Shown piece by piece: positions 1 through 59,588 of a stretch of 59,588 nucleotides of DNA. How positions within the stretch are numbered: the stretch's first letter is position 1; each line of letters starts with the position of its first letter. The position numbers and the translations under genes were made by a program. The notes below the pieces were generated by a model. The model was given only the letters and a program-made list of their open reading frames with translations. It was not told the DNA's origin and searched no databases. The stretch spans positions 69,833 through 129,420 of the forward strand of contig CAZIPM010000001.1 in NCBI GenBank assembly GCA_964541395.1, read 5' to 3'. Source of the stretch: an uncultured Gammaproteobacteria bacterium (GTDB lineage: Bacteria; Patescibacteriota; Microgenomatia; UBA8517).

Positions 1-750
1 AGACATTCAGCCCCTTATCAAGGAATGTTATTAATGTCTGATTTGTTGCTCCTCCTTTATGGTCTATATGAAACATTAAAAAATAAATTATCTAAAGAAA
101 AGTTGTTTATTTTGCTTTGGTTAATTCTTGCTCCTTTACCGGCTGTTCTGACACGTGACCAGGTGCATGCAGTTAGGGGACTTAATATGGCTATACCCTT
201 AATATTCATTATTGCTTTTGGGTTAAATAGTTTAATAACAAAAGTTAATGAAAATAAATATAAATTAGTTTTTATAATCGTCGGAGGATTGGTATATCTT
301 GGCGGAATTTTATATTTTCTTGATGCATATTTTATACACGTACCTACTCATAACTCTAAGCTTTGGGAGTATGGATATAAACAAATAGTTGAGACGATAA
401 CTCCTATTCAAGCTAAATATGAAACTATCAAAGTACAGCAAAGTTTTTCCCAACCTTATATATATTTTCTTTTTTACCAAAAATATGACCCTTCTAAATA
501 TCAAAAACAGGTCAAATTTGTGGAAAGTGGATTTAAAGGAGATGTTGGTTATATTGAGAAGCTTGATAATATCCAATTCGTTCCGATCGATTGGTCGATA
601 AATAGAGGAGACCATGGAACGCTTGTTGTTGGTGATGGTATCAGAATACCCATGAGTGATTCAAATAATCAAAAAGAATTTAAGCTCATTAATGACATTT
701 ACTATTTAAATGATCGTGATCTGGCCTTTAGAATAATTGAAGTGAAATAA
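1..750 (+). CDS. ArnT/PMT-like (GT-C, GT39/GT83-like) membrane glycosyltransferase, 5'-truncated by window edge
   Basis: Frame is open from base 1 (RHSAPYQGMLL...). Motifs WLILAPLPA..HAVR, YGYKQ and QPYIYFLFY..YDP parallel the next gene (WLIIAP..HALR, YGVRE, QPYILFLYY..YPP). Confidence 0.75.
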   Translation, partial: RHSAPYQGMLLMSDLLLLLYGLYETLKNKLSKEKLFILLWLILAPLPAVLTRDQVHAVRGLNMAIPLIFIIAFGLNSLITKVNENKYKLVFIIVGGLVYLGGILYFLDAYFIHVPTHNSKLWEYGYKQIVETITPIQAKYETIKVQQSFSQPYIYFLFYQKYDPSKYQKQVKFVESGFKGDVGYIEKLDNIQFVPIDWSINRGDHGTLVVGDGIRIPMSDSNNQKEFKLINDIYYLNDRDLAFRIIEVK

Positions 751-754
751 AAAC

Positions 755-2374
755 ATGAAGAATAAAGTTTTGTTATTAATACTACTACTGGCAGCCCTAT
801 TAAGGCTTTATAAACTTGACAGTTATCCATCCTTCAATGCAGATGAAGCAGCAATCGGTTATAACACCTATTCATTAATAGAAACTGGCAAAGACGAGCA
901 TGGGAATCCTTGGCCTATTCATTTTCAGTCGTTTAACGATTTTAAGCCTGGTGGATACTTTTATTTAGTTCTGCCGTTTGTGAAAGTGTTTGGACTTAAC
1001 GAGTGGAGTATAAGATTACCCAATGCACTTTTGGCAATTGCTTCAGTATATGTACTTTACCTTTTAGTCCTTAAAATTTTTGGTAATAAAAAACTTGCAC
1101 TAATTTCAGCTTTAGGTCTTTCTGTGTCTCCTTGGCATTTGCACTTTTCAAGAGGTGGGTGGGAAGTATCCACAGCAACCTTTTTTATTCTATTGGGTGT
1201 TTACTTATTTTTGAGATTTCTTGAAAAGAAGAAACTAGCGTTTTTGGCTATCAGTATTTTTTCATTAGTGTTATCGATGTACACCTATCATGCAGCAAGA
1301 ATTATTATTCCTCTTTTAGTGCTGGGAATAACTATTATTTATTGGAAAGACTTGGAGTTAAAAAAGAATATGAAGAATTATATTTTAGCAGTTTTATTTT
1401 TCATATTATTGTTACTACCACTAGTTAAGGATTTTATGAAACCTGAGGCAATTTCCAGGGCAGCAGGAGTTGGGTTGTTTGCCGACCCGGGTCCTATTTC
1501 GAGAATTGAGGAACAACGTACTGAACATGGTGATTTTACGGGGATTTTACCTAAAGTCATGCATAACAGGTTAGTAAATTATGGCTTGGCATTTATGGAA
1601 AACTGGGCAGATCATTACCACGGTCTTTTCCTTTTTTTATCAGGAGATGATATAGAGCGTAATAAAGTACCGGAAACAGGGCAAATGTATGCAATCGAAC
1701 TTCTGTTTGTGATAGTCGGCTTATTCTCTCTTATTAAAGTCTCCAATAAAGGAGTGAAGCTGATTATATGGTGGCTAATTATTGCCCCCACTGCAGCAGC
1801 TTTAACTTTTCAGTCACCACATGCACTCCGTGCCCAAAACATGGTTATTCCTCTGGTTATTATTAGTTCGTTCGGAATAACCACAATTTTTGAATGGTTG
1901 GATAAAAATAAGTATAAATGGGGAAAATGGGGGCTGTTGCTTGTTATGGTATTAAGTTTTGCAAGATATGAACATATGTATTGGAAGCATATGAGTAGTG
2001 AATACCCTTACTCATCTCAGTACGGAGTTAGAGAGCTGGTAAACTACGTAAACGACACTAGTAATAATTTTCGCAAAGTCTTGGTCACTGATCGCTATGA
2101 CCAGCCGTACATTCTTTTTTTGTATTACCTTAAATACCCACCGGAACTGTTTCAGAAAAATCATAATTTAACACCACGAGACGGATATGGTTTTTCAACT
2201 GTTAACCATTTTGATAAGTACTACTTCACAGCCATTAGGTATGATGAAGCCAGACCTGATAATCCAAATAGTTTAATAGTAGGGACGCCTGACAATATAC
2301 CTGATGAAGCAAATATAGTTAAAGAAATTTATGGAACTAATGGCTATAAATATTTTGAAGTAGTTGCTAATTAA
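755..2374 (+). CDS. ArnT/PMT-like (GT-C) membrane glycosyltransferase
   Basis: N-terminal TM then LRLYKL..P..FNADEAAIGYN (DE motif), FGLNEWSIRLP, SPWHLHFSR; many TM segments. Confidence 0.85.
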   Translation: MKNKVLLLILLLAALLRLYKLDSYPSFNADEAAIGYNTYSLIETGKDEHGNPWPIHFQSFNDFKPGGYFYLVLPFVKVFGLNEWSIRLPNALLAIASVYVLYLLVLKIFGNKKLALISALGLSVSPWHLHFSRGGWEVSTATFFILLGVYLFLRFLEKKKLAFLAISIFSLVLSMYTYHAARIIIPLLVLGITIIYWKDLELKKNMKNYILAVLFFILLLLPLVKDFMKPEAISRAAGVGLFADPGPISRIEEQRTEHGDFTGILPKVMHNRLVNYGLAFMENWADHYHGLFLFLSGDDIERNKVPETGQMYAIELLFVIVGLFSLIKVSNKGVKLIIWWLIIAPTAAALTFQSPHALRAQNMVIPLVIISSFGITTIFEWLDKNKYKWGKWGLLLVMVLSFARYEHMYWKHMSSEYPYSSQYGVRELVNYVNDTSNNFRKVLVTDRYDQPYILFLYYLKYPPELFQKNHNLTPRDGYGFSTVNHFDKYYFTAIRYDEARPDNPNSLIVGTPDNIPDEANIVKEIYGTNGYKYFEVVAN

Positions 2375-3763
2375 ATGAATAAAATAATCAAAATTTCACT
2401 GGCCATATTCGGCCTCCTTGGTCTTTTTAAAATATCGTCAATTATTCCTTTTAATAGGATGGCAGGGGATGATTACAGTTCAGCAATTATGGGTAGGCTT
2501 GGTTACTTACAGTCAATGATAGCAACCTATAATATTTCTATGGGAAGATTTACCGCTGTACTTATTGAAACTCCATTTTCCACATCACTTGCTCCTGACG
2601 GAAAAATAATGATCTACTCAATAATAACTTTTTCCTTTTTATTTCTTTCTATTCTCTTGTTAATAAAAAAGGTGTTTGGTTGGCAGTTTAAAAATATTTA
2701 CCTTTATCTCATCTCAACTGTCTTGTTTGTAGGTTTATACCAATTAACACCGAATAAATCTGAAAGCTGGTATTGGTTAACCGGTTCAGTTGTCTATCTT
2801 TGGCCGATTATACTTTTATTGTTTGCTGTCCCATATTTATTTGTCAATTCTATCAAAAAATCTGATTACCTGATCCCAACAGTATTAACATTTTTTTCGG
2901 TTGCATGTAATGAAGCTTTCGGATTGATAGTTATCAGCATATTAATAATTTCTTTTATTTTGTTAAGGAAAGATAAACAAAAAAGAAACATAGTAATTGC
3001 TATGTTGGTTGCCTCCTTAATTTCTTTTTTAATTATGTATTTGGCCCCCGGAAACGATATCAGAAAAATGAGTTATGGATCAAATCCAATGAGTTTAGTA
3101 GGAAGTATAATTTACTCAATCAGCGAAGGTCCTAAATTATACTTTTCCTTAATTACTGACAATGCTTATTTTCTAGCACCATTAAGTATTCTTCTTACAT
3201 ACGTTTTTGTTTATTCGAAAAGCTCTAATACAATTAGGAAGGTAAATATGGATGAATTAATGTTTAATAGCTTTATAATAATCCTTTTGGGAGTCATACT
3301 ATCGAGTATATTTATGCTTCCTTCATTTGTCGGACTAGGTAGAATACAACCTGACAGAAGTTCAGTCTCGCTTACCTTGATAATTATTGGCCAAATGTTT
3401 GCATTATCATATTATTTTTCCAAAATTGTTTCAAAAATTTCTAATATAGAAAGTTATTTAAATAAAACAGCTATATTTTTATCAAGTTTATTGTTGTTGT
3501 ATTCGTCATCTGTATTCACTAATACTTTTCCTCAAGATCTTTTTATCGCCAAAAAATATAGTTCAGAGTTTGACGCAATGATTGTAAAATTAATTGAAGT
3601 TTCGAAATCGGATAAACCTGAAATTGAAACGGAAGTTAGTTTGCCAGAGTCGGGATTGGTGGCAGGACTTATAGATCCACCCGGAGTATATTCATATAAA
3701 AATTTATCCCTTTCACAATATTTTAAAATAGGTAAAGTTAATACAGTAGAATATGAAAAATAA
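2375..3763 (+). CDS. Polytopic membrane protein, probable GT-C glycosyltransferase (DUF6056-like)
   Basis: GDDY in first loop, GRF, YWLTGSVVYLWP, CNE, LAPGNDIR motifs; about 11 hydrophobic segments. Confidence 0.65.
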   Translation: MNKIIKISLAIFGLLGLFKISSIIPFNRMAGDDYSSAIMGRLGYLQSMIATYNISMGRFTAVLIETPFSTSLAPDGKIMIYSIITFSFLFLSILLLIKKVFGWQFKNIYLYLISTVLFVGLYQLTPNKSESWYWLTGSVVYLWPIILLLFAVPYLFVNSIKKSDYLIPTVLTFFSVACNEAFGLIVISILIISFILLRKDKQKRNIVIAMLVASLISFLIMYLAPGNDIRKMSYGSNPMSLVGSIIYSISEGPKLYFSLITDNAYFLAPLSILLTYVFVYSKSSNTIRKVNMDELMFNSFIIILLGVILSSIFMLPSFVGLGRIQPDRSSVSLTLIIIGQMFALSYYFSKIVSKISNIESYLNKTAIFLSSLLLLYSSSVFTNTFPQDLFIAKKYSSEFDAMIVKLIEVSKSDKPEIETEVSLPESGLVAGLIDPPGVYSYKNLSLSQYFKIGKVNTVEYEK

Positions 3764-4622
3764 TATGAAATTGTCTGTAGTTTTGGCGACCTGGAATGAA
3801 GAAGAGAACATTAAACGATGTTTAGAATCTGTTAAATCTATCGCAGACGAAATAATTATCGTCGATGAACATTCTACCGACAGAACAAGAGAAATTGCAG
3901 AAAGATTTAGAGCAAAAGTTTTTTTAGAACCTCATCATGATATTTTTCACATTACCAAACAAAAAGCATTGGAGAAAGCGAGAGGGAAGTGGATTCTTCA
4001 AATGGATGCAGATGAGGTAATATCTAAAGAATTGGCAGAAGAAATAAGACAAGTAACAGAAGGAAAAAAAATAGAAATTATTCCAGAGAAGAAAGAACTT
4101 TTTATGGACCATCAAAAAATTATTGAAGCTAGGGATGGTAAGATAGGCAAAGACAAGGATGATGTAGTTGGATATTTCATTCCAAGAATGAATATGTTTC
4201 TGGGAAAACCCTTAATTTATGGGGGAGTATATCCTGATGGTGTGATCAGACTTGTCAGAAAAGGTTTTGCCAATTTTCCTCAAAAGTCAGTACACGAGCA
4301 GATAGAATTAAACGGTAGAGTAGGCTGGTTAAATGAGAGTCTACTGCATTATGACTCCCCCACTCTTTCTAAATATTTCAAAAGGCTTAACCGCTATACA
4401 GATTTGCATGCAAACGAATTGAGGAGGAAAAATGTAGCCAAAAATGTCATCGGTTTCTTAAAATATATTTTTATCAAACCGATTTATACATTTTTAAATA
4501 TATTTATTAGACACAGGGGATTTATTGATGGAGTTAATGGATTTATCTGGGCTTTTTTCAGCAGTCTACATTTTCCAGTTGCCTACTTTAAATATATGAC
4601 CGATAATAAACATGAATTATGA
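3753..4622 (+). CDS. GT2 glycosyltransferase (KdtX/LgtF-like beta-glucosyltransferase group)
   Basis: LSVVLATWNEE, IIVDEHSTDRT, WILQMDADE, VHE, LLHY, RGFIDG; start could be 3765. Confidence 0.85.
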   Translation: MKNNMKLSVVLATWNEEENIKRCLESVKSIADEIIIVDEHSTDRTREIAERFRAKVFLEPHHDIFHITKQKALEKARGKWILQMDADEVISKELAEEIRQVTEGKKIEIIPEKKELFMDHQKIIEARDGKIGKDKDDVVGYFIPRMNMFLGKPLIYGGVYPDGVIRLVRKGFANFPQKSVHEQIELNGRVGWLNESLLHYDSPTLSKYFKRLNRYTDLHANELRRKNVAKNVIGFLKYIFIKPIYTFLNIFIRHRGFIDGVNGFIWAFFSSLHFPVAYFKYMTDNKHEL

Positions 4623-5458
4623 AATATGAAATAAATGGCCAAACTAAAGTAATCGGACGTTTCCACTCAATTAACAGCTCGAGAGGATTGAATATTTATA
4701 ATCCTTTATTTATAGAACTTGGTATTAACTCAGTATATTTGCTTTTTTATAATAAGAACCCAAAAATATTGTTTGACGGTTTAAGAAATCTTAATTTGAT
4801 GGGTGCTATTACAGTAGGTTTTGAAACCGACAAAAGATTAGCACAATTAGTAGATAAATTTGATGATGTCTCAAAGTATTTGGGGAAAGTTGGTTTTGTT
4901 AAAAATATAAAAGGTGTTTTACATGCCTATTATCAAGGAGGTGAAGGTATGTATAGGACTATTAGACATGTCACTCAAATTAAGAATAAAAAAATGATAA
5001 TAGTTGGTGCAGGACAGGTAGCAAAAGCTCTACTTTTTATCATGAATAAATTCAATGATACACCTACAGAGGTTGTAATTTATAATCGAGATTTAAAAAA
5101 AGCTAAGAATTTGTCTAAGGAATATAAATTTATTAAAAATACTTATTCTTTAAATAAGTTAATAAATGCAAAAGGAGATATTTTGGTAAATTTAACAAAT
5201 CTCGGTGGCGATGTTAAAGATAACTTATTTAATAAAGAAATAGTTGGAAAGTACAAAACAATAATTGACGTAACTTTTGAAACAGAAAATACAAACCTTA
5301 TTAAATTAGCAAAGAAATTAAAGAAAACATATTCAACAGGCTGGGATATGTTTGCTTATCAAGGTCAAGTTGTGCTTGAGACATTACTTGATACTAAAAT
5401 ACCATATAATGTATTAAAGAAACATGTGCGAAACGGTTTACGCCATGTTGTGAAATAA
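4619..5458 (+). CDS. Shikimate dehydrogenase (AroE)-fold oxidoreductase with divergent substrate site
   Basis: INGQTKVIG start, IVGAGQVAKA, IYNR, NLT, T.LIKLAKK, GWDMFAYQG are AroE-like; the NVT.P.K and NTD motifs are not conserved. Confidence 0.7.
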   Translation: MKYEINGQTKVIGRFHSINSSRGLNIYNPLFIELGINSVYLLFYNKNPKILFDGLRNLNLMGAITVGFETDKRLAQLVDKFDDVSKYLGKVGFVKNIKGVLHAYYQGGEGMYRTIRHVTQIKNKKMIIVGAGQVAKALLFIMNKFNDTPTEVVIYNRDLKKAKNLSKEYKFIKNTYSLNKLINAKGDILVNLTNLGGDVKDNLFNKEIVGKYKTIIDVTFETENTNLIKLAKKLKKTYSTGWDMFAYQGQVVLETLLDTKIPYNVLKKHVRNGLRHVVK

Positions 5459-5460
5459 AA

Positions 5461-6189
5461 ATGAATTTAAAAAATAAAATAGCTATTGTTACCGGTGGTA
5501 GTAGTGGAATTGGACAAGCTATTTGTATTGCTTTGGCAAAAGAAGGATGCAAAGTTGTATTTACATATAATTCAAATGAAAAAGGTGCCAATGAAACTTT
5601 AAAAGAATTAGGAGAGAAGGGTATTAAATTTAATGTTGATTCGAGAAAGGAAGAAGACATTAAAAAATTGTTTGAATTTGTTGCAAAAGAACTCAAACAT
5701 CTTGATATTTTAGTAAATAATGCCGGCAAAACATTAATGGGAGATAATTTAGATATAAAACTTTGGAGAGAAGTTTTTGATATAACTTTATTCCCAATTA
5801 TTATAACAACATCAGAAGCAATTAAACTAATGAATGGTATGGGAAAAATCTTGAACATATCTTCAATTTTTGGTGATGATCATGCTAATAATAAAAAATT
5901 TGCTCCATTTGGCGCAGCAAAAGCTGCAATGAATAACTTTACAAGTACTATGGCTAAAAATTTGGCTCCAGGAATTCTTGTGAATGCTATCATACCAGGA
6001 TATGTACTGACCCCATTATGGGGAAATATGAGTGAGGAAGATATTAAATCAAATTCGTCGGAACAGTTAATTAACAGATTTATAAAACCTGAAGAAATTG
6101 CAGAAATGAGTCTAGCTATCATTAAAAATGATGCGATGACTGGCGAAGTGGTTGTAGTTGATGGGGGTCTGTCGTTAAAAACTATATGA
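5461..6189 (+). CDS. SDR family oxidoreductase (FabG-like) with Phe at the catalytic Tyr position
   Basis: TGGSSGIG, LDILVNNAG, NISS, FGAAK (in place of YxxxK), VNAIIPG, TGEVVVVDGG. Confidence 0.85.
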   Translation: MNLKNKIAIVTGGSSGIGQAICIALAKEGCKVVFTYNSNEKGANETLKELGEKGIKFNVDSRKEEDIKKLFEFVAKELKHLDILVNNAGKTLMGDNLDIKLWREVFDITLFPIIITTSEAIKLMNGMGKILNISSIFGDDHANNKKFAPFGAAKAAMNNFTSTMAKNLAPGILVNAIIPGYVLTPLWGNMSEEDIKSNSSEQLINRFIKPEEIAEMSLAIIKNDAMTGEVVVVDGGLSLKTI

Positions 6190-6644
6190 AATTAAATAAT
6201 AAAGACAAAAAAGAAATATTGGAATATTTAGGAAAACATAAATTAATGTCTGTGGGGACATATTACCGTTTACCTTGGGCAGCAAATGTCTATTATTTGT
6301 ACGATGATAATTTTAATTTCTATTTTGTAAGCGGTCCCAATAGGCTACACTGCCAGAATATTGTAAAGAATCCAAAAGTATCTATCACAATAGCCAATAG
6401 TCAGCAGGACCCTAAAGGTAAAAAAGTTGGATTCCAAGCAAGAGGGTTCGCCAAAAAAGTGTCTTCTGTTTCTGAGTTGAAAGAGATAATCAAATCCTGG
6501 AACAAAAGGGGATTTGTTCCTGTTACTTATTCAGTTTTTAAAAAAGCATGGAAATCAAGATTTTATAAAATTAAAGTGACTGACCTTCAGATGTTTGATG
6601 AGAATCAGTCAAAAGAATTAGAAACGAGAAATTGGAAGGTATGA
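6186..6644 (+). CDS. Pyridoxamine 5'-phosphate oxidase-like (flavin split-barrel, YhbP-like) protein
   Basis: MSVGT..PWAANVYY, FYFVS...HCQNI.KNPKVSITI, GFQARG. Confidence 0.75.
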   Translation: MKLNNKDKKEILEYLGKHKLMSVGTYYRLPWAANVYYLYDDNFNFYFVSGPNRLHCQNIVKNPKVSITIANSQQDPKGKKVGFQARGFAKKVSSVSELKEIIKSWNKRGFVPVTYSVFKKAWKSRFYKIKVTDLQMFDENQSKELETRNWKV

Positions 6645-7390
6645 ATTTACAAAACAAAGTTGTTGTGGTTACCGGTGCAACAGGTGGAGTTGGCAGGGAG
6701 TTGGTTAAAAAACTGGATTTATTTGGTGCAGAACTGATATTAATATCAAAAACAGAGAGTGAACTTCAGAACTTAGTTAAAAGTTTAAAAGGCAGAAAAC
6801 ATAAATTTTATGTTTGTGATTTTGCAGATCAGCAAAAAACAATTAAGGTTGCACAAAAAATAAATAAGGATATTGAAAAAATTGACATTTTAATTAACGG
6901 AGCTGGAATAGGAATTTACAAACCAATTGATGAACTGACTGTAGATGAATGGAATAAGTCTTTGGAAATTATGGTTTCGGCTCCATTTATATTTATTAAG
7001 TACTTACTTGAAAATTTAATGAAGTCTAGTGATTCTCTCGTTTTAAATATCGGCTCAGGAGCAGGAGTAATACCTATGGCAGGAAGAAGCGCCTATTGTG
7101 CCTCTAAATTTGCCCTAAGAGGATTTACATTAAGTCTTTCCGAAGAATATAAAAGAATAGGTAATCCGAAATTCTGTCTGATAACTTTAGGTAGTACATT
7201 AACAAGTTTTGGTCCAATGAATTTTGGTGATAAAAAGGAGGAAATGGAAAAAGGTAAGGCTTATTTTACACCGAATTGGGTAACGCAAAAACTTACAGAA
7301 ATTATTAAAGATGACAAAAGAGAAATTGAATACACACTATACCCCGGAGAATATGGATTAGGTGAATGGAAAAAACCAGAACCTATTTAA
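6641..7390 (+). CDS. SDR family oxidoreductase
   Basis: TGATGGVG, IDILINGAG, NIGS, YCASK; ATG at 6641 overlaps the upstream TGA (ATGA). Confidence 0.85.
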   Translation: MNLQNKVVVVTGATGGVGRELVKKLDLFGAELILISKTESELQNLVKSLKGRKHKFYVCDFADQQKTIKVAQKINKDIEKIDILINGAGIGIYKPIDELTVDEWNKSLEIMVSAPFIFIKYLLENLMKSSDSLVLNIGSGAGVIPMAGRSAYCASKFALRGFTLSLSEEYKRIGNPKFCLITLGSTLTSFGPMNFGDKKEEMEKGKAYFTPNWVTQKLTEIIKDDKREIEYTLYPGEYGLGEWKKPEPI

Positions 7391-8030
7391 ATAATTTTGA
7401 TGTAAATTTAGAAGACTCTCTAAATAACAAATTTTTAATAACATCTATACTAATCTGATCATTAAGAAATCTAATACCATAATCTTCGATATCGTCCCAA
7501 TAGGTTAGTTGTTCAATAAATAGCTTTTCGGAAAAGCCATTTTTAAATTTCTGTTTTGATATAGATATTATTTCTTCTAGCTTTAAATATTTATTTTTAA
7601 TTAAAAAATATATATCTACATAATCTCGCCATTTAGGCCGTCTACCAATTGTAAATGCTTTATTTGCTGCAATATCACGAATATCCATCAAATCGATATA
7701 CTCTGTGTGTATGGGTTTATATAATGATTTGTAGTCATCTTTAAAAAGGGTTATATATACAGATGTAGGTGTTGTCATATTCAACTGATCTTCAGTGTCA
7801 AGATATCTATTTGAAGATTTGCCAAACACTTTTCTTAGTTTCAACCACAATGAACGGTTTAGTTTACGGAAAGTAAATATATCAAAATCGTACGAAACTC
7901 GATGTCCAATTTGTAACGCCAAAGCAGTTCCACCGCCCAAGACCCCAAGCTTTTTAAAGTTCTTAAGCTTATGAAAGACTTCTAGTTTTTCTTTATCTAA
8001 TGATTCTAGGAAAAGTTTTGACATAGTCAT
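7383..8030 (-). CDS. AbiEii/AbiGii-family nucleotidyltransferase (type IV TA toxin-like)
   Basis: LGGGTALALQIGHRVSYDFDIF, DIAANKA, R..WRDYVDIY. Confidence 0.85.
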   Translation of the reverse strand: MTMSKLFLESLDKEKLEVFHKLKNFKKLGVLGGGTALALQIGHRVSYDFDIFTFRKLNRSLWLKLRKVFGKSSNRYLDTEDQLNMTTPTSVYITLFKDDYKSLYKPIHTEYIDLMDIRDIAANKAFTIGRRPKWRDYVDIYFLIKNKYLKLEEIISISKQKFKNGFSEKLFIEQLTYWDDIEDYGIRFLNDQISIDVIKNLLFRESSKFTSKLFK

Positions 8031-8298
8031 GTTTGTTTATCGACGAATTCGGGATATTTAATAAAACTTTCTGGACAAAATTAAACGACCGTTCAGAATA
8101 ATCCTTTTCAGGGTGTTTTATAAACACTTCCCTTATTTGATTCTTATCATAGTTTTGTGTAAGCCAAGTCAAATGTTCCCATCCCCCATATGCCAAAATT
8201 TGATGAATAATATAGCTCTTATCTTTTTTTAGATCGATTTCGTTTATGTCTCTACTCCACAATATACCTCTGAGGTTTTTTGGTAGTTTACTTGGCAT
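7993..8298 (-). CDS. Small cognate partner of the AbiEii gene (DUF6922-like, putative antitoxin)
   Basis: LWS.D...IDL.KDK.YIIHQILAYG pattern; lies upstream of and overlaps the nucleotidyltransferase gene. Confidence 0.7.
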   Translation of the reverse strand: MPSKLPKNLRGILWSRDINEIDLKKDKSYIIHQILAYGGWEHLTWLTQNYDKNQIREVFIKHPEKDYSERSFNFVQKVLLNIPNSSINKHDYVKTFPRIIR

Positions 8299-8344
8299 GA
8301 CAGCTATATTTTAACACATTTTATGTTATTATTGGCTTATCTAA

Positions 8345-9880
8345 ATGAAAAGTTATTATAAATGGTTCTTTGCTATATTAATAATTCTCGGATTTGCTGA
8401 TTCGGTTTTTCTAACCTATGAACACTACGCATTAACTTCCTACGGATGTCCAATTAGTCCCTGGATAAACTGTTTGGCTGTAACCACTTCAAAATATTCC
8501 GAAATTTGGGGGGTTCCACTCTCACTTTTGGGAAGTCTTTACTATGCAGTATTGTTTTTCTTTTTGATGAAAAGTAAGGAAAAGATGTTCAGACATTTCT
8601 TTATCTTAGTTTCTTCTTTTGGAGTTTTATTTTCGCTATACCTTATTTACATCCAAATGTTTGCTATCGGACTATTTTGTTTATATTGTTTAGCATCTGC
8701 ACTAATTTCATTTTTAATCTTTATTTACACCTGGGTATTTTTCAGAAACGAATGGGATACTTTGGTAGTGGATACTATTGGGTACAAGTATAAATATATT
8801 TTAAAACCAATACTTTTTCTAATTGACGCGGAAGTAGTACATGAAAATATGGTAAAAATGGGAGAAAAAATCATTAATAGTAATTTTATTAAGAATATAT
8901 TTAAATTAGTTTTTGTTAAAAAATATAGTAATCTTAAACAAAAAATACAGGGATTAAGTTTTAAAACTCCAATTGGTCTTGCTGCTGGATTCGATTATGA
9001 AGCAAGACTTACCCAGGCATTACCATATATAGGTTTTGGCTTTCAAACAGTTGGAACAATAACTAATTCGCCATATATAGGAAACCCTAAACCAATGCTA
9101 GGAAGACTTCCTAAATCTAAATCTCTTCTGGTAAATAAAGGATTTAAAAATTTAGGTATTAAAGAAACACTACAAAGATTAAAAGGTAAAAAGTTTTTAT
9201 ACCCGGTCGGAGTTTCAATAGGAAGAACCAACTCCGTTGATCTTGATACTGTTGAAAAATCAATTGATGATATCATTTCGGCATTTAAATATGCGAAAAA
9301 CTCTAAGGTAAGTAATTCCTTTTTTGAACTTAACATAAGTTGCCCAAATATTATTCACGATGCAGGAATCAATTTTTATGATGTAAAGAATTTGGAAAAG
9401 CTATTGTTTCAGTTAGATTTATTAAAAATCAGAAGGCCTGTTTTTATAAAAATGCCGATAGACCAAGGAGATAGTCAGACACTCTCCATGTTAAAAGTAA
9501 TTGCTAAACATAGAGTTGCAGGAGTTATTTTTGGAAATTTACAGACTGATAAAAAACACAAGTTGTTGGTTAAAGATGAGATTAAGAAATTCAAAATGGG
9601 TAAATATTCGGGTAAACCTACATTTGAGGATTCCAATAGGTTAATAAAATTAGCTTATAAAAACTTTAAGGACAGATTTATAATTATTGGTACAGGTGGG
9701 GTCTTTAATGCAGATGATGCGTGGGTGAAGTTTGCAAACGGTGCAACACTGGTTCAGCTTATAACTGGAATGATTTTTGAAGGTCCTCAGCTTATAGCTC
9801 AGATAAACAGGGATTTATCAGTTAGATTGAAAAAAGAAGGATTTAAAAATATTGGCCAGATGATAGGTTCTAAAGTTTGA
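8345..9880 (+). CDS. pyrD: Fusion: VKOR family membrane thiol:quinone oxidoreductase (aa 1-135) + dihydroorotate dehydrogenase-like FMN enzyme (aa ~145-511)
   Basis: VKOR: C35-x7-C43, V..SKYS...GVP.S.LG, C112LYC115, four TM. DHODH: KPILFLIDAEVVHE, PIGLAAGFD, GTIT....GNPKP, NISCPN, SGKP, IIGTGGV, GATLVQLITG..FEGP. One uninterrupted ORF. Confidence 0.85.
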   Translation: MKSYYKWFFAILIILGFADSVFLTYEHYALTSYGCPISPWINCLAVTTSKYSEIWGVPLSLLGSLYYAVLFFFLMKSKEKMFRHFFILVSSFGVLFSLYLIYIQMFAIGLFCLYCLASALISFLIFIYTWVFFRNEWDTLVVDTIGYKYKYILKPILFLIDAEVVHENMVKMGEKIINSNFIKNIFKLVFVKKYSNLKQKIQGLSFKTPIGLAAGFDYEARLTQALPYIGFGFQTVGTITNSPYIGNPKPMLGRLPKSKSLLVNKGFKNLGIKETLQRLKGKKFLYPVGVSIGRTNSVDLDTVEKSIDDIISAFKYAKNSKVSNSFFELNISCPNIIHDAGINFYDVKNLEKLLFQLDLLKIRRPVFIKMPIDQGDSQTLSMLKVIAKHRVAGVIFGNLQTDKKHKLLVKDEIKKFKMGKYSGKPTFEDSNRLIKLAYKNFKDRFIIIGTGGVFNADDAWVKFANGATLVQLITGMIFEGPQLIAQINRDLSVRLKKEGFKNIGQMIGSKV

Positions 9881-10006
9881 TTATTTTTTCTTTTTTCTTT
9901 TGTCTCTCAGATCTAATTGATTGGCCACATAAATACCAATTACTAAAGCTAAAATTAATACCGCTACTGTCAAGTAAAAATATATTAAATTATCAGTATT
10001 TATCAT
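9881..10006 (-). CDS. 41-aa single-TM microprotein with basic tail (not in ORF track)
   Basis: MINTDNLIYFYLTVAVLILALVIGIYVANQLDLRDKRKKKK; its ATG overlaps the upstream stop (TAATG) and it fills the gap exactly. Confidence 0.65.
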   Translation of the reverse strand: MINTDNLIYFYLTVAVLILALVIGIYVANQLDLRDKRKKKK

Positions 10007-10188
10007 TATTTTTTTATCAAATATATACTTAATAACCAAGTTACACTTGATGATAGTATACCTAATACTAGCAACAAAAGACTGAACCTGTCAATAAAAA
10101 ATTGTAAAACAAAAGTAGCAAATAAAACTTGGGCAATATCTGAAAGAATATCTGAGATTTTATGCAGTCTTTCCTTAGTTATACGCAT
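10006..10188 (-). CDS. 60-aa two-TM small membrane protein
   Basis: Two hydrophobic segments; TGaTAATAT lies 7 nt upstream of ATG; coupled to the 41-aa ORF. Confidence 0.65.
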   Translation of the reverse strand: MRITKERLHKISDILSDIAQVLFATFVLQFFIDRFSLLLLVLGILSSSVTWLLSIYLIKK

Positions 10189-10229
10189 TTATCAAATATT
10201 ATCATATTTTTCAGGTATAATTATCCAAT
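10189..10229. promoter_or_regulatory. Divergent pair of putative -10 elements (leaderless-type starts)
   Basis: Plus: TATAAT 10216-10221, 8 nt before ATG 10230. Minus: TGaTAATAT 10204-10196, 7 nt before ATG 10188. Confidence 0.5.
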
Positions 10230-11285
10230 ATGAGGGTGGCGATTGTTACAGGATTAAACCGTTTTGGAGACAGTGTGCGTGGTATTGGAGTACACAAAAC
10301 TGAACTATTTAAAGCACTCAAAGGAGCAAGTGATGAAGATATTACGGCGCTGGATGTAAAATCCAATGACGATCTTTCTAAATTTGAGGGAGTACATTTT
10401 ACTTCATTCAAACCATTTTTTATTTCCCTACCATTACGGAAGCCAAAAAACACAAAATTTATTTTAACTATTCATGATCTTATCCCTCTTCTTTATCCGG
10501 AACACTACAAATCAGGTATTAAAGGTAAATTGAAGTTTTTGTTTAATAAATATATGATACAAAAGAATATTGATCAGATAATTACAATCTCTGAAACTTC
10601 AAAGAAAGATATTTGTAGACTACTTGGGGTAAATCCTGCGAAAGTTCATGTAATCTACCTTGGGCCAAAGGAAGAGTACAAACCAGTTACCGATAAAAAT
10701 AAACTGGCGGAAATTAAAAAGAAATTTTCTTTACCAAATACATTCGTTTTTTATTTTGGGGACATTAATTACAATAAAAACATTCCAACTCTGGTAAAAG
10801 CATGTGATAAAGCAAATATTCATCTAGTTATTGCAGGTAAACAGGCAGGAGATTTGGAATCTATGGATTTAAATCACCCTGAAAATTCACATTTAAAAGA
10901 AGTCTATGAAGATCTGTTAAATAAATCTAAAGTGACCAGGTTAGGGTATATCAGTGATGAAGATGCTAATGCGATTTTGAACCTGGCTGCTGTTTTGGTC
11001 CAGCCTTCTTTTTATGAAGGCTTTGGGTTGTCTGTAATCCACAGTTTTGCTTCGGGGTGTCCTGTCATCGCATCAAGAACCCAAGCATTGGTTGAGATTA
11101 TTGACGGTGCTGCAGTCTACTTTAATCCACACGACGTAAATGATCTGGCTGAGAAAATAAAATTGATGACTGAAGATAATAAGCTGAAAAAGCAATATAT
11201 CAAAAAAGGACTTGTCAGAGTAAAAATGTTCAGCTGGAAAAAGACTGCAGAAGAAACTTTAAAGGTGTATGACCTTGTACAGTGA
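10230..11285 (+). CDS. GT4 glycosyltransferase (mannosyltransferase-like)
   Basis: TIHDLIP, KNIPTL, PSFYEGFGL, ASGCPVI, FSWKKTAEETL. Confidence 0.9.
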   Translation: MRVAIVTGLNRFGDSVRGIGVHKTELFKALKGASDEDITALDVKSNDDLSKFEGVHFTSFKPFFISLPLRKPKNTKFILTIHDLIPLLYPEHYKSGIKGKLKFLFNKYMIQKNIDQIITISETSKKDICRLLGVNPAKVHVIYLGPKEEYKPVTDKNKLAEIKKKFSLPNTFVFYFGDINYNKNIPTLVKACDKANIHLVIAGKQAGDLESMDLNHPENSHLKEVYEDLLNKSKVTRLGYISDEDANAILNLAAVLVQPSFYEGFGLSVIHSFASGCPVIASRTQALVEIIDGAAVYFNPHDVNDLAEKIKLMTEDNKLKKQYIKKGLVRVKMFSWKKTAEETLKVYDLVQ

Positions 11286-11294
11286 CTTGAAACA

Positions 11295-12455
11295 ATGAAT
11301 AAATCAGACTTGGGGTTTGTAGTAAAAAGCTTCATTATCTGGAGGATTTTGATATTTCTACCAATATTTTTATCAAAGTATTTTTTTGAACTACAGAAGA
11401 ACTTTTTAGGAGGAGGTTTTTTAAATTATATTAAAAACCCTTATTTTTGGAGTTGGGCTAATTTTGACGGGGAGCATTATATTTCAATAGCTAAAATGGG
11501 TTATGGTAACGGGGAACAGGCATTCTTTCCTCTATATCCATATCTAATACGCTTAGTAAGTGACCTTTACGGTTTTAAAAACCCTGATTTACTGATCGCT
11601 ACAGGAATATTCATATCCAATGTCGCATTTTTCATGGCTTTAATAGGTTTATTTAAACTCATTTCTCTTGATTATTCAAAAAGAATAGCTAAATCGGCGA
11701 TAATATTTCTTCTGGTTTTCCCCACGTCATTTTACTTTGCAGGAGTCTATACAGAGAGTTTGTTTTTAATGCTGGTTGTTTGGAGCTTTTACTTCTTTAG
11801 ACAGGGTAATTACCTTCTTGCAGGCCTTCTGGGGGCTTCCTCAACAGCTTCCAGAGTGGTAGGGATAGTTTTGATGCCAATATTTCTATTCAGTTCTTAT
11901 AGGTACAAACTTCCATTATCCAGAAGTATATTTTCAATTATGTTTGTACCACTTGGGCTACTTGGGTATATGTATTACGGCTTTATAACTTGGGGGAACC
12001 CATTACAGTTTTTTACTTCCGCTGCAGGGTTTGGAGAGCAAAGATCAGAACATTTAATAATTCTTCCTCAGGTTTTTTATAGATACTTTGTTAAAATAAT
12101 TCCCAACCTTACTTGGGATTATTTTCCCGTTATTTTTACAACTCTTCTGGAACTAACTACGGCAATAGTATTTTTGGCAATGATCTTTTTTCTGTTTTAC
12201 CATCTAATAAGAGAAAAGAAGTTATTCAGATCAGACTATTGGTTATATTTGACAATTGGTTTTTTAATTCCCACTCTTTCGGGAAGTTTTTCATCCTTAC
12301 CCAGGTATGTTTTGGCCTTATTTCCAGCCTTTATCTACTTTGCAATGTATTCGCAGAAACTTAATAAATATATACTTCTTGGAATTTATCTGGGATTGGC
12401 TATAATTGCAGTTATAGCACAAATGCTCTTTGTGCGGGGTTATTTTGTTTCTTAA
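11295..12455 (+). CDS. PIG-V-like (GT76/Mannosyl_trans2) GT-C mannosyltransferase
   Basis: WANFDGEHY..IA..GY, AFFPLYP, FPTSFYF...YTESLFL, SLPRY..FP. Confidence 0.85.
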   Translation: MNKSDLGFVVKSFIIWRILIFLPIFLSKYFFELQKNFLGGGFLNYIKNPYFWSWANFDGEHYISIAKMGYGNGEQAFFPLYPYLIRLVSDLYGFKNPDLLIATGIFISNVAFFMALIGLFKLISLDYSKRIAKSAIIFLLVFPTSFYFAGVYTESLFLMLVVWSFYFFRQGNYLLAGLLGASSTASRVVGIVLMPIFLFSSYRYKLPLSRSIFSIMFVPLGLLGYMYYGFITWGNPLQFFTSAAGFGEQRSEHLIILPQVFYRYFVKIIPNLTWDYFPVIFTTLLELTTAIVFLAMIFFLFYHLIREKKLFRSDYWLYLTIGFLIPTLSGSFSSLPRYVLALFPAFIYFAMYSQKLNKYILLGIYLGLAIIAVIAQMLFVRGYFVS

Positions 12456-12457
12456 TT

Positions 12458-13414
12458 ATGAAAAACAACATGAAGAAAATAAATTATTTTTGGACAGGGA
12501 AAAAAGTATTGATAACAGGAGGACGTGGTTTTTTGGGTACGCATTTGATTAACCAATTAAAAATTTTTAGACCTAAATTAATCAAGATAGCTGATATTGA
12601 TAAATATGACCTTAGAAATTATCGTGACTGTGTAAGAGCTTCAAAAGGAATGGATGTAGTCATTCATCTTGCAGCTAAGGTGGGTGGAATAGGTTTTAAC
12701 AGGGAATTTCCGGCTGACTTGTTTGACGACAATATATTAATGGGTACTTTCATGATGAAAGCAGCCAAAGTAAATAAAGTCAAAAAATATGTTGCCTTGG
12801 GAACCATTTGTGCATACCCCAAATATACGCCCGTTCCATTTAAGGAAGAAAATTTGTGGGATGGTTACCCAGAAGAGACTAATGCCCCGTATGGTCTAGC
12901 CAAAAAAATGCAGTTGGTTCAGGCCCAAGCTTACAGACAACAGTTTGGCTTTAACGCCATTTTTCTATTACCTGTCAACTTATATGGGCCCGGTGACAAT
13001 TTCAACCCGAAATCCTCGCATGTAATTCCTGCTCTTGTAAAGAAATTTGTTGATGCTAAGAAAAAGGGAAATGAAGATGTTGAGGTATGGGGAACCGGAA
13101 AGGCAACGAGAGAATTCTTTTTTGTTGAGGACGCAGCACGAGGTATTTTACTGGCTGCTGAGAAATATAACGGATCAGATCCTATTAATTTGGGGGCGGG
13201 ATTTGAAATTTCTATTAAAGAACTTGTTGAAAAAATAAAAAAGATCACGGATTTTAAAGGGAAAATAATTTGGGACAAAAGTAAACCTGATGGACAACCC
13301 AGAAGAATGCTGGATACATCAAAGGCAAAGAAAGAATTTGGTTTTGGGGCTAAGACTGCATTTAATGATGGGTTGAAAAAGACAATTGAATGGTATGAAA
13401 AAAGCCTCAAATGA
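12458..13414 (+). CDS. fcl: GDP-L-fucose synthase-type epimerase/reductase
   Basis: TGGRGFLG, HLAAKVGGI, GTICAYP, YGLAK, PVNLYGPGDNF, SHVIPAL, WGTGKATREF, KPDGQPRR. Confidence 0.9.
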   Translation: MKNNMKKINYFWTGKKVLITGGRGFLGTHLINQLKIFRPKLIKIADIDKYDLRNYRDCVRASKGMDVVIHLAAKVGGIGFNREFPADLFDDNILMGTFMMKAAKVNKVKKYVALGTICAYPKYTPVPFKEENLWDGYPEETNAPYGLAKKMQLVQAQAYRQQFGFNAIFLLPVNLYGPGDNFNPKSSHVIPALVKKFVDAKKKGNEDVEVWGTGKATREFFFVEDAARGILLAAEKYNGSDPINLGAGFEISIKELVEKIKKITDFKGKIIWDKSKPDGQPRRMLDTSKAKKEFGFGAKTAFNDGLKKTIEWYEKSLK

Positions 13415-14088
13415 AAATTACAATAGTTACCCCCGTATATAATGAAGAGAAGAGAGTTGGATTATTCTTAAAACAGTTAAGATCTACAAAATACAAAATT
13501 GTTGTAGTCGATGATGGATCAACTGATGCTAGTTTAAAACAGATTAATAAAATAAAAAATAAAAATACAACTTTATTAGAACATAAAATTAACCTAGGTA
13601 AAGGTGCTGCTCTAAAAACAGGTTGTGAATATGCATTTAAAGAAGGGGCTGATGCTGTAATACTAATGGATTCTGATGGGCAACATAATGTAAACGATCT
13701 GTCCATTTTTGAAAAAAAATTACGAAGTGGTAAATATGATATTGTATTAGGATCAAGAAATCTTAATTTGGGAATTCCTCTGGATCGCTATGTAGGTAAT
13801 AAAATAGCTTCAGTTTTTGTAAGTCTATTGTTTAGGATATATGTCTCAGATATAATTTGCGGCTTCCGGGGGTTAACCAAAAAGGCTTACAAAAAAATAA
13901 ATTGGGAGTCAACAGGGTACGGTGTTGAGACTGAGATGGTAGTTAACATTAAAAGAAATGGCCTAACATATTGTGAAGTACCAGTGGAAACGATATACTA
14001 TAACAGTTTTAAAGGTGTTACGATCTGGGATTCTATCGGAGTTTTCGGTAGCGTAATGAAGTGGAAAGTTTTAAGTTTAAACAAATGA
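13411..14088 (+). CDS. GT2, polyprenol-phosphate glycosyltransferase (DPM1-like)
   Basis: PVYNEE, VVDDGSTD, NLGKGAAL, MDSDGQH, GSR, D..CGFR. Confidence 0.85.
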   Translation: MKITIVTPVYNEEKRVGLFLKQLRSTKYKIVVVDDGSTDASLKQINKIKNKNTTLLEHKINLGKGAALKTGCEYAFKEGADAVILMDSDGQHNVNDLSIFEKKLRSGKYDIVLGSRNLNLGIPLDRYVGNKIASVFVSLLFRIYVSDIICGFRGLTKKAYKKINWESTGYGVETEMVVNIKRNGLTYCEVPVETIYYNSFKGVTIWDSIGVFGSVMKWKVLSLNK

Positions 14089-14411
14089 TAATTGGACTTC
14101 AAATAACCGGATTTGTGTTTGCTCTAGCCATGATATATATGGCGATTGTTCATTACAAGAAAGGTTCATTGTCAGCTTTTGAAATGACTATTTGGCTATT
14201 TATTTGGGTGGTTGTTATCTTAGCTGTTGTTTTTCCTGAAATATTGAGGACCTATGCCCAGACATTTGCCGTATCACGGTTGTTTGACCTATTGGTGGCA
14301 GGTGGATTTATTGTTGTCATTACGCTTGTTTCAACTTCTTATGTTAAAACTAAAAAATTGGAAAAGAAATTGGAAGATTTGGTTAGACGTGAAGCGTTAA
14401 AGAAAAAATGA
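14085..14411 (+). CDS. DUF2304-like small membrane protein (partner of DPM1-like GT2)
   Basis: Three TM segments, VFP, C-terminal LE.LVR.EAL; ATGA overlap at 14085-14088. Confidence 0.75.
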   Translation: MIIGLQITGFVFALAMIYMAIVHYKKGSLSAFEMTIWLFIWVVVILAVVFPEILRTYAQTFAVSRLFDLLVAGGFIVVITLVSTSYVKTKKLEKKLEDLVRREALKKK

Positions 14412-15184
14412 AGACTCCTTTAATTTCTATAGTTATTCCTTCTTATAATAAGGTTAAATATATTGGTAAAACGCTAGAATCAATCGTAACACAATCATAT
14501 AAAAAGATTGAAGTTATTATACAGGACGGTGGATCTACTGATGGGACACTTGAGATTATAAAAAAATATTGTAGCAAATTTCCTTCTTTAATTGTTTATG
14601 AGACTAAAAAAGATAAGGGTCAACTTGATGCTGTTAATAAAGGGATGCTGAAGACTACCGGAGAATTAATTACTTTTATTAATGCAGATGATTGTTATGA
14701 ACAGGGTGCATTAGAAAAAGTTGCTAAGAGTTTTGAAAGAAACCCGAAATCTTTATGGTTTGCTGGAATGTCTAGGGTTGTAGATGAAAAAGATCAGGAA
14801 ATTGCCAAGTTAGTAACTTGGTATAAGAATATTTTATTAAAAATAAATAACTATAATTTACTTTTAATAACTAATTATATGATGCAACCATCTGTGTTTA
14901 TAACCAAAGCTGCATTTAATAAATATGGACCATTTACAGGAACCGATGAATTTATAATGGAGTATGATATGTGGCTTAGACTTGGTAAATATAAAATGCC
15001 TGTTATTTTAAAGATGAATTTATCCAAATTTAGAATTGAGTACACAACTAAAACTAAGCGAATTTTTAAAAAACTTTTAATTGAGGATGAAAAATTAGTA
15101 AACTATTACACTACAAATATTATTATTCTAATACTACATAAATTACATAATATTGGAAGGATATTTGTTGAAAAATTTGTATGA
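14408..15184 (+). CDS. GT2 glycosyltransferase (WcaE-like)
   Basis: SIVIPSYN, QDGGSTDGT, DKGQ.DAVNKG, INADD, QPSVF, EYDMWLR. Confidence 0.85.
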   Translation: MKTPLISIVIPSYNKVKYIGKTLESIVTQSYKKIEVIIQDGGSTDGTLEIIKKYCSKFPSLIVYETKKDKGQLDAVNKGMLKTTGELITFINADDCYEQGALEKVAKSFERNPKSLWFAGMSRVVDEKDQEIAKLVTWYKNILLKINNYNLLLITNYMMQPSVFITKAAFNKYGPFTGTDEFIMEYDMWLRLGKYKMPVILKMNLSKFRIEYTTKTKRIFKKLLIEDEKLVNYYTTNIIILILHKLHNIGRIFVEKFV

Positions 15185-16743
15185 TATTAGCTAATTTTAT
15201 AAAATATTTAAATCTGAAATTAATAAGTTTAGTATTAATACTCTCATTCTCATCATCTTTTATCTCATATTACCCATTATTAGTTTCCGGTCCGAAGGCG
15301 GTTTTTTCGAACTTTGAACCGCAGGTAGCATATATAGCTAATTCATTTAGTTATATGTATAGTGGAAAAATATCTTATTCTGCTCATCCTGGAACACCAA
15401 CAATTATTTTACATGCTTTGGCAATTGCTCCTCTTCGTATTTATACAAAATTTATAGAGAAGGTACCGTTTTACACTTGGGCAATTAATAACATACAGAG
15501 TCTTTTTTATTACCTAATTATAGTCCAATTGTTGGTTTACACGTTAGCAGTATCAATATTTCTGTTTTCTATATATAACATAACCAAAAAATATTTAGTT
15601 GTAGTATTTTCTTGGTTCGGACTTCTGGCATATTCTTATATGCCTTTTTTAGGAATTGTAATTCAGTCGGAGACTCTCTCCTTGCTGATAATTTCTATAT
15701 GGCTATTGATATTTACCAAATTTATACAAAAACGAAGTTTTTTAAATTACATTATTCTCTGTGCTCTATCGGGTTTAGCAGTAGCAAATAAACTTCCTAA
15801 TATATTTTTCATATTTTCCTCAATTCTGCAAGTATTTGCTTTTACTAAATTTACAGTTAAGTCAAAAATTAAAAATTTACTATTAGGATTATTTGTATCT
15901 ATTACCGTCTTTGTTATAGGTACTTGGCCTATTAGAGGTCAGTATAAAGGTCTTTTTACATGGATAGTTCAACTAGCTACAAGCAGTGGTGTTCATGGAG
16001 GTGGAGAAAAAACTATTTTTAGTTTAGCCAGATATTGGCAATCAATAGAAATATTTTGGATTCAAGAAAAAATACCTTTCTTGCTGGTTATTGGAACGCT
16101 TTTAGCATTTGTACTTTCAATTAGAAAGAATAATATAAAAGAAAGGACTCCTCTAATGATTTTACTTATAACTATTTCATTAGGTGTCGCTGTATTTCTA
16201 AAATATCCGCTTGTTCATTATCAACTATTACAATATACTGCCTTGCTTTTTGTTGCAAGTTATTTGCTATCCAGGATATTTAATCCAATTTTGATAATAA
16301 TAATAGGAATTCTTGCAATTTCTTCTTTAAATACTGCTACTCGGTATTTAAAATTCAACCTTGAGCAGATGGATAGGTCAATAAACTTGGAAAATTTTAT
16401 AATTAAGAACCCCCCAAAAAAAGGAACTGTATGGGAATTTGGAATGACGGAGGATTATACATTAATGCATATACGTGATTGGTCAGGAATTCCATTTGCA
16501 AATTTCCTAGAACAAGAACGACCAACATTATTCAATTTAACAACAGATATGTCTAAAGTCATCACGGGTTATGGGAAATATGAAGATCTTTTTAATGTAT
16601 GCTGGGATCAACTTTATATTCAAGGTACAGAGATAAAAAAATTTACAGCAAAATATCCAAATAAAATATTCAATTTTGTTCAAGTACCATACTCTACACG
16701 AGATATGTATATTTTATATTCTGATCATTGCACAAAGACGTGA
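15181..16743 (+). CDS. Polytopic membrane protein, probable GT-C glycosyltransferase
   Basis: E..Y in first loop, HPGTP, SE, GLAVANK; more than 10 TM plus a C-terminal soluble domain. Confidence 0.65.
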   Translation: MILANFIKYLNLKLISLVLILSFSSSFISYYPLLVSGPKAVFSNFEPQVAYIANSFSYMYSGKISYSAHPGTPTIILHALAIAPLRIYTKFIEKVPFYTWAINNIQSLFYYLIIVQLLVYTLAVSIFLFSIYNITKKYLVVVFSWFGLLAYSYMPFLGIVIQSETLSLLIISIWLLIFTKFIQKRSFLNYIILCALSGLAVANKLPNIFFIFSSILQVFAFTKFTVKSKIKNLLLGLFVSITVFVIGTWPIRGQYKGLFTWIVQLATSSGVHGGGEKTIFSLARYWQSIEIFWIQEKIPFLLVIGTLLAFVLSIRKNNIKERTPLMILLITISLGVAVFLKYPLVHYQLLQYTALLFVASYLLSRIFNPILIIIIGILAISSLNTATRYLKFNLEQMDRSINLENFIIKNPPKKGTVWEFGMTEDYTLMHIRDWSGIPFANFLEQERPTLFNLTTDMSKVITGYGKYEDLFNVCWDQLYIQGTEIKKFTAKYPNKIFNFVQVPYSTRDMYILYSDHCTKT

Positions 16744-16764
16744 CTATAATAATACATTTATATT

Positions 16765-17496
16765 ATGATTAATCAATTAACACCCTATCTTTTAGTAAAT
16801 AAATTATACTATAAGAATTTTACAGTCTATAAAAATTTATACTTTTTATATAAAAGAATTAAAGAAAGGGAAGAAGTGAGATTTTTGAATAGGAATATCA
16901 AACCTGAAATGAATATTATCGATGTGGGTGCAAATATCGGTTTCTATTCTTTAATTCTATCAGACCTAATTGGGTCGAAGGGTAATGTTTATAGTTTTGA
17001 ACCTGAAAAGAATAATTTTAATCACCTTAAAAAAATTTGTAGAAATAGGAAAAACATTCACTGTTTTAATTTGGCAGTAGGTGATATGGATAAAACAATA
17101 AATCTTTATGTTTCAAAAGAGTTAAATGTTGATCATCGTACGTTTGATAATAATGAAAAAAGAAAAATAACGCGAGTCAAATGCATCTCGATTGATAAGT
17201 TTTTCGAAAGAAAACACATAGATTTCATTAAAGTTGACACCCAGGGATTTGAGTTTAATGTCCTTAAGGGTATGTTAAAAACACTTAAATTATCAAAACG
17301 GATCCAAATATTGAGTGAATTATCAGTGTATGATATGAAAAAAGCAGGTGTAAATGCTAAAAAATATCTGGATTTAATTAAATCTTTAGGGTTTAAAATA
17401 ACGTATTTGGAAAAAGATTATAAAAAAAGATTATATGGAAATAACCAAAGCGATTTATCTTATGTAAATATAGTTGCCTCTAAAAAAATTAATTAA
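16765..17496 (+). CDS. FkbM family methyltransferase
   Basis: IDVGANIGFY, YSFEP, IKVDTQGFE. Confidence 0.9.
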   Translation: MINQLTPYLLVNKLYYKNFTVYKNLYFLYKRIKEREEVRFLNRNIKPEMNIIDVGANIGFYSLILSDLIGSKGNVYSFEPEKNNFNHLKKICRNRKNIHCFNLAVGDMDKTINLYVSKELNVDHRTFDNNEKRKITRVKCISIDKFFERKHIDFIKVDTQGFEFNVLKGMLKTLKLSKRIQILSELSVYDMKKAGVNAKKYLDLIKSLGFKITYLEKDYKKRLYGNNQSDLSYVNIVASKKIN

Positions 17497-18725
17497 AAAT
17501 TAAACTTTTTAAAAGCAAAGATAAACATTTTAAGAAGGAGCCAACCGTGTCTGAAACGACGGATGTTTGTTGTACCATAAACTCTTTCCTTGTATCTTAC
17601 GGGGATTTCAATTATTTTTAAATTTTGTTTAACAGCTCCAAAGATAAGATCGAAATCACCAAAAGGATCGAAATCACCAAAAAATTTTCTATTATCTTTT
17701 ATTTTTTCATAATCTCTTTTGAATAAGGCTTTTGTTCCACACAATGTATCTTTAAACCGTTGTCCTAGTACCCATGTAAAAAGCCAGCTAAAAATTTTAT
17801 TGCCAATCAGATTTAAAGTATTCATTGCCTCCTTTTCCATTGGATAAACAAGTCTGGAACCATTAGCAAATTCTGTGTCACCACTAGCTAAAGCCTGATA
17901 AAATTTAGGCAAGTCACGAGGTTCGACAGTCATGTCCGCATCAAGTATCATAAGGATATCTCCTTTTGCTTTGTCAAAACCCAACCTAACTGCATCTGCT
18001 TTTCCTTCGCCCTTTTGCTTAAATGCTCTAATTACAACATTATTCTTATAATATTTGCGTAATACTATATTTATTACATCCCAAGTATCATCGGTAGAAT
18101 ATCCTTCTACGAATATTATTTCCTGAAATTTTCCAAATCGAGGAATTTTTTTAAGAATAATTGGAATATTTCCCTCTTCATTTCTGCAAGGGATAATTAT
18201 TGAAACTGAAAAGTTTTTATCAAAATGATGTTCATGTTTTGCTAAAATCCAAGTTTTTAGGCAGAAGATATTAATTAAAGGAAGCGAAGCGATCCATTTG
18301 TTTACAAAATTCGATATAAAAGGTATATATATTGGAATTAGAAGTCTTCTGTGGGTTGAAATGATTTCAAAACCTGAAAGTTTTAATAGATTTGAAATAT
18401 CATTATTATCTAGCCAATTTTGTTCCTCTATTTCCTCTCTCCAACCTATAAATGTTGCCATTTTAAGTATAGGTCTCCATAAAAAATTATAGTAAGTGAC
18501 TAAAAATCTGGAATTATGGTGCGAATTATTTTTTATCCTAGAGAAAAATTTTTGTACATCTTTTACATCACCTATAATTTCATCTGCTATTATTAAGTCG
18601 CTTTTCTTATCAGGTTTGGAATATTCATCCATAATAAAAGATAATTTTGTGTTTTTTGATGATAAAAACTTAATAAGATTTTTAGTGTCCTTTTTGTAAT
18701 ATAATTTTATTTTACTAGTAGCCAT
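17493..18725 (-). CDS. GT2 (DPM1-like) with degenerate N-terminal methyltransferase-like domain
   Basis: IIPCRNEEGNI, VEGYSTD, GKADAV..GF, ILDADMTV, DTLCGTK, DPFGDFDL, RYKERVYG; the N-terminal ~165 aa lack a GxGxG motif. Confidence 0.8.
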   Translation of the reverse strand: MATSKIKLYYKKDTKNLIKFLSSKNTKLSFIMDEYSKPDKKSDLIIADEIIGDVKDVQKFFSRIKNNSHHNSRFLVTYYNFLWRPILKMATFIGWREEIEEQNWLDNNDISNLLKLSGFEIISTHRRLLIPIYIPFISNFVNKWIASLPLINIFCLKTWILAKHEHHFDKNFSVSIIIPCRNEEGNIPIILKKIPRFGKFQEIIFVEGYSTDDTWDVINIVLRKYYKNNVVIRAFKQKGEGKADAVRLGFDKAKGDILMILDADMTVEPRDLPKFYQALASGDTEFANGSRLVYPMEKEAMNTLNLIGNKIFSWLFTWVLGQRFKDTLCGTKALFKRDYEKIKDNRKFFGDFDPFGDFDLIFGAVKQNLKIIEIPVRYKERVYGTTNIRRFRHGWLLLKMFIFAFKKFNF

Positions 18726-18837
18726 ACTATATATACTATTTATATTGCTATTATAGAAATAGATTTAAAATAAACAATACAGACAATAAATATTTTAGAT
18801 ATTGCTAATGTGAAAAATTTGGTTAGTATTATTGTTT

Positions 18838-19461
18838 ATGGATAACAAGAAGTTCAACAGTTCAACCTACTTGGGACTTATATCCGAGATATCAGACAAA
18901 TTCCGAAATTCTAAAGAATATGAAAAAGCAATTGAAATACTACTTAAATGTTTAAAAGATAAGGGCACAGTTTTTACAATGGGATGTGGTGGATCAGCAT
19001 CCACTGCCACTCATTTCACTGCAGACTTGGCAAAAACTACTATAACAAACACAGGTGATCCCAAAAGATTCAAAACTATGGCTTTAGTTGATAATATTCC
19101 ACTAGTAAGTGCCTGGATAAATGATTTTGGGTGGAACTCAATTTTTGCTGAGCAACTAAGACCATGGCTAAATGCAAAAGATGTAATAATAGGTTTTTCT
19201 GTACACGGTGGAAGCGGGGAGATGGATGCTGGTCCTTGGTCTCAAAATTTGATTTCTGCTATGAAATTAGCAAATGATATTGGGGCAAAAATTATTGGTT
19301 TTTCCGGATTTAATGGTGGTGCGATGAAAAAAATGGCTGATGTATGTTTGGTTGTTCCAATAACAGATGAAATATATGGTACGGCGGTAGTTGAAGCAAT
19401 GCATGTAGTGCTCCATCACGGTTTAATTTTTGATATAAAGGAAAGAATGAAAAATGCCTAA
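18838..19461 (+). CDS. gmhA: SIS-domain phosphosugar isomerase (GmhA/LmbN-like)
   Basis: GCGGSASTATHF..DL, AWINDFG, IF.EQL, GFSGFNGG, E.MH; ATG 18838 preferred to TTG 18832. Confidence 0.8.
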   Translation: MDNKKFNSSTYLGLISEISDKFRNSKEYEKAIEILLKCLKDKGTVFTMGCGGSASTATHFTADLAKTTITNTGDPKRFKTMALVDNIPLVSAWINDFGWNSIFAEQLRPWLNAKDVIIGFSVHGGSGEMDAGPWSQNLISAMKLANDIGAKIIGFSGFNGGAMKKMADVCLVVPITDEIYGTAVVEAMHVVLHHGLIFDIKERMKNA

Positions 19462-20302
19462 TTTTGAGAGACTATCCATGAAAGGATCGGGAATATTTTT
19501 CGATTCGGCCAATTTAACCGAACTTAAAAAATGGTACAAAACTAGGATTTTAGGTGGAGCCACTACAAATCCGGTGATTCTTCAGAAAGATGGAGTATTT
19601 GATATACCAACACACATTCAGAATATGATAAATATTGTAGGAGATGGCTTCCCGATATCTATAGAAATACCTGATTCAAGATGGACTATTGATCAGATGA
19701 CTTCACTTGCTGTTAAATATCATAATCGATTTCCCAACAATGCTGTAATTAAAATCCCTATGGATCCCAGAGATCCGGAAAAAGCTTTTGAAGTCATCTA
19801 TAAACTTGGTCTAGAAGGTGTGCGTATAAACGCTACGGTAGGTTTAAATGTAGGACAACTAATTGGTGCTGCTGAATCTCTGCGCATGAGTAAAGCTGAT
19901 GGTGATAATTACGTTAGTTTGTTTTGGGGGAGAAGAAATGAAGCAAAGAATCAAATTATTGAAAAAAAGATTGAAGAAGCTAGATTAACTGGTAAAGATG
20001 ATTGGAGTGAAGTAAAGGAAACAAATCTTAGGCAACAACTGCAAACAGTAATTCCCGATGCTGCTGTAACGTTAGCTATGACACTAAATTATTTGAATAC
20101 ACACAGTTCCGCAACCAGAGTTATTGTCGGAAGCGTTAGAAGTGTAGAGCAAATTGAGCAAGCGTTTAGGGTGGGATCGGATATAGTGACTATCCCACCC
20201 CAATTAATATGTGATTGGATGTATACACAAAAAGGGGTAGAAACTGTAGATCAATTTAATGAAGCGTATGCTAGTGCTAAGGATAAAATTACTCTAATTT
20301 AA
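19454..20302 (+). CDS. Transaldolase family protein (TalC/LmbR-like)
   Basis: FFDSAN, GATTNP, SIE, VIKIP (Schiff-base Lys), INAT, YVSLFWGR, GSVR, DIVTIPP. Confidence 0.85.
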   Translation: MPNFERLSMKGSGIFFDSANLTELKKWYKTRILGGATTNPVILQKDGVFDIPTHIQNMINIVGDGFPISIEIPDSRWTIDQMTSLAVKYHNRFPNNAVIKIPMDPRDPEKAFEVIYKLGLEGVRINATVGLNVGQLIGAAESLRMSKADGDNYVSLFWGRRNEAKNQIIEKKIEEARLTGKDDWSEVKETNLRQQLQTVIPDAAVTLAMTLNYLNTHSSATRVIVGSVRSVEQIEQAFRVGSDIVTIPPQLICDWMYTQKGVETVDQFNEAYASAKDKITLI

Positions 20303-20881
20303 TAGATTTTTAATTATATTAAATAACACTTCTATATTTTCTGAGCAATATTTATTTTTGAGGGAATAGATTTTATCAACTTTTTCTTTAAGGTCATTTC
20401 TATGTAAAAAAATTATGGGGATACACCCAGCTGCACTAGAAGCTAAATAATCGGATTCTTTATCTCCCAAGAAAACGCTATTGTTAAGGTCAATATTATT
20501 TTCTTTTGCTGCTTTTATTATTAAACCAGCATTAGGTTTTCTGCAATCACAAATACTTTTATATTTTTTTATGACAGAATTGGGGTGGTGCAGACATTTA
20601 TAAATATTATTAACTTTAGCACCATTTTTATTAAGAAGTTTCTGAATTCTTGTTTCTATAGAATTGCTTATTTTTAAAGTTATTTTTCCTTTAGCGACAG
20701 CTGGCTGGTTAGTAATTTCTATAACAGGTATATTCTCGTTATTACACCAAGTTATTATTTCACTTATGCCTGAAACTAATTCTACATCACTCACTTTTAG
20801 AGGTGAATCCCAACCTGAATCATAATTTACTAATTTATTTATAACCCCATCTCTATCAAGAAATAATGCCTTTTGAATCAT
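20294..20881 (-). CDS. gmhB: GmhB-like HAD sugar-bisphosphate phosphatase
   Basis: FLDRDGVIN, ITNQP.VA.G, CLHHP...CDCRKP, GDKESD. Confidence 0.9.
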   Translation of the reverse strand: MIQKALFLDRDGVINKLVNYDSGWDSPLKVSDVELVSGISEIITWCNNENIPVIEITNQPAVAKGKITLKISNSIETRIQKLLNKNGAKVNNIYKCLHHPNSVIKKYKSICDCRKPNAGLIIKAAKENNIDLNNSVFLGDKESDYLASSAAGCIPIIFLHRNDLKEKVDKIYSLKNKYCSENIEVLFNIIKNLLN

Positions 20882-21865
20882 TTAAAAATTTACTATTACT
20901 CTACTACCCTGGTAATCAAAATTAAATGGGATATGCTGTAATTTATTTTTTTCTAATACTTGAATCAGATTTGGAGCATTTTGATCGCAGTAGAATAAGA
21001 AAAAACCACCGCCACCTGCTCCCATTATCTTTCCGCCAACTGAACCGTTTTTGACTGCAATTTCATACCATTTGTCAATTTTTAAGTTAGTTGTCTTTGC
21101 TCTCGATTTTTTTAATAACCAATGTTTATGCATAAGTTCACCAAAATTCTTTGAGTTTCTATCTTTTAGGGATTTTTCAATTTCTAGACCTAATTGTTGA
21201 ATGCTTTTAAGATTATCGATTATTAATTTATTATTTATATCAGTAGCCTTTTTTTGATACGATAATATTATGTTAGACTTTCTTCTAATACCTGTAAAAA
21301 ACATATACAAGTAGTGTTCTAATTCCCTGATAAAAATTTCGTCAAACTCGTTTAGATATACTTTTACCTTACCCTTTTTATCTATACTAAATTTTGTAAC
21401 ACCACCGAATGAAGCTATAAATTCATCCTGTTTACCGCTCGGTTGTTTTAATATGTCTATGGCTATATGACAAGCTTCTTCTGCCAATTGCTCCTGGCTA
21501 ACCAGCTCGCGTTTGAATGTGTGTAACGCATTAAGAAGGCCCACGGTAAAAGCTCCCGACGATCCAAGACCAGTTTCTCCACCGATCTCCGACATTGAAA
21601 TAATTTCAAGAGGTTTTAATATTTTCATATACTTTAAACATTCTCTGATAATTTCATTTTTAACCTCTGATACATACGGAGTTGTCTCGGTTCTAGAATA
21701 TTTAATTAGAAATTCTTTGTAATATTTTCTTTCTTGAAGAATGACATAAATATATTTATCAATAGCAGCTGAAATAAATTTACTACCAAATTTTTTATAA
21801 AATGATGGCAAGTCGGTACCACCACCTCCTATTGAAATCCTCATTGGTGTTTTGGTTATTATCAT
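20882..21865 (-). CDS. hddA: GHMP sugar-phosphate kinase (HddA/LmbP-like)
   Basis: TPMRISIGGGGTDLP, GLGSSG, GKQD, GGKIMGAGGGGF. Confidence 0.85.
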   Translation of the reverse strand: MIITKTPMRISIGGGGTDLPSFYKKFGSKFISAAIDKYIYVILQERKYYKEFLIKYSRTETTPYVSEVKNEIIRECLKYMKILKPLEIISMSEIGGETGLGSSGAFTVGLLNALHTFKRELVSQEQLAEEACHIAIDILKQPSGKQDEFIASFGGVTKFSIDKKGKVKVYLNEFDEIFIRELEHYLYMFFTGIRRKSNIILSYQKKATDINNKLIIDNLKSIQQLGLEIEKSLKDRNSKNFGELMHKHWLLKKSRAKTTNLKIDKWYEIAVKNGSVGGKIMGAGGGGFFLFYCDQNAPNLIQVLEKNKLQHIPFNFDYQGSRVIVNF

Positions 21866-22836
21866 TCTAATTTGTAGTAAATTTTAGAAATAATTCTTAA
21901 AACATCCAAACCTTCTTGCCCTGAACCTATTAACTTACTGTGATTTTTAATAGAATTTTTAAAATTTAACCACTCTAGAGACCATGATTTATCAAGTCCG
22001 TCATATTCCCTGACAATTTCTTTAGGTGCTTTGCCTGGAATTCTTTTACCGACTATTAACTTCTCTAATCCATAACTACCTCCTAAACCATCAATTATTA
22101 AGTAACCCTTAGTTCCAAATATTTCGTACCTAAATTTATTTTTCCATTCGGTCCAGCTAGCATGTAGCGTAGCAATAGATGTCTTATTCTTTAATAACAC
22201 AAATGCATTATCCTCAACCTTAATTGGCCAAAAGAAAGTTTTTATTTTTGCCGAAATATCTTTCGGTATATCTTTCATAAACCATAATGATAAGTCTATC
22301 AGGTGAGCGCATTGATCGATAAGTTCACCGCCACCTGAAATTTTCTTATCCATTCTCCACTCCATCTCATATCCTGGTCTCCCTCCATGACCATACACAC
22401 CTCTTATATACATTAATTTTCCAATTTTGCCCTTATCGAATAGTTCTTTTGCCTGGTTAATAGCAGGATGGAATCTGTGGTTATATCCTGCTTTATAAAT
22501 TAAGTTTTTCTTTAAAGCTAATGAAACACATTTTTTAATTTCTACTGAGTTGAAACCTAAAGGTTTTTCGCATAGAACATGTTTACCAAAAGATAGTGCC
22601 CGATATGACAATTTTGTTAGATGATTATGTGTAGTCGCTATAACAATACATTCAATTTCATTATCTTCAAATATTTCGTTATTATTTGCAACTGTACTCC
22701 CTTTTACCATTTGTGAAAGAATCTTGGCTTTAGAAATGTTTGTGTCAGATATCAAAACTACCTGATCGCCATTTGCTAAAATGGATTTAGCTCTTTTCTC
22801 TCCAATTAATCCCGCACCAATTATTCCTACTTTCAT
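21862..22836 (-). CDS. Gfo/Idh/MocA family oxidoreductase
   Basis: IIGAGLIG, HVLCEKP, GYNHRFHP, YGHGGR, GGGELIDQ..H..DL. Confidence 0.9.
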   Translation of the reverse strand: MKVGIIGAGLIGEKRAKSILANGDQVVLISDTNISKAKILSQMVKGSTVANNNEIFEDNEIECIVIATTHNHLTKLSYRALSFGKHVLCEKPLGFNSVEIKKCVSLALKKNLIYKAGYNHRFHPAINQAKELFDKGKIGKLMYIRGVYGHGGRPGYEMEWRMDKKISGGGELIDQCAHLIDLSLWFMKDIPKDISAKIKTFFWPIKVEDNAFVLLKNKTSIATLHASWTEWKNKFRYEIFGTKGYLIIDGLGGSYGLEKLIVGKRIPGKAPKEIVREYDGLDKSWSLEWLNFKNSIKNHSKLIGSGQEGLDVLRIISKIYYKLE

Positions 22837-23672
22837 ATTTTCTCCAACTTATCTAGTGTATATTGGTCAATTCTTCGCATTGTATACCAATCATTGCTAC
22901 TAATAATATCTAACGTCTTGTCTGTCCACCTACTCCAATCATCATAAATTGCAGAAATGGTTTTACCTGTTATTTTATTTGATGACCCGGAAAGCCAAAG
23001 ACAAAGTTTCGCAGCTAGTACGGGATTATCCCCCCCGCTCTTTTGTTGCTTTATCAGTTTGTCCCATTCCAATTTACCAACATTATTCTTGCCAGCTTTT
23101 AACATTAAATTAAACATTTTTGTGTTTATAGCTCCAGGGGCAATAGCATTAACTTTAATATCTTTAGATTTTAGCTCTAATGCCAATATTTCTGTAAGTC
23201 TTACAACTCCGGCTTTCGAAACTGCGTAAGCCGAAAAGTTCTGTCTGGGTAATACTGCACCCCCACCCGAAAAATTGATGATACTTCCACCTTTTTTAAT
23301 CTTTGGAAGACACAAATAAATTACATTGTATGTCCCAATTAAATTGATGTTTACTGTTTCAACCCAATCGTCATTCTTGTTTTTAGAAATAGGTCCAATA
23401 GGGCCTTGAATGCCAGCAGCATTGATTAGGACATCAATCCTTTTGAGGGGGAATAACATCTTTTTAAGTTTCTTGAAATTGGAAATATCGCATACTAGCG
23501 TATTAACTTTACCTCCTAAACTTTTCAGGTTATTCTTTGTTTGTTCAAGTTCCTTTTTGTGCCTTGATATGATAGTTAAATCGTATCCTTCCTTTGCAAA
23601 TTCTTGTGCGATAACCTTTCCGATACCCCCGCTTGCTCCGGTAATTAAAGCTATTTTATTTTTTATCGGCAT
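22833..23672 (-). CDS. SDR family oxidoreductase
   Basis: TGASGGIG, INAAGIQGPIG, SGGGA, YAVSK, VNAIAPG. Confidence 0.9.
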   Translation of the reverse strand: MPIKNKIALITGASGGIGKVIAQEFAKEGYDLTIISRHKKELEQTKNNLKSLGGKVNTLVCDISNFKKLKKMLFPLKRIDVLINAAGIQGPIGPISKNKNDDWVETVNINLIGTYNVIYLCLPKIKKGGSIINFSGGGAVLPRQNFSAYAVSKAGVVRLTEILALELKSKDIKVNAIAPGAINTKMFNLMLKAGKNNVGKLEWDKLIKQQKSGGDNPVLAAKLCLWLSGSSNKITGKTISAIYDDWSRWTDKTLDIISSNDWYTMRRIDQYTLDKLEKI

Positions 23673-24372
23673 ATTTTTTTGCTAGAATACTAACGGATAA
23701 CAACGAATCATAAGTCCCAGTATCACCCCATTTATCTATTCGCCTAATTAATTTTAAGGTATTGTTTTTTATGTATAGTGAGTTCAATTCAGATATTTCA
23801 AGCTCTCCTCGTGCAGAGGGTTTTAAGATAGCTATATAGTCAAACACATTTTCATCGAACAAGTGAGGACCCGTCACAACCAAATTTGTTTTAGGTTTTT
23901 TTGGTTTTTCTTCTATCCTAATTAATTTATTATTCTTGAATATCGGAACTCCGTATCTTTGTGGATCCTGAACCTTTCTTAGAAATGATACCGCCCCTTT
24001 TTTGAAGTTTAAGACTTCTTTAGTAAAGTCACGGTTATAATAATTATCACCAGCTATAACAATAATATTATTATTTTTAAAAATATTTTTACATCTTGCT
24101 ATAGCATCAGGCATCCCACCGGGAGTTGGTTGGACAATATAGCGTAATTTTACACGTTTCGGTTTAGGAAAAAATTCGATAAGTTTTCTAATTTGTTGTC
24201 CGAATGGCGGACCGCTAACTACAGCAATATCTTTCAGGCCAGAGTCTATCAATGTTTGAAGTGACCAATAGAACATTGGTCTGTCGTAAACTGGAAGTGT
24301 ATGTTTGTTGATTACATGTGTACTAGGATATAACCTTGTTCCCAGTCCACCAGCTAGAACTATACCCTTCAT
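23656..24372 (-). CDS. Sugar-1-phosphate nucleotidyltransferase (RmlA/SpsI-like short form)
   Basis: GIVLAGGLGTRLYP, NKH.LPVYDRPM, GDN, EEKP..PK, PSARGELEI, W.DTGT. Confidence 0.85.
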   Translation of the reverse strand: MKGIVLAGGLGTRLYPSTHVINKHTLPVYDRPMFYWSLQTLIDSGLKDIAVVSGPPFGQQIRKLIEFFPKPKRVKLRYIVQPTPGGMPDAIARCKNIFKNNNIIVIAGDNYYNRDFTKEVLNFKKGAVSFLRKVQDPQRYGVPIFKNNKLIRIEEKPKKPKTNLVVTGPHLFDENVFDYIAILKPSARGELEISELNSLYIKNNTLKLIRRIDKWGDTGTYDSLLSVSILAKKYADKK

Positions 24373-25493
24373 TTTTTATTTACCTTTCGTATAACTTTAT
24401 TTTTCATCATAAATGCAAAAGCCTCATCAGATTTGTCCTCTATCTTACCTTGTTCCACGAGCCAATTTTTATACTGTTCTAAAGATTTCTCAAGTAGGAC
24501 CTTGGGTTCCCATCCTAAATTTTTCAATTTACTAATACTTGAAACTGTGGACCTGGTGTCGCCAACCCTGAATATTCCTGGAACTTGTGGCTCAAGGGTT
24601 GATTGGAAGACATTTATCATTGTATTTGCTAGCTGAATGGCAGTATAAGGTTTCCCTCCACCTACGAAAAAGACTTGATTATCTGCCTTATGGTTTTCAA
24701 GTACCAGTAAATTTGCCCTTGCTACGTCTGACACATTAATATAATCTCTCATACCTAAGCCGTCTTCAAAAAGAATTGGAGCCTTTCCGTTTAATAATCT
24801 CATTGCAAATACTCTGGCAATTCCAGAATAAGCGTTGTGTATAGAATTTCTTGGGCCTTGAACATAAGTATACCTCATACAGACAGTGGGGATATTATAT
24901 TTTTTACCCAATACATTTGCTAGTAATTCTATCGAGTACTTTGATATCCCATATGTGGTAATGGGTTTTATAACATCCTCTGTCATGAGAACATTTTTTG
25001 AGTCATCATGACATATTGGGCATTTTATTTCCCAACTTCCCTGCTCAAGCTGCTTTATAGGTCTTTGTTCAGCCCAAAATTGACCATGTTTACTACATTT
25101 CCACTTTCCATCTCCCGATACCGCTTGTGAAGAAGCAAATACAATTTTTTTGATCGGTAATTTATTGGCAAGAATCAACTCAAAAATGAGAGCTGTACTC
25201 TCAGTATTTGTATGAATGAAAGAGCTAAAATCAGGTAAATAGTCTTGGTATGCAGCTAGATGATAAATAACATCAACACCCTTTAAACTTTTTAATAAAT
25301 CTTTAGGATTTGATACATCACCTTTTATAAATTCCACTTCCTTCGGTATATATTTCGGTTTTCCGTTAGGGTGCACTCTTTCCTGAAGATTGTCTAAGAT
25401 CGTGACTTTGTAGCCCTTAGACAATAATAAATCTACTGTATGGGAACCTATAAAACCTGCACCTCCAGTAACTAGAATTTTTCTGTATTCCAC
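24369..25493 (-). CDS. NAD-dependent nucleotide-sugar epimerase/dehydratase with Cys/His insertion
   Basis: LVTGGAGFIGSH, HLAA, ASS, YGISK, RDYINVSD, RVGD. Start set at GTG 25493 (TGcTAAAAT 7 nt upstream), since the longer track start overlaps the divergent gene. Confidence 0.85.
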   Translation of the reverse strand: MEYRKILVTGGAGFIGSHTVDLLLSKGYKVTILDNLQERVHPNGKPKYIPKEVEFIKGDVSNPKDLLKSLKGVDVIYHLAAYQDYLPDFSSFIHTNTESTALIFELILANKLPIKKIVFASSQAVSGDGKWKCSKHGQFWAEQRPIKQLEQGSWEIKCPICHDDSKNVLMTEDVIKPITTYGISKYSIELLANVLGKKYNIPTVCMRYTYVQGPRNSIHNAYSGIARVFAMRLLNGKAPILFEDGLGMRDYINVSDVARANLLVLENHKADNQVFFVGGGKPYTAIQLANTMINVFQSTLEPQVPGIFRVGDTRSTVSSISKLKNLGWEPKVLLEKSLEQYKNWLVEQGKIEDKSDEAFAFMMKNKVIRKVNKK

Positions 25494-25524
25494 AAAATCG
25501 ATTTTAGCATTAAAATTCATCTTA
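25494..25524. promoter_or_regulatory. 31-bp back-to-back putative -10 elements
   Basis: Minus TGcTAAAAT (25509-25501), 7 nt before GTG 25493; plus TAAAAT (25511-25516), 8 nt before ATG 25525. Confidence 0.5.
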
Positions 25525-26595
25525 ATGAAGACTAAGCTAAAACTAAGTATCGTTATACCCTGTTTAAATGAAAGGGGAACGATAAAAATAGCCATAGATG
25601 ATGCAAAGAAAAATATATTACTTTATTTCGGTAAGAATTATGAATTAATAGTAGCCGATAATGGAAGTACAGATGGAACCTTAAATATTTTAGAAAAGGA
25701 AAAAAACATAAAAGTAATTCATGTTCCAGTAAGAGGATATGGAGCAGCCTTACATTGGGGTATAACAAATGCTAAAGGAGAATATATAATTTTTGCTGAC
25801 GCAGATTTAAGTTATCCATTTTCTAATATTAAATATTTTGTAGAAATAATAAAAGATAACCCCGATTTGGTTTCTGGATCCCGTTTTGCTGGTACAATCC
25901 AAAATGGGGCAATGCCTTTTCTACATAGGTATATAGGCACTCCAATTCTAACATTTCTCATAAATATTCTTTATAACATGAAGATATCAGATTGTAACTC
26001 AGGAATGAGAATGGTGAAGAAGTCATTTTATAAAAAATTGAACATGACAAGTTCGGGTATGGAATGGGCAAGTGAGTTATTATTAAAAACTGCCTTAAAA
26101 AAAGGAAAATATATCGAAGTACCTATAAAATATCTTAAAGACAAAAGGGGAAAGTCTCCCCATCTATCAACGTGGTCTGATGGATGGAGACAGCTTAAAA
26201 GTATAATATTACTAAAACCTCAAAGTTTATATCTGGGTTTGATTTTCTTTTTTTTAACCTCATTGATATTTTATAATATAAATTTCACTTTAACATATCT
26301 ATTTGCCGAATTATTTGTTGTATTATTTTTAAGTCTTCTAACTCTTAATCTGATAGGAACTACTATTGAACACAAAACAACAAAAATTTCAAAATTTTTG
26401 ATTGAGTTTAAGCTTGTTCCAATTACGGCTATTGTATCTTTAATGGTAAGTGCATTTGCTATTTTAATTCCGGAATCAAGGCTTGGCACAAAACTTTTTC
26501 TAATTAGTATATTGGGAGTAATTTTTATGTGGATATTCTTTATAGAAACAATAAAAACTCATTTAATAAATAAATTACCAAAGAATGACAAATAA
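25525..26595 (+). CDS. GT2 polyprenol-phosphate glycosyltransferase with C-terminal TM domain
   Basis: IPCLNE, ADNGSTDG, RGYGAAL, ADADLSY, GSRF, DCNSGMR, GMEWASE, DGWR; four C-terminal TM. Confidence 0.85.
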   Translation: MKTKLKLSIVIPCLNERGTIKIAIDDAKKNILLYFGKNYELIVADNGSTDGTLNILEKEKNIKVIHVPVRGYGAALHWGITNAKGEYIIFADADLSYPFSNIKYFVEIIKDNPDLVSGSRFAGTIQNGAMPFLHRYIGTPILTFLINILYNMKISDCNSGMRMVKKSFYKKLNMTSSGMEWASELLLKTALKKGKYIEVPIKYLKDKRGKSPHLSTWSDGWRQLKSIILLKPQSLYLGLIFFFLTSLIFYNINFTLTYLFAELFVVLFLSLLTLNLIGTTIEHKTTKISKFLIEFKLVPITAIVSLMVSAFAILIPESRLGTKLFLISILGVIFMWIFFIETIKTHLINKLPKNDK

Positions 26596-27406
26596 TACCC
26601 CAAAATTTTCAGTAATTATTCCTGCATATAAAAGAAATGAAATTGTAAAAGTGGCAATCTTTTCTATTCTAAATCAAAACAATTTTTCAAAAAAACAAGT
26701 TGAAATAATTATTTCAGATGATGAGGATGATATAAATATAAGAAAAATTAATAGGAATTTCTTTAGTGACGTTTACAAAGATACGGTTTACACAATGAAT
26801 GTTAATGAAGAAGGTCCCGGCGGAAATAGGCAAAGTGGATTTGATTTAGCAAAGGGTAAATATGTAATATTTCTAGACTCAGATGATAGATTAAAGCCGA
26901 ACTTTCTGTTAGAAATGGAAAACGGAATAAATAAAATAGATTGTGTCTCAAGTGTATGCTTCTCAGTATCATTATTTGAAAAAGGATTTAGTGTTAAAGA
27001 GAAGCTAAAACTATTACCCTTAATATTTATTAGAGATGTGTCACTTTATGCTGGATACCTGTTTAACAAAAAAACGATTTATCCATCGTCATTCTATTTA
27101 TGTCAGATCTCACACATGATGTTTAAACGTAAGATGATAGAAGAACAAAAATTTAACTATGATTATAGACGAGGGGGAGAAGACTGGGATTTTTTTGTTC
27201 AAACATTAAAGAAAGGCAGCATCGCAATAATACCCAAGAAATTAGTTATTTTTAGATATTCAAAAGGTAGCTCAACGGATAGTTTAATAAATAAGATAAA
27301 TAAATGGAACTCATATAGATTATTACGAAGCAGACTAACAAATAAGTTTCAAAAATGGCCATACTTCCAGTTAATGGGAGCTTACATAAAAATCTTTGGA
27401 AAATGA
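26585..27406 (+). CDS. GT2 glycosyltransferase
   Basis: FSVIIPAY, ISDD, GPGGNR..G, FLDSDD, GEDWDF. Confidence 0.85.
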   Translation: MTNNTPKFSVIIPAYKRNEIVKVAIFSILNQNNFSKKQVEIIISDDEDDINIRKINRNFFSDVYKDTVYTMNVNEEGPGGNRQSGFDLAKGKYVIFLDSDDRLKPNFLLEMENGINKIDCVSSVCFSVSLFEKGFSVKEKLKLLPLIFIRDVSLYAGYLFNKKTIYPSSFYLCQISHMMFKRKMIEEQKFNYDYRRGGEDWDFFVQTLKKGSIAIIPKKLVIFRYSKGSSTDSLINKINKWNSYRLLRSRLTNKFQKWPYFQLMGAYIKIFGK

Positions 27407-28101
27407 TTAAAAAATATAAAAAGGGCAATAAAGTTTGGATTAAAGAAGGTAAAAAGACAATTACTAAAACAAAACACTTGTTAGGGTCTTTAGTTGGAAG
27501 TGTTCGCACTGAACAATTTAGTATTTTTAAAACTCATTTAAAACCCTCAAAAATAAGTATTATCATAGATGTCGGAGTTTCATCTGAGGAAGACATTAAG
27601 GGAACAAACATGTTTGAAAAATTGTACGAATTTCCGAGAAAACTTACATTAGCGACAATAGAAAATGAGAAAAAATTAAAAAGTATTTACCCAAATTGTA
27701 AAGTAGTTAAAATATTACCAAATAAGAAACTACCATTCCCTGACAAATCATTTGATATAGCTGTTTCCTGGGCTACGGTTGAACATGTTGGCAATTATAA
27801 AGATCAAGAATTTTTCTTAAACGAACTTATCAGAATTGCTAAGAAAGTATTTGTTACGACACCCTATAGAGGGTGTTTTTACGAACCTCACTCTGGATTT
27901 ATTTTTATACATTGGCTACCCTTAAGTATTTTTAGATGGATTTGTAAAATTCTAGGTAAAACATACTGGTCAGATGTTAATAATTTAAACCCGCTTAATG
28001 TAGATAATATAAAAAATATGAAGTTAAAGAGAAAACCAAAAATAAACGTTTATAAAATGTTTGGTATTCTACCCAGCCATTTACTAATTATTATTAACTA
28101 A
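27403..28101 (+). CDS. Class I SAM-dependent methyltransferase
   Basis: IIDVG, LPFPDKSFD, ATVEHVG, VTTP, EPHS..FIHWLP; ATGA overlap at 27403. Confidence 0.8.
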   Translation: MIKKYKKGNKVWIKEGKKTITKTKHLLGSLVGSVRTEQFSIFKTHLKPSKISIIIDVGVSSEEDIKGTNMFEKLYEFPRKLTLATIENEKKLKSIYPNCKVVKILPNKKLPFPDKSFDIAVSWATVEHVGNYKDQEFFLNELIRIAKKVFVTTPYRGCFYEPHSGFIFIHWLPLSIFRWICKILGKTYWSDVNNLNPLNVDNIKNMKLKRKPKINVYKMFGILPSHLLIIIN

Positions 28102-28114
28102 TAAAACAGAAAAC

Positions 28115-29005
28115 ATGCCTAAAAAACATAAATACATAATTACAGGTGCTACAGGAAAAATAGGTACAGAACTTATTAAAGTATTAAATAAAGATGATTA
28201 TATTGTATTTACCAGATCCCCAAATAAATTAAACAAATCAATTCGTAAATTTGTTGTAGATCTTTCTAAAGATATAACTATCCCAAAATTTAAAAAATAT
28301 GACACTGTTATTCATTTAGCAGCAGAAACCCATATTGATAGATGCGAAATAGATAGAGAAAAAAAGGAATTTAGTTTAGCGTGGATAAATAATGTATTAG
28401 TAACTAAGCATTTAACGGATTATTGTTTGGTTAATAATAAAAAATTGATAATGTTATCTACAGAATGCGTTTTTGGTGGAAGAAAAAAAAGTTATTCAGA
28501 AAAAGATAAGCCTTCACCAATAAATTGGTATGGAGTAACTAAAAACGAATCTGAAAAGATTATATTGAAAAATTTAAAAGAGTTTGTTGTTTTAAGAACG
28601 GTAATGGCGTATGGTGGTGTATCTAAGAAAATAGATTTACCTAAATATATTTTTAGTGAATTAACTAAAAATAACGTAGTACATTTGTCAAATAACCAAA
28701 AAATAGCCTTTACACATACAAGCGACATTGTTGAAGCTATCTTACTGTCATCTCAAAAAAACATTAATGGAATTTATCATTTTTGTGGTCCAGACGTTTT
28801 ATCACCATATGAATTGGGTAAAATTATAGCTAAAATATATAAGTTTAAAAAAAATTTATTAGTATCTAAGACCCTGAAAGAAATACATGGTGTAAAAATG
28901 GCTAAATTAAGGCTAAAATATTCTGTATTAACAAATAAGAAATTTATAAACACAACGGGTTATAATTCATTCACCGATTTAATAAATGGTTTAATGTTTA
29001 AATAA
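28115..29005 (+). CDS. RmlD-like NDP-4-keto-6-deoxysugar reductase
   Basis: ITGATGKIG, IHLAA.T.ID.CE, STECVFGG, Y.E.D.P.PINWYGVTK. Confidence 0.8.
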   Translation: MPKKHKYIITGATGKIGTELIKVLNKDDYIVFTRSPNKLNKSIRKFVVDLSKDITIPKFKKYDTVIHLAAETHIDRCEIDREKKEFSLAWINNVLVTKHLTDYCLVNNKKLIMLSTECVFGGRKKSYSEKDKPSPINWYGVTKNESEKIILKNLKEFVVLRTVMAYGGVSKKIDLPKYIFSELTKNNVVHLSNNQKIAFTHTSDIVEAILLSSQKNINGIYHFCGPDVLSPYELGKIIAKIYKFKKNLLVSKTLKEIHGVKMAKLRLKYSVLTNKKFINTTGYNSFTDLINGLMFK

Positions 29006-29021
29006 TAATTTAAAAAAATAA

Positions 29022-29780
29022 GTGAAAAAAATATACTACTATCTTCAATTTATTCCAATTATTAAAAATATATTTAATTGGTGGGATGTTATTTATCTCT
29101 ATTTTAAACCTGGAAAACTAATAACTATTAGACTGAGAAACGGATTTAAATTTAATATAATGCACCATCTTGACGCACTGACAATTAAAGAAATATTTAT
29201 TGATAATGATTACAAAGTAAACAAAAATAAGTTTAAAGTAATTATTGATATTGGGGCAAACATAGGCACCTTTTCAATATTAGCCGCAAAAAAATATCCA
29301 CAAGCCAAAATATATTCTTATGAACCTGTGAAAAGTACATACAATTTATTGAGACAAAATATAATGTTAAATAAAATTAGTAATATCAATACTTTTAGGT
29401 ATGGTGTCTCAAATGAGAAAAGGAAAACAGCATTATATGTGGGTAATGCAAGTGGGTTATCTAGCACGACAAAAAGAGGAAAAACATTCAATATAGAAAT
29501 CATTTCGATGGTAACCTTAAAGGATATCTTTGATATGAATAAGATTAATAAATGCGACTTATTAAAAATGGATTGTGAAGGGGGAGAATATTCTATTTTA
29601 TTAAAGACAGACCCAAAAACGCTAAAACGAGTTAATAAATACGTAGTTGAGTATCATGATAATCTAAACGGACATAACGGTAAAGAATTGCTGGAGGTAT
29701 TTCGGAAATTAAATTACAAGGTAAAAATTAATCAGCATAAAATTGAACCAAGTATAGGAATAATATATGCAAGAAGATAA
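29022..29780 (+). CDS. FkbM family methyltransferase
   Basis: IDIGANIGTF, YSYEP, LKMDCEGGE, VEYH. Confidence 0.9.
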   Translation: MKKIYYYLQFIPIIKNIFNWWDVIYLYFKPGKLITIRLRNGFKFNIMHHLDALTIKEIFIDNDYKVNKNKFKVIIDIGANIGTFSILAAKKYPQAKIYSYEPVKSTYNLLRQNIMLNKISNINTFRYGVSNEKRKTALYVGNASGLSSTTKRGKTFNIEIISMVTLKDIFDMNKINKCDLLKMDCEGGEYSILLKTDPKTLKRVNKYVVEYHDNLNGHNGKELLEVFRKLNYKVKINQHKIEPSIGIIYARR

Positions 29781-29857
29781 CATTTGGTTTACTATAGTCA
29801 AAACGACTACCACGCTTACAAAATGTATGTTCTCTGAAAAAAATATTTACCTATAAT

Positions 29858-31765
29858 ATGAAGCTTTATGATTACTTTCAACCCTTGAACTTAAAGAACA
29901 TATTTATATGTATCGCATTATTCATATTTTTTGATATTGTAGGAACACTTTTCAAAAATATAATATTAAGAAGCAATAAAGTATCTGAAGGAAGCAGGTT
30001 GATCAATTGGATAATAGGATTAGGATTATTTGTATTTATATGGTTCTTAATTGGATTTTACATTATACCAACTCAACTAAATATTTTAATATGCATACTA
30101 ATCTTATCAATAATTTGTACCCCATTTTATATTAGAAATAAAGAATATAAAGAATTATCAATCGAATTTAAATTTATTTGGCCTGGAATAGTAATAATTG
30201 TACCACTATTACCCGCAGTATTTGTAAAGGCGTCTTTACCGCCATATTACGCAGATGAAATGGCATACCATTTTATATCACCATACGCAGTAAACAATTT
30301 GTTAAGCACATTTTGGAATTTTGATGGTGGTGCTTTAATGAATGCTCCTCGTTTAATGGATACTTTTTTCATTACCATATTTTCTCTAACAAAAACCTAC
30401 TCCATTATTAGATTGTTTTTGTTTGGAATATTGGCAACCAGTTTATTATATGTGTTTCGAAACTTGAAAAATTATTTTAATATATGGACTGGGATACTGT
30501 TTTTACTACTGTTTCTAGGTCTTCCTCAAGATATAGTTTTTACTTCAACGATCGGTTACGTTGATATATCTTCATATGCGTTCTTAATGATCGGATATTT
30601 AAGTGCTGCAGTATTTTTGTTTGATACAAAAAGAAATGACTTATTAATAATATCATCAATATTCTGGGGGATGTCACTTGGTACAAAGTATCCAACCCTT
30701 AATGCTTTTGGTGCTTTTATTTTATCATTTAGTTTAATCTTCTTGTTATTTATCAAAATAAAAAATAAAAAATATATTTTCCACACCTTACTTAAAAGTT
30801 TTATATTAATTTTTATATTTGGAGGGTACTGGTATTTAAAAAATTTAATTGTTTATGGAAACCCCATATACCCATTTGTATTTTCATGTTGGGGTAAATA
30901 TGTTAGCGACTGTAAAACTGGATCAAATTTTTTTGGAGACTGGACAACAAAAATTACCTTGGATAATTTAATTCCGATATTTAATTCACTTCTACCTGGA
31001 AAACTTATATTAACTTATTTATCTTTTGTTACCCCAATATTTTTATTCTTCAAAAAAGGAAAATTTACAAAAATTTTTCTCCTTTTAGCTATAATAACTT
31101 TTGTAATCGAATTTATCTCTCTGAAATTCATGTCTGGTTTTCAGGTTAGATATCAGCAGCACATGCAGTTCTTTCTTCTTTTATCAATTTCTATTTCGAT
31201 GTTTTATTTTGTTAGGTATTTTAAATTCAACGGATTAGTAAAATATACAACAGTACTGATATTTGTTTTTTTTGTATTGATAAATTATATAAGAGTTGTA
31301 AAGACAACCAATAGTCTTCTAACGGTAACTTGGAATGAAATAAATTATTCGGTATCAAAAATTGATATCTACGATTGGGTAAGAATAAGACTTCCCAGAA
31401 TAGCGGATGCAATATTCTGGTGTGAGAATCCTCCTGGTGGGCAAAAAGGAATTGCAAGATTTGATCCTGATATGATATGGTATGAGGACGATGGATTCAT
31501 GCGTTCGTTTTTAGTAAATTGCTATTATGAAAATCCATCCATTATAACTTCTTCTGAAAAAGAGATGCTAACGGATGCCAAAAATAAGAAATTAAAGTTT
31601 TGGACGGCAACAATAAATAAATGCATGAATCCGGACAAAATTGTTGCAAAAAGGGTTGGGGAAAGTCCAGAAGAAGTTGAGATGAGGAAAGTAAACAACA
31701 TGATGGTGTGCAATTCAAAGGAAATTATGCCTAATTTCTATCTTTTTGATTATCAGGAATTGTAA
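29858..31765 (+). CDS. Large polytopic membrane protein, probable GT-C glycosyltransferase
   Basis: PP...DEMAYH, GYVD, GTKY, WYLKN...YGNPIYPF, RY; Cys-containing C-terminal soluble domain. Confidence 0.7.
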   Translation: MKLYDYFQPLNLKNIFICIALFIFFDIVGTLFKNIILRSNKVSEGSRLINWIIGLGLFVFIWFLIGFYIIPTQLNILICILILSIICTPFYIRNKEYKELSIEFKFIWPGIVIIVPLLPAVFVKASLPPYYADEMAYHFISPYAVNNLLSTFWNFDGGALMNAPRLMDTFFITIFSLTKTYSIIRLFLFGILATSLLYVFRNLKNYFNIWTGILFLLLFLGLPQDIVFTSTIGYVDISSYAFLMIGYLSAAVFLFDTKRNDLLIISSIFWGMSLGTKYPTLNAFGAFILSFSLIFLLFIKIKNKKYIFHTLLKSFILIFIFGGYWYLKNLIVYGNPIYPFVFSCWGKYVSDCKTGSNFFGDWTTKITLDNLIPIFNSLLPGKLILTYLSFVTPIFLFFKKGKFTKIFLLLAIITFVIEFISLKFMSGFQVRYQQHMQFFLLLSISISMFYFVRYFKFNGLVKYTTVLIFVFFVLINYIRVVKTTNSLLTVTWNEINYSVSKIDIYDWVRIRLPRIADAIFWCENPPGGQKGIARFDPDMIWYEDDGFMRSFLVNCYYENPSIITSSEKEMLTDAKNKKLKFWTATINKCMNPDKIVAKRVGESPEEVEMRKVNNMMVCNSKEIMPNFYLFDYQEL

Positions 31766-31766
31766 A

Positions 31767-32888
31767 ATGCGAATTTTTATTATCGATACATACTATCCTG
31801 CCTTTCTTGAAAGTATCTATATAAATAATCCACAGCTGATGGACAGACCTTATAACGATCAAAAGAGGTTTTTTTACAATTCTTTATTTGGGACATCAGA
31901 TTTTTATTCATTTTATTTGAATAAACTTGGCAATAATGCAGAGGAATTTATAGCTAATAATCTAAACCTTCAAAAGAAATGGGCAGAAGAAAATATAATA
32001 AGAAAACAAAATATATTTTTTAGGATCGTTGACACAATAATTCCCAAAATACCATATTATCGTCACCTTATTCCAACCAGGAATGAGCTTGAGATTCTAA
32101 GTGAACAAATAAATAAATTTAAACCAGATGTAATTTACAATCAGAATTTAGGTTATCTGGACCCGATATTTTTAAGATCTATTAAAAGTAAAGCTAAGTT
32201 ATTAGTCGGACAGATTGCTTCACCACCTCCACCAAAAATATTTTTGAAGCCATATGACCTGATAATTACCTCTTTTCCACACTTCGTAAAAAAATTTAAG
32301 AAAATGGGAATAAGGTCAGAATATCTTAAATTGTGTTTTGACACCAGAGTACTGAAAAAATTAAAAAAATATGACAGAAAATTAAACTTGACTTTTGTAG
32401 GTGGAATAACGAATTCACACCAGAAAAGCTTAGATCTTTTAGAAAACGTAGCCAAGGAAACAGAACTTAAAGTTTGGGGGTATGGTAGGAGTAACTTAGA
32501 TATAAACAGTGAATTGTATAAAAGCCACAATGGAGAAGCCTGGGGTGTAGATATGTACAAAATAATGTTACAAAGTAAAATTACTATTAATCGTCATATT
32601 GACGTTGCTGAAAATTATGCCAACAACATGAGGCTTTATGAGGCGACTGGATGTGGTGCAATGCTTCTGACTGACGAGAAGCAAAATTTAGGTGACTTAT
32701 TTGAAGTAGGAAAAGAAGTTGTTACTTATAAAGACAAATTCGACTTAATAGAAAAAGTTCAATATTACTTGTCTAATAATGAAGAAAGAGAGAAAATAGC
32801 AAAAGCTGGTCAGAAAAGAACTTTTATTGACCATACTTATAAGGTCAGAATGAGAGAACTTGAGACTATTTTAAATAAATATGTTTAA
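31767..32888 (+). CDS. CgeB/YkvP-type (Glyco_trans_1_2) glycosyltransferase
   Basis: FVGG, SKITINRH, NMRLYEATGCG, E.IAKAGQ.R...HTY..R. Confidence 0.85.
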   Translation: MRIFIIDTYYPAFLESIYINNPQLMDRPYNDQKRFFYNSLFGTSDFYSFYLNKLGNNAEEFIANNLNLQKKWAEENIIRKQNIFFRIVDTIIPKIPYYRHLIPTRNELEILSEQINKFKPDVIYNQNLGYLDPIFLRSIKSKAKLLVGQIASPPPPKIFLKPYDLIITSFPHFVKKFKKMGIRSEYLKLCFDTRVLKKLKKYDRKLNLTFVGGITNSHQKSLDLLENVAKETELKVWGYGRSNLDINSELYKSHNGEAWGVDMYKIMLQSKITINRHIDVAENYANNMRLYEATGCGAMLLTDEKQNLGDLFEVGKEVVTYKDKFDLIEKVQYYLSNNEEREKIAKAGQKRTFIDHTYKVRMRELETILNKYV

Positions 32889-33834
32889 AAACTATTTGAT
32901 GAAAAAGATAACACCAATTCTTGAAGAGCTTATTGCCCCCACCCTAAAAAGAAGTGTCAGTTTTGCAGGTACTGATGAAGACGTTAAAATTTTAATTGCA
33001 AAAACTTTGATAAACAATATAAAACTAACAAAAACCCTTAAAAGTATATCGGATGCTGAATTTAAGGTTTTTTCTCAATTTGGAGACGATGGGATTATTC
33101 AGTATCTTATAAACACAGTAAGCATATTACCTCAGGAAGAAAATTTTGCTGAGTTCGGTGTTGAAAACTATCGTGAGTCAAACACCAGGTTTTTACTGAT
33201 TAATAATAACTGGAGAGGATTTATCATGGATGGAGATGGAAATTATATAGCCTCAGTAAAAAACTGGAATGAATACTGGAAATATGATTTAACTGCGGTG
33301 GCTGCTTTTGTAACCAAAAAGAATATCAATGTATTGTTCAAAAAATACGGTTTTGATAAAGACCTTGGCATTTTAAGTATTGATGTGGATGGAAATGATT
33401 ATTGGCTCTGGCAAGCATTTACAGTAACCAAACCGGTCATTGTTATTGTAGAGTATAACAGTGTTTTTGGTAAAAAAAGTGCAGTAACCATTCCATATAA
33501 AGAGAATTTTTATAGAACTAAAGCCCATTATTCAAATCTGTATTGGGGAACTTCAATAAAAGCAATAACACTACTTGCCAAAAAGAAAGGCTACGCATTT
33601 GTCGGCAGTAATAGTAATGGAAATAATGCATATTTTGTTAGACGTGATAGATTAGGCAAACTAAAAGAGTTAAATGTCGAGACTGGTTATGTGGAATCAA
33701 AGTATCGTGAGTCAAGGAACAAAGCCGGATCTTTAACGTATGTTGGAGGTGCGGAAAGGCTTAAATTAATAAGAAATCTAAAAGTTGTAAATGTTGTATC
33801 TAATAAAATGTTAAAATTAGACTCCATTATATAA
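32881..33834 (+). CDS. Conserved hypothetical protein, FkbM-like methyltransferase fold
   Basis: VFSQFGDDGII, F.EFGVE, ESNTR.L, LSIDVDGNDYW, IVEYN, NAYFV. Confidence 0.6.
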   Translation: MFKNYLMKKITPILEELIAPTLKRSVSFAGTDEDVKILIAKTLINNIKLTKTLKSISDAEFKVFSQFGDDGIIQYLINTVSILPQEENFAEFGVENYRESNTRFLLINNNWRGFIMDGDGNYIASVKNWNEYWKYDLTAVAAFVTKKNINVLFKKYGFDKDLGILSIDVDGNDYWLWQAFTVTKPVIVIVEYNSVFGKKSAVTIPYKENFYRTKAHYSNLYWGTSIKAITLLAKKKGYAFVGSNSNGNNAYFVRRDRLGKLKELNVETGYVESKYRESRNKAGSLTYVGGAERLKLIRNLKVVNVVSNKMLKLDSII

Positions 33835-33836
33835 AA

Positions 33837-34604
33837 ATGACAAAAGTTTTCGAAAATTACTCTAAATATTACGATTTATTTTATAAAGATAAAGATTACC
33901 TCAAAGAAACAAAGTTTTTGCTTCAGGTTATCAAAAAATATAAATTGATAGGGAAAGACATTCTAAGCTTAGGTTGCGGTACAGCTACATATGAGATACT
34001 ACTTGCAAATAAAGGATTTAATATTGTGGGCTTAGACTTATCAAGGAAGATGTTGAACATCGGGCATAAAAAAGTAGATGATTTGAAGCTAAATAATAAG
34101 ATTAAATTAATTCTTCAGGATGTAAGAAAAATAACGTTACCCAAAAAATTTGACACGGTAATGTGTATGTTTAATGTGATTGGATATCAAAATAGCAATT
34201 CAGATTTGGAATTAATGCTGTCAGGTGTGTCTAAACACCTTAAAAAAGGTGGGTTATTCCTCTTTGACCTTTGGCATGCTCCGGCTGTAATTGCAGATAA
34301 ACCTCAAAACAGGGTTAGAGAAATTGAAGTAGATGGTAGAAAGATAATAAGGAACACTGAATCTAAGTTCCATCCAACGAAAGATTTAATCGAAATTAGA
34401 TTTACAGTTAGCGAAATATCAAGTGGAAAGCATAAAGTAAGAACTCGTGAAGTGCACACGATGCGCTACTTTTCATTACCTGAGACGAGTTATTTTCTGA
34501 AAAAGGCTGGATTGGAATTAGTTGGTGGCTTTAATTTTCCAGACATCAAATCAACGATTTCCGATGACAAATGGGATATTTTTATAGTAGCTAAAAAGAA
34601 ATGA
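33837..34604 (+). CDS. Class I SAM-dependent methyltransferase (sugar N/O-methyltransferase-like)
   Basis: YYDLFY..KDY..E, LGCGT, GLDLS..ML, HLKKGGLFLFD.W, EVH.MRYF. Confidence 0.85.
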   Translation: MTKVFENYSKYYDLFYKDKDYLKETKFLLQVIKKYKLIGKDILSLGCGTATYEILLANKGFNIVGLDLSRKMLNIGHKKVDDLKLNNKIKLILQDVRKITLPKKFDTVMCMFNVIGYQNSNSDLELMLSGVSKHLKKGGLFLFDLWHAPAVIADKPQNRVREIEVDGRKIIRNTESKFHPTKDLIEIRFTVSEISSGKHKVRTREVHTMRYFSLPETSYFLKKAGLELVGGFNFPDIKSTISDDKWDIFIVAKKK

Positions 34605-34617
34605 AAAATGAGATCTT

Positions 34618-35877
34618 ATGAAAATAGGTGTATATTTTACCCCAAAAAAAGATGAAGGAGGAGTTTATCAATATTCTGTAGATATATTGAAGGCTCTGTC
34701 TGGAAGTAAAAAAAATGAGATAGTCGTTTTAACTCTCTCTCCTGATATACCCAGGGAGTTTTATAAATTAAAAAACTTTAAAATAATAGACGTTAATTCA
34801 AATGTCAGGGAAGCGTCGATTAAAGCCAGGAATTTAATAGCAGGAAGCTTGGCTGCGGTTACATCATTTTTGATAAGAAACTTGTATAAATTGAAAATAT
34901 TTGATCTTATTACTCCGCTTTATCGCTACTCACAAAAAAAGTATATAGAAATAATAGAAAAGGAGAAAATAGACATCATGTTTTATCCAACTTCTTCAGA
35001 TTTATCATTTTTGGCCAATACTCCTGCGATTGTTACCGTTCACGATTTGCAACATAGATTAAACCCTCAATTTAGAGAGGTTTCAGCAGGTGGTAGATGG
35101 GAATATAGAGAGTACGGTTTTATAAATATAGCCAAAAATGCTTTTCGAGTTCTGGTTGATTCAAAAATTGGAAAACAGGATATGTTAAAATTTTATTCTC
35201 AATCCAATGGTAAGGTAGAAATATTACCTTATCTGCCTCCATCGTATTTAGATCCTAAAATATCACCGAAAAGTTTAGATACAATATCAAAAAAGTTAAA
35301 CTTACCGAATAAATTTATCTATTACCCTTCTAAATTCTGGCCGCATAAAAACCATATTAACCTAATTAAAGCTATTAGTTTACTTAAAAAGAAGGGCTTG
35401 GAGGTTAATTTAGTGCTAACCGGATCTAAAGATGCTGATTTCTCTACATATGTCAAAGTTCAAAAGTTAATAAATCAATTAAATTTAAAGAAAAACATCT
35501 ATTATCTGGGTTATGTCAACCCCAAAGAATTATCTGTATTGTATAAAAAGGCTACAGCCTTAGTTATGCCCACGTCATTTGGTCCGACTAATATTCCCGT
35601 ACTTGAGGCCTGGTTAATGGGTACACCGGTTGTATATTCGAATGTCAAGGGTTGCAAAGAACAGTTGGGGAATGCTGGGCTTTTAATTAATCCTTATAAG
35701 CCTAAAGACATCGCTGAAAAGATACAAAAGATATACACGGATAAAAATCTTGTTAAAAAATTAATTGAACTAGGTTATATCAGGGTAAACCTCTGGAATA
35801 GAGCTCTTTTTACGAGTAAAATTAATGAAATATTGAAAGATTTTAAAAAAAAACATGTTAAGTATTCAAACAATTAA
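34618..35877 (+). CDS. GT4 glycosyltransferase
   Basis: GGVYQY, TVHDLQH, YP..FWPHKNH, MPT.FGPTNIPVLEA. Confidence 0.9.
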   Translation: MKIGVYFTPKKDEGGVYQYSVDILKALSGSKKNEIVVLTLSPDIPREFYKLKNFKIIDVNSNVREASIKARNLIAGSLAAVTSFLIRNLYKLKIFDLITPLYRYSQKKYIEIIEKEKIDIMFYPTSSDLSFLANTPAIVTVHDLQHRLNPQFREVSAGGRWEYREYGFINIAKNAFRVLVDSKIGKQDMLKFYSQSNGKVEILPYLPPSYLDPKISPKSLDTISKKLNLPNKFIYYPSKFWPHKNHINLIKAISLLKKKGLEVNLVLTGSKDADFSTYVKVQKLINQLNLKKNIYYLGYVNPKELSVLYKKATALVMPTSFGPTNIPVLEAWLMGTPVVYSNVKGCKEQLGNAGLLINPYKPKDIAEKIQKIYTDKNLVKKLIELGYIRVNLWNRALFTSKINEILKDFKKKHVKYSNN

Positions 35878-36265
35878 GTATAAAGGAAAAATATTAGCTC
35901 ACATATTTAAAAAAGAGTTAAAAGCCAATGGAGTAAAATTTCTAACTCCTGATTCATATTCTTTGCAACTTGGGTTATTAGAACATAAAAAAGGAGTAAT
36001 CCTGAAAAGTCATCAGCATAACCCCGATGTTAAATATAAAGTAGACACAACACAGGAATTTTTATATGTTGAAAAAGGCAAAGTAAAGGTTACTTATTAT
36101 TCAAACGATTGGAAAAAAGTTAAAGAGGTGATAATGCACAAAGGCGATTTTTTTCTGCATGTAGACGGAGGACACGGTTTTGAAATGCTTGAAAAATCAA
36201 GATTAATTGAAGTTAAGCAGGGACCATACCCTGGTGAAAATATCGCAAAGATATATAAAAAATGA
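35855..36265 (+). CDS. Cupin-fold protein (WbuC-like)
   Basis: H.H, TQE, G.V, GGHGF, EVKQGPY. Confidence 0.75.
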   Translation: MLSIQTIKYKGKILAHIFKKELKANGVKFLTPDSYSLQLGLLEHKKGVILKSHQHNPDVKYKVDTTQEFLYVEKGKVKVTYYSNDWKKVKEVIMHKGDFFLHVDGGHGFEMLEKSRLIEVKQGPYPGENIAKIYKK

Positions 36266-37389
36266 AAACTGAATTTATACCGGTAAACAAACCTTTGTTG
36301 TCCAAAGAATCTAGAGAAAACGTGCTCAATGCGGTAAATACAGGCTGGCTATCTTCTTCAGGAAGTTGTGTTAAAGAATTCGAAAATAATTTTTCCACAT
36401 ATCTGGGAATGAAATATGCCACGACTGTGTGTAATGGAACCGCAGCCCTACATGTGGCTTTACTTGCCTTAGATATAGGACCAAGTGATGAAGTTATAGT
36501 ACCAGCTTTTACTATGGCAGCTACGTGGCTTGCAGTATTATATGTCGGTGCAACACCCGTATTTGTAGACTGTGAACCCGATACTTTTAATATTGATGTT
36601 AATCAAATTGAGGAAAAAATAACACCAAAGACAAAAGTTATAATCCCTGTTCATATTTATGGTCACCCGTGTGAGATGGATGAAGTTATGAAAATTGCCA
36701 AAAAACATAAACTATATGTAATAGAAGATGCAGCAGAAGCTCACGGAGCTGAGTATAAGGGTAGAAAAACTGGCACTTTCGGAGACATTAGTTGTTTCAG
36801 TTTTTATGCCAATAAAATTATTACAACCGGTGAAGGTGGAATGGTAGTTACCAACAGCCAAAAATTAATTAAGCGGTCCCAACAGTTCAAAGATTTACAT
36901 CATTCAAAGAAAAAAAGATTCATTCATGACGGTGTAGGTTATAACTATCGTATGACAAACTTGCAAGCTGCAGTCGGGGTAGGAGAGCTTAAACAAGTTA
37001 ATAAATATTTAGAGATAAAGATGAATATGGCAAAAAATTATAGAGAATTACTTGAAAATATCCCCGGATTGAGGTTGCCAATCAGCCGTAATAATGTCAA
37101 GAATGTCTACTGGATGTACGGGGTTTTGGTTGATAAAGAAAAATTTGGAATAAACAGAGACCAACTTCGCGATGAACTTGGTAAAGTAGGGATTGAAACC
37201 AGAGATTTTTTTTATCCTCCCACCTCCCAACCAGTGCTCAAGAAGTTTTTAGGAAAAAATGACAAATTTCCAAATTGTGATGAAATAAGTGGAAAAGGTT
37301 TGTATTTACCTTCAGGATTGGCTTTAACAGATAAACAAATGAGAACTGTCGCTGATGCAATAAAAAAGATACATCTTACTTATTCGTGA
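36262..37389 (+). CDS. DegT/DnrJ/EryC1/StrS aminotransferase (perosamine synthase-like)
   Basis: NGTAALH, PVHIYGHP, EDAAEAHG, SFYANKIITTGEGG (PLP Lys), GYNYRMTN, YLPS. Confidence 0.9.
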   Translation: MKTEFIPVNKPLLSKESRENVLNAVNTGWLSSSGSCVKEFENNFSTYLGMKYATTVCNGTAALHVALLALDIGPSDEVIVPAFTMAATWLAVLYVGATPVFVDCEPDTFNIDVNQIEEKITPKTKVIIPVHIYGHPCEMDEVMKIAKKHKLYVIEDAAEAHGAEYKGRKTGTFGDISCFSFYANKIITTGEGGMVVTNSQKLIKRSQQFKDLHHSKKKRFIHDGVGYNYRMTNLQAAVGVGELKQVNKYLEIKMNMAKNYRELLENIPGLRLPISRNNVKNVYWMYGVLVDKEKFGINRDQLRDELGKVGIETRDFFYPPTSQPVLKKFLGKNDKFPNCDEISGKGLYLPSGLALTDKQMRTVADAIKKIHLTYS

Positions 37390-38320
37390 GCGTTAAGACA
37401 AAACTTTCCCCCATTCCCAATTTATCTATAATTCTGTTTATGCTTAAAAATTTTTGAATCAGGGGTAAAAACCTTGAAACCGGTTTATCATTACCTGCAG
37501 ATGAGCCTCCGTCCCACATTTTATCCCTTTGTCCAACCTTGATATTATTTAAATAAGATCTTAATTGGAGAATTGTCCATAGATTAGGAGTCACAGTTTT
37601 TAAAGATTTTACCTTAAATCCTGTTTTTTGAGCCATTAAAAGTACTGACTTTTTATTAAAATGATTAAGATGATACGGAATGTGCCAATGCAACCAATTT
37701 CTACCCCATATTTTTAAGAATAGTGCATCAGTATTGGGAAAGCTTAAAATAATTTTACCCCCAGTTTTTAATAGTTTTTTCCCTTTCAATAGGAACTTGA
37801 TCGGTTCTGGTTCGTGCTCCAATACCTGTGATGCAGTAATTAAATCAAAGAAATTATCATTAAATTTAGTATTATGAATAGTTCCTAGTTGGAATTTTAG
37901 TTTAAGCTTTTTAGCTACATTTTCGGAATTTCTATCAACATCGATACCATATGCCTTGCCACCTAGATTACGAATTTCAAGAAGAGATTGACATGTTCCG
38001 CAGCCAACATCTAAGACTCTCTGACCCTTTTTTGTTTGGAAGTGACAAGTTGTTTCCCAACCATTCTTGTAAATTTCTTTTATCGACGGGATATTGTTTG
38101 CATACTTTTTGACTGCTTCAATATCAGAGTCTCTTTTTGGATAATACGCTGTATAAATCTTTGTTAGTTTTGCTGTTGAAAGTTGAGGATTAGTTTGCAT
38201 GAAGCCGCAATTTATACATTTGTTAATTTTAAATTCACCTGGGTAACCATGTCTGTTGTCAAATAGTCCAGTAAAAACCCTCGTTGTAGAAGAGTTGCAG
38301 ATTTTACATTTATATAGCAT
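37376..38320 (-). CDS. Class I SAM methyltransferase with N-terminal CxxC...CxxC Zn-ribbon
   Basis: CKIC...CINCG, VLDVGCGT, VLEH, FPN, P.HLNHF; start set at ATG 38320. Confidence 0.85.
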   Translation of the reverse strand: MLYKCKICNSSTTRVFTGLFDNRHGYPGEFKINKCINCGFMQTNPQLSTAKLTKIYTAYYPKRDSDIEAVKKYANNIPSIKEIYKNGWETTCHFQTKKGQRVLDVGCGTCQSLLEIRNLGGKAYGIDVDRNSENVAKKLKLKFQLGTIHNTKFNDNFFDLITASQVLEHEPEPIKFLLKGKKLLKTGGKIILSFPNTDALFLKIWGRNWLHWHIPYHLNHFNKKSVLLMAQKTGFKVKSLKTVTPNLWTILQLRSYLNNIKVGQRDKMWDGGSSAGNDKPVSRFLPLIQKFLSINRIIDKLGMGESFVLTLTNK

Positions 38321-38371
38321 ACTCAAGTGAATTAAAAGGTAAGTATAGGTTATATAAGTAAAATACAAAAT

Positions 38372-39355
38372 ATGAAAAACAAAATAAAAAGTAGAGACGT
38401 CTTTTTAACTGTAACTTTTGCTATCAATAATTGGGACAATAACACCCTTAAATACATAATTAACTTGCATAGACTTCTTACTAAAAACTTTACATACTTT
38501 GAAATACTAATATTTGATAATGGAAGTCGGCAATTTGAGAATATTTTACTAAAGATTCATAACCATCTAAATAATCTTAGATTAATACTTTTATCGCAAA
38601 CATATTCGAATGAAATTGTATATTCTGCCATGATGGAAAATTCCTTGGGAGATTATGTCTGCGTTCTTCAACCTGATCTATATAATACAAAAGTTGTAAT
38701 GCATCTTTTTAATAAAGCAGTTGAAGGTTCAGATATTGTTAAGATAGATATTAAACGTACAAAATTTAATAGTTTACTTCAAAAATTATCATATAAGACT
38801 ATGTCAATTGTTTTTAACGAAGTTTTAAAAACTTCATTTATTCCCGAATTACCATTCTGTGGGATATTAAGCAAAATGGCTGTAAATACAATTATTAAAC
38901 TTAAAAGTAAGAAAAAATTTTTACGATACTCAAATTATTTAATAGGTCTTTCTGTTGAAAATATCAGTTATCCAAAAAATAAAAAATTTAAGATAACTCC
39001 CCCATCCTCAATGGAATTATTAATTTCGGGATTAGATTTTCTTGTTTCTAACTCTAAAATTCTCTTAAGAATTTCTACATATTTAGGCCTGGTAGCAAGT
39101 TTATTGAGTTTTCTTTTTTTACTTTATGTAGTTGTAGTAAGTTTAATTAAGAACCAGATTATAGAGGGTTGGGTTACTTCCTCTTTAGTCATGGGATCTC
39201 TATTTCTAATTATGTTTTTAATATTAACAATATTATCTGAATATGTTGCAAGAATTTTATCTGAATCAAAAAACGATCCGGTTTACTTTATTGCTAAAGA
39301 TGTGTCCAGTCTATTGATAAATAAAAAGAATAAACGTAAGCTTAACGTAGTCTAA
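38372..39355 (+). CDS. GtrB/ArnC-like GT2 membrane protein with degenerate catalytic motifs
   Basis: FEILIFDNGS, GDYV, two C-terminal TM, EGW.S, LSEYVARI..E....P.Y; QPD in place of DxD. Confidence 0.75.
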   Translation: MKNKIKSRDVFLTVTFAINNWDNNTLKYIINLHRLLTKNFTYFEILIFDNGSRQFENILLKIHNHLNNLRLILLSQTYSNEIVYSAMMENSLGDYVCVLQPDLYNTKVVMHLFNKAVEGSDIVKIDIKRTKFNSLLQKLSYKTMSIVFNEVLKTSFIPELPFCGILSKMAVNTIIKLKSKKKFLRYSNYLIGLSVENISYPKNKKFKITPPSSMELLISGLDFLVSNSKILLRISTYLGLVASLLSFLFLLYVVVVSLIKNQIIEGWVTSSLVMGSLFLIMFLILTILSEYVARILSESKNDPVYFIAKDVSSLLINKKNKRKLNVV

Positions 39356-39356
39356 T

Positions 39357-40139
39357 ATGAAAGATGCATTAATAGGTTTTACAGGTTTTGTTGGTAGTAA
39401 CATAAACAACTACCATAACTTTAAATATAAATATAATTCTAAAAATATAAATGAAATTAAAAACAAAAGTTTTAACTTAATTGTCTGTGCAGGTGCACCT
39501 GCAGAAAAATGGAAAGCGAACCAAAACCCATCTGATGATCTTAATAACATCAACCGTTTAATCAGAAAATTAGATACAATATCTGCCAATAAATTTATTT
39601 TAATTTCAACAGTTGATGTTTACCCAGTTACATTTGGTGTAAATGAGAATACTGAAATTCAAGAATCAAGTCTTCATGCATATGGGAAACACAGATATAA
39701 ACTTGAGAAGTTTGTAATGAATAAATTTAATAATCATTTAATAATTAGATTACCGGGACTTTTTGGACGAGGAATTAAGAAAAATATAATCTACGATCTC
39801 TTATACAATAACGCCTTGGATTATACACATCAAAATAGTATTTTTCAGTTTTATGGGCTGGATAATCTCTGGAATGATATTCAAATCATAAAGAATAAAG
39901 AAATTAATTTAATAAATTTTTCGACGGAACCGATTAGAGTTAGTGATTTGGCAAAAAAATGCTTTGGAATAAAATTTGCAAACAAAACTATAAATATACC
40001 TGTTAAATATGATATTAAAACAAAATACGATAAATTATTTGGCAAATCAAATGGTTATATAATTGATAAGAAAGATGTTATAAAACAAATCAAATTATTT
40101 GTTACAAATTACAAGGAAGAAAATAAATGGATCATTTAG
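39357..40139 (+). CDS. NAD-dependent epimerase/reductase-like protein
   Basis: ALIGFTGFVGSN, KWKAN, LISTVDVY, YGKHR..LE, RLPGLFG.G.KKN..YD. Confidence 0.8.
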   Translation: MKDALIGFTGFVGSNINNYHNFKYKYNSKNINEIKNKSFNLIVCAGAPAEKWKANQNPSDDLNNINRLIRKLDTISANKFILISTVDVYPVTFGVNENTEIQESSLHAYGKHRYKLEKFVMNKFNNHLIIRLPGLFGRGIKKNIIYDLLYNNALDYTHQNSIFQFYGLDNLWNDIQIIKNKEINLINFSTEPIRVSDLAKKCFGIKFANKTINIPVKYDIKTKYDKLFGKSNGYIIDKKDVIKQIKLFVTNYKEENKWII

Positions 40140-40933
40140 CAGTCTCAAATTTAGCCTGGGATAAGTCTCAAGATAATGACGTTGCACTATTAATGAATAA
40201 ATATGGCTTTGGAGGATTGGAGTTAGCACCAACAAAAGTATGGGATAAACCTGAAGATATAACTGCTAAGGAAATTGAAATGTATAAGTTGTATTGGAAT
40301 AAAAAAGGTATCGAAATTGTATCAATGCAGTCGTTATTGTATGGTCATCCAGAGTTTGTTATGTTCGAGTCTGAAGATATGCGAGTGAACACTCTCGATT
40401 ATCTAAGAAAAATAATTTCTCTCGCTTCAAAACTTGGATGTCACACTTTAGTTTTTGGTTCACCAAAAAATCGATTTATTGGTAAACAAAATACAAGTTT
40501 GGTTTATGAAATTGCTAGAAATTTCTTTTTTGATTTAGCAGAACACTCAAAAAGTGAAAACATTATTTTTTGTCTTGAACCGGTACCAGTAAATTATGGG
40601 GCAGATTTTATTAATACCCATTCCGAAGCACTTACTTTTATAAAATCTATAAATCATCCAAACTTGAGGGTAAATATTGATACATCTACCCTATTTGTTA
40701 ATGGTGAAGATCCAAACAAATTATTTATTAGTGAAAATATGAAATATTTTGGGCACATGCATATAAGCGAGCCAAAACTACAATTATTACAATTTGCAAA
40801 ATACGATCATAAAACGGTAGCAAATCTATTAAAAATATTAAGATATAACAAGTGGAAATCTATTGAAATTATGAATAATCGTTTGGCAAGGCTTGAAAAA
40901 GTATTTAAACAGGTAAAAACCTACTATGGTTAA
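40127..40933 (+). CDS. Sugar-phosphate isomerase/epimerase (xylose isomerase-like TIM barrel)
   Basis: SNLAW, GLELAP, SMQSLL, LVFGSPKNR, CLEP, D, HMHISEP, SIE metal-ligand pattern. Confidence 0.8.
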   Translation: MDHLAVSNLAWDKSQDNDVALLMNKYGFGGLELAPTKVWDKPEDITAKEIEMYKLYWNKKGIEIVSMQSLLYGHPEFVMFESEDMRVNTLDYLRKIISLASKLGCHTLVFGSPKNRFIGKQNTSLVYEIARNFFFDLAEHSKSENIIFCLEPVPVNYGADFINTHSEALTFIKSINHPNLRVNIDTSTLFVNGEDPNKLFISENMKYFGHMHISEPKLQLLQFAKYDHKTVANLLKILRYNKWKSIEIMNNRLARLEKVFKQVKTYYG

Positions 40934-41711
40934 AAGATATTATCCAGAAATCCCGAAATATAATCTAATTGAGATAACCAATAAAAAGAATAATTATTGT
41001 ATCTGTGTTCCCGTCATCAACGAGGGACAAAAGTTTAAAAATTTCCTAGGTAAATTAAAGAAATATTCAAATATAGTTGATATATTAATATTAGATGGTG
41101 GAAGTACAGACGATTCCGTAAATTTAAAATTTTTACGAAAAAATAAAGTCTCGGCTCTCTTAGTTCTTAATCAGAGTGGAAAATTAAGCGCACAGCTCAG
41201 GATGGGTTACTACTATTCATTGAAACGTAAATACAAGGGAATACTTACAATTGACGGTAATGGAAAAGATGATCCGATTGCAATCCCTCAGTTTATAAAA
41301 GAACTTTCGAATGGGTATGATTATCTTCAAGGCTCGAGGTTTTTAAATCAAGGTAAAGGGATTAACACCCCAATTATTAGGTATCTGGCAATAAGACTTT
41401 TACATGCACCCATTCTTAGTCTTACTTCAGGTTTTTGGTATACAGATACTACGCCTGGATATCGTGGATATAGTAATAAACTTCTTAATAGCGATAGACT
41501 AAAAATTTTTAGAGATATGTTTTATTCGTATGAGCTTTTAGCTTATATATCTGCTCAAGCTCCCAGGTTGGGTTATAAGACCAAAGAGATTCCCATAATC
41601 AGAAGTTACCCCAAAACAGGAAGGATTCCAACTAAAATAAAAGGAATTAAAGGTGAAATTGATTTGTTTGTTACATTATTAAAGTCTGTTTTTGGATATT
41701 TTAATGCGTAA
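40926..41711 (+). CDS. GT2, polyprenol-phosphate glycosyltransferase (DPM1-like, soluble)
   Basis: VPVINEG, DGGSTD, KLSAQLRMG, IDGNGKD, QGSRF, TDTT.GYR, YELLAY. Confidence 0.85.
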   Translation: MVKRYYPEIPKYNLIEITNKKNNYCICVPVINEGQKFKNFLGKLKKYSNIVDILILDGGSTDDSVNLKFLRKNKVSALLVLNQSGKLSAQLRMGYYYSLKRKYKGILTIDGNGKDDPIAIPQFIKELSNGYDYLQGSRFLNQGKGINTPIIRYLAIRLLHAPILSLTSGFWYTDTTPGYRGYSNKLLNSDRLKIFRDMFYSYELLAYISAQAPRLGYKTKEIPIIRSYPKTGRIPTKIKGIKGEIDLFVTLLKSVFGYFNA

Positions 41712-42804
41712 AATCAATTTTAGTTAAAGCGTTTAAAATATCATAAATATTGTCAATTTTTCCTCCCAATACTAGATAAAGGTTATTAAATACATAATCT
41801 TTTTTGAATAAAATTGGTCTTCCATCATCTATTTCGTTTAGAGGTAATAAAGTTTTAACTTCATAGATTGACTTTAAATATTTCGAATCATTAAGTAAAG
41901 GTATAAATCTAGATGCATCGGCGATCATAAATTTGTAATTAGATTTAGGTTTTAATTTAGATAACAATTCGTGTGGATTTTTATAGATTTCTTTATCTTC
42001 CCATGAATAAAGTGGCGTATACCTGACGTGACTTAGACTATGCCCTTTTAATGCTGGAAATGGCATTGTAGAAAAAAACGGTCCATCCATTACAGTTATT
42101 CCCAAATTTATTAATTGATCAGGAACTTTAATTAAAGCAATTTCGGCAACTTCATGTTTTAATTCGATTAATGGCAAAATAGACCGTTTTAATAAAGTAT
42201 TTATTTGTGAATATGCACAAATAAATAAATATTTAGAGTTGTAAATTTTTCCAGTAGATGTGGTTATATTAAAAACATTGTTTGGACCTTGTTTAAAATT
42301 GGTAATCTCAGAATTAAAGATTAGGTCAATGTTTGCATTTATGATTTTATTATATAACATGTCCCTTAAAACTAGGGAATTAAATGCATATTCCCTAACA
42401 ATAAATACATCTTCTGTCAGGTCTTTATTAAAAAGAGACTTAATGTTTTCTGGAGCGTTCTTGATTGGCGCGTCGATAAGTTTACAAAATTTAAAAAATT
42501 GATTTGAGTGAACCTTACTGTTTATTGAAGAAATTGCATAGACTTTTTTAAAACTCTTATCGATTGCTGAATCGAACTCTTTAATAAATTTTGCAGAATT
42601 TATTCTTGATCGAATGGCCGTAGTCAAACTTCTGGGATAGTGATACCCATTATGAATTCTGGCCTGATTTGCCAAAGATGCACGTTTAAGAAGGTTGTTT
42701 TCTTTTTCAACAATTGCGACCCTTTTTAATTGAGTTTTTAAATATAGAGCAATTAAGCACCCGTAAATTCCACCACCAATAATCAGCGCGTCATATTTTT
42801 TCAT
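41701..42804 (-). CDS. FAD-dependent oxidoreductase (DAO-like)
   Basis: IIGGGIYG, AS.ANQARIHNGYHYPRS, TVMDGPFFS.MPF, LSHVRYTP, DDGRP, GGKID. Confidence 0.85.
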   Translation of the reverse strand: MKKYDALIIGGGIYGCLIALYLKTQLKRVAIVEKENNLLKRASLANQARIHNGYHYPRSLTTAIRSRINSAKFIKEFDSAIDKSFKKVYAISSINSKVHSNQFFKFCKLIDAPIKNAPENIKSLFNKDLTEDVFIVREYAFNSLVLRDMLYNKIINANIDLIFNSEITNFKQGPNNVFNITTSTGKIYNSKYLFICAYSQINTLLKRSILPLIELKHEVAEIALIKVPDQLINLGITVMDGPFFSTMPFPALKGHSLSHVRYTPLYSWEDKEIYKNPHELLSKLKPKSNYKFMIADASRFIPLLNDSKYLKSIYEVKTLLPLNEIDDGRPILFKKDYVFNNLYLVLGGKIDNIYDILNALTKIDFTH

Positions 42805-44518
42805 TCTTCACATGAGATAGTACTTGAATACCATAGCCCGTACAAGAGGATGGTTCAAACTGACTTAGACATCCAAAATTTGCCACTTTTGAATAGTTTG
42901 AATTAATCCAATTATAAATATTTTTATAATAGTCCATACCAAAAATACCTATAAAATCGTAATTTGAAACAGTGATTACATCAGGCATTTTTTCCTGAAG
43001 ATTTTCTATAACTTTATACTCATCCGATGGTGATATGATTCCATTTACATATTGATCATAATAAGTAAGGTTTGGAAGACCAGAAAAATAATTAATAGAT
43101 GCTTCCATCGGGAAAGCTGTTAAGGTCTTTGCACCCTCTAAGCTGTTTTTTATATAATCCGTAGTTTGCAGCAATATATCATTTGTTGATTTATCTTGAG
43201 TAATAAAATTTCCATTATCGGTAATGATAGTTTTATTAAGACCGCTAAACTGTGCTAAATTTAAATATTGAATTTCTTTAACACACAATATAGTTAAAAT
43301 TACAGTAATGCCCACAACCATTAGATTATTGTTAAGGTGAAACATACCTCTTTTGAAATTTGAGACGGTTAATAAACTTGCTAGTATTGCTATTAGCAAA
43401 TAAATAAAATCAACAGCACTTACGGCTAATTTATTTCTTAAATTTAAGACCGACTCAAATATAATTATTAAAGCAATAGGCCAGTACCTCGATAAACTTT
43501 TTGGAATTAGAAAAATCATTAAAAGTATTGCAATTATTGATAGTAAATATAAAGACTGGTAAAAACCAAACAAATATAATTCTGGTACATAAGTATAATT
43601 AAGAATTATTATGAAAAGTAAAGTTATTAAGACTTTTACTGCTTTTGAAATAATAAATTTACCAATTTTATCAAGTGATATGATAAGAAGATAGATTATT
43701 ACTGAAAAATTAATTATTAAACTTTGAATATACATGCTTACATTGTAAAAAGATCTGTTGTTAAACCAAAAACTTGACGAATAAGAAGGAAGTATGTTGT
43801 TTTGCAATGTATCTATGCTTATTTTGTTGAAGTGCATTAGATAAACGAGAAATGGAATAACAGGTATGATTAATCCAAGAACATATTTGAAAATTGTTGA
43901 CAAAAATGTCTTGTGAAATATCCTAAAATTTAAATGCGTGAAAAAGGTAATCGCAACAAATGAAGCAAGAAAATAGTCCACTTTGGTTATTAGAAGAAGA
44001 CCCAGAAGTAAACCTACGAAGATACCATTTACGCCCCTTTTTTTATCAATCAAGTGATAAATTAGCATTACAGAAAATAGATTTCCCCATAAAGTGGCAT
44101 ATTTTCCTGGAAGAATCATCGATTGCCATATATATCCAAACATGCTTACTTTCATGTAAATAATGGTTATTAAAACAGATATTAATGGTGGTAAGAACTT
44201 TCTAGATACTCTGAAAAATAAAGTTATCGTGATTAAGCTGATGATTATGCTTTCCATAAGAGGTACTGTGATTGAAGTTCCAAAAATAATGTATAGTAAT
44301 GATTTAAAATATATAGTAAATGGTCCATATAACCAATGAAAATCTTTATATGGTATTTGGTGATTTAATATTCTTATTGGAACAGAAAGTTCTCTTCCCA
44401 AGTCTCCAATAAAAAATCCGTAAGATTTAATATGGCTACTTAATTCTCCAATAAAATAAATAAGAACAGCTATAATTGAATACTTATTTAAGAATTTAAA
44501 AAAAGAGTCTTTTTTTTT
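42791..44518 (-). CDS. GT-C-type membrane glycosyltransferase; N-terminus lacks an in-frame canonical start (possible frameshift fusion to upstream gene)
   Basis: GDLGRE...PYKDFHWLYGP motif and many TM. The frame stays open upstream of TTG 44401 to 44572 and encodes a TM helix (YSIIAVLIYFIG) with no ATG/GTG/TTG. Confidence 0.7.
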   Translation of the reverse strand, partial: KKKDSFFKFLNKYSIIAVLIYFIGELSSHIKSYGFFIGDLGRELSVPIRILNHQIPYKDFHWLYGPFTIYFKSLLYIIFGTSITVPLMESIIISLITITLFFRVSRKFLPPLISVLITIIYMKVSMFGYIWQSMILPGKYATLWGNLFSVMLIYHLIDKKRGVNGIFVGLLLGLLLITKVDYFLASFVAITFFTHLNFRIFHKTFLSTIFKYVLGLIIPVIPFLVYLMHFNKISIDTLQNNILPSYSSSFWFNNRSFYNVSMYIQSLIINFSVIIYLLIISLDKIGKFIISKAVKVLITLLFIIILNYTYVPELYLFGFYQSLYLLSIIAILLMIFLIPKSLSRYWPIALIIIFESVLNLRNKLAVSAVDFIYLLIAILASLLTVSNFKRGMFHLNNNLMVVGITVILTILCVKEIQYLNLAQFSGLNKTIITDNGNFITQDKSTNDILLQTTDYIKNSLEGAKTLTAFPMEASINYFSGLPNLTYYDQYVNGIISPSDEYKVIENLQEKMPDVITVSNYDFIGIFGMDYYKNIYNWINSNYSKVANFGCLSQFEPSSCTGYGIQVLSHVKNEKI

Positions 44519-46173
44519 ACAATATTTAAAAACCTTTTGGTGGTAGTATTTTGTCTTAAGTAAATGGGAGCATTATGTTTCAGGAGTAAAAATTTCCGAT
44601 AAGCTGAATTTTGGTTGATGTAAATTGGAATGTTATGTATTAACAGTTTTAGACGGTAATAAAAGGGAAACGCGTGGTTAATAAACTTTAGAGAAATTTG
44701 AACTAAATTACTTAATATATACTTTCTGGGACAACATAATAAAGTAAATATCAGTTGGTCAATAATATTTAATTTTGACTTTCTACTAAATAGTAATTTG
44801 AACGCATTAAAAGGCCACAACCCTGTGTTTATTTGTCTCTCAATACCAGTTTCTTCTGCAAAATTGTATATAATTGCACGACTACTTACTATTAATTTTG
44901 ACCCCCACCTTTTAGCTCTGCAAAAGAATTCATAGTCGGAAATATAATGAGGCAATAGTCTGTAATTAAAATTACCAATATTATTAAATGTCTCAACAGG
45001 AACTAACGTACCTTTTCCAGGAAGGGTGTCCAACATTCTTATCACACCTTTATTTTTATAAAATCCAATCTTGTCAGAGATGTGGTTAGAAATTCCGTAG
45101 ATAGCTGAATTTTTCCAGTCTACAACAACTCCAGCATCTATTACTTTAGAATGATCAGAGGCGCTGACGATCAGTGATCCTACGATCGCATTCTCATTTT
45201 CACGACTTGCCCTAACTATATTGGTTATATACTTAGGTCCAAAATAACAGTCATTGTTCATTGTTAAGATATAATCAAATATTTCAGATGTCTCCAATGC
45301 CTTTTTAACTCCGATATTCATTGATTTGGTCCACCACCAGTCACCAGGTCCTTTAATAATATTGATTTCAGGATAATTGCTTTTTATGAATTTTGAAGTA
45401 CCGTCTGTTGAACCGTCATCGACAATAATTATCTCAATGTTTTTATAATTCTGTTTGGATAAAGACAATAAACATTTTTTAGTGAAAGATAGTCTATTGT
45501 GAACAGGGATAATCACAGATACTTTATTATATTTAATGTTATCTATGGCATATTTATAATTTTCTACATCTAATTTGCCGTTGTTCCCGGGTTTGAGTCC
45601 AAAAGATAGAGTGTGGTAATTAGATATCATCCTCAGCTTTTTCTTGGCAATTTTGTTCCAAACTTTATATACTCCTTTAAATTTTGTGTCTACATCATGG
45701 AATGCAACAATACCTCCCGGCTTAACCCAGGGAAAAAATAAATCAAAGTCTTTTTTAACGTCTTTATAAATATGAGAACCATCAATGAATAAAAAATCTA
45801 TTTTTTTGTTCCAACTTTTACCAAATTTGTCAGATAAACCTTGACATATTTCTATTTTATTTAATACTCCTGTTTTGCGTAGATTATGCTTGAACTCATT
45901 TAAATAACCTGAGCCCACAAATTGAACACCTTCAGAAAAATCTTCGTTGTTGCCGGAAAAAGTGTCTATAGCATATATTTTTGTATTTTTTTTTGATCCT
46001 AAAGCTAAGCATGCTGTTGATTTCCCTTTAAAACTGCCTATTTCAACAATTGTGGAATGATCTTCCAATGTTGAAGAAAGACTCATGAAGGCTCTTTCCT
46101 GTCCAGGAACAAGTAATCCTTCGATACCCATTACTTTATTTAGTTCATCTTTCCAACTCTTATAAATACTCAT
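44488..46173 (-). CDS. Methyltransferase (Methyltransf_24-like) + GT2 fusion protein
   Basis: VEIGSFKGKST, AIDTF, FIDGSH, GGIVAFHD; then VIIPVHNR, VDDGSTDGT, WWT..MN.G, MNND, PHY.SDY. ATGA overlap with wzt at 46170-46173. Confidence 0.85.
   Translation of the reverse strand: MSIYKSWKDELNKVMGIEGLLVPGQERAFMSLSSTLEDHSTIVEIGSFKGKSTACLALGSKKNTKIYAIDTFSGNNEDFSEGVQFVGSGYLNEFKHNLRKTGVLNKIEICQGLSDKFGKSWNKKIDFLFIDGSHIYKDVKKDFDLFFPWVKPGGIVAFHDVDTKFKGVYKVWNKIAKKKLRMISNYHTLSFGLKPGNNGKLDVENYKYAIDNIKYNKVSVIIPVHNRLSFTKKCLLSLSKQNYKNIEIIIVDDGSTDGTSKFIKSNYPEINIIKGPGDWWWTKSMNIGVKKALETSEIFDYILTMNNDCYFGPKYITNIVRASRENENAIVGSLIVSASDHSKVIDAGVVVDWKNSAIYGISNHISDKIGFYKNKGVIRMLDTLPGKGTLVPVETFNNIGNFNYRLLPHYISDYEFFCRAKRWGSKLIVSSRAIIYNFAEETGIERQINTGLWPFNAFKLLFSRKSKLNIIDQLIFTLLCCPRKYILSNLVQISLKFINHAFPFYYRLKLLIHNIPIYINQNSAYRKFLLLKHNAPIYLRQNTTTKRFLNIVKKKTLFLNS
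44497..44518 (-). other. A9 run plus two in-phase -1 slippery heptamers (A_AAA_AAG, T_TTT_TTA)
   Basis: Minus strand reads GTA AAA AAA AAG ACT CTT TTT TTA AAT TCT TAA; the -1 frame is the downstream GT-C frame. Confidence 0.55.
44545..44660 (-). repeat. Two-copy ~20-aa tandem repeat at C-terminus of MT-GT2 protein
   Basis: YRLKLLIHNIPIYINQNSA followed by YRKFLLLKHNAPIYLRQNTT. Confidence 0.65.
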
Positions 46174-47423
46174 TTGTTTATTGTTTCCCAATTTCCTTCT
46201 ACATACATAGGACTGTGAGTTTGGTTTGTGGGTTTACCTGTCTTGTAAAAGTCACCATCCTCAACGTTTATAATGCCTCCATCCATCATATAATCCGCTT
46301 CTTTATCTTCAACTGTGGCTCTGAAACCTAATTTATACCTACCTTTTGCCAGGGGAAATTTTGAAAATTCAAACACAAACTTACCCTTAGCCTTACAAGT
46401 TTTGAGAACCTTGTCGTTAAATGACAAATAAGACAAAAATAAAGGAAGATCCATATCATTCCTCACCGCGAAACCAAAGTCCACATTTTTTTGTTCAGTT
46501 CCTGAAGGACAAATATATTTAAATACAAATCTTAATCCGTCCCCACTTTTTAGAAAGCTTGTTTTATTTTTATTGGCATCTTCAACCCAGAATTGGGTAA
46601 TTCTCAATTTTCCACTTCCCGTTCTAGGTTTGTCTTTCATTTCTTTATCTGGTTCCTCCGGAACATAATTCGACATATATTTGGAGATTATTTTTCGCGG
46701 TTTACCAACGGCTACAAGTTTGCCTTCCTCCAGTAATGCAACTCTGTCACACAAGAAATCGACAGCGGAGAGATTATGACTTACAAATACTACAGTGGTA
46801 CCTTCTTTTCTGGCAATTTCTTGCATTTTTCGTAGTGACTTTCTTTGAAATGATAAATCCCCAACAGCTAAAACTTCATCCAGAAGAAGAATTTCTGGAT
46901 CCAGATGTGCGGCAACAGAAAAAGCTAATCTGACTTGCATTCCACTGGAATATCTTTTAACGGGGATATCCAAAAACTTGCCTATTTCAGAAAATTGAAC
47001 AATTGTAGAAAACTTCTTTTCAATCTCTTTTCTGGTCATGCCTAATATGGCGCCATTTAAATATATGTTTTCTCGACCTGTTAACTCAGTATGAAAACCT
47101 GTTCCAACCTCAAGCATGGTAGCAATTCGCCCTCTAACTGTCACAGTTCCTTTAGTTGGTGAAACAATTCTTGACAAAATTTTAAGAAGTGTTGATTTGC
47201 CTGCTCCATTTCTGCCAATAATCCCCATAACTTCACCTTCTTTGATATCCAAATTTATATTATCGAGTGCCCAGAACTTTTCCTTTTTCTGTTTTTTAAA
47301 AATTTTACTTAAAAGCTCTTTTGGAGTTTCTGCAATTAAATCTCTCAGTGTATTATGTTGATAAGCTGAACCTAGCATAAATTCTTTACCTATCTTATTA
47401 ATACTAATTGCTGGATATTTCAT
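46170..47423 (-). CDS. wzt: Polysaccharide ABC exporter ATP-binding subunit with C-terminal Wzt_C domain
   Basis: FWAL, GRNGAGKSTLLK, ELTGRENI, YSSGM..RLAF, LLLDEVLAVGD, VSH; ~170-aa C-terminal beta-rich extension. Confidence 0.92.
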   Translation of the reverse strand: MKYPAISINKIGKEFMLGSAYQHNTLRDLIAETPKELLSKIFKKQKKEKFWALDNINLDIKEGEVMGIIGRNGAGKSTLLKILSRIVSPTKGTVTVRGRIATMLEVGTGFHTELTGRENIYLNGAILGMTRKEIEKKFSTIVQFSEIGKFLDIPVKRYSSGMQVRLAFSVAAHLDPEILLLDEVLAVGDLSFQRKSLRKMQEIARKEGTTVVFVSHNLSAVDFLCDRVALLEEGKLVAVGKPRKIISKYMSNYVPEEPDKEMKDKPRTGSGKLRITQFWVEDANKNKTSFLKSGDGLRFVFKYICPSGTEQKNVDFGFAVRNDMDLPLFLSYLSFNDKVLKTCKAKGKFVFEFSKFPLAKGRYKLGFRATVEDKEADYMMDGGIINVEDGDFYKTGKPTNQTHSPMYVEGNWETINK

Positions 47424-47430
47424 ATTATTT

Positions 47431-48264
47431 TTACAATATATCTACAAATGTATCTTCTTGGGACCTGAAATAATAAAAACCAACTAAAAAAATAATAATT
47501 GCAAACAGAAACGAAAAAAGTAAAATATTCCATTCCATTGGTCTTGTTCCAAAAAATGCCGATCTGGATACCTCAATCGCTTCAGCAATTGGATTAAAAA
47601 TTCTTATAATTGCCGAGCTTCCACCGAACATACTGGTTGGGTAAATAACAGGGGTTGCAAACATGCCTATTTGAATAAAAAAAGGTAGAATATACCTGAT
47701 ATCCCTAAATCTGGCATTAATAGGAGCTAAAAACATTCCCGCACCCAAAGATGTAATAAGTATCAAAAGTAGAAGAAAAGGTAATAACAGTATTGTTGAT
47801 AACATAGGTGTTACTTTATAATAAAAAAGTAGACAAAAAAGAAGGACTATGGTTGGTATTAAATCAACAATATGTGCAAAAGTTGAGGAGATAGGAGCCA
47901 TAATTCTGGGAAAATAAACCTTTTTAAGTATGTTCTCATTTGAAGTTAAACTGTTGGCTGAGCTATTGATTGTTGCAGAAAAGAAATTCCAAAACATAAG
48001 TCCTATAAAAACAAATATTGGGTATGGTATTTTATCTGAGGGAATACTTGCGAAATTTCCAAATATGATAGTAAAGACCACGGTTGAAACAAGAGGTTGA
48101 AGAATTATCCAAAGAATCCCCAAGACTGTTTGTTTATACCTAACTTTTATGTCTCTCCAAGTAAGATAATAAAATAAATCTATACTTTCACTTATTTCCT
48201 TCCAGTTTATATGAAATGGGTTACTTTTAGGTTTAATAATAATTATATTTTTTGTTTTAGCCAT
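47431..48264 (-). CDS. wzm: Polysaccharide ABC exporter permease
   Basis: RDIKVRYKQT.LG..W..LQP, KKVYFPR, FRD, TPVIYP, NP, F.DIL. Confidence 0.92.
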   Translation of the reverse strand: MAKTKNIIIIKPKSNPFHINWKEISESIDLFYYLTWRDIKVRYKQTVLGILWIILQPLVSTVVFTIIFGNFASIPSDKIPYPIFVFIGLMFWNFFSATINSSANSLTSNENILKKVYFPRIMAPISSTFAHIVDLIPTIVLLFCLLFYYKVTPMLSTILLLPFLLLLILITSLGAGMFLAPINARFRDIRYILPFFIQIGMFATPVIYPTSMFGGSSAIIRIFNPIAEAIEVSRSAFFGTRPMEWNILLFSFLFAIIIFLVGFYYFRSQEDTFVDIL

Positions 48265-48349
48265 AATCGATGATCGGAAGTGATTTTATAATATTTTAAA
48301 CTTCTTTGACAGGGTCATGATATTAATTTTGTTATATAATCAATATCAA

Positions 48350-49831
48350 ATGATGTTATTCCCAAATTATTTAACTTTCTCCGACGGTGCAAAATTTGCA
48401 TTAATCGCTAGAAATATTACAATTGGAAATGGATTTACAACTAATTTTTCATTTTGGGGCACCAGTTTATTTTCCACTGACGGAATCCCTGCATTGATTC
48501 CTTATTTATTAAGTCTATTTATGAAGATATTTAATGTTAATAATTTTGCAGTAATTGCATTTTCTTTTACTTTTTATATGCTATTAATTGTTGGTACATA
48601 TCTTCTTGGAAAGAAACTATTTAACAATTTAACGGGGCTTTTGTCTGCATTGGCATTGGTTACGAATATTAATTATTTGGATTATGCAACCAGTGGAGCT
48701 TCAGAAACTCTTTTTGCTTTTGAAATTGTTTTTGCGCTTTTTTTTCTTAGTTTCAAAAAGTTATGGGTTAATGGATTTGGCTTTCTGACTTTGGGGTTAA
48801 TGTATTTCAGCAAACCTCAAGCATTTATTTTTATGGCTGGAATATTTCTTTTTTGGTTAGTAAATAAATTTGGATTTAAAAAGGGATTTATTTCATTCTT
48901 TGGCTTTGGAATTATAGGGATAATAGTTGATAAATATATAATCTATCCCTTATCTTTTAGATATCCATTGACTCCAGTCTTTATCCGGGGTCTTCAGTCA
49001 ATACTTACTTATTCAAGTTTTAGTGCTATTTCGGATGGATTACGAGGGGCTACAAATACTACATTATCAATGTCAGATGTGATAAAAAAAGTTTTTTACA
49101 ATCTTTACAATTTCTATAAAGCACTACCAGCAATTGGTAACCCTTATTTGTGGGCATTATTCTTTGTTGGACTTTTTGTTAAATCAAAAAATAAAATGCA
49201 ATTCACTTTTAAAGTTTCAAGTATATTTATGGTTATTACGACATTTTTAGTTACAGCACTTACAATTCCATTTTACAGATATCTCCACCCGGTAATTCCC
49301 TTGGTTTATATAATTGCCGTTGCAACATTGGTAAATATCATTGAATCATTGTCTATTAAAAAATTTGCAACAATTATTTCAACGTTCTTGCTTTTGATTT
49401 TTACAGTCGGTCAAACGTTAGGACATTATATTCTTGATTCCAGATTTGAAGCCAAAAGAATCAATTCAGATAAACCACCAGTTTACGCAGCTCTCTCCTT
49501 TAAACTGAAAGAAATTACTGATCCTGACGATTTGATTTTAACCAACTTGGATACTTGGGGAAGTTGGTATGGCGAACGGAAAACAGTTTGGTTCCCATTA
49601 ACCCCACAGATGTTTTTGGATTCAAAACACGACTTTGATGTTATATATTTAACGTCCTATAAAATAGATGATGAGAATTATTATATGGGTAAAGAGTGGC
49701 GTGAGATTTTTGAAAATCCCAAGGCACAAAAAATATTAATCAATTATGAACTTGTAGGAGAATACACTTTCCAAGCTTCAGAAAACCATGAGAAAGAAAA
49801 TGCCAGAGCTATTCTTTTACGTAAAAAATAA
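48350..49831 (+). CDS. ArnT-like GT-C membrane glycosyltransferase
   Basis: SDGAKFA.IARN, SE, KP, RYLHP; many TM; TATAAT 9 nt before ATG 48350. Confidence 0.75.
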   Translation: MMLFPNYLTFSDGAKFALIARNITIGNGFTTNFSFWGTSLFSTDGIPALIPYLLSLFMKIFNVNNFAVIAFSFTFYMLLIVGTYLLGKKLFNNLTGLLSALALVTNINYLDYATSGASETLFAFEIVFALFFLSFKKLWVNGFGFLTLGLMYFSKPQAFIFMAGIFLFWLVNKFGFKKGFISFFGFGIIGIIVDKYIIYPLSFRYPLTPVFIRGLQSILTYSSFSAISDGLRGATNTTLSMSDVIKKVFYNLYNFYKALPAIGNPYLWALFFVGLFVKSKNKMQFTFKVSSIFMVITTFLVTALTIPFYRYLHPVIPLVYIIAVATLVNIIESLSIKKFATIISTFLLLIFTVGQTLGHYILDSRFEAKRINSDKPPVYAALSFKLKEITDPDDLILTNLDTWGSWYGERKTVWFPLTPQMFLDSKHDFDVIYLTSYKIDDENYYMGKEWREIFENPKAQKILINYELVGEYTFQASENHEKENARAILLRKK

Positions 49832-49846
49832 GTAGAATAGAAGTCA

Positions 49847-51130
49847 GTGAAAGCATACTACCTTAAAGCTAAAAATCTCGTTCTTTCATCTACCGCCAAA
49901 GACACATATATTTTGTTTGGTGGAAATGTGCTTTCAGCTTTTTTGGGATTTGTTTACACGCTTCTAGTTGCCAGATCACTATCTGTTTCAGATTTTGGTA
50001 TTTTTTCTGCGGCTGTAAATTTGGTGATTATACTTACTTCATTAACTGATTTGGGTATATCAACAGGTGTTACTAGTTTTATTGCAGAACATGAATCAAA
50101 AAATGAAAAAATAAGTGTTTTAAAATATATAAAAACTGGCACAATTATTCGGTTGGGAGTAACTTTCTTGGTAGTTTTACCGGTCTTGTTATATCCTAAG
50201 TTTGTTGCAGATAAATTATTGGCCGGAGGAGCGGCTTCTGTTTCTATCTGGACAGCCTTGGTTACACTTTCATTGGCTATACCGATGCTTTTCCCGTTCA
50301 TTCTTCAGGCTAAAAAGCAATTTGTAAGATCCATAATGGCTGATAACGCCCTTTTCTTTAGCAGGTTGATATTCGCGTTAATATTTATGTATCTTTTTAC
50401 ATTGACCACTAATTCATCAATGTTGTCCTACGTTCTGGGTGGCTTCGTTGGGACTGTCTGCTGTTTTGTTTTTATTAAACCAAGTTTTTTTAAAGTAAAA
50501 ATAGAACCGGAAATATACACAAAATTACTTAAATTCTCGGGCTGGTTGGGTGTTAATCGTATAATTTCATCAATCTCTGGAAGACTAGATATTCAAATGC
50601 TGGCAATTTTAGCTGGTGCATCTGCAACAGGACTTTATTCAATACCCTCAAGACTTGCAGGTTTTGTAGTTGTCTTAACTTCGAGTTTTTCAGGTGTATT
50701 AGCACCGCGCTTTGCCGGATTTCAAAATAAAGATTTAGAAAGAAAATATTTAGTAAAAGCCACATTGGCTTTAATTCCTATAATAGCTGGACTTATATTG
50801 TGGATTATTATAGCTAGGCCGTTTATTTTGATTTTATTTGGAGAAAAATATCTGGAAGCTGTGCCAATTTTTCAAGCCTTAACTGCATCAATGATACCTT
50901 TTGTACTAACCGCTCCTTCGGTTACCGCAATTATTTATTCGATGAAAAAAACAGTTTTTATAGGTGCATATAGTTTTTTTCAATTAGCGGCAATATTTCT
51001 TTTAAATTTAGTTTTTATTCCCAAATATGGTCCAATTGGTCCGACACTTACATTTGGCATAACAAATACTATTTTGGCTTTATATACTTGGTTCATAGTC
51101 ATAAACCATTATTGGATTAAAAAAACATAA
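49847..51130 (+). CDS. wzx: Wzx-like oligosaccharide flippase (MOP superfamily)
   Basis: ARSLSVSDFG, DLGI, RLD..ML, GLYS, LFGEKY..A, LN..FIPKYG.IG; about 12 TM. Confidence 0.85.
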   Translation: MKAYYLKAKNLVLSSTAKDTYILFGGNVLSAFLGFVYTLLVARSLSVSDFGIFSAAVNLVIILTSLTDLGISTGVTSFIAEHESKNEKISVLKYIKTGTIIRLGVTFLVVLPVLLYPKFVADKLLAGGAASVSIWTALVTLSLAIPMLFPFILQAKKQFVRSIMADNALFFSRLIFALIFMYLFTLTTNSSMLSYVLGGFVGTVCCFVFIKPSFFKVKIEPEIYTKLLKFSGWLGVNRIISSISGRLDIQMLAILAGASATGLYSIPSRLAGFVVVLTSSFSGVLAPRFAGFQNKDLERKYLVKATLALIPIIAGLILWIIIARPFILILFGEKYLEAVPIFQALTASMIPFVLTAPSVTAIIYSMKKTVFIGAYSFFQLAAIFLLNLVFIPKYGPIGPTLTFGITNTILALYTWFIVINHYWIKKT

Positions 51131-51143
51131 CTTAAAAACATAC

Positions 51144-52970
51144 TTATTGTTTAAAGTAGCTTTCCAGCCACAATTCAAACATCAATAAATTCCACTTTTT
51201 AGGTTCGGTGTCAATTACTATTTTTTCAGGATTTATAAAGTTATTTATTAATGACTTTTTGGATATCACTTTACTTTCAAAATACTTATTCAGATTACCT
51301 TTGAACCACTCCTCTAAAGGAATTGTAAAACCTACCTTTGGTCTATACAGATTTTCCTTTGGAACTATATTTTCCAATGCCTTTTTAAATATGTATTTAG
51401 TTTCACTACCACGAATCTTTAAATTAAAAGGTATTTTACAGGCCAACTCAACCATTTTTTGATCTAAAAGAGGAGATCTTGCTTCTAAGGAATATCGCAT
51501 GCTGGCAATATCCATTTTAGTAAGAAGTTGATCTGGCAGAAAATACATCAGATCAAATTTTAATCCTGCATCTTTAATATCTTTGCCATGGAAATTTTTA
51601 AAAGTATTTCTAACATATTTATATAAATTATTAGAAGACATAGTTTTATTTAAATCCCCCTTTGACATACTTAGAATCTCCGGGAGTGAAAATACGTGAT
51701 TATAAGATGCAAAGCGTTCAAATAGAGGCAATTTTGATTTATCCAAGAATTTACTGACCTTTTTAATTTTCAAAGCACTTAATGGGCGTAATGTTGAAAT
51801 CCATTTTGCATAATCCACATCACGTTTTAATCTAAGGTACCTGTTTGGGTAACCTGCAAAGTTTTCATCTCCACCGTCTCCGTTAAGAATTACTTTGACA
51901 TACTTACTGGCTTCTTTTGAAATCAGGAATGAGACAATTGCACTATTGTCTGAAAAAGGTTCCTCATATTGATAGGCAATCTCCGGAAGTTTTAAAACTG
52001 AAGTGGGTTTGGCTAGGATTTCTGTATGATCCGTCTTGTATTTTTTGACGATCAAATCTGCATATTTTTTTTCACTATATTTTTGGTTTTCAAAAATTAC
52101 TGTAAAGGTTTTGATTTTTTCTTTGGAATTAAGTGCCATCATTGCAACCACAGCGCTGCTGTCTACTCCTCCCGATAAAAATGCCCCCAATGGTACATCT
52201 GAAATCATCCGCAATTTTGTAGATTCCTCCAATGTCTCTAAAATTTTAGTTGACCATTGTTTTTGGGTCAGATTTAATTTTTGTCTGTATCTGGGTTTCC
52301 AGTAGCATTTTTTAATAAATGATTTTCTTGGAATATTTATCTGAATAAAATGACCTGGTTCAAGTTTTTTAACATTATCAAATCCCGTTAGTGGAGCTGG
52401 CACATATCCGTATAAAAAATATTTCTGAATAGCAAGCTGGTCAGGGGTAACTTTAACCTCAGGTTGTGTCAGGATTGCCTTCAATTCTGAAGCAAAAATA
52501 AAAACACTGCTGTTAAAAAAATACTTAAGAGGTTTTTTACCTAGTCTGTCGCGTGCTAAAAACAAAGTTTTATCGTGAGTATCGTAGATAGCAAAGGCAA
52601 ACATTCCTCGTAAATATTTTAAACATCTGGATTTGTATTTATGGTAAAGAGCCAGGATTACTTCAGTGTCGGAAGTCGAATTAAAATGGAACCCTTCTCG
52701 CATAAGTTTTTCCCTCTCTGTCTTAAAGTTATATATTTCATTATTTGAGACCAATATATAACGATTAAGGTATGTCATGGGTTGATTGCTGTTTTTAGAA
52801 AGATCTATTATTGCAAGACGGTTGTGACCAAAACCTAATTTTTTATCATCGGATATATAAAAACCTGTTGAATCGGGACCCCGGTGCTCCAATTTGGAAG
52901 TCATCCTACTCAGCTGATAATGAGTCACCTCCTGATTATTAAAGTATACTTTACCTGAAATTCCACACAT
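51144..52970 (-). CDS. asnB: Asparagine synthase (glutamine-hydrolysing)-family amidotransferase
   Basis: MCGI (Ntn Cys, fixes start at 52970), HRGPD, RLAIIDL, SDTEV, ARDRLGKKPL, SDVPLGAFLSGGVDSS, GDGGDE, KMD..SM..SLEARSP. Confidence 0.9.
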   Translation of the reverse strand: MCGISGKVYFNNQEVTHYQLSRMTSKLEHRGPDSTGFYISDDKKLGFGHNRLAIIDLSKNSNQPMTYLNRYILVSNNEIYNFKTEREKLMREGFHFNSTSDTEVILALYHKYKSRCLKYLRGMFAFAIYDTHDKTLFLARDRLGKKPLKYFFNSSVFIFASELKAILTQPEVKVTPDQLAIQKYFLYGYVPAPLTGFDNVKKLEPGHFIQINIPRKSFIKKCYWKPRYRQKLNLTQKQWSTKILETLEESTKLRMISDVPLGAFLSGGVDSSAVVAMMALNSKEKIKTFTVIFENQKYSEKKYADLIVKKYKTDHTEILAKPTSVLKLPEIAYQYEEPFSDNSAIVSFLISKEASKYVKVILNGDGGDENFAGYPNRYLRLKRDVDYAKWISTLRPLSALKIKKVSKFLDKSKLPLFERFASYNHVFSLPEILSMSKGDLNKTMSSNNLYKYVRNTFKNFHGKDIKDAGLKFDLMYFLPDQLLTKMDIASMRYSLEARSPLLDQKMVELACKIPFNLKIRGSETKYIFKKALENIVPKENLYRPKVGFTIPLEEWFKGNLNKYFESKVISKKSLINNFINPEKIVIDTEPKKWNLLMFELWLESYFKQ

Positions 52971-53023
52971 ATTTTTAAGCCAACATGTGTAATTTAAACT
53001 TTTTGATTGTAAAATAAAAGTAG

Positions 53024-53860
53024 ATGAAAATATCAGGACATACACTTTTTAAAAATGAAGAGAAGTGGTTGTGGTTTGCCGTTTCTTCAGTGATAAATTA
53101 TGTGGATAAACTCTTACTTTGGGATACCGGAAGTACGGATAATTCCTGGAAGATTGCCCAAGAGTTAAAGGAATTATATCCGGATAAAATTAGTTTAAGA
53201 CAATACGGTGAAGTTACCACAGAAACTTTCTCTAAAGCCCGTCAGGAGATGCTTGACGAAACTGATTCTGAATGGTTTCTGGTTGTCGATGGGGATGAGA
53301 TCTGGTGGGAAGAAAGTATAGCAAAAGTAACTGCATCAATTAAAAAAGGATTGGCAAATAAATCAGAATCAGTTGTAGTTCCAACAATTAATTTGATAGG
53401 AGATATCTTCCATTTTCAGGAGAAAGAAGCCGGCAGGTATAGATTTGGCAAGCTGTTTGGTCATTACAATTTACGAGCAGTTAAGAAAGACATTCCTGGG
53501 CTTCACTCAGAAGGAGTACATGGTATCTGGGGTTGGGCTGATGAAAACAACAATCAAATTCAGAACAGAAATACATTTAATTTTATAGAAACTCCGTATT
53601 TGCATACAACCTTTTTACCAAGAGGGGAGAGTAGGGAAGCTGATCTTAAAGTGCCTAAAAGAGGTAAAAAATTGAAATATGAATTAGGAGAGACATTACC
53701 TTTAGATTATTATTTTCCGGAAGTGTTGTTTAAAGCAAAACCAGAATTTATTCCCTCTCCATGGCAATCTAGAACTACTGATTATAAAATTAGATCAATA
53801 TTGGAGTTGCCGCTTAAAAAAATCAAAAGGAGGATCTTAAATGACAGGATTGGTTACTAA
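53024..53860 (+). CDS. GT2 glycosyltransferase
   Basis: KNEE, WDTGSTD, ARQEML, WFLVVDGDE, YLH. Confidence 0.85.
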   Translation: MKISGHTLFKNEEKWLWFAVSSVINYVDKLLLWDTGSTDNSWKIAQELKELYPDKISLRQYGEVTTETFSKARQEMLDETDSEWFLVVDGDEIWWEESIAKVTASIKKGLANKSESVVVPTINLIGDIFHFQEKEAGRYRFGKLFGHYNLRAVKKDIPGLHSEGVHGIWGWADENNNQIQNRNTFNFIETPYLHTTFLPRGESREADLKVPKRGKKLKYELGETLPLDYYFPEVLFKAKPEFIPSPWQSRTTDYKIRSILELPLKKIKRRILNDRIGY

Positions 53861-55172
53861 AGCCTGTTATATTCTGTTTGGTACTCACCCACTTTTTGTA
53901 AGTTTAATATATTTTTTATTTTTAAGCGGCATTTTTATTATTGCAAAAAAAATTAAACACAAGGAAATATTTTTGTTCATCGTCTCAATTCTTCCTGCCG
54001 TCCTTTTTGCTTTAAGGTTAATACTAAACGATTTCTTTTTATCAGACGATTTTGATCATTTTGTTTTGGTTACGAAATATTCATACCTTGAAATACTAAT
54101 TAAGGGTTTTTTGGCAGACAATCTTTGGGCATTTCATAGGCTGTTTACAGCTTTTTTGGCATTTAAGTTTGTTTTTTCTATTTTCGGCGCAAATTATTAT
54201 GTTTTTGTAGTGGTGAACCTGTTATTGCACATAGTCAATTCGTATCTTTTATTCGTACTTTTAAAGAAGTTTATTAAAGATATTTATATTGTATTTGTTT
54301 CTATATTTATCTACAGCACCTTTTATTTAACATGGATTTCCAATATTCATGAACTCTTAGCTGCATTTTTCTTTTTAAGCACCACACTTATCGCTTTCAA
54401 AATACTATTTGAGAAAGGGAAAAATAATAAAAGATTGCAATTATTATCACTAGTTACTTATATACTTGGAATTTATTCGAAAGAGATTGTCTTTATTTTC
54501 CCTTTTTGTTTCTCATTATTATTAATCTTTTACAACAACTACCGAAAAAAAATTAATATTATCCAATCAATATTAAGCCTCAAAGCGTATTTCGTTATCT
54601 CATTTATTTACTTAGCTGTGTTTGTGTACGATTTTGGAAAATTTTCAAATTTTGAATCAAATTCAGGTTATGATACTGTATTTAAGTTTTCAAATGTTAT
54701 TGATCATCTTGTCTTTTATATAAATGACCGCCTTCCTATATTTTCCGGAACAATTGGGTTAGTTATCTTTATACTTTTAATACTTTTTTTTGATATATAC
54801 CGCAAAAAAGCTATACTGACACCTCTTTTTTTATCATTTTTAGCTCTTATATTTCCGGTTTTGTTTTTGAGTAAGGCCACTGCGTACTATGGATTCCTTC
54901 CCTTTATATTCATCATTATTGGTACTGCAGTGATATTTGAAACATCAAAGTTAAAAAATATTATATTTGTTATCTTTGCTTCCATGTCTCTAGTGTTTGT
55001 ATTTAGACATAATATTCCAACTCAGGAAAATTGCTTTTTGATTCAATATCCCAGAATTCACCCAAGAAAGCAAGCAGTTGAAGATCTACTTAAAGGCAGT
55101 CCAAACCAAAGCGATGAAGCCCGTTGGGTAAAAGAAAACAATTATTTAAAATATTTTAATCAATCTAAATGA
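53841..55172 (+). CDS. Polytopic membrane protein, probable GT-C glycosyltransferase
   Basis: FLSDDF, NLLLH..N, WISNIHE, YSKE. Confidence 0.7.
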   Translation: MTGLVTKACYILFGTHPLFVSLIYFLFLSGIFIIAKKIKHKEIFLFIVSILPAVLFALRLILNDFFLSDDFDHFVLVTKYSYLEILIKGFLADNLWAFHRLFTAFLAFKFVFSIFGANYYVFVVVNLLLHIVNSYLLFVLLKKFIKDIYIVFVSIFIYSTFYLTWISNIHELLAAFFFLSTTLIAFKILFEKGKNNKRLQLLSLVTYILGIYSKEIVFIFPFCFSLLLIFYNNYRKKINIIQSILSLKAYFVISFIYLAVFVYDFGKFSNFESNSGYDTVFKFSNVIDHLVFYINDRLPIFSGTIGLVIFILLILFFDIYRKKAILTPLFLSFLALIFPVLFLSKATAYYGFLPFIFIIIGTAVIFETSKLKNIIFVIFASMSLVFVFRHNIPTQENCFLIQYPRIHPRKQAVEDLLKGSPNQSDEARWVKENNYLKYFNQSK

Positions 55173-56401
55173 GAAAGATTTATAACACCAACTTGTTATT
55201 TTTACTGGTTATTATATTTGTAAGTTTTGGTCATTTGTTGTTTTCAATAAGAACTGATAATTATTTTTCGGTAGACGACTTTGTAGTTCTAGCATATTTT
55301 AAAGATCATCAATTATTAGATATCTTTCTTGAATTTTTAATAAATGGAGATGTCTTCGGATTTAGGAAAGTTACCGGGTATTTAATTTTCGGATCAGTTT
55401 TTAAAATCTTTGGTACCAATCAAAATATTTTTAACTTCTTGTTATTTTTACTACACACCTCAAATTTAATTCTTTTATATTTTATTTGTCTAAAACTTAC
55501 TAAAAACAAATTTGGCTCATTTTTTGTTTCTCTCATCTACAATAAATACTATTTATTTTATTATTCCAATCTACATGAGTATGCAGTAGTCTTGTTTTCT
55601 CTATTAACCATACTTTTATTTCTCGTAGATGCTAAGAAATGGTTTTATCTGTATCTTTTCACCTTTATCACCGCTTTACTTTCTAAAGAAACAGCTTTCA
55701 GTTTACCTTTTGTACTTTTTGCTCTTTCCTGGATTGTAAAAACAGACAGAAAGAAAATATATCCAATGATCCTTATATCACTTCTTTTTATTTGTTATCA
55801 ATTTTACACAGTACTTTTCGGAGGAGTAATAAATGTGAATAATTCGTATATGATGAGCTTTTATTTAAAAGATATTTTAAGAAATTTCTTTTCGCTTATT
55901 GATTATAAATTGTTAATTTTGTTTCTGGCTTTACCAATATTTTTCAAAAAGTACAATCATATTCTACTATTATTTGTCTGCTTAATTACAGTTATTCCTG
56001 CCAGCTTACTTGTTAACAGAAATGAATCGTATTATGTCTATTTGCCTATGGCATTTCTTTTGATTTATCTAAGTTTATTTCTTCCCAAACTTTCCATTAA
56101 ATCATTTTTATTATATCTATTGGTTTTTTATATTTTTGGTGGACGATCAGTTCTGCCTAAAATTGCCAGACAAAACTTCCCTAATTGGCAAAAAGTATCA
56201 ATGGGGAATGTTTTAAAAAGAATTGAAGAACACGATATATCCGATAAGGAAATTTATATTGGCGATATCCAATTGGAAAGGGATGCTAGACTGATGCTGG
56301 AAAGCGGGACCACAGATCTTTTTTTACCTAGAAATATTGGCCAAAAGTATGATTTCATTTATAATGAAATTAGGCAAACTGTACTGGTTCAGAATAGGTA
56401 A
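55169..56401 (+). CDS. Polytopic membrane protein, probable GT-C glycosyltransferase (paralogue of preceding gene)
   Basis: FSVDDF, LLH..N, YSNLHE, LSKE, YYVYLP. Confidence 0.7.
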   Translation: MRKIYNTNLLFLLVIIFVSFGHLLFSIRTDNYFSVDDFVVLAYFKDHQLLDIFLEFLINGDVFGFRKVTGYLIFGSVFKIFGTNQNIFNFLLFLLHTSNLILLYFICLKLTKNKFGSFFVSLIYNKYYLFYYSNLHEYAVVLFSLLTILLFLVDAKKWFYLYLFTFITALLSKETAFSLPFVLFALSWIVKTDRKKIYPMILISLLFICYQFYTVLFGGVINVNNSYMMSFYLKDILRNFFSLIDYKLLILFLALPIFFKKYNHILLLFVCLITVIPASLLVNRNESYYVYLPMAFLLIYLSLFLPKLSIKSFLLYLLVFYIFGGRSVLPKIARQNFPNWQKVSMGNVLKRIEEHDISDKEIYIGDIQLERDARLMLESGTTDLFLPRNIGQKYDFIYNEIRQTVLVQNR

Positions 56402-56465
56402 TATGAAAATAAAAAACCGGATATGGTTATTGGAGCAATTGATGTACTGAGATATTTATTTATGC

Positions 56466-56553
56466 AAAAAAAAGGTTGGAGAACTCATTCTAGATGAGAT
56501 AATCCTTAGTTAAGACCGTCCATTACGATCGGTGGTCGCTAAGGCATCCAACC
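56466..56553 (-). ncRNA. Candidate small structured RNA (three-way junction, U8 tail), family unassigned
   Basis: GGUUGGA/UCCAACC closing stem, CCUUAG/CUAAGG plus ACCG/CGGU arm, CUCAU/AUGAG hairpin, then U8; GC-richer than flanks; promoter directly upstream. Confidence 0.55.
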
Positions 56554-56559
56554 AAAGTT

Positions 56560-56588
56560 ATAATAATAAAATACGATGAATTTGTCAA
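56560..56588 (-). promoter_or_regulatory. Sigma70-type promoter for the candidate RNA
   Basis: TTGACA (56588-56583), 17 nt, TATTAT (56565-56560), 6 nt, then the first G of the stem at 56553. Confidence 0.6.
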
Positions 56589-57844
56589 TTTTAAACCTAC
56601 AATTTACAGCTTGGCCGGAAATGCTAGCCTGGCCTTACCTTATCTTGAAAGGTTGGCTACCTTACCGCGATATCGCAATTGCCCACACTCCACTAATGCT
56701 TTTGGTTTTAACGGCTTTTTATAAAATCTTTGGAGTAGGAATACTTCAACTTAAAGTTTTTACCTGGTTGCTTATGGCTTTTAATACACTTTTAACTTTT
56801 TGGGTAGCAAAAAAGGTTTTTAACAAAAAAACTGCTCTACTGGCAGCAATTTTATATTTACCGCTATCTATTTACTATAAAGCAAACGGACTTTGGTTTG
56901 ACTTGGCATTGGTACCTTTTGCTCTTCTTTTATACTATTTTGTAACAAAAAATAAATTTATAGCCTCAGGAGTAGTTTATGCACTGGGCATTTTAACTAA
57001 ACAGACATTCATTTATTTTGCTCTGGCAGTTGTCACAAATTTAATCCAAAAAGAAAGAAAAGATAGTCTGGAAATACCCAAAAAAACTATTGAAAAAATC
57101 AGAAAATTTATCTTTGGAGCAGTTCTGGCATTTTTACTACCTATAATAGTTATGTTTTTTATAGGTATCCTTGATGATTTCTATTTCTGGGCAGTTAACT
57201 TCGGAATTCTATACCTACCAAGTGTTTCCGGTCAGATTAAATTTCCGGATTTTGGATCGTTTATCGTGGCTATTGTTCCATTTACGATTCTATTTTTTGA
57301 TTTAAGTTTTTTACCGTGGGTGATTGCCGGATTAATGGGAGTTTATCCGAGGTGGGAATTGTTTCATTTTCAACCTGCATTACCGTTTCTGGCGATAGTA
57401 ATAAGTAAGATTTACTTCGCAAAGAAAAACAGATTATTGGTTTATGGATACCTCTTAATTACCATTCTTCTAGTTACCCGTGGTATTTATAGGGAAGTCA
57501 AAAGTAGTACGCGTTTCTATGAACAGGATGTTGTAAATGTATCGGATGAAGTTAAAAACCATAACGCAAAAGAAATTTATGTAGTTAATTACTGGGACAA
57601 TATTTACAGCCTAAGCGGTACTGTACCTGTAACCAAACCACTCATACCGTATATACCTTGGTATCTTGACTTAGGTGGTGCCAGGGAAAGCATTATGATC
57701 AACCTTAAAGAGAACTTTCCTGACGCACTGGTTGTTAAAGACAGACAGAACTTGAGTTGGTCTGAACTTGAAGACTTCTTAATAAAATACTATCAGTGTA
57801 GGTTGGTAGAAAATGAAGTAGAACTTTGTTTAAAAAATAAATGA
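56576..57844 (+). CDS. GT-C-type membrane glycosyltransferase
   Basis: WPE...G.LPYRD....HTPL, LTKQ, HFQPALP; many TM. Confidence 0.75.
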   Translation: MNLSILNLQFTAWPEMLAWPYLILKGWLPYRDIAIAHTPLMLLVLTAFYKIFGVGILQLKVFTWLLMAFNTLLTFWVAKKVFNKKTALLAAILYLPLSIYYKANGLWFDLALVPFALLLYYFVTKNKFIASGVVYALGILTKQTFIYFALAVVTNLIQKERKDSLEIPKKTIEKIRKFIFGAVLAFLLPIIVMFFIGILDDFYFWAVNFGILYLPSVSGQIKFPDFGSFIVAIVPFTILFFDLSFLPWVIAGLMGVYPRWELFHFQPALPFLAIVISKIYFAKKNRLLVYGYLLITILLVTRGIYREVKSSTRFYEQDVVNVSDEVKNHNAKEIYVVNYWDNIYSLSGTVPVTKPLIPYIPWYLDLGGARESIMINLKENFPDALVVKDRQNLSWSELEDFLIKYYQCRLVENEVELCLKNK

Positions 57845-58911
57845 AGATAGCATTTTTAAATATTTATTGCGGTGTAATTAATCGAGGTGGAGAAACTTTT
57901 ACCAAAGAACTTGCAGGAAATCTATCAGGAAATAATGAGGTAACTGTCTTCCAGACAGGAAAATCTCAAGGAGATGAAAAATACCAAGTCGTTGAAATAC
58001 CAGTTAATTGGAATTGGAAGAAAAAGAGCGGTGAGGGAACTTTTATTTCTAAATTGTTTCTTGACTACTGGAACTTACAAATATTTTTATTCACTTTTAG
58101 GTCATTACCTTTAATCTTTAAAAGAAGATTTGATGTGGTGATCCCTGTCAACGGCGGATGGATGCCTGCAATATTAAGAATAGCCACTTGGTTAACCGCA
58201 TCGAAGCTGGTAATAACAGGTCAGTCGGGTATAGGCTGGGATGACAAAAATAATATCTGGTGCTTTCCAGATGCATTTGTGGCATTATCCAGCAGCGCAC
58301 TTGTGTGGGCTAAAAAAGTAAATCCGTTTGTTAAGTATGTTTATATTCCAAACGGAACAAATCTGAATACTTTCAATCCCGTTGGGGAAAAATTTAGAAT
58401 AAATTTAAAAAGTCCGATAATATTTTGTGACAGTGCCTTCACCAGTCAGAAACGAATCGACTTAGTAATTGAGGCTGTTTCAAAAATTAAGGACACAAGC
58501 CTTTTGGTAGCTGGCGGTTCGGGTGACCTGAAAGAATATTTAGAAAAAATAGGTAAAGAAAAATTGGGGGAACGGTTTAAATTAATAAGTGTCGAATATT
58601 CTCAAATTAATAAAATTTTAAGAAGCGTCAATGTCTTTACACTGGCCTCGACCCCCACTGAAGCATTTGGGATATCAATCATTCAAGCATTAGCAACTAA
58701 TATTCCTGCAGTAGTGAATGATGATCCCATCAGGCGCGAAATATTGGGAGATGCTGGACTATTTATCGATCCGACTGATTCGGAAAGCTATACCAAAGCT
58801 CTTATTAAAGCACTTTCAACAGATTGGGGAAATTTACCCAGAATACAGGCTGAGAGATTCTCCTGGGATATAATTGGTAAACAATATGAAAAACTTCTTA
58901 CTACTCTCTAG
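57841..58911 (+). CDS. GT4 glycosyltransferase
   Basis: RGGE, IPNG, KRID, EAFGI...QALA, FSWD. Confidence 0.85.
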   Translation: MKIAFLNIYCGVINRGGETFTKELAGNLSGNNEVTVFQTGKSQGDEKYQVVEIPVNWNWKKKSGEGTFISKLFLDYWNLQIFLFTFRSLPLIFKRRFDVVIPVNGGWMPAILRIATWLTASKLVITGQSGIGWDDKNNIWCFPDAFVALSSSALVWAKKVNPFVKYVYIPNGTNLNTFNPVGEKFRINLKSPIIFCDSAFTSQKRIDLVIEAVSKIKDTSLLVAGGSGDLKEYLEKIGKEKLGERFKLISVEYSQINKILRSVNVFTLASTPTEAFGISIIQALATNIPAVVNDDPIRREILGDAGLFIDPTDSESYTKALIKALSTDWGNLPRIQAERFSWDIIGKQYEKLLTTL

Positions 58912-59588
58912 TATCATACTAATTTCATTAGCGGTTAGATTATATAATTTTGAGAATAGACTGACTTATGGTCCCGAACAGGCAAGGAGTCTGGTTGTTT
59001 CCGCCAGGTACATCAAAGAAAAGCCTTCACTTCTGGGTCAGGAATACTTCAGAGTTAATTCCCAAGGACATAAACTTTTTACCAGTGCTCTTTTTAATTA
59101 TTCTCTGGTTCCTCTACTTTTAATTTTTAATTATCAGGTAATTCCAATCACCTACTTCTTTGTTATTTTAAATGTGATAACAGGTTTAGTAGTATATTTT
59201 TTGGTTAAAAAGATGTTAGGTTATAATGCAGGACTTCTTTCCTTAATACTTTATTTATTCAATAGTTACATGATTTATCACTCGATGTTTATCTGGGTTT
59301 TAAACTATATGCCTTTAATTGGCATTCTTTCCCTTTATCTTTGTTGGAAAATATATAAAAAGAAATATTTTAACTGGAGTATATTTTTTCTTGGAATTCT
59401 GTCGGGTATTGGGTTTGGCTTTGAATATTTATACTTACTGGCAATTATTCCGATTATGTTTGTTTTATTCAAATACTCAAAAAACAAAATAAAAGACTTT
59501 AGCATTTTGATAATCGGGGGTTTGATAGGTGACGCCCCTCAAATCCTATTTGATCTAAAGCACAATTTCTACCATTTAAGAACTCTAT
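58886..59588 (+). CDS. ArnT-like GT-C membrane glycosyltransferase, 3'-truncated by window edge (not in ORF track)
   Basis: MKNFLLLSSIILISLAVRLYNFENRLTYGPEQARS...PSLLG; hydrophobic frame continuing toward the window end. Confidence 0.7.
   Translation, partial: MKNFLLLSSIILISLAVRLYNFENRLTYGPEQARSLVVSARYIKEKPSLLGQEYFRVNSQGHKLFTSALFNYSLVPLLLIFNYQVIPITYFFVILNVITGLVVYFLVKKMLGYNAGLLSLILYLFNSYMIYHSMFIWVLNYMPLIGILSLYLCWKIYKKKYFNWSIFFLGILSGIGFGFEYLYLLAIIPIMFVLFKYSKNKIKDFSILIIGGLIGDAPQILFDLKHNFYHLRTL

What the first reader, a model, noticed from the sequence alone, without database searches (positions are those of the whole stretch)
8345..9880. VKOR-dihydroorotate dehydrogenase fusion: a possible self-contained quinone loop for disulfide chemistry
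Seen: one 511-aa ORF joins a complete VKOR domain (loop C35/C43, helix C112xxC115, four TM) to a PyrD-like FMN barrel that retains the N-terminal helical quinone-tunnel segment. No other pyr gene is nearby. Known: bacterial VKOR re-oxidises DsbA-type proteins and reduces quinone, and its usual fusion partners are thioredoxin-like domains; class 2 DHODH also reduces quinone. Since both normally make quinol, a functional coupling needs one half to run backwards. Inference A: the flavin domain re-oxidises quinol with a soluble acceptor (for example fumarate, as Cys-type class 1A DHODHs do), allowing disulfide formation without a respiratory chain, which would suit a CPR-type organism. Inference B: dihydroorotate electrons are exported through VKOR to extracytoplasmic disulfides. 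I am not aware of a characterised example.
Basis: partly seen in the sequence, partly recalled or inferred. Interest (0 to 1): 0.85.

Follow-up and report, generated by a model that had tools for sequence, protein, structure and literature searches.

The report
VKOR fused to remodelled DHODH-like flavoenzyme
An ultra-small groundwater bacterium with no respiratory chain joins the membrane enzyme that makes protein disulfide bonds to a remodelled copy of a pyrimidine flavoenzyme that seems to have left pyrimidine synthesis, and across its relatives that copy almost always occurs with a disulfide-forming enzyme.

Summary
ORF 8345..9880 (511 aa) is one uninterrupted gene: a complete VKOR domain joined to a class-2-type DHODH domain. 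Independent assemblies bridge the junction, and 119 of the 120 best homologues have the same architecture.

This scan has already reported the same fusion on other genomes. New here:

- **A distinct subfamily.** The flavin half has Cys as catalytic base and three orotate-contact positions replaced. Canonical PyrD genes of the same phylum sit in pyrE-pyrF operons.
- **No pyrimidine pathway.** No pyrC, pyrE, pyrF, MenA/UbiA, NDH-1, NDH-2, cytochrome bd or haem-copper oxidase was found (97.6% complete genome).
- **Co-occurrence.** In 401 genomes of the phylum, 47 of 52 with a stand-alone gene of this subfamily also carry VKOR or DsbB, against 147 of 341 others.
- **Gene neighbours.** The gene sits directly beside dsbB, or in dsbB-dsbA or dsbA-vkor clusters, in separate lineages.

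Best reading (about 0.45): VKOR oxidises DsbA-type proteins outside the cell, and the flavin domain passes the quinol electrons to an unknown cytoplasmic acceptor. The direction of flow is inferred. Seven literature searches found no description.

The parts
8345..9880 (+). Whole gene: VKOR::DHODH-like fusion, 511 aa plus stop
8345..8743 (+). VKOR domain (aa 1-133): four transmembrane helices, N- and C-termini cytoplasmic by the positive-inside rule
   Evidence: Pfam PF07884, 95.3 bits; helices 3-29, 59-75, 80-108 and 113-132 in the AF2 model; alignment to Synechococcus VKOR 4nv2. The topology is my reading of the K/R distribution in the sequence.
8447..8473 (+). Outward loop cysteine pair C35 ... 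C43
   Evidence: Invariant in 127 of 127 fused homologues; C43 aligns with the loop Cys of 4nv2
8678..8689 (+). C112-L-Y-C115 redox motif at the outer end of TM4
   Evidence: Invariant in 127 of 127; aligns with the CxxC of 4nv2/3kp9
8744..8914 (+). Linker helix continuous with TM4, plus the class-2-type N-terminal helices (aa 134-190) that form the quinone tunnel in class 2 DHODH. Includes H166, the equivalent of E. coli His19.
   Evidence: Helices 134-157, 162-176 and 180-190; NCBIfam alignments start at aa 148-152; H166 in 127 of 127 and R254 (E. coli Arg102) in 127 of 127
8933..9826 (+). FMN (beta/alpha)8 barrel, DHO_dh family (aa 197-494)
   Evidence: Pfam PF01180, 157.7 bits; Foldseek TM 0.93 (target-normalised) to 6b8s and 8ofw
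8996..8998 (+). Y218 at the position of E. coli PyrD Lys66
   Evidence: Tyr in 126 of 127 fused homologues; Lys in 77 of 100 stand-alone homologues
9131..9133 (+). V263 at the position of E. coli PyrD Asn111
   Evidence: Val in 127 of 127 fused; ungapped against canonical sequences of the same phylum
9332..9349 (+). N-I-S-C-P-N active-site motif; C333 at the catalytic-base position (Ser175 in E. coli)
   Evidence: Cys in 127 of 127 fused; HMMER alignment to 6b8s
9539..9541 (+). L399 at the position of E. coli PyrD Thr247
   Evidence: Leu in 127 of 127 fused
5461..7390 (+). Upstream cluster SDR (5461-6189), PNPOx-like flavoprotein (6186-6644), SDR (6632-7390). A possibly associated gene set; membership in the system is not shown.
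   Evidence: Pfam. The same SDR-PNPOx-SDR set lies directly upstream of the fused gene in L205 and L224. An SDR is adjacent on the same strand in 8 of 49 fused metagenome loci and PNPOx-like lies within 1 kb in 7 of 49. 51% and 33% identity to the neighbours in a Woesebacteria record.
7383..8298 (-). AbiEii-type nucleotidyltransferase toxin plus DUF6922 gene pair on the opposite strand, lying between that cluster and the fused gene. Not part of the system.
   Evidence: Pfam; absent between SDR and the fused gene in L205 and L224

Best explanation
The gene encodes a two-module membrane redox enzyme of the oxidative protein-folding pathway. The N-terminal VKOR module has both cysteine pairs facing outward. 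It re-oxidises the cell's membrane-anchored DsbA-type proteins and passes the two electrons to a membrane quinone, which is probably scavenged because the genome shows no quinone prenyltransferase. The C-terminal module hangs from the cytoplasmic end of TM4. It derives from class 2 (quinone-dependent) DHODH but no longer works in pyrimidine synthesis. It keeps the quinone-tunnel helices and the FMN site, has Cys instead of Ser as proton donor/acceptor, and has a remodelled substrate pocket. I propose that it runs 'backwards' compared with PyrD: quinol reduces FMN, and FMNH2 together with Cys333 reduces an unidentified small cytoplasmic acceptor. The flavin domain would then serve as the electron outlet that a respiratory chain provides for DsbB or VKOR in other bacteria. 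Shown: the architecture, its conservation, the remodelled pocket, the absence of pyr and respiratory genes, and the statistical and physical association of this DHODH-like subfamily with VKOR or DsbB. Inferred: the use of quinone, the direction of flow and the acceptor.
For: (1) The VKOR half looks functional. All four Cys are invariant in 127 of 127. It is the only VKOR in the genome and no DsbB was found. Two DsbA-like proteins with an N-terminal anchor and a CPFC motif are present. (2) The flavin half is not a pyrimidine enzyme here. No OMPdecase, pyrE or pyrC was found by HMM. None of 7 PyrE-like and 6 OMPdecase proteins taken from pyr operons of the same phylum has a tblastn hit in the genome, while 62 of 206 other ORFs from those loci do. 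(3) Pocket changes in the fused family: Lys66->Tyr in 126/127, Asn111->Val in 127/127, Ser175->Cys in 127/127 and Thr247->Leu in 127/127. His19, Arg102, Asn172, Asn177, Lys217 and Asn246 are kept in 127/127. (4) Paralogy. Loci with the canonical pocket lie next to PyrE-like and OMPdecase genes. Of 23 genomes with the remodelled type plus an OMPdecase hit, 16 have a second DHO_dh gene, including both fused genomes of that kind. OMPdecase is found in only 2 of 8 fused and 1 of 11 stand-alone Tyr-type genomes. (5) Link to disulfide formation. VKOR or DsbB occurs in 47 of 52 genomes with a stand-alone remodelled gene against 147 of 341 others (odds ratio 12.4). Put the other way, the remodelled type, fused forms included, occurs in 55 of 202 genomes with VKOR or DsbB against 5 of 199 without. 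(6) Physical links in unfused lineages. In G179 the order is DHODH-like, DsbB, DsbA-like with overlapping ends. In G181 dsbB lies directly upstream. In G031 the gene is divergent from a DsbA-like-VKOR pair. In a MAG labelled Nanoarchaeota a VKOR gene overlaps the 3' end. DsbB and VKOR are different Pfam families with the same job, so the association is with the function. (7) No other quinone-reactive enzyme was found in this genome: no cytochrome bd, COX1 (54) or NDH-1 antiporter subunit; the single Pyr_redox_2/FAD_binding_2 protein is thioredoxin reductase; the only UbiA-family gene is of the decaprenyl-phosphate phosphoribosyltransferase type. With only two quinone-reactive modules, turnover needs one to oxidise what the other reduces. 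(8) All characterised bacterial VKOR and DsbB enzymes work as thiol oxidases that reduce quinone (established knowledge), which favours quinol oxidation by the flavin half.
Against: No result here shows electron transfer, quinone binding or the direction of flow. Quinol (about -74 mV for menaquinone, recalled) reducing an FMN of DHODH type is uphill unless a high-potential acceptor pulls the reaction, and no acceptor is identified. 147 of 341 other genomes have VKOR or DsbB without this enzyme, including the five same-family relatives searched, which have only a stand-alone VKOR. The outlet is therefore not generally required. 5 of 52 stand-alone genomes show neither VKOR nor DsbB. 7 of 23 genomes with the remodelled type plus an OMPdecase hit have no second DHO_dh gene, so the Lys-keeping form might still act as a DHODH in some lineages. 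The co-occurrence counts are not corrected for relatedness. Co-occurrence could also reflect a shared need for membrane quinone. Most stand-alone genes are not next to vkor or dsbB. The residue roles are recalled from E. coli, human and L. lactis structures, not measured on this protein.
Confidence: 0.45

Rival explanations
1. Reverse polarity. The flavin domain oxidises an unknown cytoplasmic substrate and reduces quinone, and the VKOR module uses the quinol to deliver reducing equivalents to extracytoplasmic thiol-disulfide proteins. This would be a DsbD/CcdA-like reductive route.
For: The asymmetry of co-occurrence fits equally well if VKOR or DsbB is the only available quinol oxidiser: the remodelled enzyme is rarely found without VKOR/DsbB (5 of 60), while VKOR/DsbB is often found without it. 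This is the native direction of the class 2 scaffold. No DsbD_TM/CcdA gene was found in the genome, so no other reductive route to the outside is visible. Two DsbA-like proteins exist, and one could be a reductase or isomerase.
Against: All characterised bacterial VKOR and DsbB enzymes act as oxidases (established knowledge). Quinol reducing a DsbA-type disulfide is unfavourable with ubiquinone and about neutral with menaquinone (recalled potentials). The fused protein is the only VKOR/DsbB in the genome, so the oxidative step would then have no catalyst. The dsbB-dsbA operon context in G179 is the classical oxidative pair.
Confidence: 0.2
2. No coupling. Both halves reduce the same scavenged quinone independently and VKOR also serves as a membrane anchor. 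The quinol is removed outside the protein, by O2, by lipid radicals (an antioxidant quinol pool) or by the host.
For: Both domains would then run in their textbook direction. Co-occurrence with VKOR/DsbB may only mark lineages that have membrane quinone. Eukaryotic class 2 DHODH also carries an N-terminal transmembrane anchor (established knowledge). Neighbours of the fused gene differ between subclades, so no fixed pathway is evident.
Against: Stand-alone members have only about 8 residues before the tunnel helices (P0127 aligns query aa 145 with its residue 9), so they need no anchor, yet they still track VKOR/DsbB. The gene sits inside dsbB-dsbA or dsbA-vkor clusters in separate lineages, which suggests more than a shared cofactor. 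No quinol oxidase was found in this genome. The runs that hold this DNA are recorded as groundwater and soil metagenomes; that such groundwater is often anoxic is general knowledge, not a result.
Confidence: 0.2
3. It is an ordinary PyrD for pyrimidine synthesis that happens to be fused to VKOR.
For: The protein passes TIGR01036 (216.6 bits, cut-off 200). Databases name homologues 'dihydroorotate dehydrogenase (quinone)'. Cys-base enzymes with a canonical pocket sit in pyr operons in this phylum (L093, L094, L096), so Cys alone does not exclude DHODH activity.
Against: No pyrC, pyrE or pyrF in a 97.6%-complete genome. Three orotate-contact positions are replaced in 126-127 of 127. A separate canonical DHO_dh gene exists in both fused genomes that have an OMPdecase hit. 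The protein scores below the cut-off of its best equivalog models (273.6 against 448; 261.5 against 267).
Confidence: 0.05

Closest known systems
Bacterial VKOR homologues, in particular the Synechococcus VKOR-thioredoxin fusion (PDB 3KP9, 4NV2, 4NV5, 4NV6)
   Same: Four-helix VKOR core, outward loop Cys pair and CxxC at TM4; sequence alignment at E 5.6e-5 with the CxxC in register. Both are fusions that put a redox partner on the same polypeptide.
   Different: In Synechococcus a fifth helix carries a thioredoxin-like electron donor to the outside. Here there is no fifth helix, and the fused partner is a cytoplasmic flavoenzyme on the quinone side of the reaction. A VKOR-Trx fusion of the classical kind also exists in this phylum (L095).
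E. coli DsbB-DsbA with ubiquinone or menaquinone and the terminal oxidases or anaerobic reductases (established pathway)
   Same: The same logic is proposed: periplasmic thiols, then a membrane thiol oxidase, then quinone, then a quinol-oxidising enzyme. DsbB genes lie directly beside the DHODH-like gene in G179 and G181.
   Different: No respiratory quinol oxidase or reductase was found here. The proposed outlet is a DHODH-derived flavoenzyme, and in this gene it is covalently fused.
Class 2 (quinone-dependent) DHODH: E. coli PyrD 1F76, H. pylori 6B8S, M. tuberculosis 8OFW, human 1D3G
   Same: Fold (TM 0.93 to 6b8s and 8ofw), the N-terminal helical pair, and the equivalents of His19, Arg102, Asn172, Asn177, Lys217 and Asn246.
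   Different: Cys instead of the Ser base; Lys66->Tyr, Asn111->Val, Thr247->Leu and Tyr318->Ile; no pyr gene context; N-terminal VKOR.
Class 1A DHODH (L. lactis DHODA, trypanosomatid enzymes; fumarate as oxidant)
   Same: A Cys proton donor in an N-x-S-C-P-N motif, and a precedent for a DHODH barrel reducing a C=C acceptor at the orotate site (established knowledge).
   Different: Much weaker similarity (TIGR01037 68 bits against cut-off 270; PDB E about 1e-10 to 1e-11). Class 1A enzymes are soluble, without tunnel helices, and keep the Lys/Asn pocket that is lost here.

Membership tests
VKOR (Pfam PF07884) | Profile match above the curated cut-off | tested here: met
   95.3 bits against 27.5, aa 7-130, full profile 1-134
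VKOR (Pfam PF07884) | Four-helix transmembrane core | tested here: met
   Model helices 3-29, 59-75, 80-108 and 113-132, block pLDDT 83-97. This is a model, not a structure.
VKOR (Pfam PF07884) | Loop cysteine pair plus CxxC at the last core helix | tested here: met
   C35, C43, C112 and C115 invariant in 127/127; CxxC in register with 4nv2
VKOR (Pfam PF07884) | Thiol-dependent quinone reduction | not testable with these tools
   Needs biochemistry
Class 2 quinone-dependent DHODH (TIGR01036 / PRK05286) | Family HMM above cut-off | tested here: inconclusive
   TIGR01036 216.6 against 200 passes; NF003652 261.5 against 267 and NF003651 273.6 against 448 fail
Class 2 quinone-dependent DHODH (TIGR01036 / PRK05286) | N-terminal helical domain with the quinone-site His and Arg | tested here: met
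   Helices 134-190; H166 and R254 in 127/127. The roles of these residues are recalled.
Class 2 quinone-dependent DHODH (TIGR01036 / PRK05286) | Serine catalytic base | tested here: not met
   Cys333 in 127/127
Class 2 quinone-dependent DHODH (TIGR01036 / PRK05286) | Orotate-contact residues Lys66, Asn111, Thr247 (E. coli numbering; roles recalled) | tested here: not met
   Tyr in 126/127, Val in 127/127, Leu in 127/127; ungapped against canonical sequences of the phylum
Class 2 quinone-dependent DHODH (TIGR01036 / PRK05286) | Works within a de novo pyrimidine pathway | tested here: not met
   No pyrC, pyrE or pyrF in the genome
Class 2 quinone-dependent DHODH (TIGR01036 / PRK05286) | Dihydroorotate:quinone oxidoreductase activity | not testable with these tools
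   Needs an assay
Class 1A DHODH (fumarate-dependent) | Cys base | tested here: met
   NISCPN motif
Class 1A DHODH (fumarate-dependent) | Family profile, soluble form without N-terminal helices, Lys/Asn pocket | tested here: not met
   TIGR01037 68 against 270; tunnel helices present; pocket replaced
DsbB/VKOR-associated DHODH-like subfamily (defined in this report) | Signature [K/Y]-V-C-L at E. coli positions 66/111/175/247, separate from the canonical clade | tested here: met
   Y-V-C-L. The Tyr-type is one side of a branch with SH-aLRT 99, and the canonical type plus E. coli is one side of a branch with 99 (quick tree only).
DsbB/VKOR-associated DHODH-like subfamily (defined in this report) | Genome also encodes VKOR or DsbB | tested here: met
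   The fusion itself; in the sample 55 of 60 genomes with the subfamily

The most novel reading that the evidence does not exclude
Ultra-small, non-respiring prokaryotes (CPR bacteria, and possibly DPANN archaea if the MAG labels hold) have a previously unrecognised third component of oxidative protein folding. It is a flavoenzyme derived from class 2 DHODH that re-oxidises the quinol made by DsbB or VKOR and passes the electrons to a cytoplasmic acceptor, replacing the respiratory chain. In Microgenomates it is welded to VKOR as a self-contained transmembrane disulfide generator that may need only a few scavenged quinone molecules.
Probability: 0.4. Interest if true: 0.85.

Novelty: new variant of a known kind. 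Interest (0 to 1): 0.74.

Why it matters
DsbB and VKOR are usually explained as feeding electrons into a respiratory chain. CPR and DPANN genomes are reported to lack complete chains (PMC7507113, passages read) and quinone synthesis genes (PMC8407418, passage read). Even so, 202 of the 401 genomes sampled here carry VKOR or DsbB, and where those electrons go is an open question. This gene, with the stand-alone relatives and their dsbB, dsbA and vkor neighbours, gives a concrete and testable candidate for the missing outlet. It also shows a central pyrimidine enzyme recruited to a new redox job. Finally, current annotation ('quinone-dependent dihydroorotate dehydrogenase') probably mis-assigns pyrimidine capacity to many CPR genomes.

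Tried and rejected
- **Complex prediction** on the two halves (aa 1-135 against 136-511, alignment A1) gave no answer: score 0.22 against a mark of 0.32, controls not run. I do not use it either way.
- **The look-up of sequencing runs** listed no RNA holder, so there is nothing on expression.
- **The careful ML tree** did not finish in two 300-s runs. All tree statements rest on the quick IQ-TREE search with SH-aLRT only. Three class-1-like rows (L108-L110) were left out of the tree.
- **A universal operon partner** was not found. Clustering the ORFs around 72 DHODH-like loci gave a top neighbour cluster in only 10 of 72 loci, an ABC-type ATPase by its sequence (my reading; it was not scanned against a family library).
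- **Decayed VKOR remnants** upstream of the 11 stand-alone Tyr-type genes were not found. The only tblastn hits had E >= 0.006 and lay more than 1.5 kb from the gene.
- **Fumarate as acceptor.** There is no Lyase_1-family gene, and the only FAD_binding_2 hit is the N-terminal motif of thioredoxin reductase. The idea is not excluded, but nothing supports it. Class I fumarase was not searched.
- **Misassembly or one-off** is rejected.
- **Ordinary PyrD** is rejected as the main reading.
- **Literature.** Seven searches found no paper linking VKOR or DsbB with DHODH in bacteria. The VKOR+DHODH hits listed looked, from titles and abstract starts, to be mostly about ferroptosis, plus one on an inhibitor. 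'Candidate phyla radiation' plus 'dihydroorotate dehydrogenase' gave 0 papers.
- Searches failed because I gave a wrong frame for one item each. I re-sent them without that item.
Full report
**1. Observation**

One search lists a single ORF at 8345..9880 on the + strand (511 aa, ATG start). Pfam finds VKOR at aa 7-130 (95.3 bits) and DHO_dh at aa 197-494 (157.7 bits). NCBIfam aligns quinone-dependent (class 2) DHODH models from about aa 149 to 510, which includes the N-terminal helical segment; TIGR01036 scores 216.6 bits against a cut-off of 200. The best solved relatives are class 2 enzymes (6b8s, E 1.9e-38). The VKOR part alone aligns with Synechococcus VKOR (4nv2, E 5.6e-5) with the CxxC in register.

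An AlphaFold2 model built on 52 fused homologues has mean pLDDT 93.4 and pTM 0.90. It has four long helices (aa 3-29, 59-75, 80-108, 113-132), and the last runs straight into helix 134-157 of the flavin domain. The flavin half superposes on 6b8s and 8ofw with a target-normalised TM-score of 0.93. The lysine and arginine distribution in the sequence (K2, K6; 'MKSKEKMFRH' between helices 2 and 3; R/K after helix 4) puts both termini in the cytoplasm and both cysteine pairs outside. The flavin domain is therefore cytoplasmic. This topology is my reading.

**2. It is real and conserved**

- Of the 120 best hits in the 5.8-billion-protein collection, 119 carry both Pfam domains at 497-578 aa, down to 48% identity. 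Source names include Woesebacteria, Roizmanbacteria and Microgenomates.
- Contigs from two runs of studies other than the likely source bridge the domain junction (8732-8795) without a difference: X5 record 3 and X7 record 17.
- The scan has reported the same fusion on other genomes at least 15 times, so the fusion as such is not new to this project.
- Seven literature searches found no paper describing it.

**3. The flavin half is a distinct subfamily**

I aligned 127 fused and 100 stand-alone homologues with E. coli PyrD (locus L005). In the fused family:

| E. coli position | Residue in the fused family | Count |
|---|---|---|
| Ser175 (catalytic base) | Cys | 127/127 |
| Lys66 | Tyr | 126/127 |
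| Asn111 | Val | 127/127 |
| Thr247 | Leu | 127/127 |
| His19, Arg102, Asn172, Asn177, Lys217, Asn246 | kept | 127/127 each |

That Lys66, Asn111 and Thr247 contact orotate, and that His19 and Arg102 line the quinone site, is recalled from the E. coli, human and L. lactis structures and was not tested here. The replacements are ungapped against canonical sequences of the same phylum.

I searched 401 genomes of the phylum, fetched the regions around 72 matches and sorted the DHODH-like matches by these positions:

| Type | Pocket | Count |
|---|---|---|
| I | canonical, K-N-[S/C]-[T/S] | 10 loci |
| II | K-V-C-L, stand-alone | 41 genomes |
| III | Y-V-C-L | 8 fused and 11 stand-alone genomes |

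A quick ML tree puts type I together with E. coli PyrD on one side of a branch (SH-aLRT 99). All Tyr-type sequences fall on one side of another branch (99), with fused and unfused forms interleaved. The careful search did not finish.

**4. It is not the pyrimidine enzyme**

- The genome (997 kb, 22 contigs, 97.6% complete) has one VKOR and one strong DHO_dh match, both in this gene. A weak second DHO_dh hit on C12 (19.7 bits, below the cut-off) reads like a type-2 IPP isomerase (my reading, not scanned).
- No OMP decarboxylase, pyrE or pyrC was found. The only carbamoyltransferase is an ornithine carbamoyltransferase.
- A lineage-matched check agrees. None of 7 PyrE-like and 6 OMPdecase proteins taken from pyr operons of the phylum hits the genome, while 62 of 206 other ORFs from those loci do.
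- Several canonical and class-1-like loci lie beside PyrE-like, OMPdecase and PRPP-synthase-like genes: the PyrE-like cluster holds L093, L094, L096, L103, L104, L108 and L110, and the OMPdecase cluster holds L093, L094, L096, L108, L109 and L110. Type II and III loci do not.
- OMPdecase-family hits occur in 7 of 10 type I rows (the two genomes that also hold type II counted), 20 of 41 type II genomes, 1 of 11 stand-alone type III genomes and 2 of 8 fused genomes.
- Of the 23 type II/III genomes with such a hit, 16 hold a second DHO_dh gene above the Pfam cut-off, often within a few kb of the OMPdecase gene. These include both fused genomes of that kind. Seven hold none. A residual DHODH role for the Lys-keeping type II in some lineages therefore cannot be excluded.
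- Three type I enzymes in pyr operons have a Cys base (L093, L094, L096). Cys alone is not the mark of the new subfamily; the Val and Leu (and Tyr) replacements are.

**5. Link to disulfide-bond formation**

In the same 401 genomes VKOR occurs in 135 and DsbB in 84.

| Group | Genomes with VKOR or DsbB |
|---|---|
| Fused | 8 of 8 |
| Type III, stand-alone | 10 of 11 |
| Type II | 37 of 41 |
| All stand-alone type II/III | 47 of 52 |
| Remaining genomes | 147 of 341 |

The odds ratio for the last two rows is 12.4 (Fisher 3.5e-11). Put the other way, the subfamily occurs in 55 of 202 genomes with VKOR or DsbB and in 5 of 199 without. Relatives are not independent, so the p-value overstates the case, but the 52 genomes fall in about 30 family labels. 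One unpublished genome (G154) is in the 'remaining' group; without it that count is 146 of 340.

There are also physical links in unfused lineages:

- **G179 (L077):** DHODH-like, then DsbB (59.1 bits), then DsbA-like (90.9 bits), with overlapping ends.
- **G181 (L061):** dsbB directly upstream of a stand-alone Tyr-type gene.
- **G031 (L082):** the gene is divergent from a DsbA-like-VKOR pair.
- **L145 (a MAG labelled Nanoarchaeota):** a VKOR gene overlaps the 3' end.
- **G384 and G302:** looser links at 6 kb and 3.3 kb.
- **L219 (a metagenome locus):** a DsbA-like gene overlaps the start of a fused gene.

Most stand-alone genes have no such neighbour. DsbB and VKOR are different Pfam families that do the same job, so the association is with the function and not with one fold.

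**6. What else could touch quinone in this genome**

I found none of the following:

- cytochrome bd;
- haem-copper oxidase subunit I;
- NDH-1 antiporter-type subunit;
- DsbB;
- DsbD/CcdA.

The single Pyr_redox_2/FAD_binding_2 protein is thioredoxin reductase (375 bits against a cut-off of 343), so no NDH-2 or fumarate reductase was seen. The only UbiA-family gene is of the decaprenyl-phosphate phosphoribosyltransferase type (217.6 bits against 207), so no MenA or UbiA. Other men and ubi genes were not searched.

Two DsbA-like proteins with an N-terminal hydrophobic segment and a CPFC motif are present. Published work agrees in general: no complete electron transport chain in Patescibacteria or DPANN (PMC7507113, passages), and soil CPR genomes without quinone biosynthesis genes (PMC8407418, passage).

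**7. Mechanism**

Shown: the architecture, its conservation, the remodelled pocket, the missing pathways and the association with VKOR or DsbB.

Inferred: the quinone is scavenged, the two modules are the only quinone-reactive enzymes in the cell, and therefore one must oxidise what the other reduces. Characterised bacterial VKOR and DsbB enzymes are thiol oxidases, and this protein is the genome's only one. I therefore favour this route: DsbA-type thiols, VKOR cysteines, quinone, quinol, the tunnel of the flavin domain, FMN, and finally an unknown cytoplasmic acceptor protonated by Cys333 (confidence about 0.45).

The two quinone sites lie at opposite faces of the membrane. The quinone head group would have to flip, so a continuous site is not expected.

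The pocket positions that I recall binding orotate and fumarate in class 1A enzymes are replaced, and no Lyase_1 enzyme is present.

The rivals are:

| Rival | Confidence |
|---|---|
| Reverse flow from a cytoplasmic donor to the outside | 0.2 |
| Independent action on a shared quinone pool | 0.2 |
| Ordinary PyrD | 0.05 |

Points against my reading: the uphill step from quinol to FMN; 147 genomes with VKOR or DsbB but without this enzyme, including the five same-family relatives searched, which have only a stand-alone VKOR; five genomes with the enzyme but neither partner; and no experimental datum.

**8. Surroundings**

Upstream lie an SDR, a PNPOx-like flavoprotein and a second SDR (5461-7390, + strand). 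An AbiEii/DUF6922 pair follows on the opposite strand (7383-8298). A GT4 glycosyltransferase and a PIG-V-like membrane protein lie downstream.

In metagenome loci with 72-75% identical fused genes, the SDR-PNPOx-SDR set abuts the fused gene with nothing between them (L205, L224). The gene pair therefore looks like an insertion.

Across the 49 fused metagenome loci (44 groups at 90% identity), the neighbours are:

- an SDR adjacent on the same strand in 8 loci (8 of the 44 groups);
- a PNPOx-like gene within 1 kb in 7 loci (7 of the 44 groups);
- a NUDIX hydrolase overlapping the 3' end in 15 of the 44 groups;
- a DUF998 membrane protein next in 13 of the 44 groups;
- an amine-oxidase-family flavoprotein upstream in 9 of the 44 groups.

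The neighbours differ by subclade and none is universal. They are leads for the missing substrate or cofactor supply, not evidence.

**9. Verdict**

The finding is real, conserved and apparently undescribed in print, though it has been seen repeatedly in this scan. I class it as a new variant of known kinds, with interest 0.74.

Noticed in passing
window 7383-8298 (- strand): An AbiEii-family nucleotidyltransferase (215 aa) plus a DUF6922 protein (101 aa), a type IV toxin-antitoxin-like pair. It sits between the SDR-PNPOx-SDR cluster and the fused gene. Close relatives (L205, L224) have the cluster directly abutting the fused gene, so the pair looks like a recent insertion into a former operon.
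   Followed up: partly
window 5461-7390; L205, L206, L207, L209, L212, L213, L215, L224, L111, L040: An SDR lies next to the fused gene on the same strand, upstream in some loci and downstream in others, in 8 of 49 fused metagenome loci. A PNPOx-like flavoprotein (YhbP-like, weak) lies within 1 kb in 7 of 49. The window's copies are 51% and 33% identical to those beside a Woesebacteria fused gene. They may belong to the same pathway.
   Followed up: partly
L220-L222, L229, L233, L235, L237, L239, L242, L248-L250, L253 and others (metagenome loci): In 15 of 44 non-redundant fused loci a NUDIX hydrolase of about 150 aa overlaps the 3' end of the fused gene (median distance -6 nt). A DUF998 membrane protein follows in 13 of 44, and an amine-oxidase-family flavoprotein lies upstream in 9 of 44. 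In this genome NUDIX homologues are elsewhere (C14, C4) and the other two were not found by tblastn. A role in FMN supply from FAD is only my speculation.
   Followed up: partly
L120, L129, L135, L141, L145, L125 (genome contigs records): The remodelled DHODH-like gene (type II; Tyr-type in L120) occurs on contigs of MAGs labelled Pacearchaeota, Woesearchaeota, Nanoarchaeota and Methanosarcinales. The subfamily may therefore be shared between CPR bacteria and DPANN archaea. I did not check the labels.
   Followed up: no
L093, L094, L096 (G397, G293, G206): These are class-2-scaffold DHODH genes with the canonical orotate pocket but a Cys base. They sit in PRPP-synthase-like, PyrE-like, OMPdecase and PyrD clusters and look like genuine 'class 2 with Cys' pyrimidine enzymes, which blurs the textbook Ser/Cys class rule.
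   Followed up: partly
G003, G032, G059, G341, G354 (same GTDB family as the window's genome): All five same-family genomes in the phylum sample have a stand-alone VKOR of 146-158 aa (30-34% identical to the fused VKOR part in the four listed with an alignment) and no DHODH-like match with this query. The fused gene's nearest relatives are in other families. This suggests acquisition of the fused gene as a unit and replacement of the native VKOR.
   Followed up: no
G000 contig C16:19187-22931: Ornithine carbamoyltransferase, thioredoxin reductase and one of the two membrane-anchored DsbA-like genes lie in a row at the end of a contig.
   Followed up: no
L112, L116, L118, L122, L130, L140, L147 (genome contigs records): Contigs carrying the fused or stand-alone gene belong to MAGs titled 'uncultured Gammaproteobacteria' or 'Pseudomonadales'. 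Given the gene content, these titles look like mislabelled CPR bins.
   Followed up: no
L246, L247, L259 (metagenome loci): In these loci the VKOR part and the DHODH-like part of an otherwise full-length match lie in separate ORFs. This is either a frameshift in the assembly or a real split gene.
   Followed up: no
window 10006-10188 (- strand): A 60-aa ORF with two hydrophobic stretches lies just downstream of the fused gene, convergent with it. Its function is unknown and it was not examined.
   Followed up: no

Follow-up and report, generated by a model that had tools for sequence, protein, structure and literature searches.

A transaldolase-containing gene cassette in a groundwater CPR bacterium, predicted to make a nucleotide-activated higher-carbon sugar for the cell surface

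What sugar does a small bacterium build when a transaldolase is coupled to enzymes of the heptose-activating type? The question is raised by a module at 18838-25493 of a 59,588-nucleotide stretch of DNA (the window) from a CPR, Woesebacteria-like genome of ~1 Mb (completeness 97.6%). All eight ORFs that the initial annotation placed here are present, and its division of them into two convergent units is borne out. On the + strand lie a SIS isomerase (18832/18838-19461, Pfam SIS_2) and a transaldolase (19454-20302, Pfam TAL_FSA, PF00923, 87.8 bits). Facing them on the - strand are a HAD-IIIA phosphatase of the GmhB-like sugar-bisphosphate type (20294-20881, Pfam HAD-like), a GHMP kinase resembling the HddA sugar-phosphate 1-kinase (20882-21865, Pfam GHMP_kinases_N/C), two tailoring enzymes, namely a Gfo/Idh/MocA sugar dehydrogenase or ketoreductase (21862-22836, Pfam GFO_IDH_MocA) and a classical SDR oxidoreductase (22833-23672, Pfam adh_short, 155.8 bits), then an RmlA-type sugar-1-phosphate nucleotidyltransferase (23656-24372, Pfam NTP_transferase, 151 bits) and an extended SDR resembling NDP-sugar epimerases (24369-25493, Pfam Epimerase). 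The longest version of this last ORF reaches 25595; the start at 25493 fits better because relatives are ~370 aa long. Gaps between the adjoining genes are, in order, -8, -9, 0, -4, -4, -17 and -4 bases; neighbours overlap or abut, and the two units are therefore tightly coupled. A 2559-base contig from a second groundwater sample of the same study spans 18779-21337 with zero differences.

The arrangement is not due to chance: the isomerase gene adjoins the transaldolase gene in all 11 related loci from other genomes, and the entire set recurs in genomes G157 and G248 (38-73% identity). Cassette-type kinases (at least 40% identity) occur in 10 of these 11 loci and phosphatase orthologues (41-49% identity) in seven. 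Full cassettes are found at loci L025, L026, L027, L032 and L033 and on Lawsonia plasmid 3 (NC_008014), which has the same gene set as the window. The module belongs to a conserved cassette as one of its variants; the other representatives (the Lawsonia plasmid and nine CPR genomes besides the window's) share a five-gene core plus SDR and Gfo/Idh/MocA tailoring genes. The window forms a sub-variant with G157 and G248, having an RmlA-type nucleotidyltransferase where most relatives have a ManC-, MurU- or GlmU-like one; it alone lacks the UGDH-like dehydrogenase that most relatives keep, so its product need not equal theirs.

Four of the enzymes have counterparts in the GDP-heptose route, and none reaches its heptose equivalog cut-off (NCBIfam models). 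The isomerase scores 80.9 bits on TIGR00441 (GmhA, cut-off 209), the kinase 123 bits on the HddA model (cut-off 600) and the nucleotidyltransferase 51.8 bits on the HddC model (cut-off 300), while the phosphatase, above threshold on the HAD-IIIA domain models TIGR01656 and TIGR01662, falls below the GmhB cut-offs (103.4 versus 178; 102.4 versus 149.6). Canonical-type genes on CPR contig L008 are under the cut-offs too, yet score about twice as high as the cassette's (184 bits on NF010546, phosphoheptose isomerase, and 158 on TIGR00441; 215 on HddA; 167 on HddC). The best solved relative of the isomerase is C. jejuni GmhA (1tk9), but an Asp stands where canonical GmhA has Glu, and an SVHGG motif with a 9-aa insertion replaces STSGN-S. 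Asp and a loop insertion of 7-11 aa characterize all 12 transaldolase-linked SIS proteins, whereas Glu and STSG(N/Q)-S are seen in all seven canonical proteins. Judged by these motifs, the window isomerase belongs to a transaldolase-linked subfamily, GmhA-like with altered catalytic and phosphate-loop motifs, and is no GmhA equivalog. These scores and motifs support the initial proposal of a higher-carbon-sugar pathway distinct from that to canonical GDP-manno-heptose. The kinase is closest, among solved structures, to heptose kinases (3k85, 4usk and 4n3o) and shares 40% identity with the Lawsonia cassette kinase. Among the tailoring enzymes, the extended SDR matches the Epimerase domain in two stretches, with an insertion of ~45 aa, has a YGISK motif and has T. 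maritima UDP-glucose 4-epimerase (4zrm) as best solved relative; the G157 and G248 copies share 73% identity with it, and those of L002, L005, L007 and L010 43-44%. The Gfo/Idh/MocA protein (54-55% identity to the G157 and G248 copies, 43% to that of Lawsonia) is nearest, among solved structures, to sugar C3-oxidising DgpA (7xr9) and levoglucosan dehydrogenase (6a3f), and the classical SDR shares 34-41% identity with its counterparts in the cassettes of L010, L012 and Lawsonia.

The nucleotidyltransferase is RmlA-like and not HddC-like, as initially noted, with 192.7 bits on TIGR01207 (RmlA, cut-off 360.65) and 182.5 bits against B. anthracis RmlA (3hl3). It keeps the nucleotide and sugar residues of RmlA, at positions that we take from E. 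coli RmlA to be the conserved nucleotide and glucose-1-P contacts, and reads TGPH where RmlA reads TGLY. TGPH and QP(T/S)P(G/A)GM substitutions are common to all three cassette copies (window, G157 and G248) and occur neither in the RmlA-like gene of L031 nor in five solved RmlAs. Because the enzyme is RmlA-type, the carrier of the activated sugar is probably dTDP or UDP rather than GDP; an earlier doubt about GDP gains support from the RmlA match, the kept residues and the shared substitutions. The RmlA Trp is also retained. Engineering work on Salmonella RmlA reportedly showed that this residue crowds C6 substituents, and its retention fits a hexose better than a longer-tailed sugar.

We consider it very probable that the eight genes encode a dedicated, transaldolase-primed pathway to a nucleotide-activated higher-carbon sugar, and from the enzyme families observed we infer the substrates of its steps. 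With fructose-6-P (or sedoheptulose-7-P) as donor, the transaldolase would transfer a dihydroxyacetone unit to an aldose phosphate, most likely ribose-5-P, giving octulose-8-P as LmbR does; the translationally coupled isomerase would convert this to an aldose 8-phosphate, the GHMP kinase would phosphorylate C1, the HAD-IIIA phosphatase would remove the distal phosphate, and the nucleotidyltransferase would yield a dTDP- or UDP-sugar, whose stereochemistry the extended-SDR epimerase, the Gfo/Idh/MocA protein and the classical SDR may alter via oxidation and reduction. The surrounding 60-kb surface-glycan locus would be the user. The window's product is thus most likely a nucleotide-activated sugar of seven or eight carbons destined for the cell surface, eight carbons having a slightly better than even chance over seven. 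As a whole, a transaldolase-primed, octose-type higher-sugar nucleotide pathway for a surface glycan is the best explanation, and we give it an even chance of being correct throughout.

Could the transaldolase instead be the genome's housekeeping pentose-phosphate enzyme, merely lying beside a heptose-like operon? It is of the short type, and a search for a second, housekeeping copy found none: this is the only TAL_FSA match in the 97.6% complete genome, which also encodes transketolase and RpiB, as a housekeeping role would suggest. Against such a role, the gene shares 8 bases with the isomerase gene and is SIS-linked in every related locus, and relatives manage without it: among 40 other genomes of the window's taxonomic family, 37 keep transketolase and one has PF00923, within the cassette of L004. 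This weakens the simpler proposal that the transaldolase offsets a reduced pentose phosphate pathway. Nor does supply of sedoheptulose-7-P in this class need a transaldolase, since 14 of the 16 class genomes with canonical GmhA (at least 150 bits) lack one. Across the class sample, any transaldolase-like match was found in 31 of 300 other genomes; counting the window's genome, 32 have such a match, and in 13 of them a GmhA-like SIS gene lies no more than 4 kb away. Ten rows of the tree form a starred clade (100/99), made up of four transketolase-adjacent genes and six look-alikes, and all 23 SIS-linked or fused transaldolases, the window's among them, fall outside this transketolase-linked housekeeping clade. 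Transaldolase is fused elsewhere to a kinase (565 aa and 553 aa, in G101 and G175) or to a HAD phosphatase (P0154). Four of 15 cassette genomes have a second transaldolase, two of these adjoining transketolase; in the other 11, the window's genome included, the cassette's is the only one and could also serve central metabolism. Synteny, fusions and distribution support placing the transaldolase in the sugar pathway, and the housekeeping role is highly improbable, indeed close to refuted.

How many carbons the sugar has depends on the acceptor. With erythrose-4-P, fructose-6-P would give sedoheptulose-7-P and, through the GmhA-like isomerase, a dTDP- or UDP-heptose epimerised by the three oxidoreductases. 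The transaldolase would allow this: alignment to T. acidophilum transaldolase (3s0c) places its Asp, Glu, Lys, Asn/Thr, Ser/Phe/Arg and Ser/Arg positions in columns invariant across 15 family members, so that it looks catalytically intact, and because this active site is the ordinary one, erythrose-4-P may be as acceptable as ribose-5-P. Erythrose-4-P should moreover be available, since the window's genome and 14 of 15 cassette genomes encode transketolase. In NCBIfam, the isomerase, kinase and phosphatase each match a heptose model best, and heptose enzymes are the best solved relatives of the first two; heptoses are common in glycans, whereas bacterial surface glycans are not known to contain an unbranched octose. 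Such a modified heptose is nevertheless a doubtful prospect, if a serious one, given scores far under the equivalog cut-offs and about half those of canonical-type CPR genes, isomerase motifs changed in 12 of 12 transaldolase-linked proteins and 0 of 7 canonical ones, and canonical GmhA doing without transaldolase in those 14 genomes. The cassette also coexists with canonical GmhA in G045 (208 bits, beside a cassette SIS of 87 bits) and with the canonical-type genes of contig L008, and none of the heptose pathways described so far is known to require a dedicated transaldolase. The phosphate-loop remodelling is unseen in GmhA, and a different acceptor, for instance a hexose phosphate or arabinose-5-P, might lead to a nonose, another octose isomer or a soluble metabolite in place of a glycan sugar; this has no known precedent and is decidedly unlikely, as the succession of kinase, phosphatase and nucleotidyltransferase, together with the glycosyltransferases alongside, indicates a glycan building block. 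It is likewise unlikely that the nucleotidyltransferase works as a conventional RmlA in a distinct dTDP-hexose pathway of the locus, with an RmlD-like gene 3.7 kb away (28115-29005, Pfam and NCBIfam), leaving the cassette without an activating enzyme of its own. The strong match to solved RmlAs and the presumed contacts agree with this, as does the absence of a cassette-type nucleotidyltransferase from the window's genome, but the gene is an internal member of the operon, overlapping its neighbours by 4 and 17 bases, occupies the post-epimerase slot of the unrelated nucleotidyltransferases of L002, L004, L005, L007 and L010, has counterparts with the same substitutions in the G157 and G248 cassettes and scores below the RmlA equivalog cut-off. 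An ordinary RmlA would concern one component and is compatible with any other reading.

Glycosyltransferases flank the module on both sides. A GT2 with an extra N-terminal domain (GT2a; 17493-18725, - strand; Pfam and NCBIfam), divergent from the isomerase gene, is a likely user of the cassette product, and has orthologues (51-60% identity) beside the cassette in L012, L032 and L033. Beyond it, a PMT_2-like GT-C glycosyltransferase (15181-16743, + strand, Pfam) and an FkbM methyltransferase (16765-17496, + strand, Pfam) have L012 orthologues (34% and 42% identity) that keep this order next to GT2a, SIS and transaldolase genes; the GT-C has a 26% identical counterpart in L033. On the other side, 31 bases from the epimerase gene, is a membrane GT2 (25525-26595, + strand) similar to polyprenyl-phosphate sugar synthases, which resembles AglJ, dolichyl-phosphate hexose transferase and PpgS, has C-terminal hydrophobic segments (residues 226-348) and has an orthologue (51% identity) beside the L025 cassette. 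A further GT2 (26585-27406, + strand) and a methyltransferase (27355-28101, + strand) share 45% and 50% identity with genes flanking that cassette, the GT2 also matching genes in L012 and L033. The flanking GT2s would hand the sugar to GT-C transferases, probably via a polyprenyl phosphate carrier, and FkbM-type methyltransferases may methylate it. The DegT gene reported at 36262 is present (36262-37389) and had been offered as a counterpart of the aminotransferase LmbS; that role finds no support, as the gene is LegC/PseC-like, stands beside a WbuC-like cupin and is 10.7 kb away with at least nine other genes between. DegT is absent among the Pfam-scanned ORFs flanking the cassettes of L002, L004, L005, L006, L007, L008, L010 and L012.

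Two known systems bear comparison. The GDP-D-glycero-alpha-D-manno-heptose pathway (GmhA, HddA, GmhB and HddC) has the same four enzyme folds in the same order of chemistry (ketose phosphate isomerase, anomeric kinase, distal phosphatase and nucleotidyltransferase) and offers the nearest solved structures to the window isomerase and kinase; it has no transaldolase, and the window differs further in its missed equivalog cut-offs, its isomerase, where Asp replaces Glu and the phosphate loop is altered, and its RmlA-type nucleotidyltransferase. The lincosamide GDP-octose sub-pathway of Streptomyces lincolnensis and S. caelestis (LmbR/CcbR, the LmbN isomerase domain, LmbP, LmbK and LmbO, then LmbM, LmbL, LmbZ and LmbS) is the only characterised pathway known to combine a transaldolase with an isomerase, kinase, phosphatase and nucleotidyltransferase, with an epimerase and oxidoreductases acting afterwards (PMC12945683, PMC4351081 and PMC5854111). 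In it, octulose 8-P is formed by LmbR out of ribose-5-P and either fructose-6-P or sedoheptulose-7-P (PMC5854111), and the Lmb/Ccb functions comprise transaldolase, isomerase, kinase, phosphatase, nucleotidyltransferase, epimerase, dehydrogenase and oxidoreductase (PMC12945683 and PMC4351081). Matched by those function tables and by family, the window has one gene for each octose function except the aminotransferase LmbS, for which no linked gene is present, and a member of its transaldolase family (P0063) bears the submitter's best-hit label CcbR. The two differ in nucleotidyltransferase (RmlA-type and likely dTDP or UDP, against the guanylyltransferase LmbO and GDP), in the window isomerase, which lacks a carrier-protein domain, in the window's additional classical SDR, and in setting, a CPR surface-glycan locus as opposed to an antibiotic cluster. 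A pathway type studied so far only in lincomycin biosynthesis is most likely present in a tiny groundwater bacterium, where it probably serves the cell surface.

The eight-gene module at 18838–25493 is a sub-variant of a conserved, biochemically uncharacterised cassette led by a transaldolase; in it, activation is by an RmlA-type enzyme and a step of the UDP-glucose/GDP-mannose-dehydrogenase family (UGDH-like) is lacking. Its gene content, as proposed in the initial annotation, is confirmed by an ORF listing and by Pfam and NCBIfam scans. A GmhA-like SIS isomerase (18838–19461) and the transaldolase (19454–20302) lie on the plus strand; on the minus strand are a HAD-IIIA phosphatase (20294–20881), a GHMP kinase (20882–21865), a Gfo/Idh/MocA protein (21862–22836), a classical SDR (22833–23672), a nucleotidyltransferase (23656–24372) and an extended-SDR epimerase-like gene (24369–25493). 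Gaps between neighbours of −8, −9, 0, −4, −4, −17 and −4 bases indicate two tightly coupled convergent units. In the same groundwater study, a different sample yielded a 2559-base contig that matches 18779–21337, including the convergent junction, without difference. The epimerase-like protein has its best solved match in a Thermotoga UDP-glucose 4-epimerase, with the YxxxK motif and an insertion present, and the Gfo/Idh/MocA protein best matches enzymes that oxidise sugar C3.

The genome (G000) comprises 997,370 bases in 22 contigs and is 97.6% complete; the window, on contig C1, has a G+C content of ~31% and is in its entirety a glycan island, with many GT2 and GT4 genes, four PMT_2-type GT-C genes, FkbM and other methyltransferases, a Wzm/Wzt ABC exporter and a flippase-like gene. 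Homologues of its genes bear names (Woesebacteria, Gottesmanbacteria, Zambryskibacteria) that suggest a Woesebacteria-like host. The exporter (46170–48264), whose ATPase bears the Wzt C-terminal carbohydrate-binding domain, represents O-antigen-style export in a candidate phyla radiation (CPR) genome, where an outer membrane is unexpected. Also within the island are a gene for an AbiEii-type nucleotidyltransferase toxin, preceded by a small ORF (7383–8298), and a single 511-residue ORF (8345–9880) in which a VKOR (vitamin K epoxide reductase) domain at the N-terminus is joined to a dihydroorotate dehydrogenase domain.

The transaldolase scores 87.8 bits on PF00923 (cut-off 27) and aligns with its short-type counterpart in Thermoplasma acidophilum. 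When it is aligned with 3s0c and 6ys0, the residues found are D17, E71, K100, N126, T128, S155, F157 and R160. The Asp, Glu, Lys, Asn/Thr pair and Ser-x-Phe-x-x-Arg are invariant in 15 family members, as is the Ser-x-Arg formed by S227 and R229; we take the 3s0c-aligned positions to be the catalytic Asp, Glu and Schiff-base Lys, and Ser-x-Arg to be the phosphate site. FSA-type aldolases have Gln in place of the transaldolase Glu and Tyr in place of Phe (E. coli TalB/FSA, T. acidophilum Tal). Retention of the transaldolase residues marks the window protein, as judged from its sequence, as a real transaldolase and not an FSA-type aldolase. An insertion of ~40 residues (~164–203) was considered as a specificity element and set aside, being variable in length and missing in 237-residue family members. 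The family has 233 matches in a collection of 5.8 billion proteins, and the organism names on those listed are all CPR; one Woesebacteria member bears the submitter's name CcbR. Homologue searching also listed proteins of Streptomyces, Allokutzneria and Rhodococcus that are called only ‘transaldolase family protein’, and LmbR/CcbR of Streptomyces lincolnensis or S. caelestis were absent among the matches listed. A plasmid tblastn search gave only fsa/transaldolase genes, at 25–29% identity, and the clusters retrieved from the Atlas were of generic transaldolases.

A simpler role had been suggested for this enzyme, that it merely makes up for a reduced pentose phosphate pathway. It is the only TAL_FSA gene of the 97.6%-complete genome, which has transketolase and RpiB and in which ribulose-phosphate 3-epimerase (PF00834) was not found. 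Its distribution nevertheless argues against a housekeeping role. Transketolase occurs in 37 of 40 other genomes of the window's taxonomic family (each a different genus) and a PF00923 match in one, the cassette copy of locus L004. A class sample of 300 further genomes includes 31 with a transaldolase-like match to the window protein. When these are compared with the outcome of searching that sample with GmhA models, and G000 is counted in, 13 of the 32 matching genomes have a GmhA-like SIS within 4 kb of the transaldolase; most of the remainder have short transaldolases of ~220 residues, nine of them in family f29. Four of 15 distinct cassette-bearing genomes have a second transaldolase, in two cases 1–1.5 kb from transketolase. 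A maximum-likelihood tree (59 transaldolases, root position not fixed) has one clade (100/99 support) of ten rows: four are transketolase-adjacent (fsa next to tkt in Listeria and Clostridium, plus G305 and G309) and six are f29-type genes and the second copy of G308. All 23 SIS-linked or fused transaldolases fall outside this clade. Fusions of transaldolase with GHMP kinase (L028:8539–10236, genome G101, 565 residues; L029:8510–10171, genome G175, 553 residues) or with HAD-IIIA phosphatase (database protein P0154, 410 residues) make a further case against housekeeping. The host of P0154 is G+C-rich, judging from amino-acid make-up.

Scanning species-representative genomes with very specific peptide patterns returned 11 loci, in CPR-type genomes only. 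SIS directly precedes the transaldolase in all 11, ten have a kinase of the cassette type (identity 40% or more; the eleventh locus, L008, ends right after the transaldolase), and the phosphatase and Gfo/Idh/MocA genes occur in seven and six, respectively, several contigs being short. Pfam scans of L002, L004, L005, L007 and L010 give a common layout of SIS–transaldolase, a convergent phosphatase–kinase pair, then the UGDH-like gene, Gfo/Idh/MocA, an insertion-bearing epimerase, a nucleotidyltransferase and GT2 genes. Three more distantly related genomes of the class (G036, G032 and G255), with transaldolases only 28–32% identical to that of the window, keep together kinase, SIS, nucleotidyltransferase, phosphatase, transaldolase, SDR, UGDH-like, Gfo/Idh/MocA and epimerase-like genes. 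Plasmid 3 of Lawsonia intracellularis carries a block annotated as SIS, HAD-IIIA hydrolase, transaldolase, nucleotide sugar dehydrogenase, SDR, Gfo/Idh/MocA, ‘galactokinase’ and nucleotidyltransferase, of which the Gfo/Idh/MocA protein and the kinase are 43% and 40% identical to their window counterparts. The nearest variants of the window module are those of G157 and G248 (epimerase 73%, SIS 60–62%, nucleotidyltransferase 54–61% and Gfo/Idh/MocA 54–55% identity). Both retain the UGDH-like gene; an orthologue was not found in G000, where the best tblastn matches (22–29% identity) are to three general UGDH genes. The sequences holding L002, L004, L009 and L012 are titled ‘uncultured Gammaproteobacteria’ or ‘uncultured Pseudomonadales’, and their cassette genes resemble CPR loci; the genome of L012 is G045, in the class of the window, and at least this title looks wrong.

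Among described families, the isomerase, kinase and phosphatase most resemble GmhA, HddA and GmhB, and the closest solved structures are heptose isomerases for the first and heptose kinases for the second. All three fall well short of the cut-offs of the specific models: the isomerase with 80.9 bits on TIGR00441 (cut-off 209.45) and 72.2 on NF010546 (276), short of the GmhA equivalog score; the kinase with 123.2 on the HddA equivalog NF049969 (600); and the phosphatase with 103.4 on NF006506 (178) and 102.4 on TIGR00213 (149.6), the GmhB models. The phosphatase does pass the HAD-IIIA models TIGR01656 (96.7, cut-off 84.15) and TIGR01662 (65.1, cut-off 44.6). Aligning 12 transaldolase-linked SIS proteins (the Lawsonia row excluded) with seven canonical CPR GmhA-like proteins locates the differences in motifs that, from published GmhA structures, we take to be the catalytic and metal motif (H-x-x-x-E) and the phosphate loop (STSGNS). 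The former has Asp in all 12 linked proteins and Glu in all seven canonical ones; the latter reads SV(H/G)GG with an insertion of 7–11 residues in the linked set and STSG(N/Q)-S in the canonical; and the C-terminal IQE of canonical GmhA is changed, with Glu for its Gln in nine of 12. The window isomerase, with H-F-T-A-D and with S-V-H-G-G followed by a 9-residue insertion, does not show the GmhA motifs, which are altered in 12 of 12 transaldolase-linked and none of the seven canonical proteins.

The nucleotidyltransferase is RmlA-like rather than HddC-like, as first annotated, scoring 192.7 bits on TIGR01207 (RmlA equivalog cut-off 360.65) against 51.8 on the HddC model NF049965 (cut-off 300), and 182.5 bits against Bacillus anthracis RmlA (3hl3). 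In an alignment with five solved RmlAs, the GGxGTRL loop, DN, YG, EEKP, the Val of VTG and RGELEI are conserved, as are most RmlA contact residues, including the Trp of W-x-D-T-G-T. The conserved Gln presumably corresponds to Q83 of E. coli RmlA, which contacts thymine or uracil. TGPH is found where all five solved RmlAs have TG(L/I)Y, and a Met stands at what we take to be the position of Leu89 of the E. coli enzyme; both changes are common to all three cassette copies (window, G157 and G248) and absent from an RmlA-like gene at L031. The gene follows that of the epimerase, a slot occupied in L002, L004, L005, L007 and L010 by a quite different enzyme, for which archaeal GlmU-type and long RmlA models are the nearest; the L012 enzyme is ManC-like and that of Lawsonia MurU/HddC-like. 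This variety indicates that the activating enzyme has been swapped repeatedly. An RmlA-type enzyme in the swapped slot makes dTDP or UDP the probable carrier nucleotide of the window module, and with the Gln kept, the earlier suggestion that the nucleotide may not be GDP appears sound.

Both flanks of the module hold genes that accompany the cassette elsewhere. On the isomerase side, a GT-C gene (15181–16743) and an FkbM methyltransferase (16765–17496) match L012 in the same order, and the GT2 gene at 17493–18725 (GT2a) shares 51–60% identity with genes adjoining the cassette in L012, L032 and L033. On the epimerase side, GT2b (25525–26595), GT2c (26585–27406), a methyltransferase at 27355 and a 635-residue membrane protein at 29858 match the cassette flanks of L025. 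GT2b is similar to polyprenyl-phosphate sugar synthases, and its C-terminus carries hydrophobic segments. GT2a, also considered as the polyprenyl-phosphate transferase, has no clear transmembrane segment and is the poorer fit. The 635-residue protein (29858–31765) is polytopic, without a Pfam match and 29% identical to its L025 counterpart; it could be a polymerase, or an enzyme of GT-C type, that is not recognised as such. In the proposed route, the NDP-sugar would be converted to a lipid-linked sugar and then transferred outside the membrane by a GT-C enzyme, with O-methylation.

What the cassette makes turns on the length of the sugar. We consider the chances of a C8 product roughly even, give a C7 heptose a real but minority share, and leave the rest to other outcomes. 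A heptose would agree with the unremarkable active site of the transaldolase, with the erythrose-4-phosphate that transketolase should make available, and with the heptose enzymes that are the nearest solved relatives. The ordinary route from sedoheptulose-7-phosphate to manno-heptose appears less likely, given the three sites at which the 12 transaldolase-linked isomerases differ from the seven canonical ones, the occurrence of GmhA without transaldolase, and the coexistence of GmhA with the cassette. A canonical-scoring GmhA (150–226 bits) is found in 16 genomes of the class sample, 14 of which show no transaldolase, so heptose synthesis there is independent of that enzyme. G045 encodes a canonical GmhA (208 bits) in addition to the transaldolase-adjacent cassette SIS of L012 (87 bits), and the SIS–transaldolase pair of L008 coexists with a canonical-type GmhA (184 bits on NF010546). 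The latter belongs to a canonical-type set (L008:1636–4874) of GmhA-like gene, 569-residue HddC–HddA fusion (167 and 215 bits) and GDP-mannose-4,6-dehydratase-like gene.

Taken further, the octose reading would make the cassette an ancestral, primary-metabolism version of the lincosamide sugar pathway that supplies a CPR envelope octose, passed as dTDP- or UDP-octose to a lipid carrier and on to GT-C enzymes; we offer this tentatively, at a little under even. If true, octoses would join the sugars known from bacterial surfaces, and the source of the Streptomyces lincosamine pathway would be explained. An octose product would in itself reveal a class of surface sugars overlooked in many bacterial phyla and give the lincomycin sugar pathway an everyday ancestor; even with a heptose, the cassette would represent a second way of making activated heptoses, dependent on a transaldolase and with an isomerase subfamily of its own. 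As regards the CPR, a genome of 1 Mb that lacks a housekeeping transaldolase would be keeping one solely for envelope glycan synthesis, underlining the large share of these reduced genomes devoted to the cell surface.

The lincosamide pathway is, to our knowledge, the only characterised one with such enzyme logic, and no octose pathway outside the lincosamides was found described in the literature searched, which did not cover most subscription journals. In that pathway, LmbR takes a C3 unit from F6P or S7P and joins it to ribose-5-phosphate to give octulose 8-phosphate (PMC5854111), and LmbN, LmbP, LmbK and LmbO then yield GDP-octose (PMC12945683, PMC4351081). The window module differs: from its RmlA-type enzyme a GDP carrier would not be expected, and no sugar aminotransferase (LmbS) is linked to it. 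The DegT aminotransferase at 36262, earlier proposed as the LmbS counterpart, is LegC/PseC-like, adjoins a weak WbuC-type cupin and lies 10.7 kb off, and is therefore not a plausible one. This aminotransferase and the small cupin directly upstream, overlapping by 4 bases (35855–37389), probably form a separate amino-sugar branch of the locus. With that element removed, the original pathway reading is supported in part, both in a nucleotide that may not be GDP and in the set of functions: like the lincosamide octose pathway in the function lists of PMC12945683 and PMC4351081, the module combines transaldolase, isomerase, kinase, phosphatase, nucleotidyltransferase, epimerase and oxidoreductase(s), with one gene per function.
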